A stretch of DNA of 64,000 bases. Origin: Squalus acanthias (lineage: Eukaryota). Below, piece by piece: positions 1-64,000 of this stretch. Every line of letters starts with the position of its first letter. Positions within the stretch are counted from its first letter, which is position 1. A model generated the notes under the pieces. The model ran no database searches. It saw nothing but the letters and a program-made list of their open reading frames with translations, and had not been told where the DNA came from. The stretch is from contig CM059427.1 of assembly GCA_030390025.1 (NCBI GenBank), positions 186,310,001 to 186,374,000 of the forward strand, written 5' to 3'. The position numbers and the translations under genes were made by a program.

Positions 1-644
1 ATGGGGTTGCAAGTGATTTCTTAGATCCCATATATTTTCCACCTATTAAAATGTAGAAAACAATTAAATTAAACACTGTACTAATGATAATTGCTCAGTT
101 GCTATTGTGGAAAAGGCTTCTCCAGATTGTACTCCTTCCTTACTCCTTTTTTTACTACTTTTTTTTTTAAACACAGAAATCAGAGTGTTAGGTGATTATG
201 GTTCCTTTGTTTTGAAATATTACGGTACCAGAAAGCTGCCCCATTCATTCTCCTGACATTGAATCGTGCAGTAGTGCACGCTCGCACATGGAGAGGCTGG
301 CCAGCAATGGGGGAGAGCCTCAGATCCATATTCAGCTTGTTAATCTTTATTGGAGTGTTACATTATAACTACTCTTAAAGGTAAACAACAACTCCAGCAG
401 CTTAATGTATTTTAATAAGCAGCAGCCCTTCTCCAGTATTGAAAGATATATATAACAGAAACTGCTAGAATGCTACAAAAAGGGACTATGAATATGAAAT
501 GCCAGAATAACACAGCACAGCAGAACCCCCATGCATCTGAAGTTGAAAATGTAGTTTAACGTCTTGTCTGGGACCCATCATTAGACCCATGAGTTGCATT
601 AAATGGTCCCAGCCTAAATGTAAACCTTTCTTTCTCTTTTACTT

Positions 645-865
645 TAGCTGCCGAGGCCCTAAGCTCTGGAATTCCCTTCCCTAAACCTCTCCGCCTCTCC
701 TCTCTTTCTCCTTCACGATGCTCCTTAAAAATAACCTCTTTGACCAAGCTTTTGGTCATCTGCCCTACTTATGTGGCTCGGTGTCAATTTTTTTGTTTTA
801 TAACACTCCTGTGAAGCGCCTTGGGACATTTTACTGTGTTAGAGATGCTATATATACACACAAGT
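645..865 (+). mobile_element. L2 LINE 3' end fragment
   Basis: ctctggaattccct...aaacctctccgcctctc...gtgaagcgccttgggac...gctatata 3' terminus, seen in several copies in this window. Confidence 0.65.
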
Positions 866-1548
866 TCGTGTTGTTTACGTACTGCTCAATCTGTTCTGCC
901 GTTCCAATTTCGATTTCTGTTTTCCAGCTTTAGCACTTAACTTTTATTAACCTTAACAATTGTGTTTTTCCTGCTAATTGTCTCCCTCCTCTCGCTCACC
1001 CTCCGCTACATTGCCCAGGTGAGTCTAGACAGCGATAAGCTAACCCAGAGGCCATTTGATAAGCAATCAGTAGCAGAAACCTTGACTGATTTTCTCTTCT
1101 CTAACGAAATGGGAGCAGAGACCACTTGTTACTCCTCCAGCCTCACCAACTAAGAGCAGCTCAGTAAGGGCCAGGGATTGAACCTGGCACTGTCCGGATC
1201 TGCCTTAAGCAGCTGAGCCTGGGTGTAAAGTTTAAGACCGTGTAGCATGATTGTCCTAATGAGCTCTGCCAATGAGTGTTAGGACGTAGGCGAGACTCTG
1301 CATTTCCACCTCAATCACAAGAGAAAACTGAATGAGAGTAAAGACTTTTGAAAGACCAAGCGTAAAATATCAGGTGAGAACCCTTCACTTCAGTAATTCC
1401 CACTCCTATACGTAAGAGCCAGATCAAGATTCGTTTTAACAGAGGTCTTAGATCAGGTTGTTTGTCCACTGTCTTAGCTGGCGAGAGGGCCAAAAATACC
1501 AATTGGACGAAAAAAACCTTTCTTTTGGCTATTTAGATTTTTGTAAGT

Positions 1549-4500
1549 AGAATCAAAGAATCATAGAAATTTACAGCACAGAAGAGGCCATTTGGCCCAT
1601 CGTGTTTATGCCGGCTGAAAAAGAGCTATCCAGCCTAATCTCACTTTCCAGCTCTTGGTCCACAGCCCTGTAGGTTACGACACTTTAAGTGCATATCCAA
1701 GTACTTTTTAAATGCGACAAGGGTTTCTGCCTCTTCCACCCTTTCAGACAGTGAGTTCCAGACCCCCACCACCCTCTGGGTGAAAAAAGTTCTCCTCAAC
1801 TCCCCTCTAATCCTTCTACCAATTACTTTAAATCTATGCCCCCCTGGTTATTGACCTCTCTGCTAAGGGAAATAGATCCTTCCAATTCACTCTATCTAGG
1901 CCCCTCATAATTTTATACACCTCAATCAAGTGTCCCCTCAACCTCCTCTGTTCCAAAGAAAACAACCCCAGCCTATCCAATCTTTCCTCATAGCTAAAAT
2001 TCCCCAGCCCAGGCAACATCCTCATAAATCTCCTCTGCACCCTCTCTAGTGCAATCACATCTTTCCTGTAATGTGGTGACCAGAACTGTACGCAGTACTC
2101 TAGCTGCGGTCTAACTAGTGTTTTATACAGTTCAAGTATAACCTCCCTGCTCTTATATTATATGTCTCAGCTAATAAAGGAAAGTATCCCGTATGCCTTC
2201 TTAACCACCTTATCTACCTGTCCTGCTACCTTCAGGGATGTGTGGACATGTACTCCAAGGTTCCTCTGTTCCTCTTCGCTTCTCAGTATCCTACCATTTA
2301 TTGTGTATTCCCTTGCCTTGTTAGCTCTTCCCAAATGCATTACATCATACTTCTCCAGATTGAATTCCATTTGCCACTTTACTGCCCACCTGACCAGTCC
2401 ATTGATATCTTCCTGCAGTCTACAGTTTTCTTCCTCACTATCAACCACACGCCCAATTTTTGTATCATCTGCAAACTTCTTAATCATGCCCCCTACATTA
2501 AAGTCTAAATCATTGATATATACCACAAAAAGCAAGGGACCTAGTACTGAGCCCTGTGTAACCCCACTGGAAACAGCCTTCCAGTCACAAAAACACCTGT
2601 CAACCATTACCCTTTGCTTCCTGCCACTCAGCCAATTTTGGATCCAGCTTGCCAGTTTTCCTTGGATCCCATGGGCTTTTACTTTACTGACCAGTCTGCC
2701 ACGTGGGATCTTGTCAAAAGCCTTGCTAAAATCCATGTAGACTACATCAAACGTACTACCCTCATCGACCCTCCTTGTTATATCCTCAAAAAATTCAATC
2801 AAGTTAGTCAGACACGACCTTCTCTTAACAAATCCATGCTGACTGTCCTTGATTAATCTGTGCCTTTCTAAATGACGATTAATGCTGTCCCTCAGAATTT
2901 TTCCAATAATTTGCCCACCACTGAGGTTAGGCTGACTGGCCTGTAATTATTGGTCTATCCCTTTCTCCCTTTTTAAACAATTGTACAATGTTAGCAGTCC
3001 TCCAGTCGTCCGGCACCGCACCTGTTGCCAGAGAGGATTGGAAATGATGGCCAGAGCCTGCGCTATTTCCTCCCTTGCTTCTCTTAACAGCCTGGGATAC
3101 ATTTCATCCAGACCTAGCGATTTATCCACTTTCAAAGATGCTAAACCCGTTAATATTTCCTCTCTCACTATGTTTATCTCATCTAATATTTCACACTCCT
3201 CCTCCTTAACTACAATGTTTACATTGTCGCTCTCTTTTGTGAAGACAGATGCAAAGTATTCATTAAGAACCATACCCATGTCTTCCGCTTCCACACACAG
3301 GTTATCTTTATGGTCCCTAATAAGCCCTACTCTTTCTTTAGTTATCCTCTTGCTCTTTATGTATTTATAAAACATCTTTGGGTTTTCCTTGATTTTACCC
3401 TTGCCAATATTTTTTCATGGCCTCTCTTTGCTTTCCTAATTTCCTTTTTAATTTCACCCCTACACTTTCTATACTCCTCTAGGCTTTCTGCAGTATTTAG
3501 TTCTTGGTATCTGACATAAGCGTCCCTTTTTTGCCTTATCCTACCCTGTATGCTCCTTGACATCCAGGGGGCTCTAGATTTGAGAATCTCACCCTTTTTC
3601 TTTGTGGGAACATATTTGCTCTGAACCCTTACTATCTACTCCTTGAATGCCTCCCACTGCGCTGACATTGATTTACCTTCAAGTAGCTGTTTCCAGTTCA
3701 CTTCTCCTAAATCACATCTCAGCTTAGTAAAATTAGCCTCTCCCCAATTGAAAACTTTTACTCCTGGTCTATCTTTGTCCTTTTCCATAACTACGCTAAA
3801 TCTAACTGAATTATGATCACTACCACCAAAATGCTCTCTCACTGAAACCCCTTCCACCTGCCCAGCTTCATTCCCTAAAACTAAGTCCAGAACCGCCCTC
3901 TCTCTAGTTGGGCTTGCTATGTACTGGCTAAAAAAGTTCTCCTAATTGCATTTTAAGAATTCTGCGCCCTCTATACCTTTTACACTGATTCTATCCCAGT
4001 TAATATTAGGGTAGTTAAAATTCCCTACTATTACTGCCCTATTATTTTAGCACTTCTCAGAAATTTGCCTACATATTTGCCTCTGACTGTTTGGGGGTCT
4101 ATAGTACACTCCCAGCAGTGTGATTGCCCCTTTTTGGTTCTTCAGTTCAACCCATATGGCCTCATTTGATGATCCTTCTAACACATCATCCCTCCTCACA
4201 GCTGTAATTGTTTCTTTAACCAATATTGCGATCTCCCCTCCTTTTTTATCTCCCTCTCTATCACGTCTGAAAATCCTGTAATCAGGAACATTGAGCTGCC
4301 TTCTTTCAGCCATGTTTCAATAATAGCTATGATATCATACTTCCACGTGTCTATCTGTGCCCTCAGCTCATCTGCCTTATTGACGAGACTCCTTCCATTG
4401 AAGTATAGACCATTAAGCACTGCCAAACCTCTTTGTTCTCTATTTTCTAGCCTTTGTTTACTTTGCCTTCCAAACTCACTTACTAATTTACTGCCATCCA

Positions 4501-4675
4501 TTTCCAGCTTTGCTTCTCTCTCTTCTAAATCTATGTTCAGGTTCCCATCCCCCTGCCAAGCTAGTTTAAACCCCCCCCCCCCACAGCAGCACCAGCAAAC
4601 CTCCCCGCAAGGATATTGGTCCCGGCCCTGTTGAGGTGCAACCCGTCCGGCTTGTACAGGTCCCTCCTCCCCCAC
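1549..4675 (-). mobile_element. CR1-clade LINE, 5'-truncated, degraded (end of ORF1, APE endonuclease, RT)
   Basis: ORF fragments YLDFSKAFD-like/QGSVLGP/FADD (2167-2802), GVYYRPP and SDHN endonuclease motifs (3636-4313), short-repeat tail near 1549-1570; broken by stops and frameshifts. Confidence 0.95.
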
Positions 4676-7024
4676 GGTATATGTATAAAGTGCCTTAAAG
4701 GTGCTGGGTTAGGAGGTTAAGCGGGTGAAATTGCTTTGACCAATATTTGTAATAAATGCTTGTATGATTTTTTTTCTGTGCACTTCAATGAAGCTATTTC
4801 TTTAAATGGCTGAACGAACATGTCAAAATATCTCGCGTAGGAATATCATCTGAGATATTGTTGAAAACAATCTCACTCCACAAGAGTCTTATAGACTGTT
4901 TATTTATAAGGAGAGGAGGGTGTGAGGACTGATGTGATAAATTAATCATTTATTGCAGATAAATCCTCCCTGCACTGGGAACTTACTGTGACTTCCAATG
5001 TGGCAGCGCGACAGCTGAGATTTTCCGATAGGCTGTTCCTGGCAGTTCCCGATATTGGATCACCTCAAAAGTTCCCTCGGAAGGTGATAACATCTCTTTA
5101 ACGTATACTGCACCTTGTTGTGTGAATTGTATATTCATCAAGGTAAAAATACCTGTGCTCATCAAAATGTTAGACCCCAAATTGGTCCTAAATTAGTAAC
5201 CTGACTCAGATAGACTATAAGAATGGCTGGTGTAGGAAATTAAAAAATTCACATTGGTGCAATTAAGGAAAATGTTCTAAGGTTGGGATTAATACGCATT
5301 GTTGGAAAAGTGTAGTGGAGGTTTAACTCTAATCTGAAAATGACTCACTAATGTTTGATCTTGCGTCACTTACATTAGTGAACACAATATCCCTACCCTT
5401 ATTATTAAGAATGAAAAAACATAGAAAATGTGCCTCAGAAAATATGGTTGAGAAACAACCTTTTATCACTGGAAAGAGTTGAAACAGGAACGTCTGTCCG
5501 GACTAACCTCTTCACCTCTGAAGAGTAAGGAGAATTCTGTTCATGGATAGAAAGAAAGACTTGCATTTACATAGCGCCTTTCACAACCACCGGATGTCTC
5601 AAAGCGCTTTACAGCCAATGAAGTACTTTTGAAGTGGAGTCACTGTTGTAAAGTGGGAGGCACTAAATAGGTGTATGTCATGATCTATGGAAAACATTGT
5701 AGCTGAGCTGTAAATAAAAATGCTATTCTGTGCTGTCTAGCACTGAAACGGACTGTTTGTAACCACAACATCCTGTTCAATCCTGAGCTGAGCTTCTGAC
5801 CCTAATGTACTCGTCATCACAAAGACTGCCTACTTCCACCTCTGTAACATCGCCCGTCTGTCGCTGTAAATCTCATCTATTTCTTTGTCACTTCCAGACT
5901 GGACTATTCCTTCGCTCGCCTTCCATCCTCCATCCTCTGTAAACCCCAGCTCATCCAAAGGAGGAGGAGGAAGAGACAGAGGTTCACCAGCATTCTGCTC
6001 TTTGAATCCAGTTGAGAAGGTGTTCTGGATCAAGTCCATAGATGTAGTGGAAGGACCACGGGTCCAATGTTAAATAAAACTAACGCAAATGATTCAGAAA
6101 GTGCCTGAAATGCTCAGCTCAGTTAAATAGACAATATTGTACATTTATTAGTCTGATATTGGTGTAAAATGCAGGTTGTATGTCTAGCACACAGTTCAAT
6201 ATATAACATAATTTGGAGCCACTTTGACATTGGTTCAATCATTTGTATGTTTGTATTGTCCTGGAGAGGGTTTCTAAATGTTAGAAACACAACAAAGCAG
6301 CTGAATGTCCAATATCTTCCAGGAATGATTGGTAGGATTGTTTTGTCTGTGGCCATTAAGGGGCTATGACTGGTATCTGTCCAGCTACTATGAATGCTCA
6401 CCACATCCATTATAATATCATTTTACACTATTGCCACTAAGTTGACCTGTCCAATGGATCATAAAATGCAATCATTCAAATTAAGTAGCTTAATAATTGT
6501 AACGAGCCCTCTTGAATTCTGTTAATGACTGCGATTTATGTTCTACTGACAATCACTGATAAAAAACGGCTTAATGAACCACACTAGAAAGGCATCAGTT
6601 TCATGTTTCAATAAAATAATTCATTAAAAGATAGGAGGAAATCACTTACTGAAAAAATACATTTATTCCAATCAAGTGGGCATTGAAGTCTGAGATTAAA
6701 AACGCCCCATCCGCCTAAAGATATTAATTAAATCTTCTCAACAAAAAGAGATGCAGAGGATTGAAGAAAGCACCTGAATGCCCTGAAAAGACTGGAAAGG
6801 GTTAAGCTGACTCATTGTTTAAAGGGCAAGAGTGGAGCTGTGTCAACAAAAAGGTTATTGTTTGCTGCAGAAAAAATGTGGCTCTGTTTGTGATTCAGAT
6901 TTGAAGAGCAGGACACACCCATCAAGTCCTCAGACTCTGCTAAAAAATGTTTTTCCATTACACTGAATGAAATTCTATTGCAGTTATATTTTGTCACTCA
7001 CTGTCCAAAACTATCAAACAATAA

Positions 7025-7715
7025 TAACAACAGCTTGCATTTATATAGCACCTTAAACATAGCAAAACATGTCCCAAGGTGCTTCACAAGAGTGTTATCA
7101 ATCAAAATTTGACACCGAGCCCAAGAAGGAGATATCAGGACAGATGGCCTAAAGCTTGGTCAAAGTGGTAGGCTTTATGGAGCGTCTTAAAGGAGGAGAG
7201 AGAAGTAGAGAGGCGGAGAGGTTTAGGGAGGGAATTCCAGAGCTTAGGACCCAGGCAGCTGAAAGCACAGCCTCCAATGGTGCAACGATGGAAATTAGGG
7301 ATGCGCAAGATGCCAGCATTGGAGGAGCACAGAGATCTCGAAGACTTGTAGGGCTGGAGCAGGGAGTGGTGAGGCCATGGAGGGATTTGAAAACAAGGAT
7401 GAGAATTTTAAAATTGAGGCGTTGCCGGATCGGAAACCAATTTAGGTCAGGAAGCACAGAGGTGATGGGCGAACGGGACTTGGTGCAAGTTAAGATACGG
7501 GCAGCAGAGTTTTGGATGAGCACAGTTTATGGAGGGTGGAAGATGGGAGGCCGGCCAGGAGAGCATTGAAATAGTCCAGTCTAGAGGTAACAAAGGCATG
7601 GATGAGGGTTTCAGCAGCAGATGAGCTGAGGCAGGGATGGAGTCAGACGATGTTACGGAGGTGGAAATAGGCGGCCTTGGTGATGAGGCGGGTAAGTGGT
7701 CAGAAGCTCATCTCG
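7025..7715 (-). mobile_element. L2 LINE 3' fragment
   Basis: ORF 7149-7523 IQNSAARILT...ITSVLPDLNW.PIRQRLNFKILILVFKSLHG, typical L2 ORF2 C-terminus; caa-rich tail. Confidence 0.85.
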
Positions 7716-8699
7716 ATGAAAACCTTGAACTAGTTTGCCATTCATTGGTGACTGGCTCCCTCTGTTGGATTCAGAATGACAGCTCACTCTTTGAAAAGAA
7801 TTTCTTACCTTTAGCAATGGAGCCAAGCTGTATGGAAACGCAAAGAAGGTTCTCGTCCTCTATTCCTTTCAGTGCAGGAATTCAGTTGTGTCATTGTGGA
7901 TTGATTTGTGGGAACCATTGCTTTATGCTGTGTGCCCAGCATTGGCATTGATCTCCTAATACTTTAGTTGTCGTACGTAACGCAATTAGGACTGACAACC
8001 TGGATACAACACCACCAGCTTGCATTTCTATAGCGCCTTTAACACAGTAAAACATCCCAAGGCGCTTCACATGAGCGTTATCAGACAGAAATTGACACTG
8101 AGCCAAAGAAGGCGATATTAGCACAGGTGATGAAATGCTTGGCCAAAGAGGTAGGTCTTAAAGGAGGAGAGACAAAGAGGTTTGGGGAGGGAATTCCGGA
8201 GTGTAGGGCCCAGACAGTGGTACTGTGCACCCTTATTTCTTTGCAGATGCTGAAAAAAACAATATACCAGCTCATGTGATAGTGGTGGTGGTGATTTGGG
8301 AGCGGGGGGAGGAGCCATTCATTATGCATTGTTGTCATTATTTTATGTTTGAATCTCCCCAGCTTTGGGAGGTAGGGTCCCTTTAATTGATGATGAATTA
8401 TCTCTCTTCCCACCACAGTGCAAGAATTGCAGCTGAACAAAAGTACCTCACAAATTAACTCATGATTTGCTTATTTATCTAATGTCTCAAAATATTTTGA
8501 GACCAAACAATTTAGTGGGGCATAAGATTGTTCACAGTGCTGTGCTTCGCACTAATGCTAATAGTGAATATTTCATCAAATTCTGTGCCAGTGTAATACT
8601 TTAAAAAGGTCGAAACATGCCCTCTGGATTTTCTTACATGTTTTCTAGGTGAGCTGAGGACCATAGTCTGAGGGTGAATATCTGTAACCAGGGCCCCAT

Positions 8700-9095
8700 G
8701 ACCCCTGTGCTCGCTGACCTACATTAGCTGACAACACCTCAATTTTAAAATTCTCATCCTTGTTGTCAAATGCCTCCATGGCCTTACTCCTCACTATCTC
8801 TGTAGCCTTCTCCAGCCCTACAACCCTCTGAGGTCTCTGCGCTCCTCCAATTCTGGCCTCTTCCGCATCCTCGATTTTTATCACTCTACCATTAGCGGCT
8901 GTGCCTTCAGCTGCCTGGGACCTAGGCTCTGGAATTCCCTCCCTAAACCTCCCTACCTCTCTCCTCCTCCTTTTAAGATGCCCTTAAAACCTACCTCTTT
9001 GACCAAGCTTTTGGCCACCTGTCCTAATATCTCCTTATGTGGCTAGGTATAAAAATTTGCATGATAACGCTATATAAATGCAAGTTATTGTTGTT
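8700..9095 (+). mobile_element. L2 LINE 3' fragment
   Basis: Reverse-complement similarity to the 7025-7715 copy; ends gctatataaatgcaagttattgttgttg. Confidence 0.75.
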
Positions 9096-10477
9096 GAATG
9101 CACAAGAATCTCCAGTCACGTGATCGTGCGATCAGGTGGCATCTTTTTCCATGAGTTTGAGTGCTATTCACTCCTAGACTGAGTGAAGAAATATGGGGTG
9201 GCAAAGGGACTCAGTGTTATCAGAGAGCTTGTACGTGGGGTTCTCCCAATCTACTGCCGTAGCTTTGGGGGAGCTCCTGGAGAATTGGCATAAATGGCTG
9301 CTTTTATCCATTTATCCTGTTTCTCTGGTGGTTCTGCCAATCTTCTGCCCAAGTTACAGCAGTAGATCATGAGAAATAGGAGCAGGAGTAGGCCATTCGG
9401 CCCCTCGACCCAGGAGAACCCCAGAAATTCCAGGAGAATGAAGTTAAAGACACAATGATAGACTGGTGAAATGATAACAAAAAACACTGTTACATAGTTC
9501 ATGAACATTTCATGTTTAGGGAGTATGTTTTCCACCTTTCAATAGTGTTAGTGGTAAAGTTCGACATGAGGCTAAAGCAAATTTCCCCATTTCTACTCAT
9601 GCTGAAATTTTTGCTAAGATTTTCTAAGAGCGAGCACACCCCATAGTGTATGTAATCCTATCAATGGTCCCTGAGAGCTTGGTAGATAAGGTAATTACCC
9701 AGTGTGCAACTGGGCCAAAGAGACCAAGAAGGGGTTGGGATTGGTCATTGGCCTGTACTAAGTTAACGAGTCACAGCTCAGTGCCAAGTTTTCATTTACT
9801 ACCACCAACTAAATGAACCCATCCAATCTGAGGTAAGGTGAAATTATTTAAGCTTACTATCGTTACCAGCAGAAATAAGCCACTTGACCCATGTAAATGG
9901 CCTGCTGGTAAAGGAAGTCGGGCGGTGAAAGATAGTCCAGATGTTAGTGCCCACTAGAGTGGGCATACCAAGCTGCTCAGTTGTAAACAATTTACAACGC
10001 TTTCTCAGATTAACTGGGGCTGGGCATTAAACATGACCTTGCCAGTGTTACCGCACCCTAAGAACAAACAAAAAGCAAAGAACGGCCTGGTGAACTGAAT
10101 GGTTCTAAAGGTCATTTTGTTTATTGATAACACATTTTAAAAACAGGAAAGGAAGCATGCACTATTTAGTGCAGAAATAACGTTACTGAGCGATTCAATC
10201 AATGTCCATATTTGCAATCGATATTGAAGAGTGTGCAAAATTTGTAGAGGTTTGTAGCAATCAAGTGCACAATCCAAAAAGTGAAACTGCAACAGAAAGT
10301 TAAAAAGTACTGCACAGGAAGGCCAAAACCCACCAAGGAAATACAAGCCGGTAAAATCATTACAAAACTGCTCGAGCTAAAGGACCAAGAACAACAACAG
10401 TTCCTTATCAGAACCGCCTGCTGAATCTGATGAGTGATTCTATTTGTTATTTTTTGTGAACAGACTTGTATTACCTT

Positions 10478-10865
10478 GATTAAGGGGTGATCTAATTCAG
10501 GTATTTAAGATGATTAAAGGATTTGATAGGATTGATAGAGAGAAACTATTTCCTCTTCTGTGGGAGTTCAGAACAAGGGGACATAACCTTCAAATTAGAG
10601 CTAGGCCATTCGGGGTGATGACAGGAAGCACTTCTTCACACCAAAGGTAGTGGAAATCTCAAACTCGCTCCCCCAAAAAAGCTGTTGAGGCTGGGGGTCA
10701 ATTGAAAACTTCAAACTGAGATTGATAGATTTTTGTTAGGCAAGGGTGTTGAAGGATATGGAACCAAGGCAGGTAGATGGAGTTAAGATACAGATCAGCC
10801 ATGCCCTAATTGAATGGCGGAACAGGCTTGAGGGGTTGAATGACTTACTCCTCTTCCTATGTTCC
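10478..10865 (+). mobile_element. CR1 LINE 3' fragment
   Basis: ttaaggggtgatctaatt...ttcttcacac...cagatcagccatg...ctcctcttcctatgttcc CR1 3' end. Confidence 0.75.
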
Positions 10866-11458
10866 GAAGTCATATCAAAGCAACGTTTTGAAAGTCTTCT
10901 CTGTTATACGTGTCAACAGTATGCTCTTATCCTGTATCATTTGCTGTGCTTCAGTACGTATGTTAATCAGTGGGTTCTCTATTTTCAGCGACAGTCTTAA
11001 TGTAGGCACTTCAGGACTTTGTGAATAGTTCAAATAATATTATGACTCAATTAGTAAGACTCCATTCCTGGTGTGGAGCCTTGCTCCACAGAAGCACAGA
11101 TTGGAGAATTGGGCTGGGAGGTCATTACACCCACTTCACTATGTACCTGATTCTCCAGTCTGCGCTCTTGTTGAGTGAGACTCCATTCTGATTGGGGTTG
11201 TAATGTAGACAGTCTCAAGCACCTCCACAGATGAATCAATCGCCAATCGCCAATCCCAAAGACAAGAGCAATGTGGTTACACATAATGACATGGCTAACC
11301 AGGGGGAAGAAGTAGCTCCACATGCCACAGGATATGGGTCGGAGAAAATTACCTACGTTAGTGAATGGCGGGGGGCATTATACCTCTGGCTGCATCTTCT
11401 TTGGATTGTGCCGTATAAGTTGGAGTATTTCCCATTAAATAACAAAGACCATTTTCCT

Positions 11459-11792
11459 AAATAACAACAGAAAATGCTGGAAATACTCAGCAGGTCAGGC
11501 AGCATCCATGGAGAGAGAAACAGAGTTAACGTTTCAGGTCTGTGACCCTTCGTCAGAACTGGAAAAAGTTAGAGATGTAACAGGTTTTAAGCAAGTGTAG
11601 GGGCAGGGCAAGGGGGAGGGGAGGAAAGAACAAAAGGGAAGGTCTGTGATAAGATGGAAGGCAGGAATAAATGTTGCAAATGGGGATGGCAGAATCATCA
11701 ACAGCTGCCGCCTGAAAAAATAGGGGCAGAGGTTATGGTCTGAAATTGTTGAACTCAATGTTGAGTCCAGAAGGCTGTAAAGTGCCTAATAG
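11459..11792 (-). mobile_element. Penelope-like element 3' end (family 1) with hammerhead motif
   Basis: Flanked by 15-bp direct repeat aaagaccattttcct (11444-11458 / 11793-11807); minus strand encodes LGTLQPSGLNIEFNNFR as in the 43030 copy; CTGACGA..GAAACGTT motif near 11524-11560. Confidence 0.8.
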
Positions 11793-12022
11793 AAAGACCA
11801 TTTTCCTGCAGCTTGAGGTTGTATAAAATATCCCTTCAAGGCTATGGCTCAGCTACTTCCTGTAGGGAGCTGGTTTAGGCACATTCTGAAGTCAATTAGA
11901 GGCTGATTCATGTTGCCGAGGGGAGGTTCTTTAGATTGGCAGGTGTTGATAAATCCCTAGCTCCAAGCCTTGGGGAGAGCCCAGGTTATGAAGGTCAGAA
12001 GAAACCAGCAGTAAGACTATTC

Positions 12023-12845
12023 CTGGCAGCTGTCCTTCATTCTGCCAGTGCATTTCACACTTCTTTTAGCCTCAACCTGTCACATTAACACCTCCTCTTG
12101 CCTTGATCATCTCCACAGATCTCTGAAGGTTGCCACTCAAGTGGAAAGAGCAGTAAAGAAGGCCTATGGTGTGTTGGCGTTTATTAACAGAGGGTTTGAG
12201 TTTAAGAACCGTGAGGTTATGCTGCAACTGTACAGGACCTTGGTGAGACCACATTTGGAATATTGTGTGCAGTTCTGGTCACCTCACTATAGGAAGGACG
12301 TGGAAGCATTGGAAAGAGTGCAAAGGAGATTTACCAGGATGCTGCCTGGTTTGGGGGGGAGGTCTTATGAGGAAAGATTGAGGGAGTTGGGGCTTTTCTC
12401 TTTAGAGCGGAGGAGGATGAGAGGCGACTTAATAGAGGTTTATAAGATGATGAGGGGGATAGATAGAGTGGATGTTCAGAGACTATTTCCTCGGGTAGAG
12501 GCAGCTGTTACAAGGGGGCATAACTATAAGGTGCATGGGGGGAGATATAGAAGGGATGTCCGAGGTAGATTCTTTACTCAGAGAGTAGTTGGGGTGTGGA
12601 ATGGACTGCCTGCTAATGTCTCTTAATCTCTCCTTTTGTTCTTTCATCCCCTCCCCCTTTTCCCAGCTTTATCCTTGCTTTAAATCTATTTCATTTCCTG
12701 CTTTTTTCCAGTTCTGACGAAAGGTCTTCGACCTGAAATGTTAACTCTGTTTCTCTCTCCACGGATGCTGCCTGGCCTGCTGAGTTTTTCCAGCGTTTTC
12801 TGTTGTTATTTCGGATTTCCAGCATCCGCAGTATTTTGCTATCGT
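12023..12845 (+). mobile_element. Penelope-like element 3' end (family 1) with nested CR1 fragment
   Basis: Similar to 43316-43640; flanked by agtaaga(c/t)tattc at 12010-12022 and 12846-12858; hammerhead-like motif at about 12710-12746. Confidence 0.75.
12105..12612 (+). mobile_element. CR1 ORF2 C-terminal fragment nested in the Penelope remnant
   Basis: ORF 12048-12626 LYRTLVRPHLEYCVQFWSP...FFTQRVV..WN.LP. Confidence 0.9.
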
Positions 12846-13499
12846 AGTAAGATTATTCAGTTGTGACTAATCAGGTGCAAGTGTGACATACAGTTTGATG
12901 GTATGACAAAGTGTGATGCTTTCAAGTGTAATATGTTGATGTGAGATACTTTGGGGTATGATGGACATGTGCAGATTCAAAACTTGTAGATATGTACAGA
13001 TACAGATACACGCAATGCAGTATATTCAACATGATTGACACCAAAATATGTTATTTATTTTTGTAAATGCTCTATAGAATTAAGAGAAAATACTGGAAAT
13101 CCACAGCTGGTCCATCAGCATCTGAAAAGAGTATAGGCTCTTTGTCTCAACTCTCTAGAAGCGTTAATCTGTTTTTTCTCTTCACAGATGACGAGACGCC
13201 TATTTCTTCAAGAGTGACACTGGGATGGAGGACTATAAAAGTTGAAGAAAAACAATTTTTCTTTAAGAGTGAGGCTGGGGGGTGCAGGGTAAACAGCAAA
13301 CAACTGTCTGTTCTACAAATTTGTAAATTAATTCATTTACGTTGCTTTGTAGAGTTTCCAACGTTTCCTTTCTCCACAGGTGACTGAATCGCAGGAGAAG
13401 GCTGCCAGGAAGATGATTAATTGCATTTTTAAGTGAGTGGCTCCCTCTGCAGGATTTCAACTTAAAGTGCACCTTAATTGCTTTTCAACAAAAGACCTC

Positions 13500-13780
13500 C
13501 TAGAACATAAGAACATAAGAAATAGAAGCAGGAGTAGGCCATATAGCTCCTCGAGCCTGCTCCGCCATTCAATAAGATCATGGCTGCTCTTATACCTCAA
13601 CTCCACTTTCCCGCCCTATCTTCATATCCCTTGATTCCTTTAGCGTACAAAAATCTATCGATCTCAGTCTTGAATATACTCAATGACTGAGCATCCACAG
13701 CCATCTGGGGTAGAGAATTTCAAAGATTCACAACCCTCTGAGTAAAGAAATTTTGCCTCATCTTATTCCTAAATGGCCAG
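13500..13780 (-). mobile_element. CR1 LINE 3' fragment
   Basis: (aacataag)n tail followed by gcaggagtaggccat... CR1 3' UTR in reverse. Confidence 0.75.
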
Positions 13781-13972
13781 CATGATAAACCCCTTCGAAT
13801 CTAGCACAGCTCCCGCCATGTACATGATAAACTGGTTTTAAAGGAAGTAGCTGAGTGAATTGCGGATGCTTTAGCCATAATCTTCCAAAGTTCTCTCATA
13901 GAATCATAGGAACATAGAATCTTACAGCACAGAATGAGGCCATTCGGCCCGTCGTGCCTGTGCCGACACTTT

Positions 13973-15461
13973 GGCCGCGATTGTCCGTGGCGTGCGACGT
14001 CGGTGGCGGGTCCCGACCCCGCTACTGGCTCCATCCCGGCCTCTGAAATGAATTTCCCTTGATTGGGCTTGTTAAGCCCACCCAGCGTGTTTGCCGGCCA
14101 ATTAGATGAAGCGGGTCTGGTGACGTCATTTGATGACGCGTCATCAGCCGGTTTCCTTAGCGGGACCACGGCCAACTTTAATTTGACATTTGTGCTGTCA
14201 GTGTTCTACAGCATTGAGGTGCTGCAAACACGGACAATCACTGCACAAAGGCACAGGCTTCACCCAGGCTCTCCCATGACTCCCTCCATATGCTTATGGA
14301 GGGAGTTACAGCACACAGGGGCGGAGAAGACCTCCCCAGGAGATCAACGCAGCCTGGGTGCACATTGCAGAGGAGGGCACAAGCAGGGATGTGTTCAGGC
14401 GGACCTGGGCGCAGCGCCGCAAACATTTCAATGATCTCAGTAGATCATGAAACGTTACTGCAAAGCCACACTCAACCTCATCCTGCTGTGCCTCTCATCA
14501 CATCCCCATCACTCTGCCTTCCCTACCCTACTCCTGCACATCCTTACTCACACCAACTTACCATGCACCTCCACCCATCCCTCTCTGTCAACATTATCAC
14601 ATCCCCATCTCACTAGCCACCCCTCACACTCACCCTCATCCTAGTGCAATCATACCAACAAACAACACACAAGGTGTTTCATGCAATGTTCATGTAAAGT
14701 TTCTGTTAATGTGGTGTCAAACACTGAAACCTTTTTTTTCAACAGCTTGCGTTCTTGGACAGATTTGTGTGCACCTTTGGATGTGGATTAGTGAGTTGCA
14801 GTAAATGGTGAGACGTAACAGTACCCCCTACAATGGTGATGAGTGTGAAAGGAATGGCTTGGGCATTGTAGGGATGCTTTATGCTGTTGGTGTGGGGCGG
14901 TGCCAACCTGGCGCATCATGTGGCAGCCAGGGTGTACAGCGTCAAGTGAAGTAAATCTGGCCATGGTGAGGCCATCCCTGGCGTCCCGGGCAACAATGTG
15001 GTCGGGTGCTGATGCCCTGCATCCTGTGCAGCATCAGTTGATTGTGGGGAAGGTTGGTGTTGTTGTTCGTGCTGCTGGTGTGCCTGGTGCTGCTGGTGTT
15101 GGGGCTGATCGTGGTGGGATTCTGAGGACCAAGGTGAGAGAGTATAAAGGGCACCCATGCTGATGGAATAGATGGCAGGTGAAGTAGAGATGACAGAAGC
15201 GATCTGTCAATGGTGAGAGAGGTAATGAGATCAGACTGGATGGAGACTTGTGTAAAGACATGCAGCATTCTGAATCTGTTGTGGAAATGCAGTGAGGAAC
15301 AGCTTGTGGCTGAGGGAACATATTTCTGTAAGGTGGGAACTTTTACTTAACACTTGAAGCTGTCAACTCAACTGCTGATTTAATGGCCACTGAACTCCTG
15401 CCTCAGCTTAACAGACGTGATTCCCGAGCAGCGTGGACCCCGTGGGCTAGCACGCAAAATC
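13973..15461. mobile_element. Degraded non-autonomous PIF/Harbinger deletion derivative
   Basis: + strand PRLSHDSLHMLMEGVTAHR (~14263-14320) resembles the start of a Myb/SANT protein; - strand ORF starts MGA as the 29979 transposase does; convergent layout; left-end sequence (cttgttaagccc) shared with the 52459 element. Confidence 0.5.
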
Positions 15462-16436
15462 AAAAGGTGAGCTCAAATGTGTTCTTAATCATCTCTTGCA
15501 TTTCTATAGTGCCTTTCACAACCTCAGGATGTCCCAAAGCGCTTCACAGATACTGAAGTAAATTTGAAGTGTAGTCACTGTTGTAATGTAGGAATTGCAG
15601 CAGCCAATTTGCGCACAGCAAGCTCCCACAAGCAGCAATGAGATGGATGACCAGATCTCTGAGACAATGATAAGCCAGTGCTTCCCAAGCTGTGAATTGC
15701 TCACCCACGCCCACCCAGTATTGTCAATTCAAAGGTCTCGGAGAGAAAGTGTATTAGGCGCAGTGACAGACACTCCAACTAGCCTGAAAATAGGAAAGTA
15801 CTTTTGCTTACATCGTTACAGAGATACACAGTGTTGCATAGCGTTACACAGTGTTACACAGAGTTACACAGAGTCTACAGCACAGAAACAGGCCATTCGT
15901 CCTAACTGGTCTGTGTCGGTGTTTATGCTCCACACGAGCCTCCTCCCACCCTACTTCATCTCACCCCATCAACATATCCTTCTATTCTATTCTCCCTCAT
16001 GTGCTTATCTAGCTTCCACTTAAATGCAACAATGCTTTTTGCCTCAACCATGTGGTCGCGAGTTCCACATTCTTATCACTCTCTGGGTCAAGAGGTTTCT
16101 CCTGAATTCCCTATTGGATTTATTAGTGACGATCTTATGTTGATGGATCCTAGTTCTTGTCTACCCCCACAATTGGAAACATCTTCTCTACGTCTACCCC
16201 ATCAATCCCCTTCAGAATTTTAAAGGCCTCTATCAGGTCTTCATAATTTTAAAGACCTCAGCCTTCTCTTCACTAGAGAACAGAGCCCCAGCCTGTTCAG
16301 CCTTTCCTGATCGTTGTAACCTCTCAGTTCTGGTATCATCCTTGTAAATGTACTTTCTCTTGCGGGACTGTGATTTCTATTTGAACTGATGCTTCATATT
16401 ACATTTATCTAAAAGGATCCATTCTCTGTGTGTTAG

Positions 16437-16730
16437 ATTTCACAGATAAACCCACGATATTCCCCGCTGAAATTATTGCAGGAAAGCGTGCGGACCTAAG
16501 CTGCACCTTCAACACCACATGCTCTGGAACAGCACCTGACTTAACCTGGGTCAATCCCGCTGACGTACCCGGGTCAGTCTCAAACAGTGTAGCTCAGCAT
16601 GGCATCACTCTGATATATACTTCTGTTCTGACCCTGATCCCATCACTCAAACACCACGGACAAACTCTCACCTGCAGAGTCAGATATCCATCCATTACAT
16701 CGGAGCGGACACTAGCACTAACTGTGCAAT
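16437..16730 (+). pseudogene. Gene A Ig domain-2 (C2-set) exon, open frame
   Basis: tgttag|ATTTC ... GCAAT|gtaagt; 294 nt, phase 1-1; CTFNTTC...W...HHGQTLTCRV. Confidence 0.92.
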
Positions 16731-16964
16731 GTAAGTATGAACATCCTTTATTCTAATTTGCCCATAATAGTCTACTTTGTGCACAGCAAGATCCCACAAA
16801 CAACAATGTGGTGATGACCAGATCATCTGTTTTTTACTGATACATATTGGCTAGTACAACGGGGAGTACTCTACTTTGAATACAGTCATAGGATCTATTA
16901 GGCCCACCTGAGAGTGTAGACGGGGCCTCGGTGTAGTGTCTCATGTGAAAGACGGCAGAAATGA

Positions 16965-17160
16965 GAGTGTGGCACTCCCACAGTACTGTCTCTCCGACAG
17001 TGCAACACTCTCTTAGTACTGAACCTCCAGTAGTGCAGCGCTCCCTCAGTACTGCCCCTCCGACAGTGCAGTACCCCCTCAGTACTTCCCCTCCGACAGC
17101 GCAGCGCTCCCTCAGTACTTCCCCTCCGACAGTGCAGCACTCCCTCAGTACTGCACTAAA
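16965..17160 (-). repeat. 30-bp DeuSINE-derived minisatellite (about 6 units) within a SINE at ~16770-17180
   Basis: ctccctcagtactgcccctccgacagtgcagc units. Confidence 0.85.
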
Positions 17161-17286
17161 GTGTCTGCCTGGTTTAGATGCTTTGTGATGAAGGAACTTG
17201 CATTGATTTCACACCTTTCATGTTCTCAGGCTCCCTCAAAGTGCTTCACAGTCAATGTAAGTTAACCGATCATTATTTGCTTTTAG

Positions 17287-17568
17287 ACGCACCACGGAAT
17301 CTCTCAATTACTTCTCTTGATACGATTAAAGATTAATTGATCAATATAAAAAAAGCGATTTCTACAGCAATACTCTGCTCTGTCGAGAGCTTCCCAGCTT
17401 CTAACCTGATATGGCGATATCTTGGTGTCACAATGAACAGAACAAGTTCCAACAACAAGCTGTGGTTAGAGTTTCCTCATGTTACATCCAGGGTCGCTGG
17501 AGACTATCAATGTATGGCAGAGAATGAACATGGAGCTGTGGAGAGGGTCATAACCATCACTGTGGAAT
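17287..17568 (+). pseudogene. Gene A Ig (C2/I-set) exon with premature stop
   Basis: ttttag|ACGCACCACGG ... GGAAT|gtgagt, 282 nt; GAT TAA at 17331-17336 where paralogues have GAT TCA/TCC. Confidence 0.92.
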
Positions 17569-17855
17569 GTGAGTGTACAGATACTTTCACATCGCTCACA
17601 AACACATACATGCACGCACACACACACGCAAACACGCATATGCACGCACACACACAAACATGCGCACATGCATGCACACACACATGCATATATACACACA
17701 TATTTTTTATTCATTCACAGCATGTGGGCACTGCTGGCAAGGCCAGCATTTATTGCCCATCCCTAATTGCCTTTGAGAAGGTGGTGGTGAGCTGCCTTCT
17801 TGAACCGCTGCAGTCCGTGTGGTGAAGGTACTCACACAGTGCTGTTAGGAAGGGA

Positions 17856-19312
17856 TGTAATGGAATAGCCATATTTCAGAAAAACACACCATCCTATGAA
17901 CAGAATTCAGATTTTATTAAAACATGACAAACTGGGGTTAAAAATCTAAAAAGCCTCAACGACACAAGCCGTAAACAGAAATACAGGCTTCTGAGATAAA
18001 GATCAGTTGTTAACAAAAGCTGTAAACACCACAAGCTTTGAAATGGGAATGGGATATTGACAAAGACAATGGCCATATTGAAATAGCAGTTTGGCGCTTC
18101 CAGAAGGTCTGGAGTTTGGGAGAAACACAATGGAATGACCCAAGTAAAGTGTTATAAGCTAACACTCAGGGAAACAGAAACACAGAATATTAAAAAACCA
18201 TGTGCCTTTGTAAAAGTACCATCAAATAATTCAGGAAACATGATTAAATATGCAACCAATTGAAGTAGCTAGAAAACAAGTAAACACCCAAGTTGAAGTG
18301 GTTTTGATTTACATATTGTAAAAAGTACCTACAGAACACTTTGAAAATATGACTTCAATAGATAACACCAAGCAATTACATTGTGTTTGTATTGAACTTG
18401 AAACACCACGGAGACAGGAGTCTGTGGTTGTAACCAGTGGTTTTAGAATTGAATGGAAAACGTTCAATAAGAATGACATCAAATAGATACATCGGTCATA
18501 TTGTTTTTTATGATAGGTTTTGAAACACCTAAAGGTAGAGACAGAATTCTGAAAGCTAAACAGCTGAAGTAACAGTAAGAATAGAAAGAATTCAACAAAG
18601 ATGACTAGAGACAATTAGCTTATATCAGCAGAAAACTTCAAAGGATAACCACTAAAAAAAGGTATGAAAATAGAGCTTTTCAGATGGAAAGGCAGAAGTC
18701 GCTGGAAACGGGCAAGCGATTCTCAACTTCAGGGGCACGCCCTGTAAGTTTTTCGCTTTTTGAGTCTCGGGGATCAAGGTACTCTTAATTGATTTTGGTG
18801 GATATTCTGGATTAAGAATAAGACTTAGAAATGTAAAAATGTAACCAAGTTAAGATTTGAGAATAAGGATCTCTGAGAATAAGAAATGGAAGCTATTTCT
18901 ATTTTGAATTGTGAAAGTTGCGATTGACTCATCAGCTGTTAACTAAAAGTCGGTTCCTAAATAAATCTGTATATTTTTAGAATTGTCTCACATAGTAATT
19001 TCTGTATCAACCTCGCAAACTCAATCTCTGTACACTCCTTTGTGAGGAGTCGCAGAATTCTGGGGGGTTTTCCGGACCCTCATAATATCCGGAAGGTTAC
19101 AGTCTAGTTAAACTTATTAAAAGTGCTATCCGGAGGACGGTAACATCTTCAGGCCATTCCTTTCCTTTAGGGAGAGATAGTCTGAACCTTTAGACCCAAT
19201 TAAGCGTCTCTAGGATTTGGTTACCGCTAACTTTAGTTGAAGGTGAACGTCTGGGGAATACGCCTGATCTGGGGTGGCCCGAAAAGGGCTAGGACTTGTA
19301 ATTATCCCTTCA
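17856..19312. mobile_element. Probable solo LTR (1457 bp) inserted into an older repeat
   Basis: Starts TGTAA, ends TTCA, 4-bp TSD GGGA (17852-17855 / 19313-19316); removing it restores a continuous host repeat ttaggaagggagttccagg; no coding capacity. Confidence 0.7.
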
Positions 19313-20270
19313 GGGAGTTCCAGGATTTTGACCTAGTGACGATGAAGAAGCGGTGATATATTTCCAGTCAGGTCTATATGTGATTTGGATGGGAACTTGG
19401 TGGTGGTCGTGTTCCGATGCGCCTGCTGCCCTGGTCTTTCTAGGTGGTAGAGGTCGCGGGCTTGGGGGGAGCTGTTGAAGTAACCTTGGTGAGCTGCTGC
19501 AGTGCATCTTATAGATGGTATACGCATGCATACACAGACACACACACGCAATTGCACACACATGAACAGAGAAAGACGCATTCGCGCACTCATATATGCA
19601 CACACAAAGGCACACTAAAACACACTCTCAGGATCACACACACACACACACACACACCTGTGAGTTGCCTAATCTCTCTGAGTACTGCACTGGAGTGTTG
19701 GCCTGGATTCTGGGCTTTGTATTGAAACACTGTAAACAAGAGATCAACAAGGCCCTGAATCAGACGAGCAGTGTCCTGCACAGAGAATTGTAGGTTTCTC
19801 ATTCAATACTCTATTGTTCCCTCACATTGCCCAAACAGAGGTCACGATCCACAAGGGCAAACAAAGCTGAACAACAGAAAGAAAGAACTTGCATTGATAT
19901 AGCACCTGCCACATCCTCAACATCTCTCTGATTCTTTCACAGTCAATGCAAGCTGACTGCCATGTTTGTCTAGATAAAAACAGTGACAACATTTCAAAGG
20001 CAATTCATTGGCTGTCAAGCCCTTGGGGACATCCTGAGGGTGTGAAAAGCACTTTCTTTCTTTCTAGAAGGACAGCGCCTCCACTGGTGGGAGGGTGCAA
20101 TTACAGCGTGACAGTTTACATAGGCAGTGTCCATTATAAATGTTGACATAGGAACTTATAAAGGGGAAAGATGCCTGGAAATGCATGCAGGCATAAGATA
20201 CAGAAAGATAAAGCATGGATTCTTGCTGTGCGCTGTGTTTGCTCACAATAAAATCTTTATTTGTCTTTCG

Positions 20271-20649
20271 GCACATCACAGAAACTCTATTACTTCTTTT
20301 GATACGATTAAAGATTCATTGATCAATATAAAAGAAGGGAATTCTACTGTGATACTCTGCTCTGTCGAGAGCTTCCCAGCTTCTAACCTGACGTGGCAAC
20401 ATTTTGGTGTCACAATGAACAGAACAAGTTCCAGGAACAAGCTGTGGTTGGAGTTTCCTCACGTTACATCCAGGGTCGCTGGAGACTGTGTCCTGCACAA
20501 CGAATTGTAGGTTTCTCCCGTCAATACTCTATCGTTCCCTCACATTGCCCAAACAGAGGGCACGTTCCACAAGGAGACTGGAAACTATCAGTGTGTGGCT
20601 GAGAAAGAACATGGAGCAGTGGCGAGCGCCATAACCCTCACTGTGGAAC
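20271..20649 (+). pseudogene. Gene A third Ig exon, disabled
   Basis: Acceptor tttag changed to tttcg, 2-nt deletion, 99-nt insertion 20488-20586 with in-frame TAG; otherwise ILCSVESFPASNLTW...YQCVAE. Confidence 0.9.
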
Positions 20650-21109
20650 GTGAGAGTACAGATACTTTCACATCTCTCTAAATACAAACAAATTAATGTC
20701 TACGGGAGACTGTGGAGTTTACAAAGTCTATGACAGACACTCACAAATGCATAAACACACACATACACTCTCCGCCTCTCCAACTCTATCTCCTCCTTTA
20801 AGATGCTCCTTGAAACCTGACCAAGCTTTTGGTCACCTATCCTAGTACCTCCTTATGTGGCTCTTTGTCAAATTTTGTCTGAACCTTTTATAGGAGAAGA
20901 GAGTGGCGAAGAGGTTTAGGGAGGGAATTCCAGAGCTTAGGGCCTAGGCAGCTGAAGGCATGGTTGTCAATGGTTGGACGAAGGGAAACGGGGATTCCCT
21001 CCCTCAACTTCTCTGCCTCTCCCTATCTCTAACTCCTTTAAGATGCTCTTTACAACCTACCTCTTTGACCAAGCTTTTGGTGCCCTGTCCTTATGGGATA
21101 AGGACAACA

Positions 21110-21625
21110 CCGTATAAATTTAGAGCTAGGTCGTTCAGGGGTGATGTCAGAAAGTACTTCTTCACACAAAGGGTAGTGGATATCTGGAACTCTCCCCGAA
21201 AAAGCTGTTTCAAACTAGGGTTTTTTTCCCTGGAATTTAGAAAGTTAAGGGGTGATTTGATCAAAGTTTTCAAGATATTAAGAGGAACTGATAGGGTAGA
21301 TAGAGAGAAACTATTTCCGCTGGTTGGGGAGTTTACGACTAAGGGACATAGCCGAAAAATTAGAGCCAGGCCTTTCAGGAGTGATGCTAGGAAACACTTC
21401 TAGACAAAAAGGGTGGTAGAAGTTTGGAACTTTTTTCTGAAAACGGCAGTTGATGCACAGCCAATTGTTAACTTTAAATCTGAGATATATAGATTTTTGT
21501 TAACCAAAGTATTCAGGGATATGGGGCAAAGGCAGGTAGATGGAGTTAGGCTACAGATCAGGCATGATCTCATTGAAAGGCAGAACAGGCTCGAGGGGCT
21601 GAATGACTAACTCCTGATCCTATTC
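21110..21625 (+). mobile_element. CR1 LINE 3' fragments nested in an L2 end
   Basis: LGFFSLEFRKLRGDLIKVFKIL..., CR1 3' UTR; L2 3' sequence on both sides. Confidence 0.75.
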
Positions 21626-22588
21626 TATGTGGCTCGCTGTAAAACGTTGTCTTATTTACGCTCCTGTGAAGCGCCTTGGGACGTTTTACTACATTACAGG
21701 CTCTATATAAATGCAAGTTATTGTTGTCTGATACAAGGCAGCTGATTGTTGCATCACTTAGAGCTCCCCAAACATTGCAGAATGGTCCCAGGGATGAGAG
21801 ACTTCAGTGATGCGGAGAGACTGGAGAATCCAGGTTTGTTCTCCTTAGAGCAGAGAAGGTTAAGGGGAAATTTAATAGAGGTGTTCAAAATCATGAGGGG
21901 TGTTAATAGAGTAGATAGGGAGAAACTGGAGGTTGACTAATATTACATCTTTAGATATTACACGTATAAATATTACATATGCAAATATTAAATGTACAAA
22001 TGTCATATATATAGATATTGCATAGAGAAGGAAGACTTGCATTTATATAACACTTATATAGTCCCAAAGCGCTTTACAGCCAATGAAGTACTTTTGAAGC
22101 GTAGTCACTGTTTGTAATGTAGGAAACATGGCTGCAAATTTGCGCACAGCAAGCTCCCACAAACAGCAATGTGATAATGGCCAGAAAATCAGTTATTTTA
22201 GCGATGTTGTTTGATATTTATATGCAAATGTGTAGATATTACATATATAAGATGGTTCACTAATGTCCCTTTAGGGAAGGAATCCTGCCGTCCTTACCTG
22301 GTCTGGGCCTATATGTGACTCCAGTCACACACCAACGTGGTTGACTCTTAACTGCCCTCTGAAGTGGACGCTTAGTTTATATCAAACCTGCTACCAACTG
22401 TTCAAGAAGAAGGTCTACCACCATCATCTCAAGGGGAAACTATGGATGGGCAATAAATGCTGGCCTTGCCAGCGACGCCCACATCCCGAGAATGAATTGT
22501 CAAAAATTGAGCGAGTGTGTCGCTTCTCGAGGTACATCGGAGCACCGTTCTCAAACTGTACTGCAGTAATTAATGGCTGTTTTTACAG

Positions 22589-22687
22589 GTGGAGACTCCA
22601 ATGAATGTAAAGTAGGATTGCTTGTTGCTGGGATCATATTGAGTGTTGAACTGGCTGGATTCTTTTAATCTTCAAGTATGTGCGAAA
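22589..22687 (+). pseudogene. Gene A transmembrane exon (frameshift/stop)
   Basis: ttttacag| phase 1: GDSNECKVGLLVAGIILSVELAGFF then TAA; restoring one base gives ..FFLIFKYVRK with phase-2 donor aa|gtaact. Confidence 0.72.
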
Positions 22688-23920
22688 GTAACTGCAAAGG
22701 TTTAACTTTTTTTTTTCTTCAAAATCTTTACTCCAATATTCTCTCCCTGATTTTTTCCCTCAGGTTCAAAACCAGATGCCACTCCGGTAAGCGATCCCTG
22801 CGTCCCCTTTGATCTGGAGTGCATCTTTCATGGCCCAGTTTCCAGGTGAATGCTGACGAGACCCAAGGGTCCCTCACTCTGCACGCTAGCTGCTGGACTG
22901 TATCAGGTCACTTGCGATTCGACAAAACCACAGTGACTACACCTCGGTAAACAATTCATGGGCTGGGAAGCACTTTGGGATATCCAGAGGATGTGAATAA
23001 ATAACTGCACATTCGTATGTTCTTTCTTTCTCGAGATTTACTAGAATGATACCAGAACTGAAAGGTTCTAGCTATCAGGAAAGATTAAACAGGCTGGGAC
23101 CCTTTTCTCCAGAAAAAAGAAGACTGAGGGGTGATCTTGAAAGAGATCTTTAAGATTATGAAGGGGTTTGATAGGGTAGGTGTAGAGAAGATGTTTCCAC
23201 TTACTTACCAAGAGAGTGGTGAGGATGTGGCACTCACTACCACAGGGAGTGTCTGAGGCGAGTAGTATAAATGCATTTAAAGGCGAGATAGATAAACACA
23301 TGAGGAAGAAAGGAAGAGAAGGATATGCTGATAGGGTGAGATTAAGAGGGGTGGCAGGAGGCTCGTATGGAGCATAAACACCGGCACGGACCAGTCGTGC
23401 CAGTTAAGGGGAGGTTTAACAGAGGCGATCAAAATCATGAGTGGTTTTGATCGATTAAATAAGCAGCAACTGTTTCCACTGGAGGAGGGTCGTTAACCAG
23501 AGGACACAGATTTACGGTCAGTGGCAAAAAAGCCAGAGGGGTAGATGAGGAGAAATATTTCTACGCAGCAAGTTTTTGTGATCTGGAATGCACTGCCTGA
23601 AAGGGCGGTGGAAACAGACTCAATAGAAACTTTAAAAATGGAATTGGACACATACTTGAAAAGGAAAAATTTGCAGGGCTCTGTGAAAAGAGCAGTGGGG
23701 AGTGGGACTAATTGGAGAGCTCTTACAAAGAGCCGGCACAGGCATGTTGGGGCAAACGGCTTCCCTCTGTGCCGTGTGATTCTATCATTATATGTGTGTG
23801 GACAGAAGCCATTTAAAGAGACAGTGCAGTAGTTGCTGTAACGTTACAGTGGGGTCTGTGTCTGTCCGGCACTGACACTCTGATATATGATAACCACAGT
23901 GCGATATTCTGCTATTTCAG

Positions 23921-24002
23921 GAGAAAGACAGCGACTGAGGAGAGAGTTTCAGAGCCCAGTGACCTTGCAATGACCTCCAGTGCACTCTCTGTGAAGCACC
24001 AG
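23921..24002 (+). pseudogene. Gene A first cytoplasmic exon
   Basis: tatttcag|G AGA AAG... (K)RKTATEERVSEPSDLAMTSSALSVKHQ|gtacag; phase 2 start matches the TM exon end. Confidence 0.7.
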
Positions 24003-24104
24003 GTACAGGAGCTGTTTGAACTTAGTCCAAAGCCTCAATCTCAGCGTGTAGACAACACGTGTCACAGATTCCCAGTTGGGCTTCCCACGATTTCTGCCTA
24101 TGAT

Positions 24105-26600
24105 GTCAGCTGTGGCTCAGCACTCTCTCTCACCTCAGGTCATGGGTTCCAGTCCCCATTCCAGAGATTTGAGCACCATAATCCAGGCCAACACTTCCCA
24201 GTTTGAGTACTGAGGGAGCACTGCACCATCAGAGGGTCAGTACTGAGGGAGCACTGCACCATCTGAGGGGCAGTACTGAGGGAGCGCTGCACTGTCAGAG
24301 GGTCAGTACTGAGGGAGCGCTGCACCATCTGAGGGGCAGTACTGAGGGAGTGCTGCACTGTCGGAGGGGCAGTACTGAGGGAGCGCTACATTGTCAAAGG
24401 GGCAGTACTGAGGGAGTGCTGCACTGTCTTAGAGGCACTACTGAGGGAGCGCTGCACTGTCAGAGCGGCAGTACTGAGGGAGCACTGCACTGTCTTAGAG
24501 GCAGTACTGACGGAGTGCTGCACTGTCAAAGGAGCAGTACTGAGGGAGTGCTGCACTGTCAAAGGGGCAGTACTGAGGGAGAGCTGCACTGTCAAAGGGG
24601 CAGTACTGAGGGAGCACTGCACTGTCAAAGGGGCAGTACTGAGGGAGGGCTGCACTGTCAAAGAGGCAGTACTGAGGGAGCACTGCACTGTCAAAGGGGC
24701 AGTACTGAGGGAGCACTGCACTGTCTTAGAGGCAGTACTGAGGGAGTGCTGCACTGTCAAAGGGGCAGTACTGAGGGAGTGCTGCACTGTCAAAGCGGCA
24801 GTACTGAGGGAGCACTGCACTGTCGGAGGGTCAGTACTGAGGCAGCACTGCACTGTCGGAGTGTCAGTACTGAGGCAGCACTGCACTGTCAGAGGGGCAG
24901 TACTGAGGGAGCACTGCACTATCGGAGGGGCAGTACTGAAGGAGCACTGCACTGTCAGAGGGTCAGTACTGAGGCAGCACTACACTGTCGGAGGGGCAGT
25001 ACTGCAGGAGCACTGCACTGTCGGAGGGTCAGTACTGAGGCAGCACTGCACTGTCGGAGGGGCAGTACTGAGGGAGCACTGTACTGTCGGAGGGTCAGTA
25101 CTGAGGGAGCACTGTACTGTCGGAGGGTCAGTACTGAGGGAGCACTGCACTGTCAAAGGGGCAGTACTGAGGGAGCACTGCACTGTCAGAGGGGCAGTAC
25201 TGAGGGAGCGCTGCACTGTCAAAGGGACAGTACTGAGGGAGCACTGCACTGTCAAAGGGGCAGTACTGAGGGAGCATTGCACTGTCTGAGGGGCAGTACT
25301 GAGGCAGCACTGCACTGTCAGAGGGGCAGTACTGAGGGAGCGCTACACTGTCAAAGGGGCAGTACTGAGGGAGCGCTGCACTGTCTTAGAGGCACTACTG
25401 AGGGAGTGCTGCACTGTCAAAGGGGCAGTACTGAGGGAGTGCTGCACTGTCAAAGGGGCAGTACTGAGGGAGCGCTGCACTGTCAAAGGGGCAGTACTGC
25501 GGGAGTGCTGTACTGTCAAAGGGGCAGTACTGAGGGAGCGCTGCACTGTCAAAGGGGCAGTACTGAGGGAGCACTGCACTGTCAAAGGGGCAGTACTGAG
25601 GGAGGGCTGCACTGTCAAAGGGGCAGTACTGAGGGAGCGCTCCACTGTCAAAGGGGCAGTACTGAGGGAGCACTGCACTGTCTTAGAGGCAGTACTGAGG
25701 GAGTGCTGCACTGTCAAAGGGGCAGTACTGAGGGAGTGCTGCACTGTCAAAGCGGCAGTACTGAGGGAGCATTGCACTGTCTGAGAGGCAGTACTTGGGG
25801 AGTGCTGCACTGTCAAAGGGGCAGTACTGAGGGAGTGCTGCACTGTCAAAGGAGCAGTACTGAGGGAGCACTGCACTGTCAAAGGGGCAGTACTGAGGGA
25901 GCACTGCACTGTCTTAGAGGCAGTACTTGGGGAGTGCTGCACTGTCAAAGGGGCAGTACTGAGGGAGTGCTGCACTGTCAAAGCGGCAGTACTGAGGGAG
26001 CACTGCACTGTCTTAGAGGCAGTACTGAGGGAGCGCTGCACTGTCAGAGCGGCAGTACTGAGGGAGCACTGCACTGTCTTAGAGGCAGTACTGAGGGAGT
26101 GCTGCACTGTCAAAGGGGCAGTACTGAGGGAGCACTGCACTGTCTTAGAGGCAGAACTGAGTGAGTGCTGCACTGTCAAAGCGGCAGTACTGAGGGAGTG
26201 CTGCACTGTCAAAGGGGCAGTATTGAGGGAGCACTGCACTGTCTTAGTGGCAGTACTGAGGGAGCGCTGCACTGTTAGAGCGGTAGTACTGAGGGAGCGC
26301 TGCAGTGTCAAAGGGGCAGTACTGAGGGAGCACTGCACTGTCTTAGCGGCAGTACTGGGGGAGTGCTGCACTTTTAGAGCGGTAGTACTGAGGGAGCGCT
26401 GCAGTGTCAGAGATGTCATCTTTCACATGAGACATTAAACCAGATGCCCCATCTGCCTCTCAGGTGGACATAAAAGATCCCAAAGCCACTATTTCGAAGA
26501 AGAGCTCTCCACAGAGTTCTGGTCCAATAGTTATCCCTCAACCAACATCACTAAGTACTTCATCAACTGTAAAGCACTTTGGGACGTCCCGAGGATGTGA
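24105..26600 (+). mobile_element. DeuSINE (SacSINE1/AmnSINE1-like) copy containing a large internal minisatellite
   Basis: Head gtcagctgtggctcag...catgggttcc, then array, then gtcatctttcacatgagacattaaacc...caggtggacataaaagatccc body and L2-like tail. Confidence 0.75.
24206..26410 (+). repeat. 30-bp minisatellite, about 73 units
   Basis: cagtactgagggagcactgcactgtcaaagggg-type units with variants; explains the repetitive ORFs at 24203-26419. Confidence 0.97.
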
Positions 26601-26785
26601 ATTATGGGGCTCAAGTCTCTGGAGTGGTGGCTCAAACCCATGACCTTCTGACTGAAAGGCGAGAGAGTGCTAAATCCACTGAGCCGTGGCCTACACTAGC
26701 GAGTCTATGCAATAATTCAACCCTATCAGCTCCGGTAAATGATGCGAGAATGTCTTTTGCTTCCCTTTTCTTTTAAGGTACGCAG

Positions 26786-27011
26786 AGCGCGGTGGTTGTT
26801 GACCCTGGAACACAACCAGTAATGCAATTAGCGAGGTGGAGACACCAACTCCCCAGGATCTCTCTGAAGGTCCGGTGGGAGGAGATGCTGGACATGGACA
26901 ACCCGCCAAGCACAAGGATCTTCTGTACGCCAACGTCAACTTCTTGAAGATGCCCAGTGGTGACGAGACTGTCCGCAGGGCACGGATTACGCAGAAATCA
27001 GCTTCCAGTGA
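26786..27011 (+). pseudogene. Gene A terminal cytoplasmic exon with ITIM and ITSM-like motifs
   Basis: LLYANV at 26920-26937; TDYAEISFQ* at 26982-27011 in a different frame; acceptor is either 26777 or 26785. Confidence 0.8.
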
Positions 27012-27319
27012 AACTAAGCGTGAAATGGGGAGAGAGGTGAGGGGTAAGGAGGTGCGGTGGGGAGTGTTTGCAATTCCTGGTAACACCAGACAACCTGCTG
27101 GGGGAAATGTTGGCCGGAGGGAAGGGACTGAAAGGTTTTCCGCTTGGCATGATTGGGATGAAATATTTGACCAGGGACAACTCGATGCTGACCCATTGGG
27201 GCAAGAGATTCAAAGGTCTGCCTCTCTTCGCACAAGCACCTTTCATGCACAATTTTGATGGGTGGAGGTGGTGATACAAGCTCAGTACATAGAGTCATGG
27301 AATTCCATAGTGCAGACGG

Positions 27320-27540
27320 AGGTCATTTGGCCCATCGCACCTGAAAGAATTACCCCTTCAGTCCCATTCCTCCACCCTTCTGCCATTCGGCCCATCAACC
27401 CCGTGCTAGCTCTCTGAAAGAGCTACCCCCTTTGGCCCAATCCCCTGTCCCTTCCCCCATTCGGCCCATCTCCCCTTGTGCTAGCTTTCTGAAAGAACTC
27501 TCCACTCAGGCCCAATCCCCTGCCCTTTCCCCATACTTTT
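27320..27540 (-). repeat. About 60-bp tandem repeat (3 copies) derived from a CR1 3' UTR
   Basis: cattcggcccatc...ctagctctctgaaagagcta...cccaatccc repeated. Confidence 0.6.
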
Positions 27541-27869
27541 AAAAAGTTTCTTACTTCAAGTATTTCTCTACTTTCCTTTTAAAATCTATTCTGGGTTCTG
27601 CTACCCCCACCGTTCTTGGCCGGTCACTCCACATCCCAACAACCCTCTGCATAAAGACAGTCTCTCCGAACATCTGGTCAGTGTACATTCCACAAAGGGA
27701 AGTTCAGATGAGAGAGGCCATTTCACCCATCTAGGTAACGGTTCTACCGGGATCCTCCGTCACGCCATCCCTCCGCCTCTTGAATGTCTCCAAGGTTTTT
27801 GACCCCACTCCCCAACCTGGATGCAATCCCAGGTTTTGATCGATCTCCGTGAATTAGTTCAGCCCTGAA

Positions 27870-28138
27870 CTCCTCGATTTCCATTGCTCCACCATTGGCG
27901 GCCGTGCCTTCAGCTGTCTCGGCCCTAAGCTCTGGAAGTCTCCCCCTAAACCTCTCCGCCTCTCTCTCCTTTAAGACACTCCTTAAAACCTACCTCTTTG
28001 ACCAAGTGTTTGGTCACTTGTCCTCATATCTCCTTATGTGGGTGTCAATTTTTTAGGCTAATTCTGCTCCTGTGAAGCACCCTGGGATGTTTTACTATGT
28101 AAAAGGTGCAATATAAGCACAAGTTTCTGTTGTTGTTG
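27870..28138 (+). mobile_element. L2 LINE 3' fragment
   Basis: accattggcggccgtgccttcagc...gtgaagcaccctgggatg...tgttgttg. Confidence 0.75.
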
Positions 28139-28482
28139 TATCTTTGATCTGCGAAGTCTTAATGGGACCAAGGTGGCTCCTTCAACAGGGCGTACAGTGT
28201 ACGGGCAATAAATGCATTGCATGCCAACAAATAAGCATGCCCTTTAAACCTCGTATGCCCCAGCCCTGCTATGTGGCCACATCATAACCAAGGCACTGCC
28301 TTGCTGCGTGCTGCCAACATGGCCGAATAGTAATGAACAGAAATGTGGTGCCACTCAACTTTGATATCAAATCTGATCGCTCTTTCTGATTGTTGCACCT
28401 TTCTTATGCTGTGAAAGATTGCAAGAAGCATATGGGTTATGTATAACATTACATTTACTTACACAAGGGATTAAAATGCTCA

Positions 28483-28718
28483 ATAACAACAGAAAACACT
28501 GGAAAAACTCAGCAGGCCAGGCAGCATCTGTGGAGAGAGAAACAGAGTTAACGTTTCAGGTCGAAGACCTTTCGTCAGAACAGAAGTTCTGACGAAAGGT
28601 CTTCGACCTGAAACGTTAACTCTGTTTCTCTCTCCACGGATGCTGCCTGGCCTGCTGAGTTTTTCCAGCGTTTTCTGTTGTTAGTTCGGATTTCCAGCAT
28701 CCGCAGTATTTTGCTATT
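28483..28718. mobile_element. Palindromic Penelope-derived insertion (family 1)
   Basis: 98-bp inverted arms 28484-28581 / 28586-28683; 15-bp TSD ggattaaaat(g/t)ctca at 28468-28482 / 28719-28733. Confidence 0.88.
28585..28621 (+). ncRNA. Minimal type I hammerhead ribozyme motif (mirror copy on - strand at ~28546-28581)
   Basis: AGTT-CTGACGA-A-AGGTC-TTC-GACCT-GAA-ACGT-T-AACT: stem I, conserved core, stem II, palindromic stem III. Confidence 0.72.
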
Positions 28719-28986
28719 GGATTAAAATTCTCAGACTGTTATCTACAGATATATCTATATTAAACATCTTACATCTGTGCACAATTTGTGTCTTCTAAAC
28801 GTTACTTCTTTTTGTCGCATTCCCCCTCCCTATTACCTAAATTCCTGTGACAACATTTATAATTGAAATTTCCTATGTAAACATATCACACTGTAATTAC
28901 ACCCTCCTACCATTGGTGGCGCTGCAATGTCACAGTTTTGCATCTCAGAGGAAATCTTTCCACTGTATTTATGATATTATTAACAC

Positions 28987-29140
28987 ACAGGGACCAGAAG
29001 GGGAGCTTCCTGCTGGGTTTACGATGTTAGGATACAGAGACCAGGGAGAATCTTCCTGCTGTGTTTACAATGTTGCTCAGACACAGGGACCATGGGGAAT
29101 CTTCTGGCTGTGTTTACAATGTTGTTAAGACAGAGGACTG
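28987..29140 (+). repeat. Short degenerate tandem repeat, about 45-48 bp x 3
   Basis: acagggacca..gggaatcttc..gctgtgtttacaatgttg repeated. Confidence 0.65.
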
Positions 29141-29411
29141 TGGAAATCTACCTTCCCCTTCAAATAGAGGCCAGGGCTAGGCCTGGCTCTGAGCCCCCCG
29201 CCCCCGCACACCCCACCCCCCTGTCCCCCTCGCCCGCCACCCTGTTCGTTTAGTCGGCCCTGCTCAAACTTACTGGTCTTACACATGAAGAGTGTGAGAA
29301 GTTGCACAACACCAGGTTATAGTCCAACAGTTTTATTTGAAATCACAAGCTTTCGGAGCGCTGCTCCTTCGTCAGGTGAAGTGAGGAGATGTCTCTTCAC
29401 ATCTCTTCACT

Positions 29412-29449
29412 TCACCTGACGAAGGAGCAGCAGCTCCGAAAGCTTGTGA
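29412..29449 (+). ncRNA. Minimal type I hammerhead ribozyme motif (mirror copy on - strand 29343-29379)
   Basis: TCAC-CTGACGA-A-GGAGC-AGCA-GCTCC-GAA-AGCT-T-GTGA. Confidence 0.72.
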
Positions 29450-29978
29450 TTTCAAATAAAACTGTTGGGGGTAAAAATTCACTTGGTTGCGCCTCCCGTT
29501 AGCGCCTTAAGAGGGCGCTAATGGGGCGCTAAGCCGCTAACGCCCGGGCGCAGCGATGTTTGCGCCGCTCGAGAACTTAACTTGAGATTGTGCGGCGGCG
29601 CTAAAACTTACCGCTGCGACCACCTGCGCGCGCAGATTATGACGTCATTCCATGGTGCAATGCCCTTGGGGCGCCCCGGAGCGGAAATTGAGTGGCGCCC
29701 CCTGCCTTACCGCCTGGCGCTTCCAACGACCGGAAGACTGGAACGCTATCAATCGGTGTGGGGCTGGGGGGGGCGCTATTTAAAGGGGGCCTCTTCCTGT
29801 CTTTTTCTGTGGTCGACATTTATGCACCACTCGTTCTGAGAGAGAGAGAGAGATTCGGAGAGAGAGAGAGAGAGACTTCTACATTGACTCAACGCTTTGT
29901 GAGGTAGTTTTGCCTATTCATCCTAACTTTGTTGCTACTTTAGTTGCTGTCCCTCATTACTTTTCTGGCAAAGAGAAT

Positions 29979-31139
29979 ATGGGGGCTGCACTGATTGGGG
30001 GCGTCGTCCTGCTCCAGCTGAATCGGAGGATACAGAGACGCAGACAGAGAGTGGCAATGATGGCCAGACGGAGGAGGGCCATCAGGCGCATGTACAGGAG
30101 AGCTTACCCTCCCAGGGTATATCGTGAACAGCTCTCCTACATCCATGTGTCCGAGGAGCTATGTTTGCGAAGGCTGCGATTCAGCAAGGAGGTGGTCACT
30201 GAGCTCTGCCACCTGCTGCAGCCAGATCTGCAGCCTCAGCTGAGGTCCAGGACGTCTCTGTCGGTGGCAGTGAAGGTCACAGTGGCTTTGAACTTCTACG
30301 CCACTAGCTCATTCCAAGCTGCTGTTGGGGACCTCGCCAATATCTCCCAGTTCGCGGTGCATCGCTGCATCCGGCAGGTCACCAATGCCCTCTTCAGAAG
30401 GAGACGAGAGTTCATCTCTTTCCCTATGACCCCAGACAAGCAGCGTGACCGTGCTCTGGGCTTTGCGAGGGTAGCGGGCTTCCCCATGGTGCAGGGCGCC
30501 ATTGACTGCACGCATGTGGCTTTGCGTGCTCCGCGAGAGAATGCAGAGGAATTCAGGAACAGAAAGGGGTTCCATTCCTTGAATGTCCAGTTGGTCTGTG
30601 ACCACAGACAGGTGATACTCGCTGTCAATGCCCACTATCCTGGCAGCTGCCACGATGCTTTCATCCTGCGCCAGACTACTGTGGCAGAAGTTTTCGAGGC
30701 ACCGCATCAGCCAGTTGGTTGGCTTCTCGGGGACAAGGGGTACGCATTGAGCACCTGGCTGATGACACCGCTCCGTACGCCAAACACCCCTGCTGAGCTG
30801 CGGTACAATGAAAGCCATCAAGCAACCAGGAACATTATTGAGCGCACAATCGGCGTGCTGAAACAACGGTTCCGCTGTCTGGACCATTCCGGAGGAGCCC
30901 TGCAGTACTCGCCTGAGCAAGTTTCGAACTTCGTAGTCGTGTGCTGCATGTTGCACAACATGGCAATCCTCAGGACCCAGCCAATGCCACCAGGCCTTGT
31001 AGCACCACCAGAGGAGGAGGAGGAAGAGGAGGAAGAGGACGAGGACGATGATCATCAGCAGCACCAAGGCGGGAGGGCGGCCCACAATGGTCAAACTGCA
31101 AGGGCCGTCCGTCAACGGCTAATAGCAAGCCGCTTCTAG
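29979..31139 (+). CDS. Harbinger transposase (HARBI1-like DDE nuclease), 386 aa
   Basis: Uninterrupted ORF with GAIDCTH, NRKGFHSLNVQLVCD, PGSCHD, LLGDKGY, IERTIGVLKQRFRCL, CCMLHN; first ATG at 29979; AATAAA at 31301. Confidence 0.95.
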   Translation: MGAALIGGVVLLQLNRRIQRRRQRVAMMARRRRAIRRMYRRAYPPRVYREQLSYIHVSEELCLRRLRFSKEVVTELCHLLQPDLQPQLRSRTSLSVAVKVTVALNFYATSSFQAAVGDLANISQFAVHRCIRQVTNALFRRRREFISFPMTPDKQRDRALGFARVAGFPMVQGAIDCTHVALRAPRENAEEFRNRKGFHSLNVQLVCDHRQVILAVNAHYPGSCHDAFILRQTTVAEVFEAPHQPVGWLLGDKGYALSTWLMTPLRTPNTPAELRYNESHQATRNIIERTIGVLKQRFRCLDHSGGALQYSPEQVSNFVVVCCMLHNMAILRTQPMPPGLVAPPEEEEEEEEEDEDDDHQQHQGGRAAHNGQTARAVRQRLIASRF

Positions 31140-31433
31140 GGCCCCTGCCATTGCTACCAACATTAATCAACCCAGCACGCAACCCCTAAGCCGGCCAAGG
31201 CACCAATAATTCCAACCACCAACCATGTATATTTTGAATACAGAAACTTATTTATTTTACAAACTCTGTGTGTGTCAATTCCTCATGACAAACTCATAGA
31301 AATAAACACAAAAAAACAGTCAATAACATAACTGGTTCTCACAACCTGGAGATAATGTCCAAAACACTAAACAAAAGTTGGGCCATGAACCTCGGCCTTT
31401 AATAAAAAAATGACCAGCATTTTGTCACACCTC

Positions 31434-33202
31434 CTACTTTTTGCCCTTCGAGGGTGATCTCCTTCCCTTGCGCACTTCCCCCCTTCTAACCCTACTGCTC
31501 CTCCGTAATGGGACCTCAGTGGCTGCAGCAAGGCTGGTGGAAGGCTGCTGCTCGTCAGACCCTGACACTGCAGATGCCCCTGAAGGACGGCCTCGACCAC
31601 TTCTGGGCCTGGAGGGCCCGGCTGCAGACTGCACCAACTCTGCATGGGCGGCAGCAGTCTGTCCTACAGGCGGTGGCAAGTGCAGTGGAGAAGTGACAGT
31701 GTTGGCAGCAGGAATGCTGTCATCGTGCGAGAGGACAGCAACTCCCTGCTCGCCCGACACACTGGCACTCCCACGGGGCAGCACTTCAGCATCCGGAGCA
31801 ATCTGCCGGAGAACAGATTGCTGGCCTGCTGCGGCGCGGTGACAGCCCCGGGGACATGTGCACGAACCATCGAGGTTGGCAGCAGTCTGTGCTCGCGTGG
31901 CCTCCATCTGAGTCTGTATGAGAGCAGTCAGAGGTGGGATCACGGCAGCCAGTGACTGAATTGCAGCACTAAGCGTTAGTGTGGCATCCGCCTGTGCTAC
32001 AGCGAAGTGCTCCACACTCCTTGCCAGTGACTCAATGCATTCGGGCACCCTTCCCACTGCACCCATGAGCTCAGTGTGCATGCCCACCGCCTGGGTGTTC
32101 ATTTCTGCAATCAGCCGCTCCTCCTCTGCGTCCATTGCAGTAGGAGTGTCTGGCATACTCTCCCTCTGGGGAGAAGGCCCCCGTTCTTCCCTACCCCCCC
32201 CATGGCGTTGCTGCAGCCCGCTGGGTCCTGGAGCTTCACCATCATCAGCCCCTTCCCCCCTGCTCCCCTCCGGGGAAGGCGTGTTCCCAGTGTGGGCATG
32301 GGCTTCCTCGGGAGAGGGTGGCACTGATGCTCTGGCTTCCTCTTCCTCCTCAGCTGCAGCATCACTCCCAGTGGCAGCTTCAGGGCCCGTCTCCTCAGCT
32401 GGTGAATCACCATCTGAAAGCAGGGAGGTACAAGAGTGGCTTTAGCGTGAGGACAGGGTGGCAGTAAGGGAGGAATAAGTGCAGCGAGTTAGCAAGTTGT
32501 ATTGAAAGTGTCAAAGGCTGGTGTTGTGAGGGACAAGTGGAAGGACAGAGGACAAAAAGGTGATGACCTTACCATTGCTGTCCAGAACGGGGTCGGCGTC
32601 TCCAGTGGCGACGGGACCGATCACCCGGCTTGCCACAATCCTGTGGACGCGCTCCTCCAGATCGCTGAGGGGTTGCAGCTGAGGCCGCCCTCCACCTGTC
32701 CGTTGCTGCTGTCTCCTATTATGAGCCAGCTTAGCCTGCAAGAAAAAGGACAGCATCTGAGTAAATATACAGCCATGGTCTTGCCTGATGTGCCTCCCAT
32801 AGGTGAATAGCCCTTACTGAATGTAAAGTGTGGAATGTGTGTGTGTGTTTGATGAAAGGGCCATAGGTGTTGGATGAGTGTTGTGCATTGGGGTTTTAAG
32901 ACCCTCTGGCCATAGAGTGAGGTTGAGATGGAGGGATGGAGAGGTATTGAGAAAAAGCCGCTCACCCTGATGACCCGAGTGAGGTCGTTGAACTTTTTGC
33001 GGCATTGAGTATGGGTCAAGGGCACCATGCTCCTGGAGGAGACGCTCTGAGCCACCTCCCTCCACACTCTTCTGAACTCGCGTGGCAAAGGCCTCCTGCC
33101 ACTCTCAGGGAAGAGCATACATCGTCTGCACTCCACTGCGCCAACCAGAGCATCCAAGGCCCGCTCGGTGAAGCGATGAGCGCGTTCTCTCACCCTCTCC
33201 AT
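31434..33202 (-). CDS. Harbinger Myb/SANT-like DNA-binding protein, 3 exons (33202-32966, 32735-32573, 32413-31434), 459 aa
   Basis: RFTERALDALV...W.EVA..VS...QCRKKFNDL trihelix; exon 2 NRRQQQRTGGG; GT-AG sites with phases 0 and 1 join into one 1380-nt frame; basic C-terminus. Confidence 0.88.
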
Positions 33203-34364
33203 GCTTGGCAGCAAAATGGATTCACAGGTCTCTCCAGGCTGAGATTCAAGGCTGCAATGAGCAGGGTGTGGCTGGGGAGCAAGTGGCCCCCCCCCGCTTT
33301 AAGAAGTGTCCGGCGCCAGTGTGTCTGTGTTCCCTCGCTAACTGGCAGCAGCTGCGCTGCGCTCGCGCGCTGAGTTAGCGCCTCACTCCTTGGCCTTTGT
33401 GCCTTAAGACAGGTGTGCAGCGCCTGCTTTAGCGCTCCACTCACCTCCCGGGGCGGTAAAAGTGAAGTTTCCTGTCAGTGCCGATAATTAGCGCCAAGCG
33501 CTAATATTTGCGTCCAGACGATATTTGCGCCCCAAATGGGGCGCGACCTAATTTCTACCCCTTGGACTATAACCTGGTGTTGTGCGACTTCTCACATTTG
33601 TCCACCCCAGTCCAACACCGGCATCTCCACAACATGAAGAGTGGGCACATACGAGAACTATCGAAGGGCTGCCCTGTTTTGCTGGAACAGAAAACCCGGC
33701 AGGGGTCGCAGAAGAGAATGGGGGAACAGCAGGGTAAATATCCTTCTTCTTCCCAACCCCCATTGCTGTCTCTACCGAGAGGGAACAGCAGTCTTGAGTC
33801 AGAGGCCAGAGTGCTACCAACTGAGCCAAGCTGACACTGAAACCAGCACCAAACTGTCTGCTTACCATGTAGATTATAGTAACACGCAGACCCAGTCTCG
33901 CTGCTAACACAACTACTGCTGGTCTCTGTATCTGAGGGAACAACGCAAGACATTTGAAGCCCGCATGCAAAATGCCTTTTGGCGTATTTTATTCCCAGCC
34001 TTGGTCTTGGATTTAGGATTGCACGCTTTCATGCCAGTCCCTGTCTTGCCCTTCCTCTTTCCCTGTCTTATTTCTCCTTTCTCACCTCTCCTTTCTCCCC
34101 TTATGCTCTCCCTTTCATCCTCTCTCTCTCTCTCTTTCACATTCTCCATTCTCTCACATTCACCCTCTCCTCTGGTCTCCTGAGACTGTGGCAGAGAGAG
34201 AACGCGACAGAGGGTGTGTGGGTGTGAGATGGGGAATGTGACAGAAGGTTAGTGAGTGTGAATGAATGGGTGTATTACAGTGCAAGGAGGGTGAGTCTGT
34301 GAATGAATGAGTGTGTTACAGTGCGAGTAAAGATAGTGAGTGTGTGAATCAGATTGTGTGTTAA

Positions 34365-35405
34365 CTTAGAAAAATAGGAGCAGGAGTAGGCCATTCGGCC
34401 CTTCGAGCCTGCTCTGCCATTCAATATGATCATAGCTGATCCTCTATCTCAAGACCATATTCCCGCTCTCTCCCCATACCCCTTGATGCCTTTTGTGTCT
34501 AGAAATCTATCTATCTCCTTCTTAAATATATTCAGTGACTTGGCCTCCACAGCCTTCTGTGGTAGAGAATTCCACAGGTTCACCACCCTCTGAGTGAAGA
34601 AATTTCTCCTCATCTCAGTTCTAAATGTCCTACCCCATATCCTGAGACTGTGACCCCTCGTTCTAGACCACCCCCAGCCAGGGGAAACATCCTCCCTGCA
34701 TCCAGTCTGTCTAGCCCTGTCAGAGTTTTATACGTTTCAATGAGATCCCCTCTCATTCTTCTAAACTCTAGTGAATACAGGCCTAGTGGACCCAATCTCT
34801 CCTCATACGACAGTCCTGCCATCCCAGGAATCAGTCTGGTGAACCTTCGCTGCACTCCCTCTATGGCAAGTATATCCTTTCTTAGGTAAGGAGACCAAAA
34901 CTGCACACAGTACTCCAGGTGTGGTCTCACCAAGGCCCTGTACAACTGTAGTAAGACATCCTTGTTCCTGTACTCAAATCCTCTTGCAATGAAGGCCAAC
35001 ATACCATTTGCCTTCCTAACTGCTTACTGCACCTGCATGTTTGCTTTCAGTGACTGGTGTACAAGGACACCCAGGTCTCTTTGTACATCAACATTTCCCA
35101 ATCTATCACCATTTAAATAATACTCTGCCTTTCTGTTTTTCCTACCGAAGTGGATAACTTCACATTTACCCACGTTATACTGCATCTGCCATGTATTTGC
35201 CCACTCACTCAACTTGTCTAAATCGCCTTGAAGCCTCTTTGCATCCTCCTCACAACTCACAATCCCACCTAGTTTCATGTTGTCAGCAAACTTGGAAATA
35301 TTACATTTGGTTCCCTCATCCAAATCATTGATATATATTGTGAATAGCTGGGGCCCAAGCACTGATCCCTGCGGTACCCCACTAGTCACCACCTGCCACC
35401 CCGAA
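34365..35405 (-). mobile_element. CR1 LINE 3' portion (RT C-half and 3' UTR)
   Basis: GVPQGSVLGP, KFAD, LVRPHLEYCVQFWSP in ORFs 35024-35524 and 34610-35002. Confidence 0.93.
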
Positions 35406-35689
35406 AAGGTAAATGAGAGGGTAGTAAGTGTGTGAATGAGATTGTGCGCATGTGAAAGACTGGGGAGAGTGAGAGCCTGTGCTTGTGAGTGAGAGTGTCT
35501 GTGCACAAGTGCATGTGCATACAAGTCTATCCGTGCACCAGTTTAGTGTTTGAACCAGATTTCTTTGTTTTATCTGTAAAGGTTTGAATGTCCCGGGAGT
35601 CGAGCCCTGGGCAGCATCTGTTCCTTCAGGTGGAGAGAGAAGGCCTCCACAGTAGGACCCATCCCCTCTCGACTGAGCATTCAATATCG

Positions 35690-36135
35690 ACCTGCATTTA
35701 TGTGGGCCTTACACAGCCTTAGGATGTCCCAAAGTGCTTTGCAGACAATGAAGTACTTTTTGAAGTGCAGTCACTGTTGTAATGTAGGAAATGCGGCAGA
35801 ATTTTTGCACAGCAAGCTCCCAAAAACAGCAGTATGATGATGACCAGATCATCTGTTTTTAGTGTGAGTTGAGGGATATATATTGTCCCCCAGGGAGAAC
35901 TCTTCCTGCTCTTCTTTGAAATAGTGGCCATTGCATCTTTTACATCCACCTGAAAGGGCAGACGGGACCTCGGTTTAACGTTTCATCTGGAAGGTGGAAC
36001 CTCCGACAGTCGGTGCTGCACTAGGAGAGTCGGCTTGGATATGGGGCTCAAGTCTCTGAAGTGGGAACTCAAACGCGCATTCTTCTGACTCAGAGGCGAG
36101 AGAGAGAGAGAGAGTGCTAAACTCACTGAGCCACA
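35690..36135 (-). mobile_element. DeuSINE-like SINE, near full length, without minisatellite expansion
   Basis: Reverse complement of the SINE head/body/tail seen at 24105-26600 and 38705-38990. Confidence 0.7.
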
Positions 36136-36607
36136 GTGGAAACTCCATGTCAACAGCTGCCTAGCTTTAAGCAGAAATACCACTACAGTGTCAGCGCACT
36201 AAAGGTTAACAGTTTGCTTACAACACAAGTCAAAGTGATGTTTTCTCACATGCTGCCCACTTCCTGATTTAACTCACAGAGACACATCTAATTAAATACA
36301 CAGAGGGCGCAGAACAGGAAGAGGCCATTCGGCCCAAGCAGTGCGTGTCAGCAATTATTCCCCAGGCAAGCAGTCGGCCAGGGCCTGGGTAAGTAACGCA
36401 ACGGTTGTAATTCACTTCCACCACCAACGTCTTCCTTTGTTGGTGTTGTGACTTTATAAAGATAATTGAGGCCTTCTAAAGATTTCTACTTATTATTGAG
36501 ATCTGGGCTTACGGCTCAAGTCTGTCGTACAGGACATCTTTCTAGTTCAAGGGGTGAGGGAAATCCGGAGCCTTTAGCCTGTAATCCAGGCTGATGCTCC
36601 CAGTACC

Positions 36608-38705
36608 AGTACTGAGAGTGCTGCACTGTCGGAGGGGCAGTACTGAGAGAGTGCTGCACTGTCAGAGGGGCAGTACTGAGGGAGTGCTGCACTGTCGGAG
36701 GAGCAGTACTGAGGGAGTGCTACACTGTCGGAGGAGCAGTACTGAGGGAGTGCCGCTACTGTCAGAGGGGCAGTACTGAGGGAGTGCTGCACTGTCGGAG
36801 GGGCAGTACTGAGGGAGTGCTGCACTGTCGGAGTAGCAGTTCTGAGAGAGTGCTACACTGTCGGAGGAGCAGTACTGAGGGAGTGCTACACTGTCGGAGG
36901 AGCAGTACTTAGGGAGTGCCGCTACTGTCAGAGGGGCAGTACTGAGGGAGTGCTGCACTGTCGGAGGAGCAGTACTGAGGGAGTGCTGCACTGCCGGAGG
37001 GTCAGTAGAGGGAGTGTTGCACTGTCAGAGGGTCAGTACTGAGGGAGTGCCGCTACTGTCAGAGGGGCAGTACTGAGGGAGTGCTGCACTGTCGGAGGAG
37101 CAGTACTGCGGGAGTGCCGCTACTGTCAGAGGTGCAGTACTGAGGGAGTGCTGCACTGTCAGAGGTGCAGTACTGAGGGAGTGCTGCACTGTCGGAGGGT
37201 CAGTAGAGGGAGCGCTGCACTGTCGGAGGGGCAGTACTGAGAGAGTGCTGCACTGTCGGAGGAGCAGTACTGAGGGAGTGCTGCACTGTCAGAGGGGCAG
37301 TACTGAGGGAGTGCTGCACTGTCTATGGGCAGTACTGAGGGAGCACTGCACTGTCAGAGGGGCAGTACTGAGTGAGTGCTGCACTGTCAGATGGACAGTA
37401 CTGAGTGAGCACTGCACTGTCAGAGGGGCAGTACTGAGGGAGTGCTGCACTGTCAGGTGGGCAGTACTGAGGGAGTGCTGCACTGTCAGATGGGCAGTAC
37501 TGAGTGAGTGCTGCACTGTCAGAGGGGCAGTACTGAGGGAGTGCTGCACTGTCAGAGGGGCAGTATGAGGGAGTGCTGCACTGTCAGAGGGGCAGTACTG
37601 AGAGAGTGCTGCACTGTCGGAGGAGCAGTACTGAGGGAGTGCTGCACTGTCAGAGGGGCAGTACTGAGGGAGTGCTGCACTGTCTATGGGCAGTACTGAG
37701 GGAGCACTGCACTGTCAGAGGGGCAGTACTGAGGGAGTGCTGCACTGTCAGGTGGGCAGTACTGAGGGAGTGCTGCACTGTCAGATGGGCAGTACTGAGG
37801 GAGTGCTGCACTGTCAGGTGGGCAGTACTGAGGGAGTGCTGCACTGTCAGAGGGGCAGTACTGAGGGAGTGCTGCACTGTCGGAGGGTCAGTAGAGGGAG
37901 CGCTGCACTGTCGGAGGGGCAGTACTGAGAGAGTGCTGCACTGTCGGAGGAGCAGTACTGAGGGAGTGCTGCACTGTCAGAGGGGCAGTACTGAGTGAGT
38001 GCTGCACTGTCAGATGGACAGTACTGAGTGAGCACTGCACTGTCAGAGGGGCAGTACTGAGGGAGTGCTGCACTGTCAGGTGGGCAGTACTGAGGGAGTG
38101 CTGCACTGTCAGATGGGCAGTACTGAGTGAGTGCTGCACTGTCAGAGGGGCAGTACTGAGGGAGTGCTGCACTGTCAGAGGGGCAGTATTGAGGGAGTGC
38201 TGCACTGTCAGAGGGGCAGTACTGAGGGAGTGCTGCACTGTCAGAGGGGCAGTACTGAGTGAGTGCTGCACTGTCAGAGGGGCAGTACTGAGTGAGTGCT
38301 GCACTGTCAGATGGGCAGTATTGAGGGGGCGCTGCACTGTCAGAGGGGCAGTACTGAGGGAGTGCTGCACTGTCAGAGGGGCAGTACTGAGGGAGTGCTG
38401 CACTGTCAGATGGGCAGTACTGAGTGAGTGCTGCACTGTCAGAGGGGCAGTACTGAGGGAGTGCTGCACTGTCAGATGGGCAGTATTGAGGGGGCGCTGC
38501 ACTGTCAGAGGGGCAGTACTGAGGGAGTGCTGCACTGTCAGAGGGGCAGTACTGAGGGAGTGCTGCACTGTCAGAGGGGCAGTACTGAGGGAGTGCTGCA
38601 CTGACAGATGGGCAGTATTGAGGGGGCGCTGCACTGTCAGAGGGGCAGTACTGAGGGAGTGCTGCACTGTCAGAGGGGCAGTACTGAGGGAGTGCTGCAC
38701 TGTCG
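36608..38705 (+). repeat. 30-bp minisatellite, about 70 units, inside a DeuSINE-like SINE (~36530-38990)
   Basis: cagtactgagggagtgctgcactgtcagagggg units followed directly by SINE body gccgtctttcggg...aagatcccacggccact. Confidence 0.97.
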
Positions 38706-39083
38706 GAGGTGCCGTCTTTCGGGTGTGGTGTTAAACCAAGGCCCCATCTGCCCTCTCAGGGGAATGTTAAAGATCCCACGGCCACTATTCCGAAGAAGAG
38801 CAGGGGTGTTCACCCAGTGTCCTGGAGCCAAAATTTATCCCTGAACCAACATCATTAAAAAACTGATTATCTGGTCATTGTCACATTGCTGTTTGTGGGA
38901 GTTTACTGCATGCAAATTGGCTGCCACGATTCCTATATTACAACAGTTCAAAAGTGCTGCATTGGCTGTAAAGCAGTTTTGATATCCTGAGAGCTGTCGG
39001 GCAAGAGGTGAGGTTCTGATTAACTCCTCTTTCTCTTTCAGACCTTGAGAGTGAGAAGTTGATGAAACATCTGGGAGCGGACA

Positions 39084-39123
39084 ATGATCAGGAAATCTTA
39101 CTTCCTCTTGTCACTTCTCCAAG
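39084..39123 (+). CDS. Gene B signal-peptide exon (exon starts 39042)
   Basis: ctctttcag| acceptor; MIRKSYFLLSLLQ + G|gtaat joins AVLSQEW of the V-set exon. Confidence 0.82.
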
Positions 39124-42100
39124 GTAATATCATTGTCAGCTCGGACATATTTATGGTTAATAGTCTTTGCAACAGATCATTCTTATTGAGCTATGCTTGC
39201 GGACCAAATTCAGTAGTGACCCAGTGTGCTAACTCGCACCAAATCCCGTTCACCCATCTTCTTCTTCTTCTTCTTCTTAGGCAGTCCCTCGGAACCGAGG
39301 ACGACTTGCTTCCACACTAAAAATGAGTTCTCAGGTGACTGATGAGTCCAATGCGGGACCTACAGTCTCTGTCACAAGTGGGGCAGACGGTGGTTGAAGG
39401 GGTGGGTGGGTGGGGTGCTTGGGTTGACGTGCTATCCTTCCGCTGTTTGCGCTTGGCTTCCGCTTGCTCCCGGCGGAGAGACTCGAGGTGTTCGGCGCCT
39501 TCCCGGATGCTTCTCCTCCACTTTGTGCGGTCTTGGGCCAGGGATTCCCAGGTGTCGGTGGGGATGTTGCACTTTTTCAAGGAGGCTTTGAGGGTGTCCT
39601 TGAAGCGTTTCCTCTGCCCACCTGGGGCTCCCTTGCCGTGTCTGAGCTCCGAGTAGAGCGCTTGCTTTGGGAGTCTCGTATCGGGCATGCGGACGATATG
39701 GCCCATCCATCGGAGCTGATCGAGCGTGGTCAAAGCTTCGATGCTGGGGATGTTGGCCTGAACAAGAACACTGACATCACCCCGTGCTCGCTGAAATACA
39801 ACAACAACAACAACTTGTATTTATATAGCACCTTTAACGTAGTAAAACATCCCAAGGCGCTTCACAGGAGTATTATAAGACAAACATTTAACACCGAGCC
39901 ACATAAGGAGAAATTAGGGCAGGAAACAAAAAGCTTGGTCAAAGAGATAGGTTTTAAGGAGCGTCTTAAAGGAGGAAAGAGAGGTAGACAGGCGGAGAGG
40001 TTTAGGCAGGGAATTCCAGAGCTTAGGGCCTAGGCAACAGAAGGCACGGCCACCAATGGTGGAGCGATTATAATCAGGAATGTTCAAGAGGCCAGAATTA
40101 GAGGAGCGCAGATATCTCGGGTGGTTGTGGGGCTGTAGGAGGTTAGAGAGATAGGGAGGGCCGAGGCCATGGAGGGATTTGAAAACAAGAATGAGAATTT
40201 TGCAATCGAGGCTTTGCCTAACCAGGAGCCAATGTAGGTCAGTGAGCACAGGAGTGATGGGTGAACGGGACTTGGTGCGAGTTAGGACACGGGCAGCCGA
40301 GTTTTTGATGACCTCAAGTTTACATAGGGTAGAACATGAGAGGCCAGCCAGGAGCGCATTGGACACATTGGATCCCAGTCCGGCTAAAGAATTGGAGGAG
40401 CGCGGAGATCTTCGAGGGTTGCAGGGCTGGAGGAGGTTACAGAGATAGGAAGTGGAGAGAGGCCATAGAGGGGTTTGAATTTGAGGATGAGGATTTTAAA
40501 TTCGAGGCATTGCTGATCAGGGAGCCAGTGTAGGTCAGTCAGCACAGGGGGTAATGTGTTGAGGAGAGAAGGGGGGATAAAAGCTGGGGGATGAAATCTA
40601 TCCCGTGTTAGAGGTTCAAAAGCAAGTCCTGAAATTTATGCCTTTTGCTGACTTTAGCGAGAAGTCACCCTGAAGGCAACACTGCAGAACTTAGAATAGA
40701 CGGGCAGTTCAGCCCTCACCCTCCCTGCCCATTCTCACCATGATAGCAACCATGATAAGGGGGCAAAATAACAAAGTTGGAAAGAAGGCAAACCAGGAAA
40801 TGTATAAAGGTGTCAAATATACAGAGCTTCCCTATTGGCCACTGAATTGCTGTGCAGTTAAATGTCATAGAATCATAGAATTATAGAATGATACAGAAGG
40901 AGGCCATTCAGCCCATCGTGCCTGTGCCGGCTCTTTGAAAGAGCTATCTAATTAGTCCCACTTCCCTGCTCTTTCCCCAGAGCCCTGTAATTTTTTTCCC
41001 TTCCAGTATTTATCCAATTCCCTTTTTAAAGTTACTATTGAATCTGCTTCCACCACCCTTTCAGGCAGTGTACTCCTGATCACAACAACTCGCTGTGCAA
41101 AATAAAATTTAGGCTGACTGCTCAGTGATGATTACACTCCAAGCCAAGTGGATATGAGGCGAAATGTTATTACGCAGCGAGTTGTTGTGATCTGGAATGC
41201 ACTGCCTGAAAGGGCGGTGGAAGGAGATTCAATTGTACCTTTCAGAAGGGAATTGGATATAACCTTGAAGCGGAAAAGTTTGCAGGGCAATGGGGAAAGA
41301 GCAGGAGATTGGGACTAATTGGACAGCTCTTTCAAAATGCCGGCACAGTCACGATGGGCCGAACGGCCTCCTTCTGTGCTGTAAGATTTTATGATTCTAC
41401 GATTTAAGTTCCTTATCAGCAACTCTTTACTTTTCATGCTGAAATCATGAATATTTCAGAAGAACAGGGAACAAGAGGTGTTTGGCATCAGCGTTTGTGT
41501 GAGGCCCACTTCAGTTTTAACAAACACGCAGTCTGTAAAGGTCGTGAACCCAACACAGCTGCACCGCTGACACATTCAGAGCTCAGGCTAGAGGCGCTTT
41601 GCTACTGTGCTTCAAAGTGTCTGCTGGAGTCGGGCCAGTGCTGAGCCTGGGGACAAGTCAGTCTACAATGCTGTATTAACCTACAACAACATTGTTGGAT
41701 CTAAAGTGTTTCTTTAGGCAATGAGGATCCAAAGTGATTCCTTAGTTAATGAGGATACAAAGTGATTCATTAGACAATGAAGACACAAAGTGCGCCAAGT
41801 AGACTGAATCATCTTAGCCAATCAGACGCGTTGCAGACCAAACAAGAAGGTTTAGCTAATTAATGATTCATGATGGAGATAATGGCGTGAGTTCTGACGG
41901 ATCTTAATCCATTGTTCCTGCCTTGTAAGTCAGCGTAGAATGTATCTCAATTGGTGCGCCATTTAGACATTGTGTTGGGTGGAAGACTTGCTTCACTAAA
42001 TAGGGTCCTGAGGTCCGTGAGCCAATATAGAATGAACTTGCCCACTCCCTGTCCAGGATTCCCTTCCATCCGTTGGGTTGATGGAGCCATCTGTTGGGTG

Positions 42101-45100
42101 AAGAATTGTTTTCACATACAGCAATGTTGTGTGCTGAAGAAAAGGCATGAACACAGGTGGATGTAAGATCCACGGGCAATGTGACTAGGAGTCTGTCCGA
42201 CATGTGGGTTCACTATAATACTGATTGCCCAACCTCTCCTCCCCAGTCCTCCTCCCCAATCACAGAACATGATGTGCGGTGTTTTATATTCATTCTTGGA
42301 TTACTTTGCCTCAGGATTTACCAGGAAGACTAACAGGGTGGACATGACATTAGAAGAAGAGATCAAACAAGTTATCAAGACATTTAAGATAGAAAGGTGG
42401 CGGGGTGGTGGTGGGGAGGGCTAATTGATAAACTAGTCAAACTCGCAGAGTATAAAATCCATGCTCCGATGGATTGCATCTAAAATAAGCTAGGGAAGAG
42501 ATAGCAGAGACACTATTATATCTATGTGAAACCTGATTAGAAAAGGGAATAGCACCAAAGGACTGGCGGACAGCTAATGTTATTCCTCTATTTATAAAGG
42601 GTGAAAGAACAACTCCAGGGAACTGTAAACCAGTTAGCTTAATGTCACTCAAAAATGTAATAGAAATCCATCCAGAAAACAAAAATATAATAAAGAATGT
42701 ATTTCAAAAGGGAAGGTCATGCTTGACCAACCTTATTGAATTATTTGAAGAAGTAACAGAAAAAGTAGATAAGGTAGTGTAGACTTGGATACACTCGCCC
42801 ATTCCTAGTTGCCTTCAGTGCTGGTGGACCTTCTCCTTGAAACGCTGCAGTCCGTGTGCTGAAGGTGCCCTCACAATGTCTCTAGGTAGAGAATTCCAAT
42901 ATATTGACCCAGTGACGAGGCAGCAACGGTGTGTGACCTGGAGGTGATGGGCATCCAATCACATTGCTGCTACTGTCCTTCTGGGTGTTGGAGGTGGTAG
43001 GGGAGGGAAGTGTTGTCAACGTAGAGAGTTCCGCTTTGCGGAACACCTCTGTTCAGTCCGTAAGGGGGACCCCGAGCTTCCGGTCGCCTGCTACTTTAAT
43101 TCTCCACTCCACTCCCACTCAGACCCTCACCATCCTCGGCCTCTTACATTGTTCCACTGAAGCTCAACGTAAGCTCGAGGAACAGCACCTCATCTTTCGA
43201 TTAGGCACTTTACAGCCTTCTGGACTCAACATAGAGTTCAACAATTTCAGATCATAACCTCGGCCCCTATCATATATATTTTTTTCCACACTTTTTTTTC
43301 CCTTCTCTCCCACATGGCAGCTGTCTTTCATTCTGCCAGCGCAATTTACACTTCATCTAGAGCCATCCTTTGTTTTTTAACCTGTCCCATTACCATCTCA
43401 TTTTGCCTTGCCTTAATGTCTCTTAACCTCTCCTGCCTTCTATCCTATCACAGACCTTCCCTTTTGTTCTTTCATCCCCTCCCCCCTTTCGAGCTCCCAC
43501 ACTTGCTTAAAAATCTGTTCCATTTCCTGCTTTTTTCCTGTTCTGACGAAAGTTCATCGACCTGAAACGTTAACTCTGTTTCTCTCTTCACAGATGCTGC
43601 CTGCCCTGCTGAGTATCTCCAGCATTTTCTGTTTTTAGTGAAGAGTTCCTTGTTTGTCCTGTAGATGGTACACACTGCAGCCACTATGCGTTCGTGATGG
43701 AGGGGGTGGATATCAAGTCTAGTGGGTCTGCAAGCCATCCAGTGCTAAATATTGATATTTCTTTCCTCAGCTGTATTGTCACAAGAGTGGAAAGGTGGCA
43801 GTCCACGAGATGTGACAGCACAGGAAGGTTTGTGCGCACAGATTCCCTGTCGTTACAGTTATCCATCACGTCTGGCAAACGAACCGCGAGGTGGAGTCTG
43901 GTTTAATACCGAGAAAGTGAAAGACTGGGCTCCCCTAGCCTTTCACTCCAAGGATCACAAGCATGAGTCGCCACGGTTACGCCATCGGACCCGGCTGTCT
44001 GGCGATTTGAAAGATGGCGACTGTTCCCTGATTATAAACGATATCATACCGCAAGATGCAGGACCTTATTTTTTCAGAATAGAATTTGACAATGGGAAGA
44101 GCCATAACTACGACCCTGCAACACGGCTTCATGTTTCTGGTAAGTGCTGTGTCGACAATTCACGTTTAACTGTCAATGGGAAATAACATAAACTGTGGCG
44201 TTTCCATATTAACACAAAACACAGCTTATTATAACGCAGCGTCTGATGATCAATAACCTGCTGATACCTTCCAGTTCAGTCCTAAAGCAAGCTCTGATCT
44301 TTATTAGCAATGATGAAATGTCCTGCCTGTGTCCATCAATGTTCCGGAGTGACTGCCAATGAGCCGGAAGTTACCGGAAGCTGCGCAGAAGCATTCTGCA
44401 CATAAATGTCAGGTCCCAAATTTGAAAAAGTAACGGTCACCACAGCAGACAGAGGAGCCAATAGTGATCAGCGAACTCGGTGAGAGTACAATGAAACTCT
44501 CACAAGCTGACAACATCCTAATATCACCTTCAAGTCACATTAAAGACCTCACAATACCTGTGAAAAAAAACCCACTGGAACTGCACATGTGCAACTACTC
44601 CCAGTTGGTTGGCAGCAGTCGCGTCCTTAATGTTATCAGGTTATCGACTCCCATCTATCTCTAATCATCTCTAAGCATAGAGACAAAAGTAAGAACTTGC
44701 ATTTCTATAGCGCCTTTAATGACCTCAGGATGTCCCAATGCGCTTTACAGCCAATGAAGTGCATTTGAAGTGAAGTCACTGTTGGAACGTAGGAAACAGA
44801 TCAGACAATTTGTGCACAACAAGCTCCCAGAAACAGCCCGGTGATAAATGAACAGATCATCTTTTTTTAGGTGATGGTTGAGAGATAAATGCAAATAGTT
44901 TCCGTCCTGCCGTAGACAGGATTGAATTTAACGTTGGCAGAGATCTCTTGGGAGAATGATGAGTCAGTGACCGGCTCCACCATCCCCACCCAATATTGTC
45001 AATTCAAGGGTCTCAGAGTAAAAGTGTATTAAGAACAGTGACAGACACTCCGCCAGGTCTGAAAATAGGGAAGTACTTTCGCTTACATAGTTACAGAGAG

Positions 45101-48100
45101 TTACAGAGAGATACACAGAGTTACAGAGAGTTACACAGAGTTACATAGAGGTACACAGAGTTACAGAGATACATAGAGTTACACAGAGTTACAGAGTTAC
45201 ACAGTTACATAGAGTTACACAGAGATACACAGAGTTACACAGTTACATAGAGTTACACAGAGATACATAGAGTTACATAGAGTTACACAGAGTTACATAG
45301 AGTTACATAGAGTTACACAGTTACATAGAGTTACACAGAGTTACATAGAGTTACACAGAGTTACACAGTTACATAGAGTTACACAGAGTTACACAGAGTT
45401 ACAGAGATACATAGAGTTACAGAGAGTTACACAGTTACATAGAGTTACACAGAGATACATAGAGTTACAGAGAGTTACATAGAGTTACACAGAGTTACAC
45501 AGAGTTATATAGAGTTACATAGAGTTACACAGTTACATAGAGTTACACAGAGTTACATAGAGGTACACAGAGTTACACAGAGTTACACAGTTACAAAGAG
45601 TTACACAGAGCTCCATAGAGTTACACAGAGTTACACAGAGTTACATAGAGTTACACAGAATTACACAGAGTTACACAGAGTTACATAGAGTTACATAGAG
45701 ATACACAGAGTTACAGAGAGTTACATAGAGGTACACAGAGTTACACAGAGTTACAGTGTTACACAGAGTTACACAGAGTTACACAGTTACATAGAGTTAC
45801 ACAGAGTTACACAGAGTTACACAGAGTTACACCGAGTTATACAGAGTTACAGAGAGTTACACAGAGTTACATAGAGTTACATAGAGATACACAGAGTTAC
45901 AGAGAGTTACATAGAGGTACCCAGAGTTACACAGAGTTACAGTGTTACACAGAGTTACACAGAGTTACACAGTTACATAGAGTTACACAGAGTTACACAG
46001 AGTTACACCGAGTTATACAGAGTTACAGAGAGTTACACAGAGTTACATAGAGTTACATAGAGATACACAGAGTTACAGAGAGTTACACAGAGTTACATAG
46101 AGTTACACCGAGTTATACAGAGTTACAGAGAGTTACACCGAGTTATACAGAGTTATACAGAGTTGCATAGAGTCGACAGCACAGAAACAGGCCGTTCAGT
46201 CCAACTGGTCCATGCCGGTGTTTATGCTCCACACAAGCCCTCTCCCACCCCTCTTCATCTCACCCTAAAAGCATATCCTTCTATTCCTTTCACCATCATG
46301 TGTTTATCTAGCTTCCCCTTAAATGCCTCCATGCTATTTGCCTCAACCACTCCATGTGGTATTTAGTTTCACATTCTCACTACTCTTTGGGTGAAGAAGT
46401 TTCTCCTGAATTCCCTATTGGATTTATTAGTGACTATCTTCTATTGACAGCCTCTAATTTTGGACTCCCCCCACAATTGGAAACATTTTCTCTACGTCTA
46501 CCCTATCGAACCCTCTAATAATTTTAAAGGCCTCTATCAGTTCTCCCCTCAACCTTCTCTTTACTAGAGAAAAGAGCCCCAGCCTGCTCAATCTTTCCTG
46601 AATGTTGTAACCTCTCAGTTCTGATATTATCCTTGTAAAAGTTCTTTCTCTTGCGGGACTGTGATTTCTATTTGAACTGATGCTTCACGTTACATTTATC
46701 TAAAAGGATCTATTCTCTGTGTGTTAGATTTCACAGATAAACCCACGATATTCCCCGCTGAAATTATTGCAGGAAAGCGTGTGGACGTCAGCTGCACCTT
46801 CAACACCACGTGCAATGGAACAGCACCTGACTTAACCTGGGTCAATCCCGCTGACGTACCCGGGTCAGTCTCAAACAATGTAACTCAGCATGGCATCACT
46901 CTGATATATACTTCTGTTCTGACCCTGATCCCATCACTCAAGCACCACGGACAAACTCTCACCTGCAGAGTCAGATATCCAAACGTTTCATCAGAGCAGA
47001 CACTAGCACTAACTGTGCAATGTAAGTATGAACATCCTTTATTCTAGATTGCGCGTAGCAAGATCCCACAAACAGCAATGTGGTGTTGACCAGATCATCT
47101 GTTTTTTTAGTGATAATTATTAGCCAGGACACCGGGGAGAACTCTTCTTTGAATAGTGTCATGGGATCTTATGTCCACCTGAGAGGGCAGACGGGGCCTC
47201 AGATAAACATCTCATGTGAAAGACAGCACCTCTGACAGTGCATCACTCCCTCAGTACTGCACCTCTGACAGTTCATCACTCCCTCATTACTGCACCTCTG
47301 ACAATGCATCACTCCCTCAGTACTGCACCTCTGACAGTGCAGAACTCCCTCAGTACTGCACCTCTGACAGTGCAGAACTCCCTCAGTACTGCACCTCTGA
47401 CAGTTCATCACTCCCTCAGTACTGCACCTCTGACAGTTCATCACTCCCTCAGTACTGCACCTCTGACAATGCATCACTCACTCAGTACTGCACCTCTGAC
47501 AGTGTAGAACTCCCTCAGTACTGCACCTCTGACAGTTCATCACTCCCTCAGTACTGCACCTCTGACAGTTCATCACTCCCTCAGTACTGCACCTCTGACA
47601 GTGTATCACTCCCTCAGTACTGCACCTCCGACAGTGCAGAACTCCCTCAGTACTGCACCTCTGACAGTGCAGAACTCCCTCAGTACTGCACCTCTGACAG
47701 TGCATCACTCCCTCAGTACTGCACTAAAGTGTCTGCCTGGATTACGCACTTTGTGATGATGGAACTTGCATTGATATCACATGATTCACGTTCTCAGGAT
47801 CTCTCGAAGTGCTTCACAGTCATGTAAGTTAACTGATCTTTATTTGTTTTTAGACGCACCACGGAATCTCTCAATTACTTCTCATGATACGATTAAAAAT
47901 TCCTCGATCAATATAAAAGAAGGGAAATCTGTAGTGATACTCTGCTCTGTCGAGAGCTTCCCAGCTTCTAACCTGATGTGGCGACATCTTGGTGTCACAA
48001 TGAACAGAACAAGTTCCAGCAACAAGCTGTGGTTGGAGTTTCCTCACGTTACATCCAGGGTCACAGGAGACTATCAGTGTGTGGCGGAGAATGAACATGG

Positions 48101-51100
48101 GGTAGTGAACAGGGTCACAACCATCACTGTGGAATGTGAGTGTACAGATACTTTCACATATGAACATACAAATTAGGAGCAGGAGTAGGGCACTCGGCCC
48201 CTCGAGCCTGCTCCGCCATTCAATAAGATCATGGCTGATCTGATTACTCCACATTCCCGCCTACCCCCGATAACCTTTCACCCCCTTGCTTATCAAGAAT
48301 CAATCTACCTCTGCCTTAAAAATATTCAAAGACTTTGCTTCTACCGCCCTCTGAGCAAGAGAGTTCCAAAGACTCACGATCCTCTTTGAGAAAAAGTTTC
48401 TCCTCATCTCTGTCTTAAATGGGCGACCCCTTATTTTAAACAGTGACCCCTAGTTCTAGATTCTCCCACAAGAGGAAACATCCTCTCCACATCCACCCTG
48501 CCAAGACCCCTCAGGATCGTATATGTTTCAATCAAGTTGCCTCTTACTCTTCTAAACTCCAGTGGATACAAGTCTAGCCTGTCCAACATTTCCTCATAAG
48601 ACAACCCGCCCATTCCTGGTATTAGTCTAGTAACCCTTCTCTGAACTGCTTCCAATGCATTTACATCCTTCCTTAAATAAGGAGACCAATACTGTACACA
48701 GTACTCCAGATGTGGTCTCACCAATGCCGTGTATAGCTGAAGCATAACCTCCCTACATTGTATTCAATTACCCTCGCAATAAACAATAACATTCTATTAG
48801 CTTTCCTCATTACATCTCTCACAAACACACACACACGGACTCACACACGCACATGCTCGCCTCACACATACACATTGTAGGGGGTGGTGGTTTGTGTCAG
48901 CTTTACCTCTGACTTCTGAGCAGTCCGAATCGCTCCCACTCCCTTGGTTCTAGACCTTGGACTTATTTGGGGGTTGTGATACAAAGGTGCAGCAGACAAC
49001 TGAGTTTGATGAAAGAACTTCAATCTTTATTAAAAGGTAAGACACAAATAATAACACTCTTAACACTCTAAAGGTGGGGAACACTTCGGTCTCACCCATT
49101 GAACATGGCCTTATCTACCTGCCAAATCTACTCAGTTCATTGTCTGATTTTTGGTGGACCTGTTACCAGTAACTGCTCTGTAAGTGTCAAATGGGTTTTG
49201 GGATGGTTTGCATCCTGTCGATCTGCTTGGCTGATCACTGGTGATTGGTTTTGTGTTTTGTGTTTCTAGGCTGGACTCAGTCTTTTCTATAGACTGGTCC
49301 TGAGTGATTTGTATTATGCATGTTTTCTGATGGACCCTGTAATCGGTTTGATGGGGCCTGTTGTTTTGGGTGGGACTGTCTTCTCCCAGGGTCTATTGTC
49401 AAAATGTCAATGCTTGCTGGGGCTTGAGTAGGGTCATCCCGGTCCCCAGACAGTGCAATTAACTACAATAACCAAAACTGCTTTTGCAGAGGTTGAACCC
49501 ACCTTCTTTCACAGCCTTTTCTCCCTTTACAGGCCCAGACATAATTTTAAAATGCCAAAACTTGGTTTTTGCTCTTACAGTCTCTTAGGTTAGGCCCAAA
49601 TGCAATATTATCACTCTGAGGTAGTTCCAAAGTCCTTTTTACTTAGGTTTTGGGCATCTGCAAAATTTTGGAAACCTTACAACCTTACAACCTTACAAGC
49701 GCACTGACACACAAGCATGCACGCACCTACATTGACTCACAAACACACACATGGAGACACACATACACAAACACACACACACGCACGAACACACTTACCT
49801 CCACACACAAACTCGCATACAGAAGCACAGACCCAAACACATGCACACACACATGAACACACATGCAGAGGCAGACACACACGCACATGCACAGACACAC
49901 AAAGATGGAATTCAATCCGGAGAAGTGTGAAGTAATGCATTTGGGGAGGGCTATCAAGGCAAGGGAATACACAATAAACGGTAGGCTACTGAGAAGTGTA
50001 GAGGATCAGAGGGACATGTGTGCATGACCACAGATCCCTGAATGTAGCAGGACAGGTAGATAAGGTGGTTAAGAAGGCATACAGGATACTTTCCATTATT
50101 AGCTGAGGCACAGAATAGAAGAGCAGAGTGGTTATGCTTGAACTGTATAAAACACTAGTTAGGCCACAGCTAGGGTACTGCGTACATTTCTGGTCAACAC
50201 ATTACAGGAAAGATATGATTGCACTAGAGAGGGTACAGAGGAGATTTACAGGCTGTTGCCAGGAATGGAGAATACTAGCTATGAGGAAAGATTGGATAGG
50301 CTGGGATTGTTTTCTTTGGAACAGAGGAGGCTGAGGGGAGACTTGATTGAGGTGTATAAAATTATGATGTGCTGAGATAGAATGGATGGGAAGGACCTAG
50401 TTCCACGAGCAGAGAGGTCAATAACCAGGGGCCATAGATTTAAATTAATTGGTAGAAGGATTAGAAGGGAGTTGAAGAGAATATTTTTCACCCAGAGTGT
50501 GGTGGGGGTCTGGAACTCACTGCCTGAATGGATGGTAGAGGCAGAAACCCTCATCGCATTAAAAAACGACTTGGATATGCACTTAAAGTGTCGTAACCTA
50601 CAAGGCTACGCACCAAGAGCTGGAAAGTGGGATTAGGCTGGATAGTTCTTTTTCGACCGGCACAGACATGATGGGTCGAATGGCCTCCTTCTGTGCCGTA
50701 AATTTCTATGATTCTATGACACAAAGGCACACATGCACACACAGAAAAACACGAGCACACACACACTTGTGACTTGACTGACCTCCCTCAGTACTGCTCT
50801 GGAGTCTTGGCCTGGATTCTGGGCTTCGTGTTGAAAATTGCTATTGAAAGTCTCCACTCTTCAGGCTCAGAGAAACTCTTCTTCTCTACCTGTCTCAACT
50901 CATCCTGGAAACATCGGCGCCTCATCACTCTCATTCTAACTGAGGGCTCGTGCATAGTGAGCACAAGAGCAGGAAACTCGAGGCTCTGGGTGGCCTCCTG
51001 AAACAGGCTTTAGGCGTCTTGCACATGAAATTCTGGGTCCTAACGCCAACTGGAGGACCCCGATTGAAATTGGTGTACAGATGGGCGGAGCTTATGCCGG

Positions 51101-54100
51101 GCCAGCTCCAGCTCACTGTACCAGGTTTTGAGTGGATGAACCACTGGTATTTAACAGGACCATTGGAGGCTGCTCAAGAAATGGCCGGAAAACCTTTTAA
51201 CAGTTACATTTCTGTGGAGCCAGGGGGAGATGGAGTGCTTCTCCTGGCTCCACAATAATACTGTGGCCTGGGTTCGACCCCCACACAAGCCCACGGGTTT
51301 GGCTCCCCAAAGGACCTACCTGTGGGCTGGTTCAGCATCGAAGCTGGCTGGAATTCATCAGGCCCCCACTGGGACACAACGATTGGCGTCTGCAGATCGT
51401 CTGTTCCATTCTAATGAGGGCTGATGCTGAATTTCATCTGGCCCCAGGCCGGCAGGGACCGGCGCTCAAAGCAATCACTTCGCCAACTTGATGCCCATTT
51501 TGGGCCCAAGTTCAATTTGTCACTGTAACTCAGCATGGCGTCACTCTGATATATACTTCTGTTCTGAGCCTGATCCCATCACTCAAACACCACGGACAAA
51601 TGCTCACCTGCAGAGTCAGATATCCATCCGTTACATCGGAGCGGACACTAGCACTAACTGTGCAATGTAAGTCTGAACATCCTTTATTCTAGATTGCGCA
51701 TAGCAAGATCCCACAAACAGCAATGTGGTGTTGACCAGATCATCTGTTTTTTTAGTGATAATTATTAGCCAGGACACCGGGGAGAACTCTTCTTTGAATA
51801 GTGTCATGGGATCTTATGTCCACCTGAGAGGGCAGACGGGGCCTCAGATAAACATCTCATGTGAAAGACAGCACCTCTGACAGTTCATCACTCCCTCAGT
51901 ACTGCACCTCTGACAGTGCATCACTCCCTCAGTACTGCACCTCCGGCAGTGCAGAACTCCCTCAGTACTGCACCTCCGACAGTGCAGAACTCGCTCAGTA
52001 CTGCACCTCCGACAGTGCATCACTCCCTCAGTACTGCACCTCCGGCAGTGCAGAACTCCCTCAGTACTGCACCTCTGACAGTGCAGCACTCCCTCAGTAC
52101 TGCACTAAAATGTCTGCCTGGATTAAGCACTTTGTGATAATGGAACTTGCATTGATATCACATGATTCAAGTTCTCAGGATCTCTCGAAGTGCTTCACAG
52201 TCAATGTAAGTTAACTGATCTTTATTTGTTTTTAGACGCACCACGGAATCTCTCAATTACTTCTCGTGATACGATTAAAGATTCCTCGATCAATTTAAAA
52301 GAAGGGAAATCTGTAGTGATACAGTGCTCTGTCGAGAGCTTCCCAGCTTCTAACCTGACATGGCGACATCTTGGTGTCACAATGAACAGAACAAGTTCCA
52401 GCAACAAGCTGTGGTTGGAGTTTCCTCACGTTACATCCAGGGTCACTGGAGACTATCAGGGCTGTATTTTTTGAATGGAGGCGAGTTGGAGGCGGGACTG
52501 CTGCTTGTCATGTCAATGTCCCGCCTCCATCCTCGCCTGACCATTCAGAGGGATTTTCCCCTGATTGAGCTTGTTAAGCCCGCCCTCTGGAACAGGCTAT
52601 ATTGGACTGGGTACTGTGCAATGAGAAGGGACTAATTAGTAATCTTGTTGTACAGGGACCCTTGGGTCAGAGCGATCATAACATGATCGATTTCTCACTC
52701 GAAATGGAGAGCGAAGAAATTGACTCAGAGACTAAGGTCCTGAATTTAAACAAGGGGAATTATGATGCCATTAGACGGGAACTGAGTAGGTCTGATTGGA
52801 CAATGTTCCTGGGAGGACTGGAGGTAGATAAACAATGGCAAGCATTTAAAGATAGAATGACAAAATTGCAAAAATTGTTTATACCAATCTGGCATAAAAG
52901 GAAATCTAAAAAGGTGACTCAACCGTGGATAACAGGGGAAATTAGAGACAGCATAAAATCCAAAGATAGGGCGTATAAAATAGCCAAAAAAAGCGCCAGA
53001 GCGGAAGATTGGGAACAGTTTAAGATAGAGCAAAGGAGGACAAAGGGCTTAATCAAGAGGGGCAAAATAGCTTACGAAAGCAAGCTGGCGGAAAATATAA
53101 AAACTAACTCCAAAAGCTTTTATAAGTATATCAAGAGGAAAAGACTGGTGAAAACCAAAGTTGGTCCATTGCAGTCAGATACGGGGGAATATATAACGGG
53201 AAATAAGGAAATGGCAGACCAACTAAATGCATACTTTGGGTCAGTCTTTACGAAGGAAGACACAAAAAACCTCCCTGGGATATCGGGAAAAATAGGGACA
53301 TTGGCAAAGGAGGAACTGACGCAAATCAATATCTCTAAGGATATGGTGTTAAGGAAGCTAAAGGGATTGAAGGCGGACAAATCCCCAGGGCCTGATAACA
53401 TGCATCCTAGGGTACTGAAGGAGGTGGCCCTAGAGATAGCGGATGCACTAAGTATGATTTTTCAGAATTCATTAGACTCGGGAACAGTGCCCATGGATTG
53501 GAGGGTAGCTAACGTTACCCCACTATTCAAAAAGGGGGGTAGGGAAAAAGCAGGTAATTATAGACCTATAAGCCTTACATCAGTTGTGGGCAAAATGCTG
53601 GAGTCCATCATTAAGGATGAAATAGCGGAGCACTTAGCAAATGGGGACAGGATAGGACAGAGTCAACATGGATTTACAAAGGGTAAATCGTGCTTGACTA
53701 ATCTATTGGAATTTTTTGAGGGAGTAACTGGTAAAATAGATGGGGGAGAGCCAGTAGATGTGGTGTACCTGGACTTCCAAAAGGCCTTCGATAAGGTCCC
53801 ACATAAAAGATTAGCAGGGAAAATTGAAGCTCATGGGATAAAGGGGAAAGTATTGACATGGATAGAGAACTGGCTGTCAGATAGAAAACAGAGAGTTGGA
53901 ATAAACGGCTCATTTTCTGAATGGCAGGCAGTAACAAGTGGGGTACCACAGGGATCTGTCCTGGGTCCCCAGCTGTTCACAATTTACATTAATGACCTGG
54001 ATCAGGGAGTCGGATGCAGCATTTCCAAATTTGCAGATGACACTAAACTAGGAGGGGGGGTGGGCTCAGAGGAGGAGACCAGGAAGCTCCAGAGCGATTT

Positions 54101-57100
54101 GGACAGACTGGGTGATTGGGCGGATAAATGGCAGATGCACTATAATGTGGACAAGTGCGAAGTTATCCACCTTGGGTGCAGGAACGGGAGGGCAAATTAT
54201 TATTTAAATGGCAATAAATTGGGAGAGGGGGAAGTACAGAGAGACCTGGGTGTTCTTGTACACCAGTCACTGAAGGCGAGCATGCAGGTGCAACAGGCGG
54301 TCAAGAAGGCAAACGGTATGCTGGCCTTCATAGCAAAAGGGTTGGAATACAGGAACAGGGATACCTTGCTGCAGCTGTACAGGGCACTGGTGAGACCACA
54401 CCTCGAGTACTGTGTACAGTTTTGGTCGCCTCATCTGAGGAAAGATGTTCTTGCCATGGAGGGGGTGCAGCGGCGATTCACCAGGCTGATACCAGGAATG
54501 GCGGGATTGACCTATGAGGAGAGACTATGTAGTTTAGGGATGTACACACTGGAGTTTAGAAGATTGAGAGGGGACCTCATAGAAGTGTATAAAATTCTGA
54601 CAGGTCTAGACAGACTAGATGCAGAAGGAATGTTTCCCTTGGCGGGTGAGAACAGAACTAGAGGACATAATTTAAGGATAAGGGCTAAACCATTTAGGAC
54701 AGAAATGAGGGGGAATTTCTTCACTCAGAGGGTGGTGAACCTGTGGAACTCATTGCCACAGAGGGCAGTGTACGCCAGCTCATTAAATATATTTAAGAGG
54801 GAATTAGATATATTTCTACAGGCAAAAGGGGTTAAGGGTTACGGAGAGAAGGCGGGGACGGGATACTGAATTGGAGGATCAGCCATGATCTCATTAAATG
54901 GCGGAGCAGGCTCGAAGGGCCGGATGGCCTACTCCTGCTCCTATCTTCTATGTAATCTATGTAATCTATGTAAGCCACTGACAGATCACGTCAACGTCAG
55001 ATGTGCTATCTGTCAAGACTTATTGAAAGAAGAAATGACAGCGTTTGACAGCTCTGTGAAGCTGTCCAACACTGACATTCGCTTTAGTTTGATGAGGCTT
55101 TGAGGTGAGGACTCATCAAACATTGCAAATTTGTAAATTTCATTTGTCTGATGGATCGGAGGGTCCATCAGCCATTACCTGAAATTGATAAGCAGGATGT
55201 CGGCTCTCCCGATCCTCCGCGCCTAAAGGCTATGGAAGGAAAACAAGGTAAGTGAACATTTTTTAACACTGATCACTCACCTTACATACTTACCACTCCA
55301 CACTTGCACCCATCACTCACCTCTACATCTTACTTCTAGGTGCCTCCGACCCCCGCAGACCTCCTTCACGTCTCCTCCAACCCGACGGGGTCCTCCGAGG
55401 TCGGGAAGCCTTCACCTGTGAAGGTAAAATGGCACTAATCCTTTTGTCTGCCTGTTAACTACCTGTTAACAGGCAGTTAAAAGGATTAAATGCCTTTCCC
55501 GCCTCCAGGAGACGGGACCCGAAGCTGCACATCTTCCTGCCTCCTGGCAAATGGGCACGGAGGCGGGATGGGTGCGGGTTTGCCATCCGCCCCCAATTTC
55601 TCCGAGTTTACCGGCTGTCCCGCTTCCATGCCCGCCTCCTCGGGGCTTGGAAAATCGAGCCCTCAGTGTGTGGCTGAGAATAAACATGGGGCAGTGGAGA
55701 GGGTCATAACCATCACTGTGGAATGTGAGTGTACAGATACCATCACATATGAACATACAAATTAGGAGCAGGAGTAGGCCACTCGGCCCCTCGAGCCTGC
55801 TCCGCCATTCAATAAGATCACGGCTGATCTGATTACTCCACATTCCAGCCTACCCCCGATAACCTTTCACCCCTTTGCTTATCAAGAATCTATCTACCTC
55901 TGCCTTAAAAATATTCAAAGACTCTGCTTCCACCGCCCTCTGAGCAACAGAGTTCCAAAGACTCACGATCCTCTTTGAGAAAAAGTTTCTCCTCATCTCT
56001 GTCTTAAATGGGCGACTCCTTATTTTTAAACAGTGACCCCTAGGGATCTTATATGTTTCAATCAAGTCACCTCTTACCTTTCTAAACTCCAGCGGATACA
56101 AGTCTAGCCTGTCCAACCTTTCCTCATAAGACAACCCGCCCATTCCAGGTATTAGTCTAGTAAACCTTCTCTGAACTGCTTCCAACGCATTTACATCACA
56201 TATACACACACATGCACACATGCACATGCACACAAGCGCACTGACATACAAGCATGCACTGCACCTACATAGACTCACAAACACACACATGGAGGCACAC
56301 ATGCACATGCACGAACACACACACACGCACACACTTACCTCCACACACAAACTTGCATACAGAAGCACAGACCCACACACATGAACACACACATACACAG
56401 GCAGACACACACGCATATGCACAGACAAGCAAAGATGGAATACGGGATCCTTTCCTTTATTAGCTGAGGCACAGAATATAAGAGCAGAGAGGTTATGCTT
56501 GAATTGTATAAAACTCTAGTTAGGCCACAGCTAGGGTACTGCGTATAGTTCTGGTCACCACATTACAGGAAAGATATGATTGCACTCGAGAGGGTACAGA
56601 GGAGATTTACGAGGCTGTTGCCAGGACTGGAGAATTGTAGCTATGGGGAAAGATTGGATAGGAATGGGTTGTTTTCTTTGGAACAGAGGAGGCTGAGGGG
56701 AGACTTGATTGAGGTGTATAAAATTATGATGGACCTAGATAGAATGGATGGGAAGGACCTAGTTCCACGAGCAGAGAGGTCAATAACCAGGGGCCATAGA
56801 TTTAAAGTAATTGGTAGAAGGTTTAGAGGGGAGTTGAGGAGAACATTTTTCACCCAGAGTGTGGTGGGGGTCTGGAACTCACTGCCTGAATGGGTGGTGG
56901 AGGCAGAAACCCTCATCGCATTAAAAAACTACTTGGATATGCACTTAAAGTGTCGTAACCTACAAGGCTACAGACCAAGAGCTGGAAAGTGGGATTAGGC
57001 TGGATAGTTCTTTTTCTACCGGCACAGACATGATGGGTCAAATGGCCTCCTTCTGTGCCGTTAATTTCTATGATTCTATGACACAAAGGCACACATGCAC

Positions 57101-57988
57101 ACACAGAAACACACGAGCACACACACACTTGTGAGTTGCCTGACCTCCCTCAGTACTGCTCTGGAGTGTTGGCCTGGATTCTGGGCTTCGTGTTGAAAAA
57201 CTGCAAACCAGAGATCAACAAGACCCTGGATTGGACGAGCGGTGTCCTACACAACGAATTGTAGGTTTCTCCCTCAGTACTCCATCGTTCCCTCACATTG
57301 CTCAAACAGAGCGCACGTTCCACAAGGGCAAACAAAGCTGAAAGACAGAAAGAAGAAATTTCATTGATATAGCACCTGTCACATCCTCAGCATCTCTGAG
57401 TGTTTCACAGTCAATGCTAACTGGCTGCCATGTTGTCCAGATAGAAACTGACAACACTTCAAAAGCAATTCATTGGCTCTCAGGCCCTTGGGGACATCCT
57501 GAGGATGTGAAGGGCACATTCTTTCTTTCTAGTTGGACAGCGCCTCCACTGGTGACAGTTTACATCGGCAATGTCCATTATAAATGTTGACATAGGAACT
57601 TATAATGGGAAAAGATGCCTAGAAATGCATAAGATACAGAGATATGAAGCCCGGACTTTTGCTGTGCGCTGCGTTTGCTCACAACAATATCTTTATTTGT
57701 CTTTAGACGCACCACGGAATCTCTCAATTACTTCTCTTGATACAATCAAAGATTCATCGATCAATATAAAAGAAGGGAATTTTACTGTGATACTCTGCTC
57801 TGTCGAGAGCTTCCCAGCTTCTAACCTGACATGGCTGCATCTTGATGTCACAATGAATAGAACAAATTTCAACAATGAGCTGTGGTTGGAGTTTCCTCAC
57901 GTTACATCCGGGGTCGCTGGAGACTATCAGTGTGTGGCTGAGAATGAACATGGAGCAGTGGAGAGCGCCATAACCATCACTGTGGCAT
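39084..57988 (+). CDS. Siglec-like (CD22/MAG/CD33-related) receptor gene B, partial; exons 39084-39123, 43771-44139, 46728-47021, 47854-48135, 57707-57988; continues beyond the window
   Basis: All junctions GT-AG and phase 1; spliced frame open: leader, V-set, C2, Ig, Ig. Confidence 0.88.
39258..39775 (-). mobile_element. RTE-clade LINE 3' fragment inserted in an L2 remnant
   Basis: QLRWMGHIVRMPDTRLPKQ.LYSEL..G...GGQRKRFKD, terminal CPTC...SHLRTH zinc finger, (GAA)n tail. Confidence 0.9.
39797..40540 (-). mobile_element. L2 LINE 3' fragment
   Basis: ORF 39914-40366 NSAARVLTRTK...ITPVLTDLHWL...GGRAF..GPKLWNSLP. Confidence 0.9.
42430..42790 (+). mobile_element. Degraded CR1 RT fragment
   Basis: gactggcggacagctaatgtt...tcatgcttgaccaaccttattgaatt. 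Confidence 0.65.
43030..43638 (+). mobile_element. Penelope-like element 3' end (GIY-YIG C-terminus plus terminal repeat with hammerhead motif)
   Basis: LGLLHCSTEAQRKLEEQHLIFRLGTLQPSGLNIEFNNFR*; gttCTGACGAaagttcatcgacctGAAACGTTaact at ~43541-43574. Confidence 0.8.
43771..44139 (+). CDS. Gene B Ig V-set (sialic-acid-binding type) exon
   Basis: cctcag| ... TCTG|gtaagt, 369 nt; GLCAQIPC, GDCSL, D.GPYFFRIE with the Siglec essential Arg. Confidence 0.95.
45088..46168 (+). repeat. (AGAGTTACAC)-type microsatellite, about 1.1 kb
   Basis: 8-10 bp units; abuts the 3' tail of a minus-strand CR1 fragment (~46168-46630). Confidence 0.95.
46728..47021 (+). CDS. Gene B Ig domain-2 (C2-set) exon
   Basis: tgttag| ... 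|gtaagt, 294 nt; CTFNTTC with the extra inter-domain Cys typical of Siglec domain 2. Confidence 0.95.
47225..47725 (-). repeat. 30-bp DeuSINE-derived minisatellite, about 16-17 units
   Basis: ctccctcagtactgcacctctgacagtgcagaa units. Confidence 0.92.
47854..48135 (+). CDS. Gene B Ig exon 3 (module 1)
   Basis: ttttag| ... |gtgagt, 282 nt, open: APRNLSIT...ILCSVESFPASNLMW...GDYQCVAENEHG. Confidence 0.93.
48160..48810 (-). mobile_element. CR1 3' fragment (module 1)
   Basis: ORF 48431-48745; paralogous copies at 55745-56195 and 61855-62510. Confidence 0.85.
48876..49697. mobile_element. Insertion unique to module 1, possibly LTR-derived
   Basis: Absent from the equivalent CA-rich tract near 62570; begins TGTA, ends TACA; no clear TSD. 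Confidence 0.45.
49905..50718 (+). mobile_element. CR1 3' fragment (module 1)
   Basis: ORFs 50128-50636; paralogous copies at 56440-57080 and 62805-63625. Confidence 0.85.
51524..51666 (+). pseudogene. 5'-truncated duplicate of the domain-2 exon
   Basis: VTQHGVTLIYTSVLSLIPSLKHHGQMLTCRVRYPSVTSERTLALTVQ|gtaagt; 5' half and acceptor missing. Confidence 0.9.
51870..52105 (-). repeat. 30-bp DeuSINE-derived minisatellite, about 8 units
   Basis: Position equivalent to the 47225 array in the duplicated intron. Confidence 0.9.
52459..55662. mobile_element. Non-autonomous Harbinger-type element with nested CR1
   Basis: Termini GGGCTGTATTTT / AAAATCGAGCCC, 3-bp TSD TCA (52456-52458, 55663-55665). Confidence 0.85.
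52590..54972 (+). mobile_element. Young 5'-truncated CR1 LINE with uninterrupted 755-aa ORF2 part
   Basis: ORF 52602-54869: end of endonuclease (SDHN), full RT (YLDFQKAFD, FADD); tail of ctatgtaat repeats. Confidence 0.96.
57707..57988 (+). CDS. Gene B Ig exon (module 3)
   Basis: ctttag| ... GGCAT|gtgagt, 282 nt, open frame with both Ig cysteines. Confidence 0.93.
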
Positions 57989-58000
57989 GTGAGTGTACAG

Positions 58001-61000
58001 ATTACTATTTAATTGTCGTGTAATTTGTGGTAATGATTTGATTTAACTTAATTTAAATTAATTAAAGGGTAAGTCATGGCAGCACAGCTCGGCCCCATGG
58101 CATGCTCCTCCTGCACTATGTGGGAAATCAGGGACACTTCCTGTGTCCCTGACGACCATGTGTGCGGGAAATGTATCCAGCTGCAGCTACTGGCAGACCG
58201 CATTGCGGCGCCAGAGCTGCAAATGGATACATAGTGGAGCATTCACGATGCTGAGGATGTCGTGGATAGCACGTTTAATGAGTTGGTCACACCGCAGGTA
58301 AAGGCTGCACAGGCAGGAAGGGAATGAGTGACCGCCAGGCAGAGTAATAGGCGCAGGCAGGTCATGTACGGGTCCCCTGTGGCCATTCCCCTCTCAAACA
58401 GATATACCGCTTTGGATATTGTTGAGGAGGATGGCTTATCGGGGCAAGGCAGCAGCAACCAACTTCCTGGCACCATGGGTGGTTCTGCTGCACAGGACGG
58501 GAGGAAAAAGAGTGGGAGAGCTATAGTGATAGGGGATTCTATTGTAAGGAGAATAGATAGGCGTTTCTGCGGCCGCAAACAAGACTCCAGGATGGTATGT
58601 TGCCTCCCTGGTGCAAGGGTCAAGGATGTCTTGGAGCGGCTGCAGGGCATTCTGGAGGGGGAGGGTGAACCGTCAGTTGTCGTGGTGCATATAGATACCA
58701 ACGATATAGGTAAAAAATGGGATGAGGTCCTAAAAGCTGAATATAAGGAGTTAGGAGGTAAATTAAAAAATAGGACCTCAAAGGTAGTAATCTCAGGATG
58801 GCTACTAGTGCCACGTACTAGTCAGAGTAGAAATGGAAGGATATTTCAGATGAATACGTGGCTAGAAGAATGGTGCAAGGGGGAGGGATTCAAATTCCTG
58901 GGACATTGGAACCGGTTCTGGGGGAGGTGGGACCAGTACAAACTGGACGGTTTGCACCTGAGCAGGACCGGGACCGATGTCCTAGGGGGAGTGTTTTCTA
59001 GTGCTGTTGGGGAGGGTTTAAACTAAAATGGCAGGGGGTTGGGAACCTGTGCAGGGAGACAGAGGAAAGGAAAGCAAGGATAGAAGCAAAAGACAGGAAG
59101 GAGAAAAGCAAAAGTGGAAGGTAGAAAAATCAAGGGTGTAAATCAAACATGGCCACAGTAAACAATAATTCAAAAAGGTCTAAGAGTGTTAAAAAAACAA
59201 GCCTGAAGGCTTTGTGTCTTAATGCGAGGAGCATTCATAATAAGGTGGAAGAATTAGCTGTGCAAATAGATGTAAACGGATATGATATAATTGGGATTAC
59301 GGAGACATGGCTCCAGGGTGACCAAGGCTGGGAATTCAACATCTCGGGGTATTCAATATTCAGGAAGGACAGGCAAAAAGGAAAAGGAGGTGGGGTAGCA
59401 TTGCTGGTTAACGAGGAGATTAACACAATAGTAAGGAAGGATATTAGCTCTGATGATGTGGAATCTGTATGGGTTGAGCTGAGAAATACCAAGGGGCAGA
59501 AAACGTTAGTGGGAGTTGTATACAGACCCCCAAACAGTAATGCTGAGGTTGGGGATGGCATTAAATGGGAAATTAGAAATGCGTGCAATAAGGGCACAGC
59601 AGTTATCATGGGTGACTTTAATCTACATAAAGATTGGGCTAACCAAATTAGTAACAATACTGTGGAAGAGGAATTCCTAGAGTGTATACGGGATGGTTTC
59701 CTGGAACAATATGTTGAGGAACCAACTAGAGATCAGGCCATCTTAGACTGGGTATTATGTAATGAGAAAGGATTAATTAGCAATCTTGTTGTGCGAGGTG
59801 GCCCCTTGGGGAGGAGCGATCATAATATGATAGAATTCTTCATTAAGATGGAGAGTGAAGTAATAGTTGACTCAGAGACGAGGGTCCTGAATTTAGATAA
59901 AGGAAAGTACGATGGTATGAGGCGCGAGTTGGCTAGGATGGATTGTGGAATGTTACTTAAAGGGTTGATGGTGGATAGGCAATGGCAATCATTTAAAGAT
60001 CGCATGGATGAACTACAGAATTTTTTCATCCCTGTTTAGCATAAAAATAAAACAAAAAAGGTGACTCAACCGTGGCTAACAAGGGAAGTTAGGGATAGCA
60101 TAAGATCCAAGGAGAGGACATATACATTGGCCAGAAAAAGCAGCAAACCTGAGGATTGGGAGCAGTTTAGGATTCAGCAAAGGAGGACAAAGGGATTAAT
60201 TAAGAGGGGGGAAATAGAGTATGAGAGTAAGCTTGCAGGGAACATAAAAACTGATTATAAAAGCTTCTATAGAAATGTGAAGAGAAAAAGATTGGTGAAG
60301 TCAAGCGTAGGTCCCTTAGAGTCAGAATCAGGGGAATTTATAATGGGGAACAAAGAAATGGCAGACCAATTAAATACATACTTTTGTTCTAGCTAATGTA
60401 ACTAATGTAACCCCACTATTTAAAAAAGGTGGTGGAGCGAAAACGGGGAATTATAGACCGGTAAGCCTGACATTGGTAGTGGGGAAAATGCTGGAGTCCA
60501 TTATAAAAGATGTAATAGCACAGCACTTGGAAAACAGTGACAGGATCGGATAAAGTCAACATGGATTTACAAAAGGTAAATCATGCTTGACTAATCTGCT
60601 GGAATTTTTTGAGGATGTAACTGGTAGAATAGATAAGGGAGAACCAGTGGATGTGGTGTATTTGGACTTTCAGAAGGCTTTTGATAAGGTCCCACATAAG
60701 AGATTGGCATGCAAAGTTAAAGCACATGGGATTGGGGGTAAGGTACTGACTTGGATAGACAACTGGTTGGCAGACAGGAAGCAAAGAGTTGGAATAAACG
60801 GGTCTTTTTCTGAGTGGCAGGCAGTGACTAGTGGGATACCGCAGGGATCGGTGCTAGGACCCCAGCTATTCACAATATATATTAATGATCTAGACGAGGG
60901 AACTAGATGTAATATCTCCAAGTTTGCAGATGACACAAAGCTGGGTGGACGTGTGTGCTGTGAGGAGGATGCAGAGAAACTCCAGTATGATTTGGACAGG

Positions 61001-61852
61001 TTGGGTGATTGGGCAGATGCATGGCAGATGCAGTATAATGTGGATAAATGCGAGGTTATCCACTTTAGTGGCAAAAACAGGAAGGCAGATTATTATCTGA
61101 ATGGCAATAGATTGGGAAAAGGGGAAGTGCAGCGAGACCTGGGTGTCCTTGTGCACCAGTCGCTCAAGGTAAGCATGCAGGTGCAGCAGGCGGTTAAGAA
61201 GGCAAATGGTATGTTGGCCTTCATAGCGAGAGGATTCGCGTACAGGAGCAAGGATGTCTTGCTGCAGTTGTACAGGGCCTTGGTGAGACCACACCTTGAG
61301 TATTGTGTGCAGTTTTGGTCACGTTATCTGAGGAAGGATGTTCTTGTCATGGAGGGAGTGCAGCGAAGATTCACCAGACTGATACCTGGGATAGCAGGAA
61401 TGAGATATGAAGAGAGATTGGGTCGATTAGGCTTATATTCACTAGAGCTTAGAAGAATGAGAGGGGATCTCATTGAAACTTATAAAATTCTAACAGAACT
61501 AGACAGACTAGATGCAAGAAGGCTGTTCCCGATGGCGGGTGAGTCCATAACCAGGGGTCACAGTCTAAGGGTAAGGGGTAAGCCATTTAGGAATGAGATG
61601 AGGAATTTCTTCACCCAGAGAGTGGTGAACTTGTGGAATTCTCTACCACAGAAGGCAGTTGAGGCCAATTCATTAAATGTATTCAAGAAGGAGTTAGATA
61701 TATTTCTTAAGGCTAAGGGGATCAAGGGATATGGGGAGAAAGCAGGGACAGGGTACTGAATTTGGATGATCAGCCATGATCGCATTAAATGGCGGAACAG
61801 GCTCGAGGGGCCGAATGGCCTACTCCTGCTCCTATCTTCTATGTTTCTATAT
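58001..61852 (+). mobile_element. Near full-length CR1 LINE, inactivated
   Basis: ORF1 from ATG 58076 (CSSC..CGKC finger, SGNH/GDSL esterase IGDSIVR...DGLHL) with stops; ORF2 endonuclease 59149-60039, internal deletion near 60390, RT 60587-61759; ctatgttt tail. Confidence 0.96.
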
Positions 61853-61854
61853 GA

Positions 61855-62510
61855 ACATATATACGAACATTAGGAGCAGGAGTAGGCCACTCGGCCCCTC
61901 GAGCCTGCTCCGCCATTCAATAAGATCATGGCTGATCTGATTACTCCACATTCCCTCCTACCCCCGATAACCTTTCACCCCCTTGCTTATCAAGAATCAA
62001 TCTACCTCTGCCTTAAAAGTATTCAAAGACTTTGCTTCTACCACCCTCTGAGCAGGAGAGTTCCAAAGACTCATGACCCTCTTTGAGAAAAAGTTTCTCC
62101 TCATCTCTGTCTTAAATGGGCGACCCCTTACTTTTAAACAGTGACCCCAAGTTCAAGATTCTCGCACAAGAGGAAACATCCTCTCCACATCCACCCTGTC
62201 AAGACCGCTCAGGATCTTATATGTTTAATCAAGTCACCTCTTACTCTTCCAAACTCCAGCGGATACAAGTCTAGCCTGTCCAACCTTTCCTCATAAGACA
62301 ACCCGTCCATTCCAGGTATTAGTCTATTAAACCGTCTCTGAACTGCTTCCAATGCATTTACATCCTTCCTTAAATAAGGAGACCAATACTGTACACAGTA
62401 CTCCAGATGTGGTCTCACCAATGCCCTGTATAACTGAAGCATAACCTCCCTAATTTTGTATTCAATTCCTCTCGCAATAAACAAAAACATTCTATTTGCT
62501 TTCCTAATGA
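61855..62510 (-). mobile_element. CR1 3' fragment (module 3)
   Basis: Nearly identical to 48160-48810. Confidence 0.85.
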
Positions 62511-62804
62511 CATCTCTCACAAACACGCACACACAGACTCACACATGCACATGCACGCCTCACACATACACAAACATGCACACATGCACATGCACACAAG
62601 CGCACTGACACACAAGCACGCACGCACCTACATAGACTCACAAACCCACACATGGAGGCACACATGCACATGAACGAACACACACACACGCACACACTTA
62701 CCTCCACACACAAACTCGCATACAGAAACACAGACCCACACACATGCACACACACATGCACACACATACACAGGCAGACACACGAGCACGTGCAGAAATA
62801 CACA

Positions 62805-63625
62805 AAGATGGAATTCAATCCGGAGAAGTGTGCGGTAATGCATTTGGGGAGGGCTATCAAGACAAGGGAATACACAATAAATTGTAGGCTACTGAGAAGT
62901 GTAGATGATCAGAGGGACCTTGGAGTGCATGACCACAGATCCCCGAAGGTAGCAGGACAGGTAGATAAGGTGGTTAAGAAGGCATACGGGATACTTTCTT
63001 TTATTAGCTGAGGCACAGAATAGAAGAGCAGGGGGGGTTATGCTTGAACTGTATAAAACTCTAGTTAGGCCACAGCTAGGGTACTGCGTACAGTTCTGGT
63101 CACCACATGACAGGAAAGATATGATTGCACTAGAGAGGGTACAGAGGAGATTTATGAAGTTGTTACCAGGACTGCAGAATATTAGCTATGAGGAAAGATT
63201 GGATAGGCTGGGATGGTTTTCTTTGGAACAGAGGAGGCTGAGGGGGGACTTGATTGAGGTGTATAAAATTATGATGGGCCGAGATAGAATGGATGGGAAG
63301 GACCTAGTTCCACGAGCAGAGAGGTCAATAGCCAGGGGGCATAGATTTAAATTAATTGGTAGAAGGATTAGAAGGGAGTTGAAGAGAATATTTTTCACCC
63401 AGAGCATGGTGGGGGTCTGGAACTCACTGCCTGAATGGGTGGTAGAGGCAGAAACCCTCATCGCATTAAAAAACGACATGGATATGCACTTAAAGTGCCG
63501 TAACCTGCAAGGCTACGCACCAAGAGCTGGAAAGTGGGATTAGGCTGGATAGTTCTTTTTCGACCGGCACAGACATGATGGGTCGAATGGCCTCCTTCTG
63601 TGCCGTTAATTTCTATGATTCTATG
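62805..63625 (+). mobile_element. CR1 3' fragment (module 3)
   Basis: ORFs 62652-63543; nearly identical to 49905-50718. Confidence 0.85.
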
Positions 63626-64000
63626 ACATAAAGCACACATGCGCACAAAGAAACACATGAGCACACACACACTTGTGAGATGCCTGACCTGCCTCAGTAC
63701 TGCTCTGGAGTGTTGGCCTGGATTCTGGGCTTCGTGTTGAAAAACTGCAAACCAGAGATCAACAAGACCCTGGATTGGACGAGCGGTGTCCTACACAACG
63801 AATTGTAGGTTTCTCCCTCAATACTCTATCGTTCCCTCACATTGCCCAAACAGAGCGCACGTTCCACAAGGGCAAACAAAGCTGAAAGACAGAAAGAAGA
63901 AATTTCATTGATATAGCACCTGTCACATCCTCAGCATCTCTGAGTGTTTCACAGTCAATGCTAACTGGCTGCCATGTTGTCCAGATAGAAACAGTGACAA

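Follow-up and report, generated by a model that had tools for sequence, protein, structure and literature searches.

A short insertion with inverted arms and a hammerhead motif on either strand lies within the 64,000-nt stretch of Squalus acanthias DNA that we analyzed (hereafter, the window), and it raises the question of how such a structure arises. A first-pass annotation had offered two origins: a Penelope insertion truncated to an extreme degree and bearing an inverted copy, or a self-propagating family of ribozyme-bearing hairpins. The first was supported by the parent open reading frame (ORF), the tail and the target-site duplication (TSD) described below. The second disagreed with the junctions, which vary between copies, the same junction recurring across sequence variants. 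We think it probable that a Neptune-type Penelope-like element (PLE) left the insert as a dead-end stub, made by dual-nick priming, run-off at the 5′ start of an uncut mRNA and head-to-head joining.

The proposed hairpin insert was borne out: 236 bp lie between direct repeats that are identical at 14 of 15 positions (Table 1). The two arms (28484–28581 and 28586–28683) are 98 bp each, identical at 96 of 98 positions, and separated by a 4-nt loop. Both mismatches sit in CpG sites, as expected of decay after insertion. Folding of the whole insert gave −195.9 kcal/mol (z = −26.7), a value equalled by 0 of 200 shuffles. The right arm continues into a tail of ~34 nt that has no partner on the left arm and had been missed at first pass; this one-sided tail is a PLE tail, a hallmark of these elements. 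In the predicted fold, an 8-bp inverted repeat (28638–28645 with 28696–28703) pairs arm with tail, a pairing that may set where the two RT start sites lie. Unit positions are numbered from +1 = window 28586, with the hammerhead core starting at +4 and the predicted cut after +32. Descriptor features for the minimal type I hammerhead were taken from PMC4209133.

Table 1. Coordinates of the insert's features and of two related copies in the window.
Feature	Position	Strand	Remarks
Left TSD	28468..28482	+	Last base also fits element end, giving 13–15 bp
Inverted arm	28483..28581	−	Unit +1 to about +101, tail-less; likely cDNA primed at the inner start site
Minimal hammerhead, minus strand	28546..28581	−	Just 3 bp in stem I; cut predicted at 28550/28549
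Junction	28582..28585	.	3 untemplated bases, then A of unit position −1 (Inr-like, predicted transcript start)
Minimal type I hammerhead	28585..28621	+	4-bp stem I, extra A in core, 5-bp stem II, stem III palindromic; cut predicted after 28617
Direct arm	28586..28683	+	Unit +1 to +98; ATG at 28640 (+55) in frame with parent ORF of full-length elements
One-sided PLE tail, about 34 nt	28684..28718	+	Lies between the family's two 3′ ends, near +100 and +135
Right TSD	28719..28733	+	Paired with 28468..28482
Longer non-hairpin copy, same subfamily	12620..12845	+	3′ UTR, hammerhead, arm, tail
Tail-less copy, sister subfamily	11463..11790	−	Own 15-bp duplication

The claim of a hammerhead motif on both strands held up, as each strand carries the core, a 5-bp stem II and a palindromic ACGT, with stem I as listed in Table 1. 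The features present were the core CUGANGA/GAA, the extra base 9.1, stems I and II, and a palindromic stem III. A scan of 800 kb of unselected genome found 19 such motifs, versus 0 in the same DNA reversed. Stems I and II and the palindrome differ between two families (the second is described below) yet remain paired, which is covariation; loop II is variable. The conserved G10.1–C11.1 pair was absent from the studied copy, which has A–U, and from its sister variants, which have G–U, and family 2 has G–C. A search of Rfam, suggested at first pass, returned no hammerhead among 28 matches at E ≤ 10, and its microRNA matches were dismissed because they reflect merely a long hairpin. Minimum-energy folds of monomer and dimer mispaired the hammerhead core (the monomer fold was weak, z = −0.9); the published activity of this minimal class is low or protein-assisted. 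The hairpin had also been expected to sequester the ribozyme, and the fold of the full insert predicts this outcome. That is, because the antisense arm is transcribed first from either strand, the hammerhead would be locked in the hairpin, and the ribozyme of the studied copy is predicted to be a passenger.

By its sequence, the insert derives from an abundant Neptune-type PLE (RT plus GIY-YIG), whose ORF begins with the arm and tail. In longer copies, the DNA upstream of the arm runs into a 3′ UTR and an ORF with RT, GIY-YIG and a Cys-rich linker. In these broken genomic copies, read stop to stop, the RVT_1 match (27.4 bits, E = 3e-6) fell just below its cut-off of 29.6, and the GIY-YIG match (22.7 bits) was at its cut-off of 22.6; Pfam left two RT fragments of copy L124 unrecognized and gave one spurious match. 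The RT–EN linker carries C-x4-C-x2-C, which conforms to the extra Cys motif (CX2-5CxxC between RT and EN) that defines Neptune in PMC8557442. A putative assignment to the Neptune clade fits this motif and the RT and GIY-YIG domains. In tandem full-length elements, arm and tail continue in frame into the ORF, and 12 of 24 loci picked by the 5′ part of the ORF had some arm or tail directly upstream of it, in frame from the ATG at +55. The elements showed the EN+ PLE organization, a pLTR or partial tandem with the ORF start inside the pLTR, along with the optional 30–40-bp tail on one end, inverted 5′ copy and TSD. The hairpin is thus the first 100–135 nt of the element's pLTR–ORF junction, present twice.

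We scored 40 of the 2124 first-look candidates from a genome search; the best 30 of these 40 had common outer ends, differing flanks and short direct repeats. A TSD finder, itself without a null, reported an 11–18-nt repeat at all 30 of 30 loci. Family 3′ ends fell near +100 or +135. The hammerhead 27-mer had 6,322 exact genome matches, and the anchor at +53..+84 had 21,049. A second, distant Neptune-type family was found via an adjoining hairpin at about 29295–29468, and a 29-mer from it had 39,039 exact genome matches. That hairpin is a fold-back stub of the second family; each of its strands carries a hammerhead, and other DNA truncates its right arm.

Several further features were seen nearby. 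On the + strand, Ig C2-set and I-set exons occupy 16385–26960, about 1.5 kb upstream of the insert, with a motif near 26921–26938 that we take to be ITIM-like; the gene is putatively Siglec-like. A reverse-strand ORF at 29784–31136, near the break in the second hairpin, is a 451-aa stop-to-stop frame matching DDE_Tnp_4 (E = 3e-39), presumably a Harbinger-type transposase. Short degenerate tandem repeats lie at 28946–29141 (about 49 nt) and 27353–27532 (about 75 nt). At a separate locus (L207:4494–6159), an intronless 555-aa frame that in our view resembles HSP70 adjoins PLE copies.

We compared the inversion junctions of 45 hairpins, as the first-pass annotation had suggested, and 43 of them could be parsed, 15 of which had not been chosen for likeness to the query. 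The comparison went against a self-propagating family: 26 different junctions were found in the 43 hairpins, with no shared fixed junction, and 12 among the 15 not selected by query likeness. The commonest junction (7 nt) occurred in 9/43 hairpins, spread across four sequence variants, and the junction of the studied copy recurred once, in a different variant. These results bear on whether the hairpin is a non-autonomous mini-element propagated by its own transcription and re-insertion. The frequency of the 7-nt junction speaks for such an element, as do the junction-plus-variant pairs shared by L156/L159, L023/L030 and L163/L164, and these few pairs may reflect some re-mobilization or duplication. 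Against it stand the number of junctions, the spread of the common and studied junctions over variants, and the occurrence of the same end point in single-arm inserts, and we regard this origin as quite improbable. Both arms agreed at all seven diagnostic sites in 25/43 hairpins, as expected if both arms usually come from one template. One hairpin (L028) had arms with different loop II variants, which suggests two different template RNAs in one insertion. Tight hairpins held about 3 of the first 100 listed exact hammerhead matches (compared by eye).

The stub reading draws attention to where the arms end. We scored 78 unselected arms at 70 loci. These came from those fetched among the first 100 matches listed for a downstream anchor, after arms with <400 nt of upstream DNA had been dropped; all lay within the initial 15 Mb of a single contig, and in some cases both arms of one insertion were counted. 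The 5′ ends of 24 arms fell in −3..+20, compared with 0 in −15..−4, 3 in −100..−4 and 6 in +21..+52. Most arms lie outside hairpins, the remaining 45 of 78 reaching >100 nt upstream. The pile-up at the 5′ edge of the hammerhead was significant (p = 1e-15 vs a uniform null), and 14 of the 24 arms ending in −3..+20 were single-arm inserts (by eye). In a previous sample of 30 loci, representing 27 insertions, 5 ends lay no more than 15 nt upstream of +1. The second family showed the same pile-up at its own hammerhead edge (9/30 and 6/18 arms).

Across the genome, tight inverted junctions were most frequent at anchors in the 5′ half of the ribozyme (568 at +4 and 740 at +21) and dropped off to either side: 64 at +41 (which covers the cut site), 36 at +53, 23 at −22 and 12 near −80. 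Scaled by anchor frequency, the excess was about 15–60-fold, and only about 4–9-fold against the −22 anchor, a weakly conserved control with 8 exact matches in the sample. Copies ending at −1 numbered about 3,400 (corrected with 60 loci) and those ending at +1 about 3,400 or more; 37,448 copies ran past −7. Junction position is far from random, a feature unforeseen at first pass. Among 12 near-full-length elements that reached the upstream repeat, 6 extended past −3, 1 started at +2 and 3 started at +27..+34. With half passing −3 and only one starting at +2, other templates or template jumps exist.

Few ends were found at the cleavage site, and junction counts and arm ends led us to reject a cleavage-site pile-up as the main route. 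Some observations do favor the copying of stubs from hammerhead-cleaved RNA: a few of the 64 junctions are symmetrical at the cut site, and 3/12 upstream repeats start at +27..+34. The studied copy and most short copies retain the whole core upstream of the cut, however, and cut-site junctions are about 10-fold rarer than junctions in the 5′ half, which makes this source very improbable.

The 5′ boundary is the A at −1, in an Inr-like pyrimidine-A-pyrimidine context. A TATA-like hexamer started −34..−28 of this A in 57/71 long family-1 copies and 18/26 family-2 copies, and in 0 control windows; the hexamer set was chosen after data inspection, and the copies are related and amount to two families, not 97 independent cases. 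Family 2 has the canonical TATATA and family-1 members are weak matches; several of the family-2 misses are stubs without upstream DNA. TATA and Inr-like motifs have been noted in rotifer pLTRs (PMC3846280). A search for a cap-derived G was non-discriminating, G being in excess before both end positions (G:A 1790:1298 before −1; G:T 2050:1390 before +1). We concluded that the edge of the pile-up likely marks the transcript start of the element RNA, at or near the A at −1. In D. virilis, by contrast, transcription begins some 120 nt upstream of the hammerhead, on the far side of an intron (PMC2377424, PMC4209133). With its pyrimidine tract and CAG, the edge looks like a splice acceptor, and a spliced template as in D. 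virilis was considered and rejected: the short copies are preceded by no shared first exon, and family 2 has no AG at the edge. No clean GT-AG joint was seen in 4 runs (contigs, RNA status mostly guessed). All 24 runs consulted consist of contigs; the repeat is present in runs, and none of 4 compared with the locus reached the insert's unique flanks.

The same edge could form on longer templates of the same PLE if RT stalled at, or dissociated from, a folded or protein-bound hammerhead. Ends do spread over the core and stem II, with 740 junctions inside, half of the examined upstream repeats pass −3, and the anole hammerhead is protein-assisted (PMC11167929). Stalled ends would be expected around the structure's 3′ foot (+23 to +36); +21..+32 contained just 1/78 ends, however, and it is the 5′ side that shows the sharp edge. 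Together with the weak monomer fold (z = −0.9) and the promoter-like spacing in two families, this makes stalling unlikely, although it is the alternative to run-off that we take most seriously. Fold-back self-priming (proposed in PMC3846280), or annealing at the hammerhead's short inverted repeats, could also make a palindrome. Short self-complementary words from stem II or the 5′ edge are used at many junctions, and they probably shape the exact joint. As the origin of the palindrome itself we find fold-back hard to credit, since it leaves unexplained the 14 single-arm inserts with the same end and the termination of one arm at +100 and the other at +135.

For the stub formed by run-off, we propose the following steps. 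The element's enzyme would nick both target strands, and from each nick RT would prime on the uncut mRNA, using two internal positions close to its 5′ end. The first 100–135 nt would be copied, giving cDNAs of about 100 and 135 nt, and both cDNAs would run off the predicted RNA 5′ start just before the hammerhead. The two would then be end-joined head to head, yielding the observed insert. According to PMC11167929, the protein of an anole PLE both cuts the two strands and extends them, uses two internal start sites flanking the tail, depends on the ORF's first 172 nt and takes mainly uncut RNA as its template. Our scheme borrows both-strand cutting and extension, the flanking start sites and the uncut main template from that in vitro system by analogy. 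The identity of the parent, arm plus tail as ORF start, the two 3′ end positions, the one-off junctions and the pile-up were established in our own analysis, and we infer the transcript start at the A at −1 and the end joining of the two cDNAs.

As a tentative extension, which we consider possible but doubtful, PLEs might make a retrovirus-like strong-stop cDNA. Synthesis would start in the 5′ repeat and run off at the capped end (the first base pair of the hammerhead); copying the gene would then require a jump to the 3′ repeat. Hairpins and stubs would be failed jumps. If true, this scheme would give a single account of pLTRs, partial tandems and inverted ends. The studied insert is an ordinary PLE stub, one among hundreds of similar dead stubs, and its value lies in the population: the end statistics bear on how PLEs form inverted ends and on what the PLE hammerhead does. 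Two points are testable, that the main template in vivo is uncut RNA and that the transcript start is probably at the ribozyme's first base pair. If the latter is true, the jump from 5′ to 3′ repeat is directly testable in the anole in vitro system.

The architecture, the tail and pairs of hammerheads on opposite strands are already in print; the openly readable main texts that we consulted contained no 5′-end pile-up at PLE hammerheads, and no twin priming or strong stop in PLEs. Animal non-LTR retrozymes (bioRxiv 10.64898/2026.07.22.740005) share with the studied insert a non-coding, PLE pLTR-derived nature and a type I hammerhead. They are head-to-tail tandems, whereas the insert is a single head-to-head unit, and we rejected its classification as a non-LTR retrozyme because head-to-tail tandem units are required. 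At another locus (L255:1168–1447), position 1447 is joined back to 1168 in contigs from three probable RNA runs, giving a hammerhead-containing 280-nt unit, which could represent a retrozyme-like tandem or circle.

The metazoan PLE minimal hammerheads described in PMC4209133 likewise have a short helix I, an extra base between 9 and 10.1, and a palindromic 15.2–16.2. Dual hammerheads on opposite strands are reported there at spacings of 100–700 bp, whereas the two motifs of the studied insert are 10 nt apart. Helix II of its predicted hammerhead has 5 bp and opens with A–U, in contrast to the usual G10.1–C11.1. Poseidon of Anolis carolinensis (PAc; PMC11167929) resembles our elements in having a hammerhead at the ORF start and two RT start sites about 100–150 nt downstream that define the tail. 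PAc belongs to a different clade, and the text consulted mentions neither a 5′-end pile-up nor hairpin stubs. The EN+ PLE insertions in PMC3846280 and PMC8557442 likewise have a head-to-head inverted copy, there of a 5′-truncated pLTR, a 30–40-bp tail on one arm, a TSD and a pLTR with the first ORF codons. Unlike them, the studied insert has no ORF body between its repeats, its TSD is longer (about 14–15 bp, compared with 8–10 in rotifer PLEs), and the ends concentrate at the 5′ edge of the hammerhead.

Follow-up and report, generated by a model that had tools for sequence, protein, structure and literature searches.

The window, the 64,000-nucleotide stretch of DNA analysed here, contains a full-length two-gene Harbinger element that interrupts one arm of a palindromic host repeat (Table 1). 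A transposase gene and a Myb/SANT gene run towards each other, with polyadenylation-like signals in the gap between them and additional ones at 31398-31406. Excision of the element with one TTG copy rebuilds a palindrome of about 208 bp with few differences between its arms, so the empty site can be reconstructed. The CpG observed/expected ratio is 1.13 at the left end and 0.73 at the right end, whereas elsewhere in the window it is 0.36-0.37. Thus the terminal repeats with a single mismatch, the exact TTG duplication with its reconstructable empty site, the signals between the genes and the retained CpG-rich ends, all proposed by a first-pass annotation, were borne out. CpG transitions in the element ends occur at 2.5-3.5 times the non-CpG rate; as the ends are losing CpG in this way, their richness is a sign of youth, and we rejected its reading as a mark of protection. 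Short motifs recur in both orientations at 29487-29604 (motif list), inside the left subterminal region, which we infer to be a candidate binding region for the Myb protein. Identical ends and a 3-bp duplication were found in 78 of the 94 fetched copies having both ends, and this recurrence shows that the structure is not due to chance.

Table 1. Features of the Harbinger element and its host repeat (window coordinates).
Feature	Position	Strand	Remarks
Two-gene Harbinger copy, full length	29468..33561		4,094 bases
Left target-site duplication, TTG	29465..29467	+	read from sequence
Right target-site duplication, TTG	33562..33564	+	read from sequence
Left terminal inverted repeat (TIR), 12 bp, starts GGGG	29468..29479	+	11/12 bases equal right end
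Right TIR, 12 bp	33550..33561	-	11/12 bases equal left end
Left subterminal region, CpG-rich	29468..29832	+	also in 893-bp element
Right subterminal region, CpG-rich	33297..33561	+	shared with 893-bp element
TATA-like box 5' of transposase gene	29777..29784	+	seen in sequence; putative function
Transposase ORF, 386 aa, stop-free	29979..31139	+	PF13359 DDE_Tnp_4, E 2e-39
Catalytic residues D176, D252, E288	30504, 30732, 30840	+	transposase ORF
Polyadenylation-like signals, AATAAA, convergent	31251-31256; 31301-31306	-; +	sequence motif only
Myb/SANT exon 1, 79 aa	32966..33202	-	PF13873 Myb_DNA-bind_5, E 8e-7
Intron 1, predicted, 230 nt, GT-AG	32736..32965	-	GT in 29/29, AG in 28/29 copies
Myb/SANT exon 2, 163 nt	32573..32735	-	
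Intron 2, 159 nt, GT-AG	32414..32572	-	splice joint 32413-32573 in run contigs
Myb/SANT exon 3, 980 nt; acidic, low-complexity, basic C-terminus	31434..32413	-	no Pfam match
Host repeat, left part; palindromic, very abundant	29293..29467	.	
Host repeat, rest of interrupted arm and tail	33565..33635	.	

The transposase is free of stops and retains all its catalytic residues, as annotated earlier, each being the most frequent residue at its position in 120 homologues. These listed relatives come mostly from cartilaginous fishes, the best matches are 55-70% identical, and nearly all bear the source-given name 'putative nuclease HARBI1'. The likely host, a shark or ray, was deduced from such protein neighbors. 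A search by sequence for a relative with a solved structure found none. The sole position at which the window transposase leaves a residue conserved in at least 80% of homologues is Gly110, replaced by Ser (30306). Glycine is found there in 93 of the 110 homologues with a residue at this position, and serine in 1 of the 110 and in one other family copy.

The three Myb/SANT exons (33202-32966, 32735-32573 and 32413-31434) join through GT-AG ends into the single 459-aa frame that had been described. Exon 3 has no homologue outside the family in the fetched loci or proteins, and a search for longer Myb relatives returned one match. The predicted splicing was supported for intron 2, whose joint occurs in contigs of X17, X18 and X19, runs with two organism labels; like X20, these are guessed to be RNA, and no run carrying the element is recorded as such. 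The intron 1 joint is absent among those listed for the run contigs, and two contigs of probable RNA cross the boundary of intron 1 with exon 1. A 54-bp unit inside intron 1 (32764-32817) forms tandem repeats in other copies, and a sister subfamily has an 86-88-bp stretch of exon 3 near 32178 in duplicate. Exon 1 of the window copy harbors two private changes, Arg25Cys (33130) and, in the Myb domain, Arg62Leu (33017-33019), the latter at a residue found in 76 of 77 family matches and in all three outside homologues. The coding parts show no indel against the family alignment, from which a possible compensating frameshift near 31870, named beforehand as grounds against an intact copy, is absent.

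The element belongs to the PIF/Harbinger (PHIS) superfamily, with its DDE_Tnp_4 transposase, Myb/SANT gene, TIRs, 3-bp duplication and palindromic target; its TIR sits at the short end of published ranges. Exact 24-mers from the two genes match the genome 6,758 and 6,105 times, and exact element-end matches number 12,700 (left 26-mer) and 8,781 (right 24-mer). At about 4.1 kb per counted copy, the family would make up about 0.7% of the genome. Of the 74 copies examined, 52 have both frames open (25/29 top matches, 8/16 position-picked copies and 19/29 further younger-branch copies). L025, whose match ends at 4034 of 4,094, was excluded from every count and L071 as a duplicate of L033, while L047-L050, without detected paired ends, were left out of the duplication and target counts. 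The family tree comprises several subfamilies in succession. Changes shared by at least 4 of 45 copies have a dN/dS of 0.18 for the core of the transposase and 0.20 for the N-terminal part of the Myb protein; for singleton changes the values are 1.00 and 1.22, respectively. Both proteins are under purifying selection along the spreading lineages, and private changes are neutral.

Counting near-identical copies, as had been suggested, revealed a very large family but no near-identical sister of the window copy, which differs from its nearest scored relative by 33 substitutions; 36 of 4,676 candidates were scored, so a closer sister may have escaped notice. About 10 of its 4,094 bases carry private substitutions among 74 copies, and the combination of its private bases at 30147 and 30161 is found a single time in the genome. 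With 36 candidates scored per search, the minimum difference was 17 substitutions among the 29 top copies, and the closest pairs among 30 younger-branch copies differed by 7-9 of 4,148 bases; no identical pair at different loci was found among these 30 (minimum 7 substitutions). The best matches to L033 differ from it by at least 11. L038 and L039 differ at 1 of 2,541 coding bases; since they lie 32 kb apart with an identical left flank, they were read as a local duplication. The 7-base difference of the closest pair corresponds to roughly a million generations at a measured shark mutation rate. The window copy, previously called recent, is young in sequence terms but may be millions of generations old if this slow rate applies.

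We favor, with a probability of about 0.8, the reading that the window copy is a full-length member of a very large, young two-gene family in what is likely a shark or ray, that it lies in a preferred 15-bp palindromic site and has decayed neutrally since, and that it is likely a weakened bystander and not a source. The first-pass annotation had termed it autonomous, apparently intact and potentially active. It is indeed a two-gene Harbinger of autonomous type with open frames, but Gly110Ser and Arg62Leu fall at conserved residues and, judging from that conservation, likely weaken it. Full competence of this copy is therefore improbable: its open frames, catalytic triad, splice sites and TIRs are all intact and its private substitutions few, whereas the changes at Gly110 and Arg62 are rare or private, its private base pair is found in no other copy, and singleton changes are neutral family-wide. 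This copy, proposed to be of interest as a genetic tool, is a poor choice for an assay. Other family copies could complement it in trans. That the two genes are instead a domesticated host pair of the HARBI1/NAIF1 kind, as the names given to most relatives might suggest, is hardly conceivable and was ruled out by copy number and neutral decay: the copies number in the thousands, are dispersed, bear TIRs and differ in their target duplications, and dN/dS is near 1 after insertion. If the element works like Harbinger3_DR and mPing, its Myb protein would attach to the element ends, bring about nuclear import of the transposase and set it in place, and the DDE transposase would cut the element out and reinsert it with a 3-base stagger.

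The family shows a symmetric 15-bp target preference, R-R-A-(C/G)-W-C-[N-W-N]-G-W-(G/C)-T-Y-Y. Among 78 sites, A is found at -4 in 71, T at +4 in 68 and A or T at the center in 73; C before the triplet (52/78) and G after it (60/78) are preferred and not fixed. The duplicated triplet itself is loose (N-W-N), with TWA in 15, TNA in 16 and CWG in 1 of the 78. The target carries about 8.7 bits of information over -7..+7 (53 sites). By eye, alongside the description in PMC6155905, the host repeat is likely the end of a Penelope-like element and has a minimal hammerhead-like motif; Rfam returned only generic hairpin models and no hammerhead for this repeat, and the scan gave no match at gathering score. 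In the genome, the empty form of the site was counted 55,726 times. A joint 29464-33562 in X18 has this empty-site form and, given that number of occurrences, is not assignable to a locus.

Insertions at exactly this host-repeat site total 366, in two orientations (204 and 162). Such same-site insertions exceed a uniform expectation by about 950-1,900-fold, where the 8.2-bit score of the window site predicts roughly 290-fold, an excess that could mean that the host repeat has multiplied one composite, or that an evolved tie to this repeat exists, in place of an effect of the target motif. We regard this as very improbable: both orientations are used equally, L001 and L026, both at the host-repeat site, belong to different subfamilies, the 366 insertions are only about 3% of the 12,700 left ends, and the site scores below the family median of 9.9 bits.

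A non-coding element of 893 bp has the same ends and target preference as the two-gene family. Its majority sequence is identical to the window copy at 348 of the left 365 bases and 239 of the right 265, and about 130 bp in its middle do not align with the window element; it is thus not a simple deletion of the subfamily of the window copy. The suggested role as mobiliser of non-autonomous elements therefore gains a partner with matching ends and targets, which is likely moved in trans by the family proteins.

Published descriptions allow comparison with known systems. The zebrafish Harbinger3_DR, a reconstructed two-gene element, has a non-autonomous partner, Harbinger3N_DR, and a 15-bp target consensus, AAACAC-CWG-GTCTTT (PMC2836001, PMC3016246). 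The present family resembles it in having a DDE transposase gene alongside one for a Myb-like protein, a 3-bp duplication, a non-autonomous partner and a 15-bp palindromic target, a likeness of structure and target as described and not of sequence identity. The Harbinger3_DR flanks agree with the most frequent base of the present family at 9 of 12 positions and with the second most frequent at -5, +3 and +5, whereas its CWG triplet is nearly absent here; Harbinger3_DR needed reconstruction, while most copies examined here have open frames. As described by Han et al. 2015 (PMC4482050), the PHIS groups NuwaI and NuwaII, defined by CWG and TNA, respectively, share with our family two ORFs including a Myb/SANT gene, TIRs starting GG or GGG and a length of 4-4.7 kb; NuwaII favors C before and G after the triplet, bases that here are preferred and not fixed. 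The triplet counts given above set the family apart from NuwaI (CWG), from NuwaII (TNA) and from the strict-sense PIF/Harbinger group (TWA) of that account, in which we found no cartilaginous fish named as a Nuwa host. Teleost Harbinger elements have the same two-gene structure and are transcribed (PMC9179366); in that survey, all Harbinger-like sequence amounts to 0.002-0.14% of teleost genomes, with none in elephant shark, so this single family, if copies average about 4.1 kb, would occupy a genome share five times that of all Harbinger sequence in any teleost surveyed. As described for rice Ping/Pong and the mPing Tourist MITE, which require two proteins, an abundant non-coding partner shares the ends; the plant target, however, is 9 bp, and the 893-bp partner here exceeds the 100-500 bp of MITEs (PMC2836001).

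The element is present in sequencing runs labelled organisms A-H. Outside organism A, the runs compared were X19 and X7 (both organism B), X8 (organism C) and X21 (organism F), a raw RNA run that yielded 0 reads. Two flank contigs of X7 show no difference from the window. X8 matches the element at about 99%, but its depth is very low and the flanks are hardly covered, as would be expected of trace DNA no less than of another genome; hence we claim neither cross-species spread nor horizontal transfer. At L092, a young copy checked for presence or absence in four DNA contig runs, the 15 joints listed out of 72 include none of the empty-site type; such contigs break at repeats. Mobility of the family in the germ line today, through some intact copies and probably not the window copy, is doubtful. 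The many copies with both frames open, the splicing of intron 2 in three probable RNA runs with two organism labels and the succession of subfamilies in the tree argue for it, and the difference between the closest pairs is close to the heterozygosity published for one shark (0.002), which means that part of the insertions could still be polymorphic. Against it, none of the 30 younger-branch copies is identical to another at a different locus (36 candidates scored per search), the best matches to L033 are no closer than stated above, and the near-identical L038 and L039 reflect a local duplication. Somewhat less likely still is the fuller picture of a naturally mobile vertebrate Harbinger with more than 6,000 gene-bearing copies filling about 0.7% of the genome, which has kept the 12 flanking bases of the Harbinger3_DR target, relaxed the triplet and is still jumping.

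The only vertebrate Harbinger shown to transpose that we found in the literature is a reconstructed one. The size of the present family and its many open-framed copies show that Harbingers make up a major component, spread recently, of at least one genome that is likely elasmobranch. Where mutation is slow, a transposon that is intact, CpG-rich and 99% identical can date back a million generations or more. The many open-framed copies supply native protein pairs for assay, and the shared flanks and relaxed triplet make target choice testable. If the family is still jumping, these native pairs could serve at once as a tool, and they would allow a direct test of whether the flanks and the core are each recognized by the Myb protein or by the transposase.

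The element anatomy described in the first-pass annotation was recovered on inspection of the window. The TIRs are flanked by TTG on both sides, and excision in silico leaves a palindrome of ~208 bp. The stop-free transposase and the three-exon Myb/SANT gene both carry domain matches, and polyA-like signals lie between them. The ends are also CpG-rich, with observed/expected ratios of 1.13 and 0.73 versus about 0.37 elsewhere. The element is real and belongs to an already known kind of element.

Features of the window around and within the Harbinger element
Feature	Position	Strand	Remarks
Harbinger element	29468-33561		TIRs matching at 11/12 bases
Transposase ORF, 386 aa	29979-31139	+	DDE_Tnp_4 match, E 2e-39
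Myb/SANT gene, 459 aa		-	Three exons joined, GT-AG ends; exon 1 matches Myb_DNA-bind_5, E 8e-7
AATAAA signal	31251	-
AATAAA signal	31301	+
Possible GT-AG intron	29905-29972		5' untranslated part of transposase gene; by-eye reading; no joint among joints listed
54-bp unit	32764-32817		Intron 1; one unit here, tandem runs of up to about six elsewhere in the family
33-bp-unit arrays	24206-26409, 36607-38709, 47226-47724, 51871-52105, 16972-17154		Up to 67 copies; their long repetitive ORFs are probably not genes
Reverse-transcriptase-like ORFs	52578-54869, 58328-61759, 2167-2946		One open for 763 aa; by eye, look like CR1-type LINEs
10-bp array	45085-46173		112 copies
49-bp array	28981-29136		3 copies, directly left of the palindromic host repeat

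The frameshift suspected near 31870 is absent, because the window copy has no coding indel against its family. It carries ~10 private substitutions (among 74 copies). Gly110Ser is the sole transposase departure from residues conserved in at least 80% of 120 aligned homologues; among the 110 with a residue there, 93 have Gly and one has Ser, and Ser110 also occurs in one other family copy. Arg62Leu, in the Myb domain, occurs once among 77 family hits; all three outside homologues have Arg. Met57Val and Arg25Cys are further private changes. The nearest copy is 33 substitutions apart (among 36 scored of 4,676), and a 31-mer containing two private bases of the window copy occurs once in the genome. 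The window copy thus appears to have left no detectable descendants since its private changes. Its description as intact holds for frames, splice sites and TIRs, whereas Gly110Ser and Arg62Leu suggest, from sequence, a copy that is likely impaired.

Near-identical copies, whose count had been proposed as a check, are abundant. All 36 scored of the 4,676 candidates in the 3.71-Gb genome are near-full-length places at 97-100%. Exact-pattern counts, which overlook copies mutated within the pattern and could be raised by duplicate contigs, gave 12,700 left ends, 8,781 right ends, 6,758 transposase 24-mers and 6,105 Myb 24-mers, with zero for every reversed control. The family makes up ~0.7% of the assembly, assuming ~4.1 kb per counted copy. 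In the accessible part of PMC9179366, all Harbinger-like sequence accounts for 0.002-0.14% of teleost genomes, and none was found in the elephant shark. Cartilaginous fishes supply most of the transposase relatives listed, the best of which are 55-70% identical, and this makes a shark or ray the likely host. The designation 'putative nuclease HARBI1' that these relatives bear comes from annotation. Other Harbinger families adjoin family copies at three loci, L020, L076 and L099 (transposase 59-71% identical; one Myb exon 44%), as if several families shared landing areas. At a further locus (L035:2208-5149), a distinct 2.9-kb Harbinger-like element, with its own short TIRs and a 47% identical transposase, interrupts a family copy on contig C1, sitting between its two genes.

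Of 74 copies, 52 keep both reading frames open together with start, stop and splice sites: 25 of 29 top hits (L025 dropped), 8 among 16 chosen by their position along C1, and 19 among another 29 from a younger branch (the duplicate L071 dropped). Top-hit sets are biased to clean copies, and the position-picked set required exact end motifs. In a subfamily of six copies (L031, L032, L040, L044, L045 and L046), Myb exon 3 contains a duplicated stretch of 86-88 bp, or 168 bp in one case. The transposase is open in five of them and the Myb gene frameshifted in five, several times at a G run, which may reflect slippage or assembly error.

Selection was assessed in 45 copies, CpG transitions left out. 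Singleton changes gave dN/dS of 1.00 in the transposase (25 synonymous, 68 missense, 3 stops) and 1.22 in the Myb gene. For changes common to at least four copies, dN/dS was 0.18 within the core of the transposase and 0.20 across Myb codons 1-133, but 1.92 over the remaining Myb codons. Therefore, both the transposase and Myb domains mattered in the spreading lineages, and copies decay neutrally after insertion. Unlike the DNA-binding part, the Myb C-terminal part (31434-32413) has 26 missense and 5 synonymous shared changes, small numbers that may indicate relaxed or positive selection. Private CpG transitions run at 2.5-5.4 times the non-CpG rate, element ends included. A domesticated gene was also considered, and is excluded because copy number is high and decay neutral.

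Among the 94 copies that have both ends, 78 are bounded by an exact 3-bp duplication. The target profile is symmetric, with A at -4 in 71/78, T at +4 in 68/78, C at -1 in 52/78 and G at +1 in 60/78. The triplet centre is A/T in 73/78, and TWA, TNA and CWG account for 15, 16 and 1 of the 78. A short pattern matched by 16/78 target sites is presumably that of retroelement tails. The flanking bases match the consensus given for Harbinger3_DR in the part of PMC3016246 available, and the triplet falls under none of the TSD definitions in the accessible part of PMC4482050. The family therefore belongs to the superfamily outside its TSD-defined subgroups and, by analogy, would work like Harbinger3_DR.

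The window copy inserted into one arm of a palindromic repeat that is abundant in the genome. Family insertions occupy the same base of this host repeat at 204 left and 162 right ends, against 55,726 empty sites (the filled- and empty-site patterns are not equally strict), an excess of about 950-1,900-fold relative to uniform use. A motif-driven hot spot is favoured because both orientations and different subfamilies use the site. In one host repeat (L048:333-453), both arms bear a family left end at the same base, in head-to-head arrangement; with 0.65% of sites occupied, chance alone would produce about one such pair. Read by eye, the host repeat is likely a Penelope-like terminus carrying a minimal hammerhead, fitting what is accessible of PMC6155905; an Rfam search of it returned no hammerhead match.

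The proposed splicing is borne out in part. The exact intron 2 joint (32413-32573) occurs in contigs of three sequencing runs, probably RNA (X17 and X18 from organism A, X19 from organism B), whose reads are not assignable to the window copy. No intron 1 joint is among the 15 of 21 joints listed, and X17 and X18 contigs cross the boundary of intron 1 with exon 1. According to the portion of PMC2836001 consulted, Harbinger transposition requires both proteins, the Myb protein binds the TIRs and the transposase and carries the latter into the nucleus, and vertebrate targets span 15 bp. By analogy, the family's Myb protein would bind its TIRs and transposase and bring the transposase into the nucleus, and both proteins would be needed for transposition. 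The 3-bp duplication, target profile, selection pattern and shared ends are observed in the family itself.

Over the 2,541 coding bases, the median number of private changes per copy is 6. Younger-branch copies differ from their own majority sequence by a mean of 14.4 changes in 4,148 bases, with 7 differences in the closest pair. At the epaulette shark rate (7 x 10^-10 per base per generation; 95% interval 1.4-14.1 x 10^-10; PMC10587355, consulted in part), these correspond to ~3.4, ~5.0 and ~1.2 million generations. All three figures are maxima, given the thin sampling, the changes that errors introduce and a rate borrowed from a different species. No identical pairs at unrelated loci were seen among the copies compared; L038 and L039, 32 kb apart with a common left flank, differ by one coding base. 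At the young copy L092, contigs of four DNA runs, which break at repeats, gave no empty-site joint among the 15 of 72 joints listed.

Paired ends ~893 bp apart are common on C1. Twenty such places, chosen by end spacing, share 348/365 left and 239/265 right bases with the window element, use the same target as the full-length family and show a similar median private change (0.34%). They derive from a sister lineage, judging by ~130 bp in the middle that do not align to the window copy. These places would be the suggested non-autonomous partner, likely mobilised in trans.

In mainly openly readable literature, largely titles and abstract openings, we found neither an account of a Harbinger family from sharks or rays nor an unreconstructed vertebrate Harbinger active in cells; the family tables of PMC4482050 could bear on this. 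The family is notable for its size and its relaxed target triplet.
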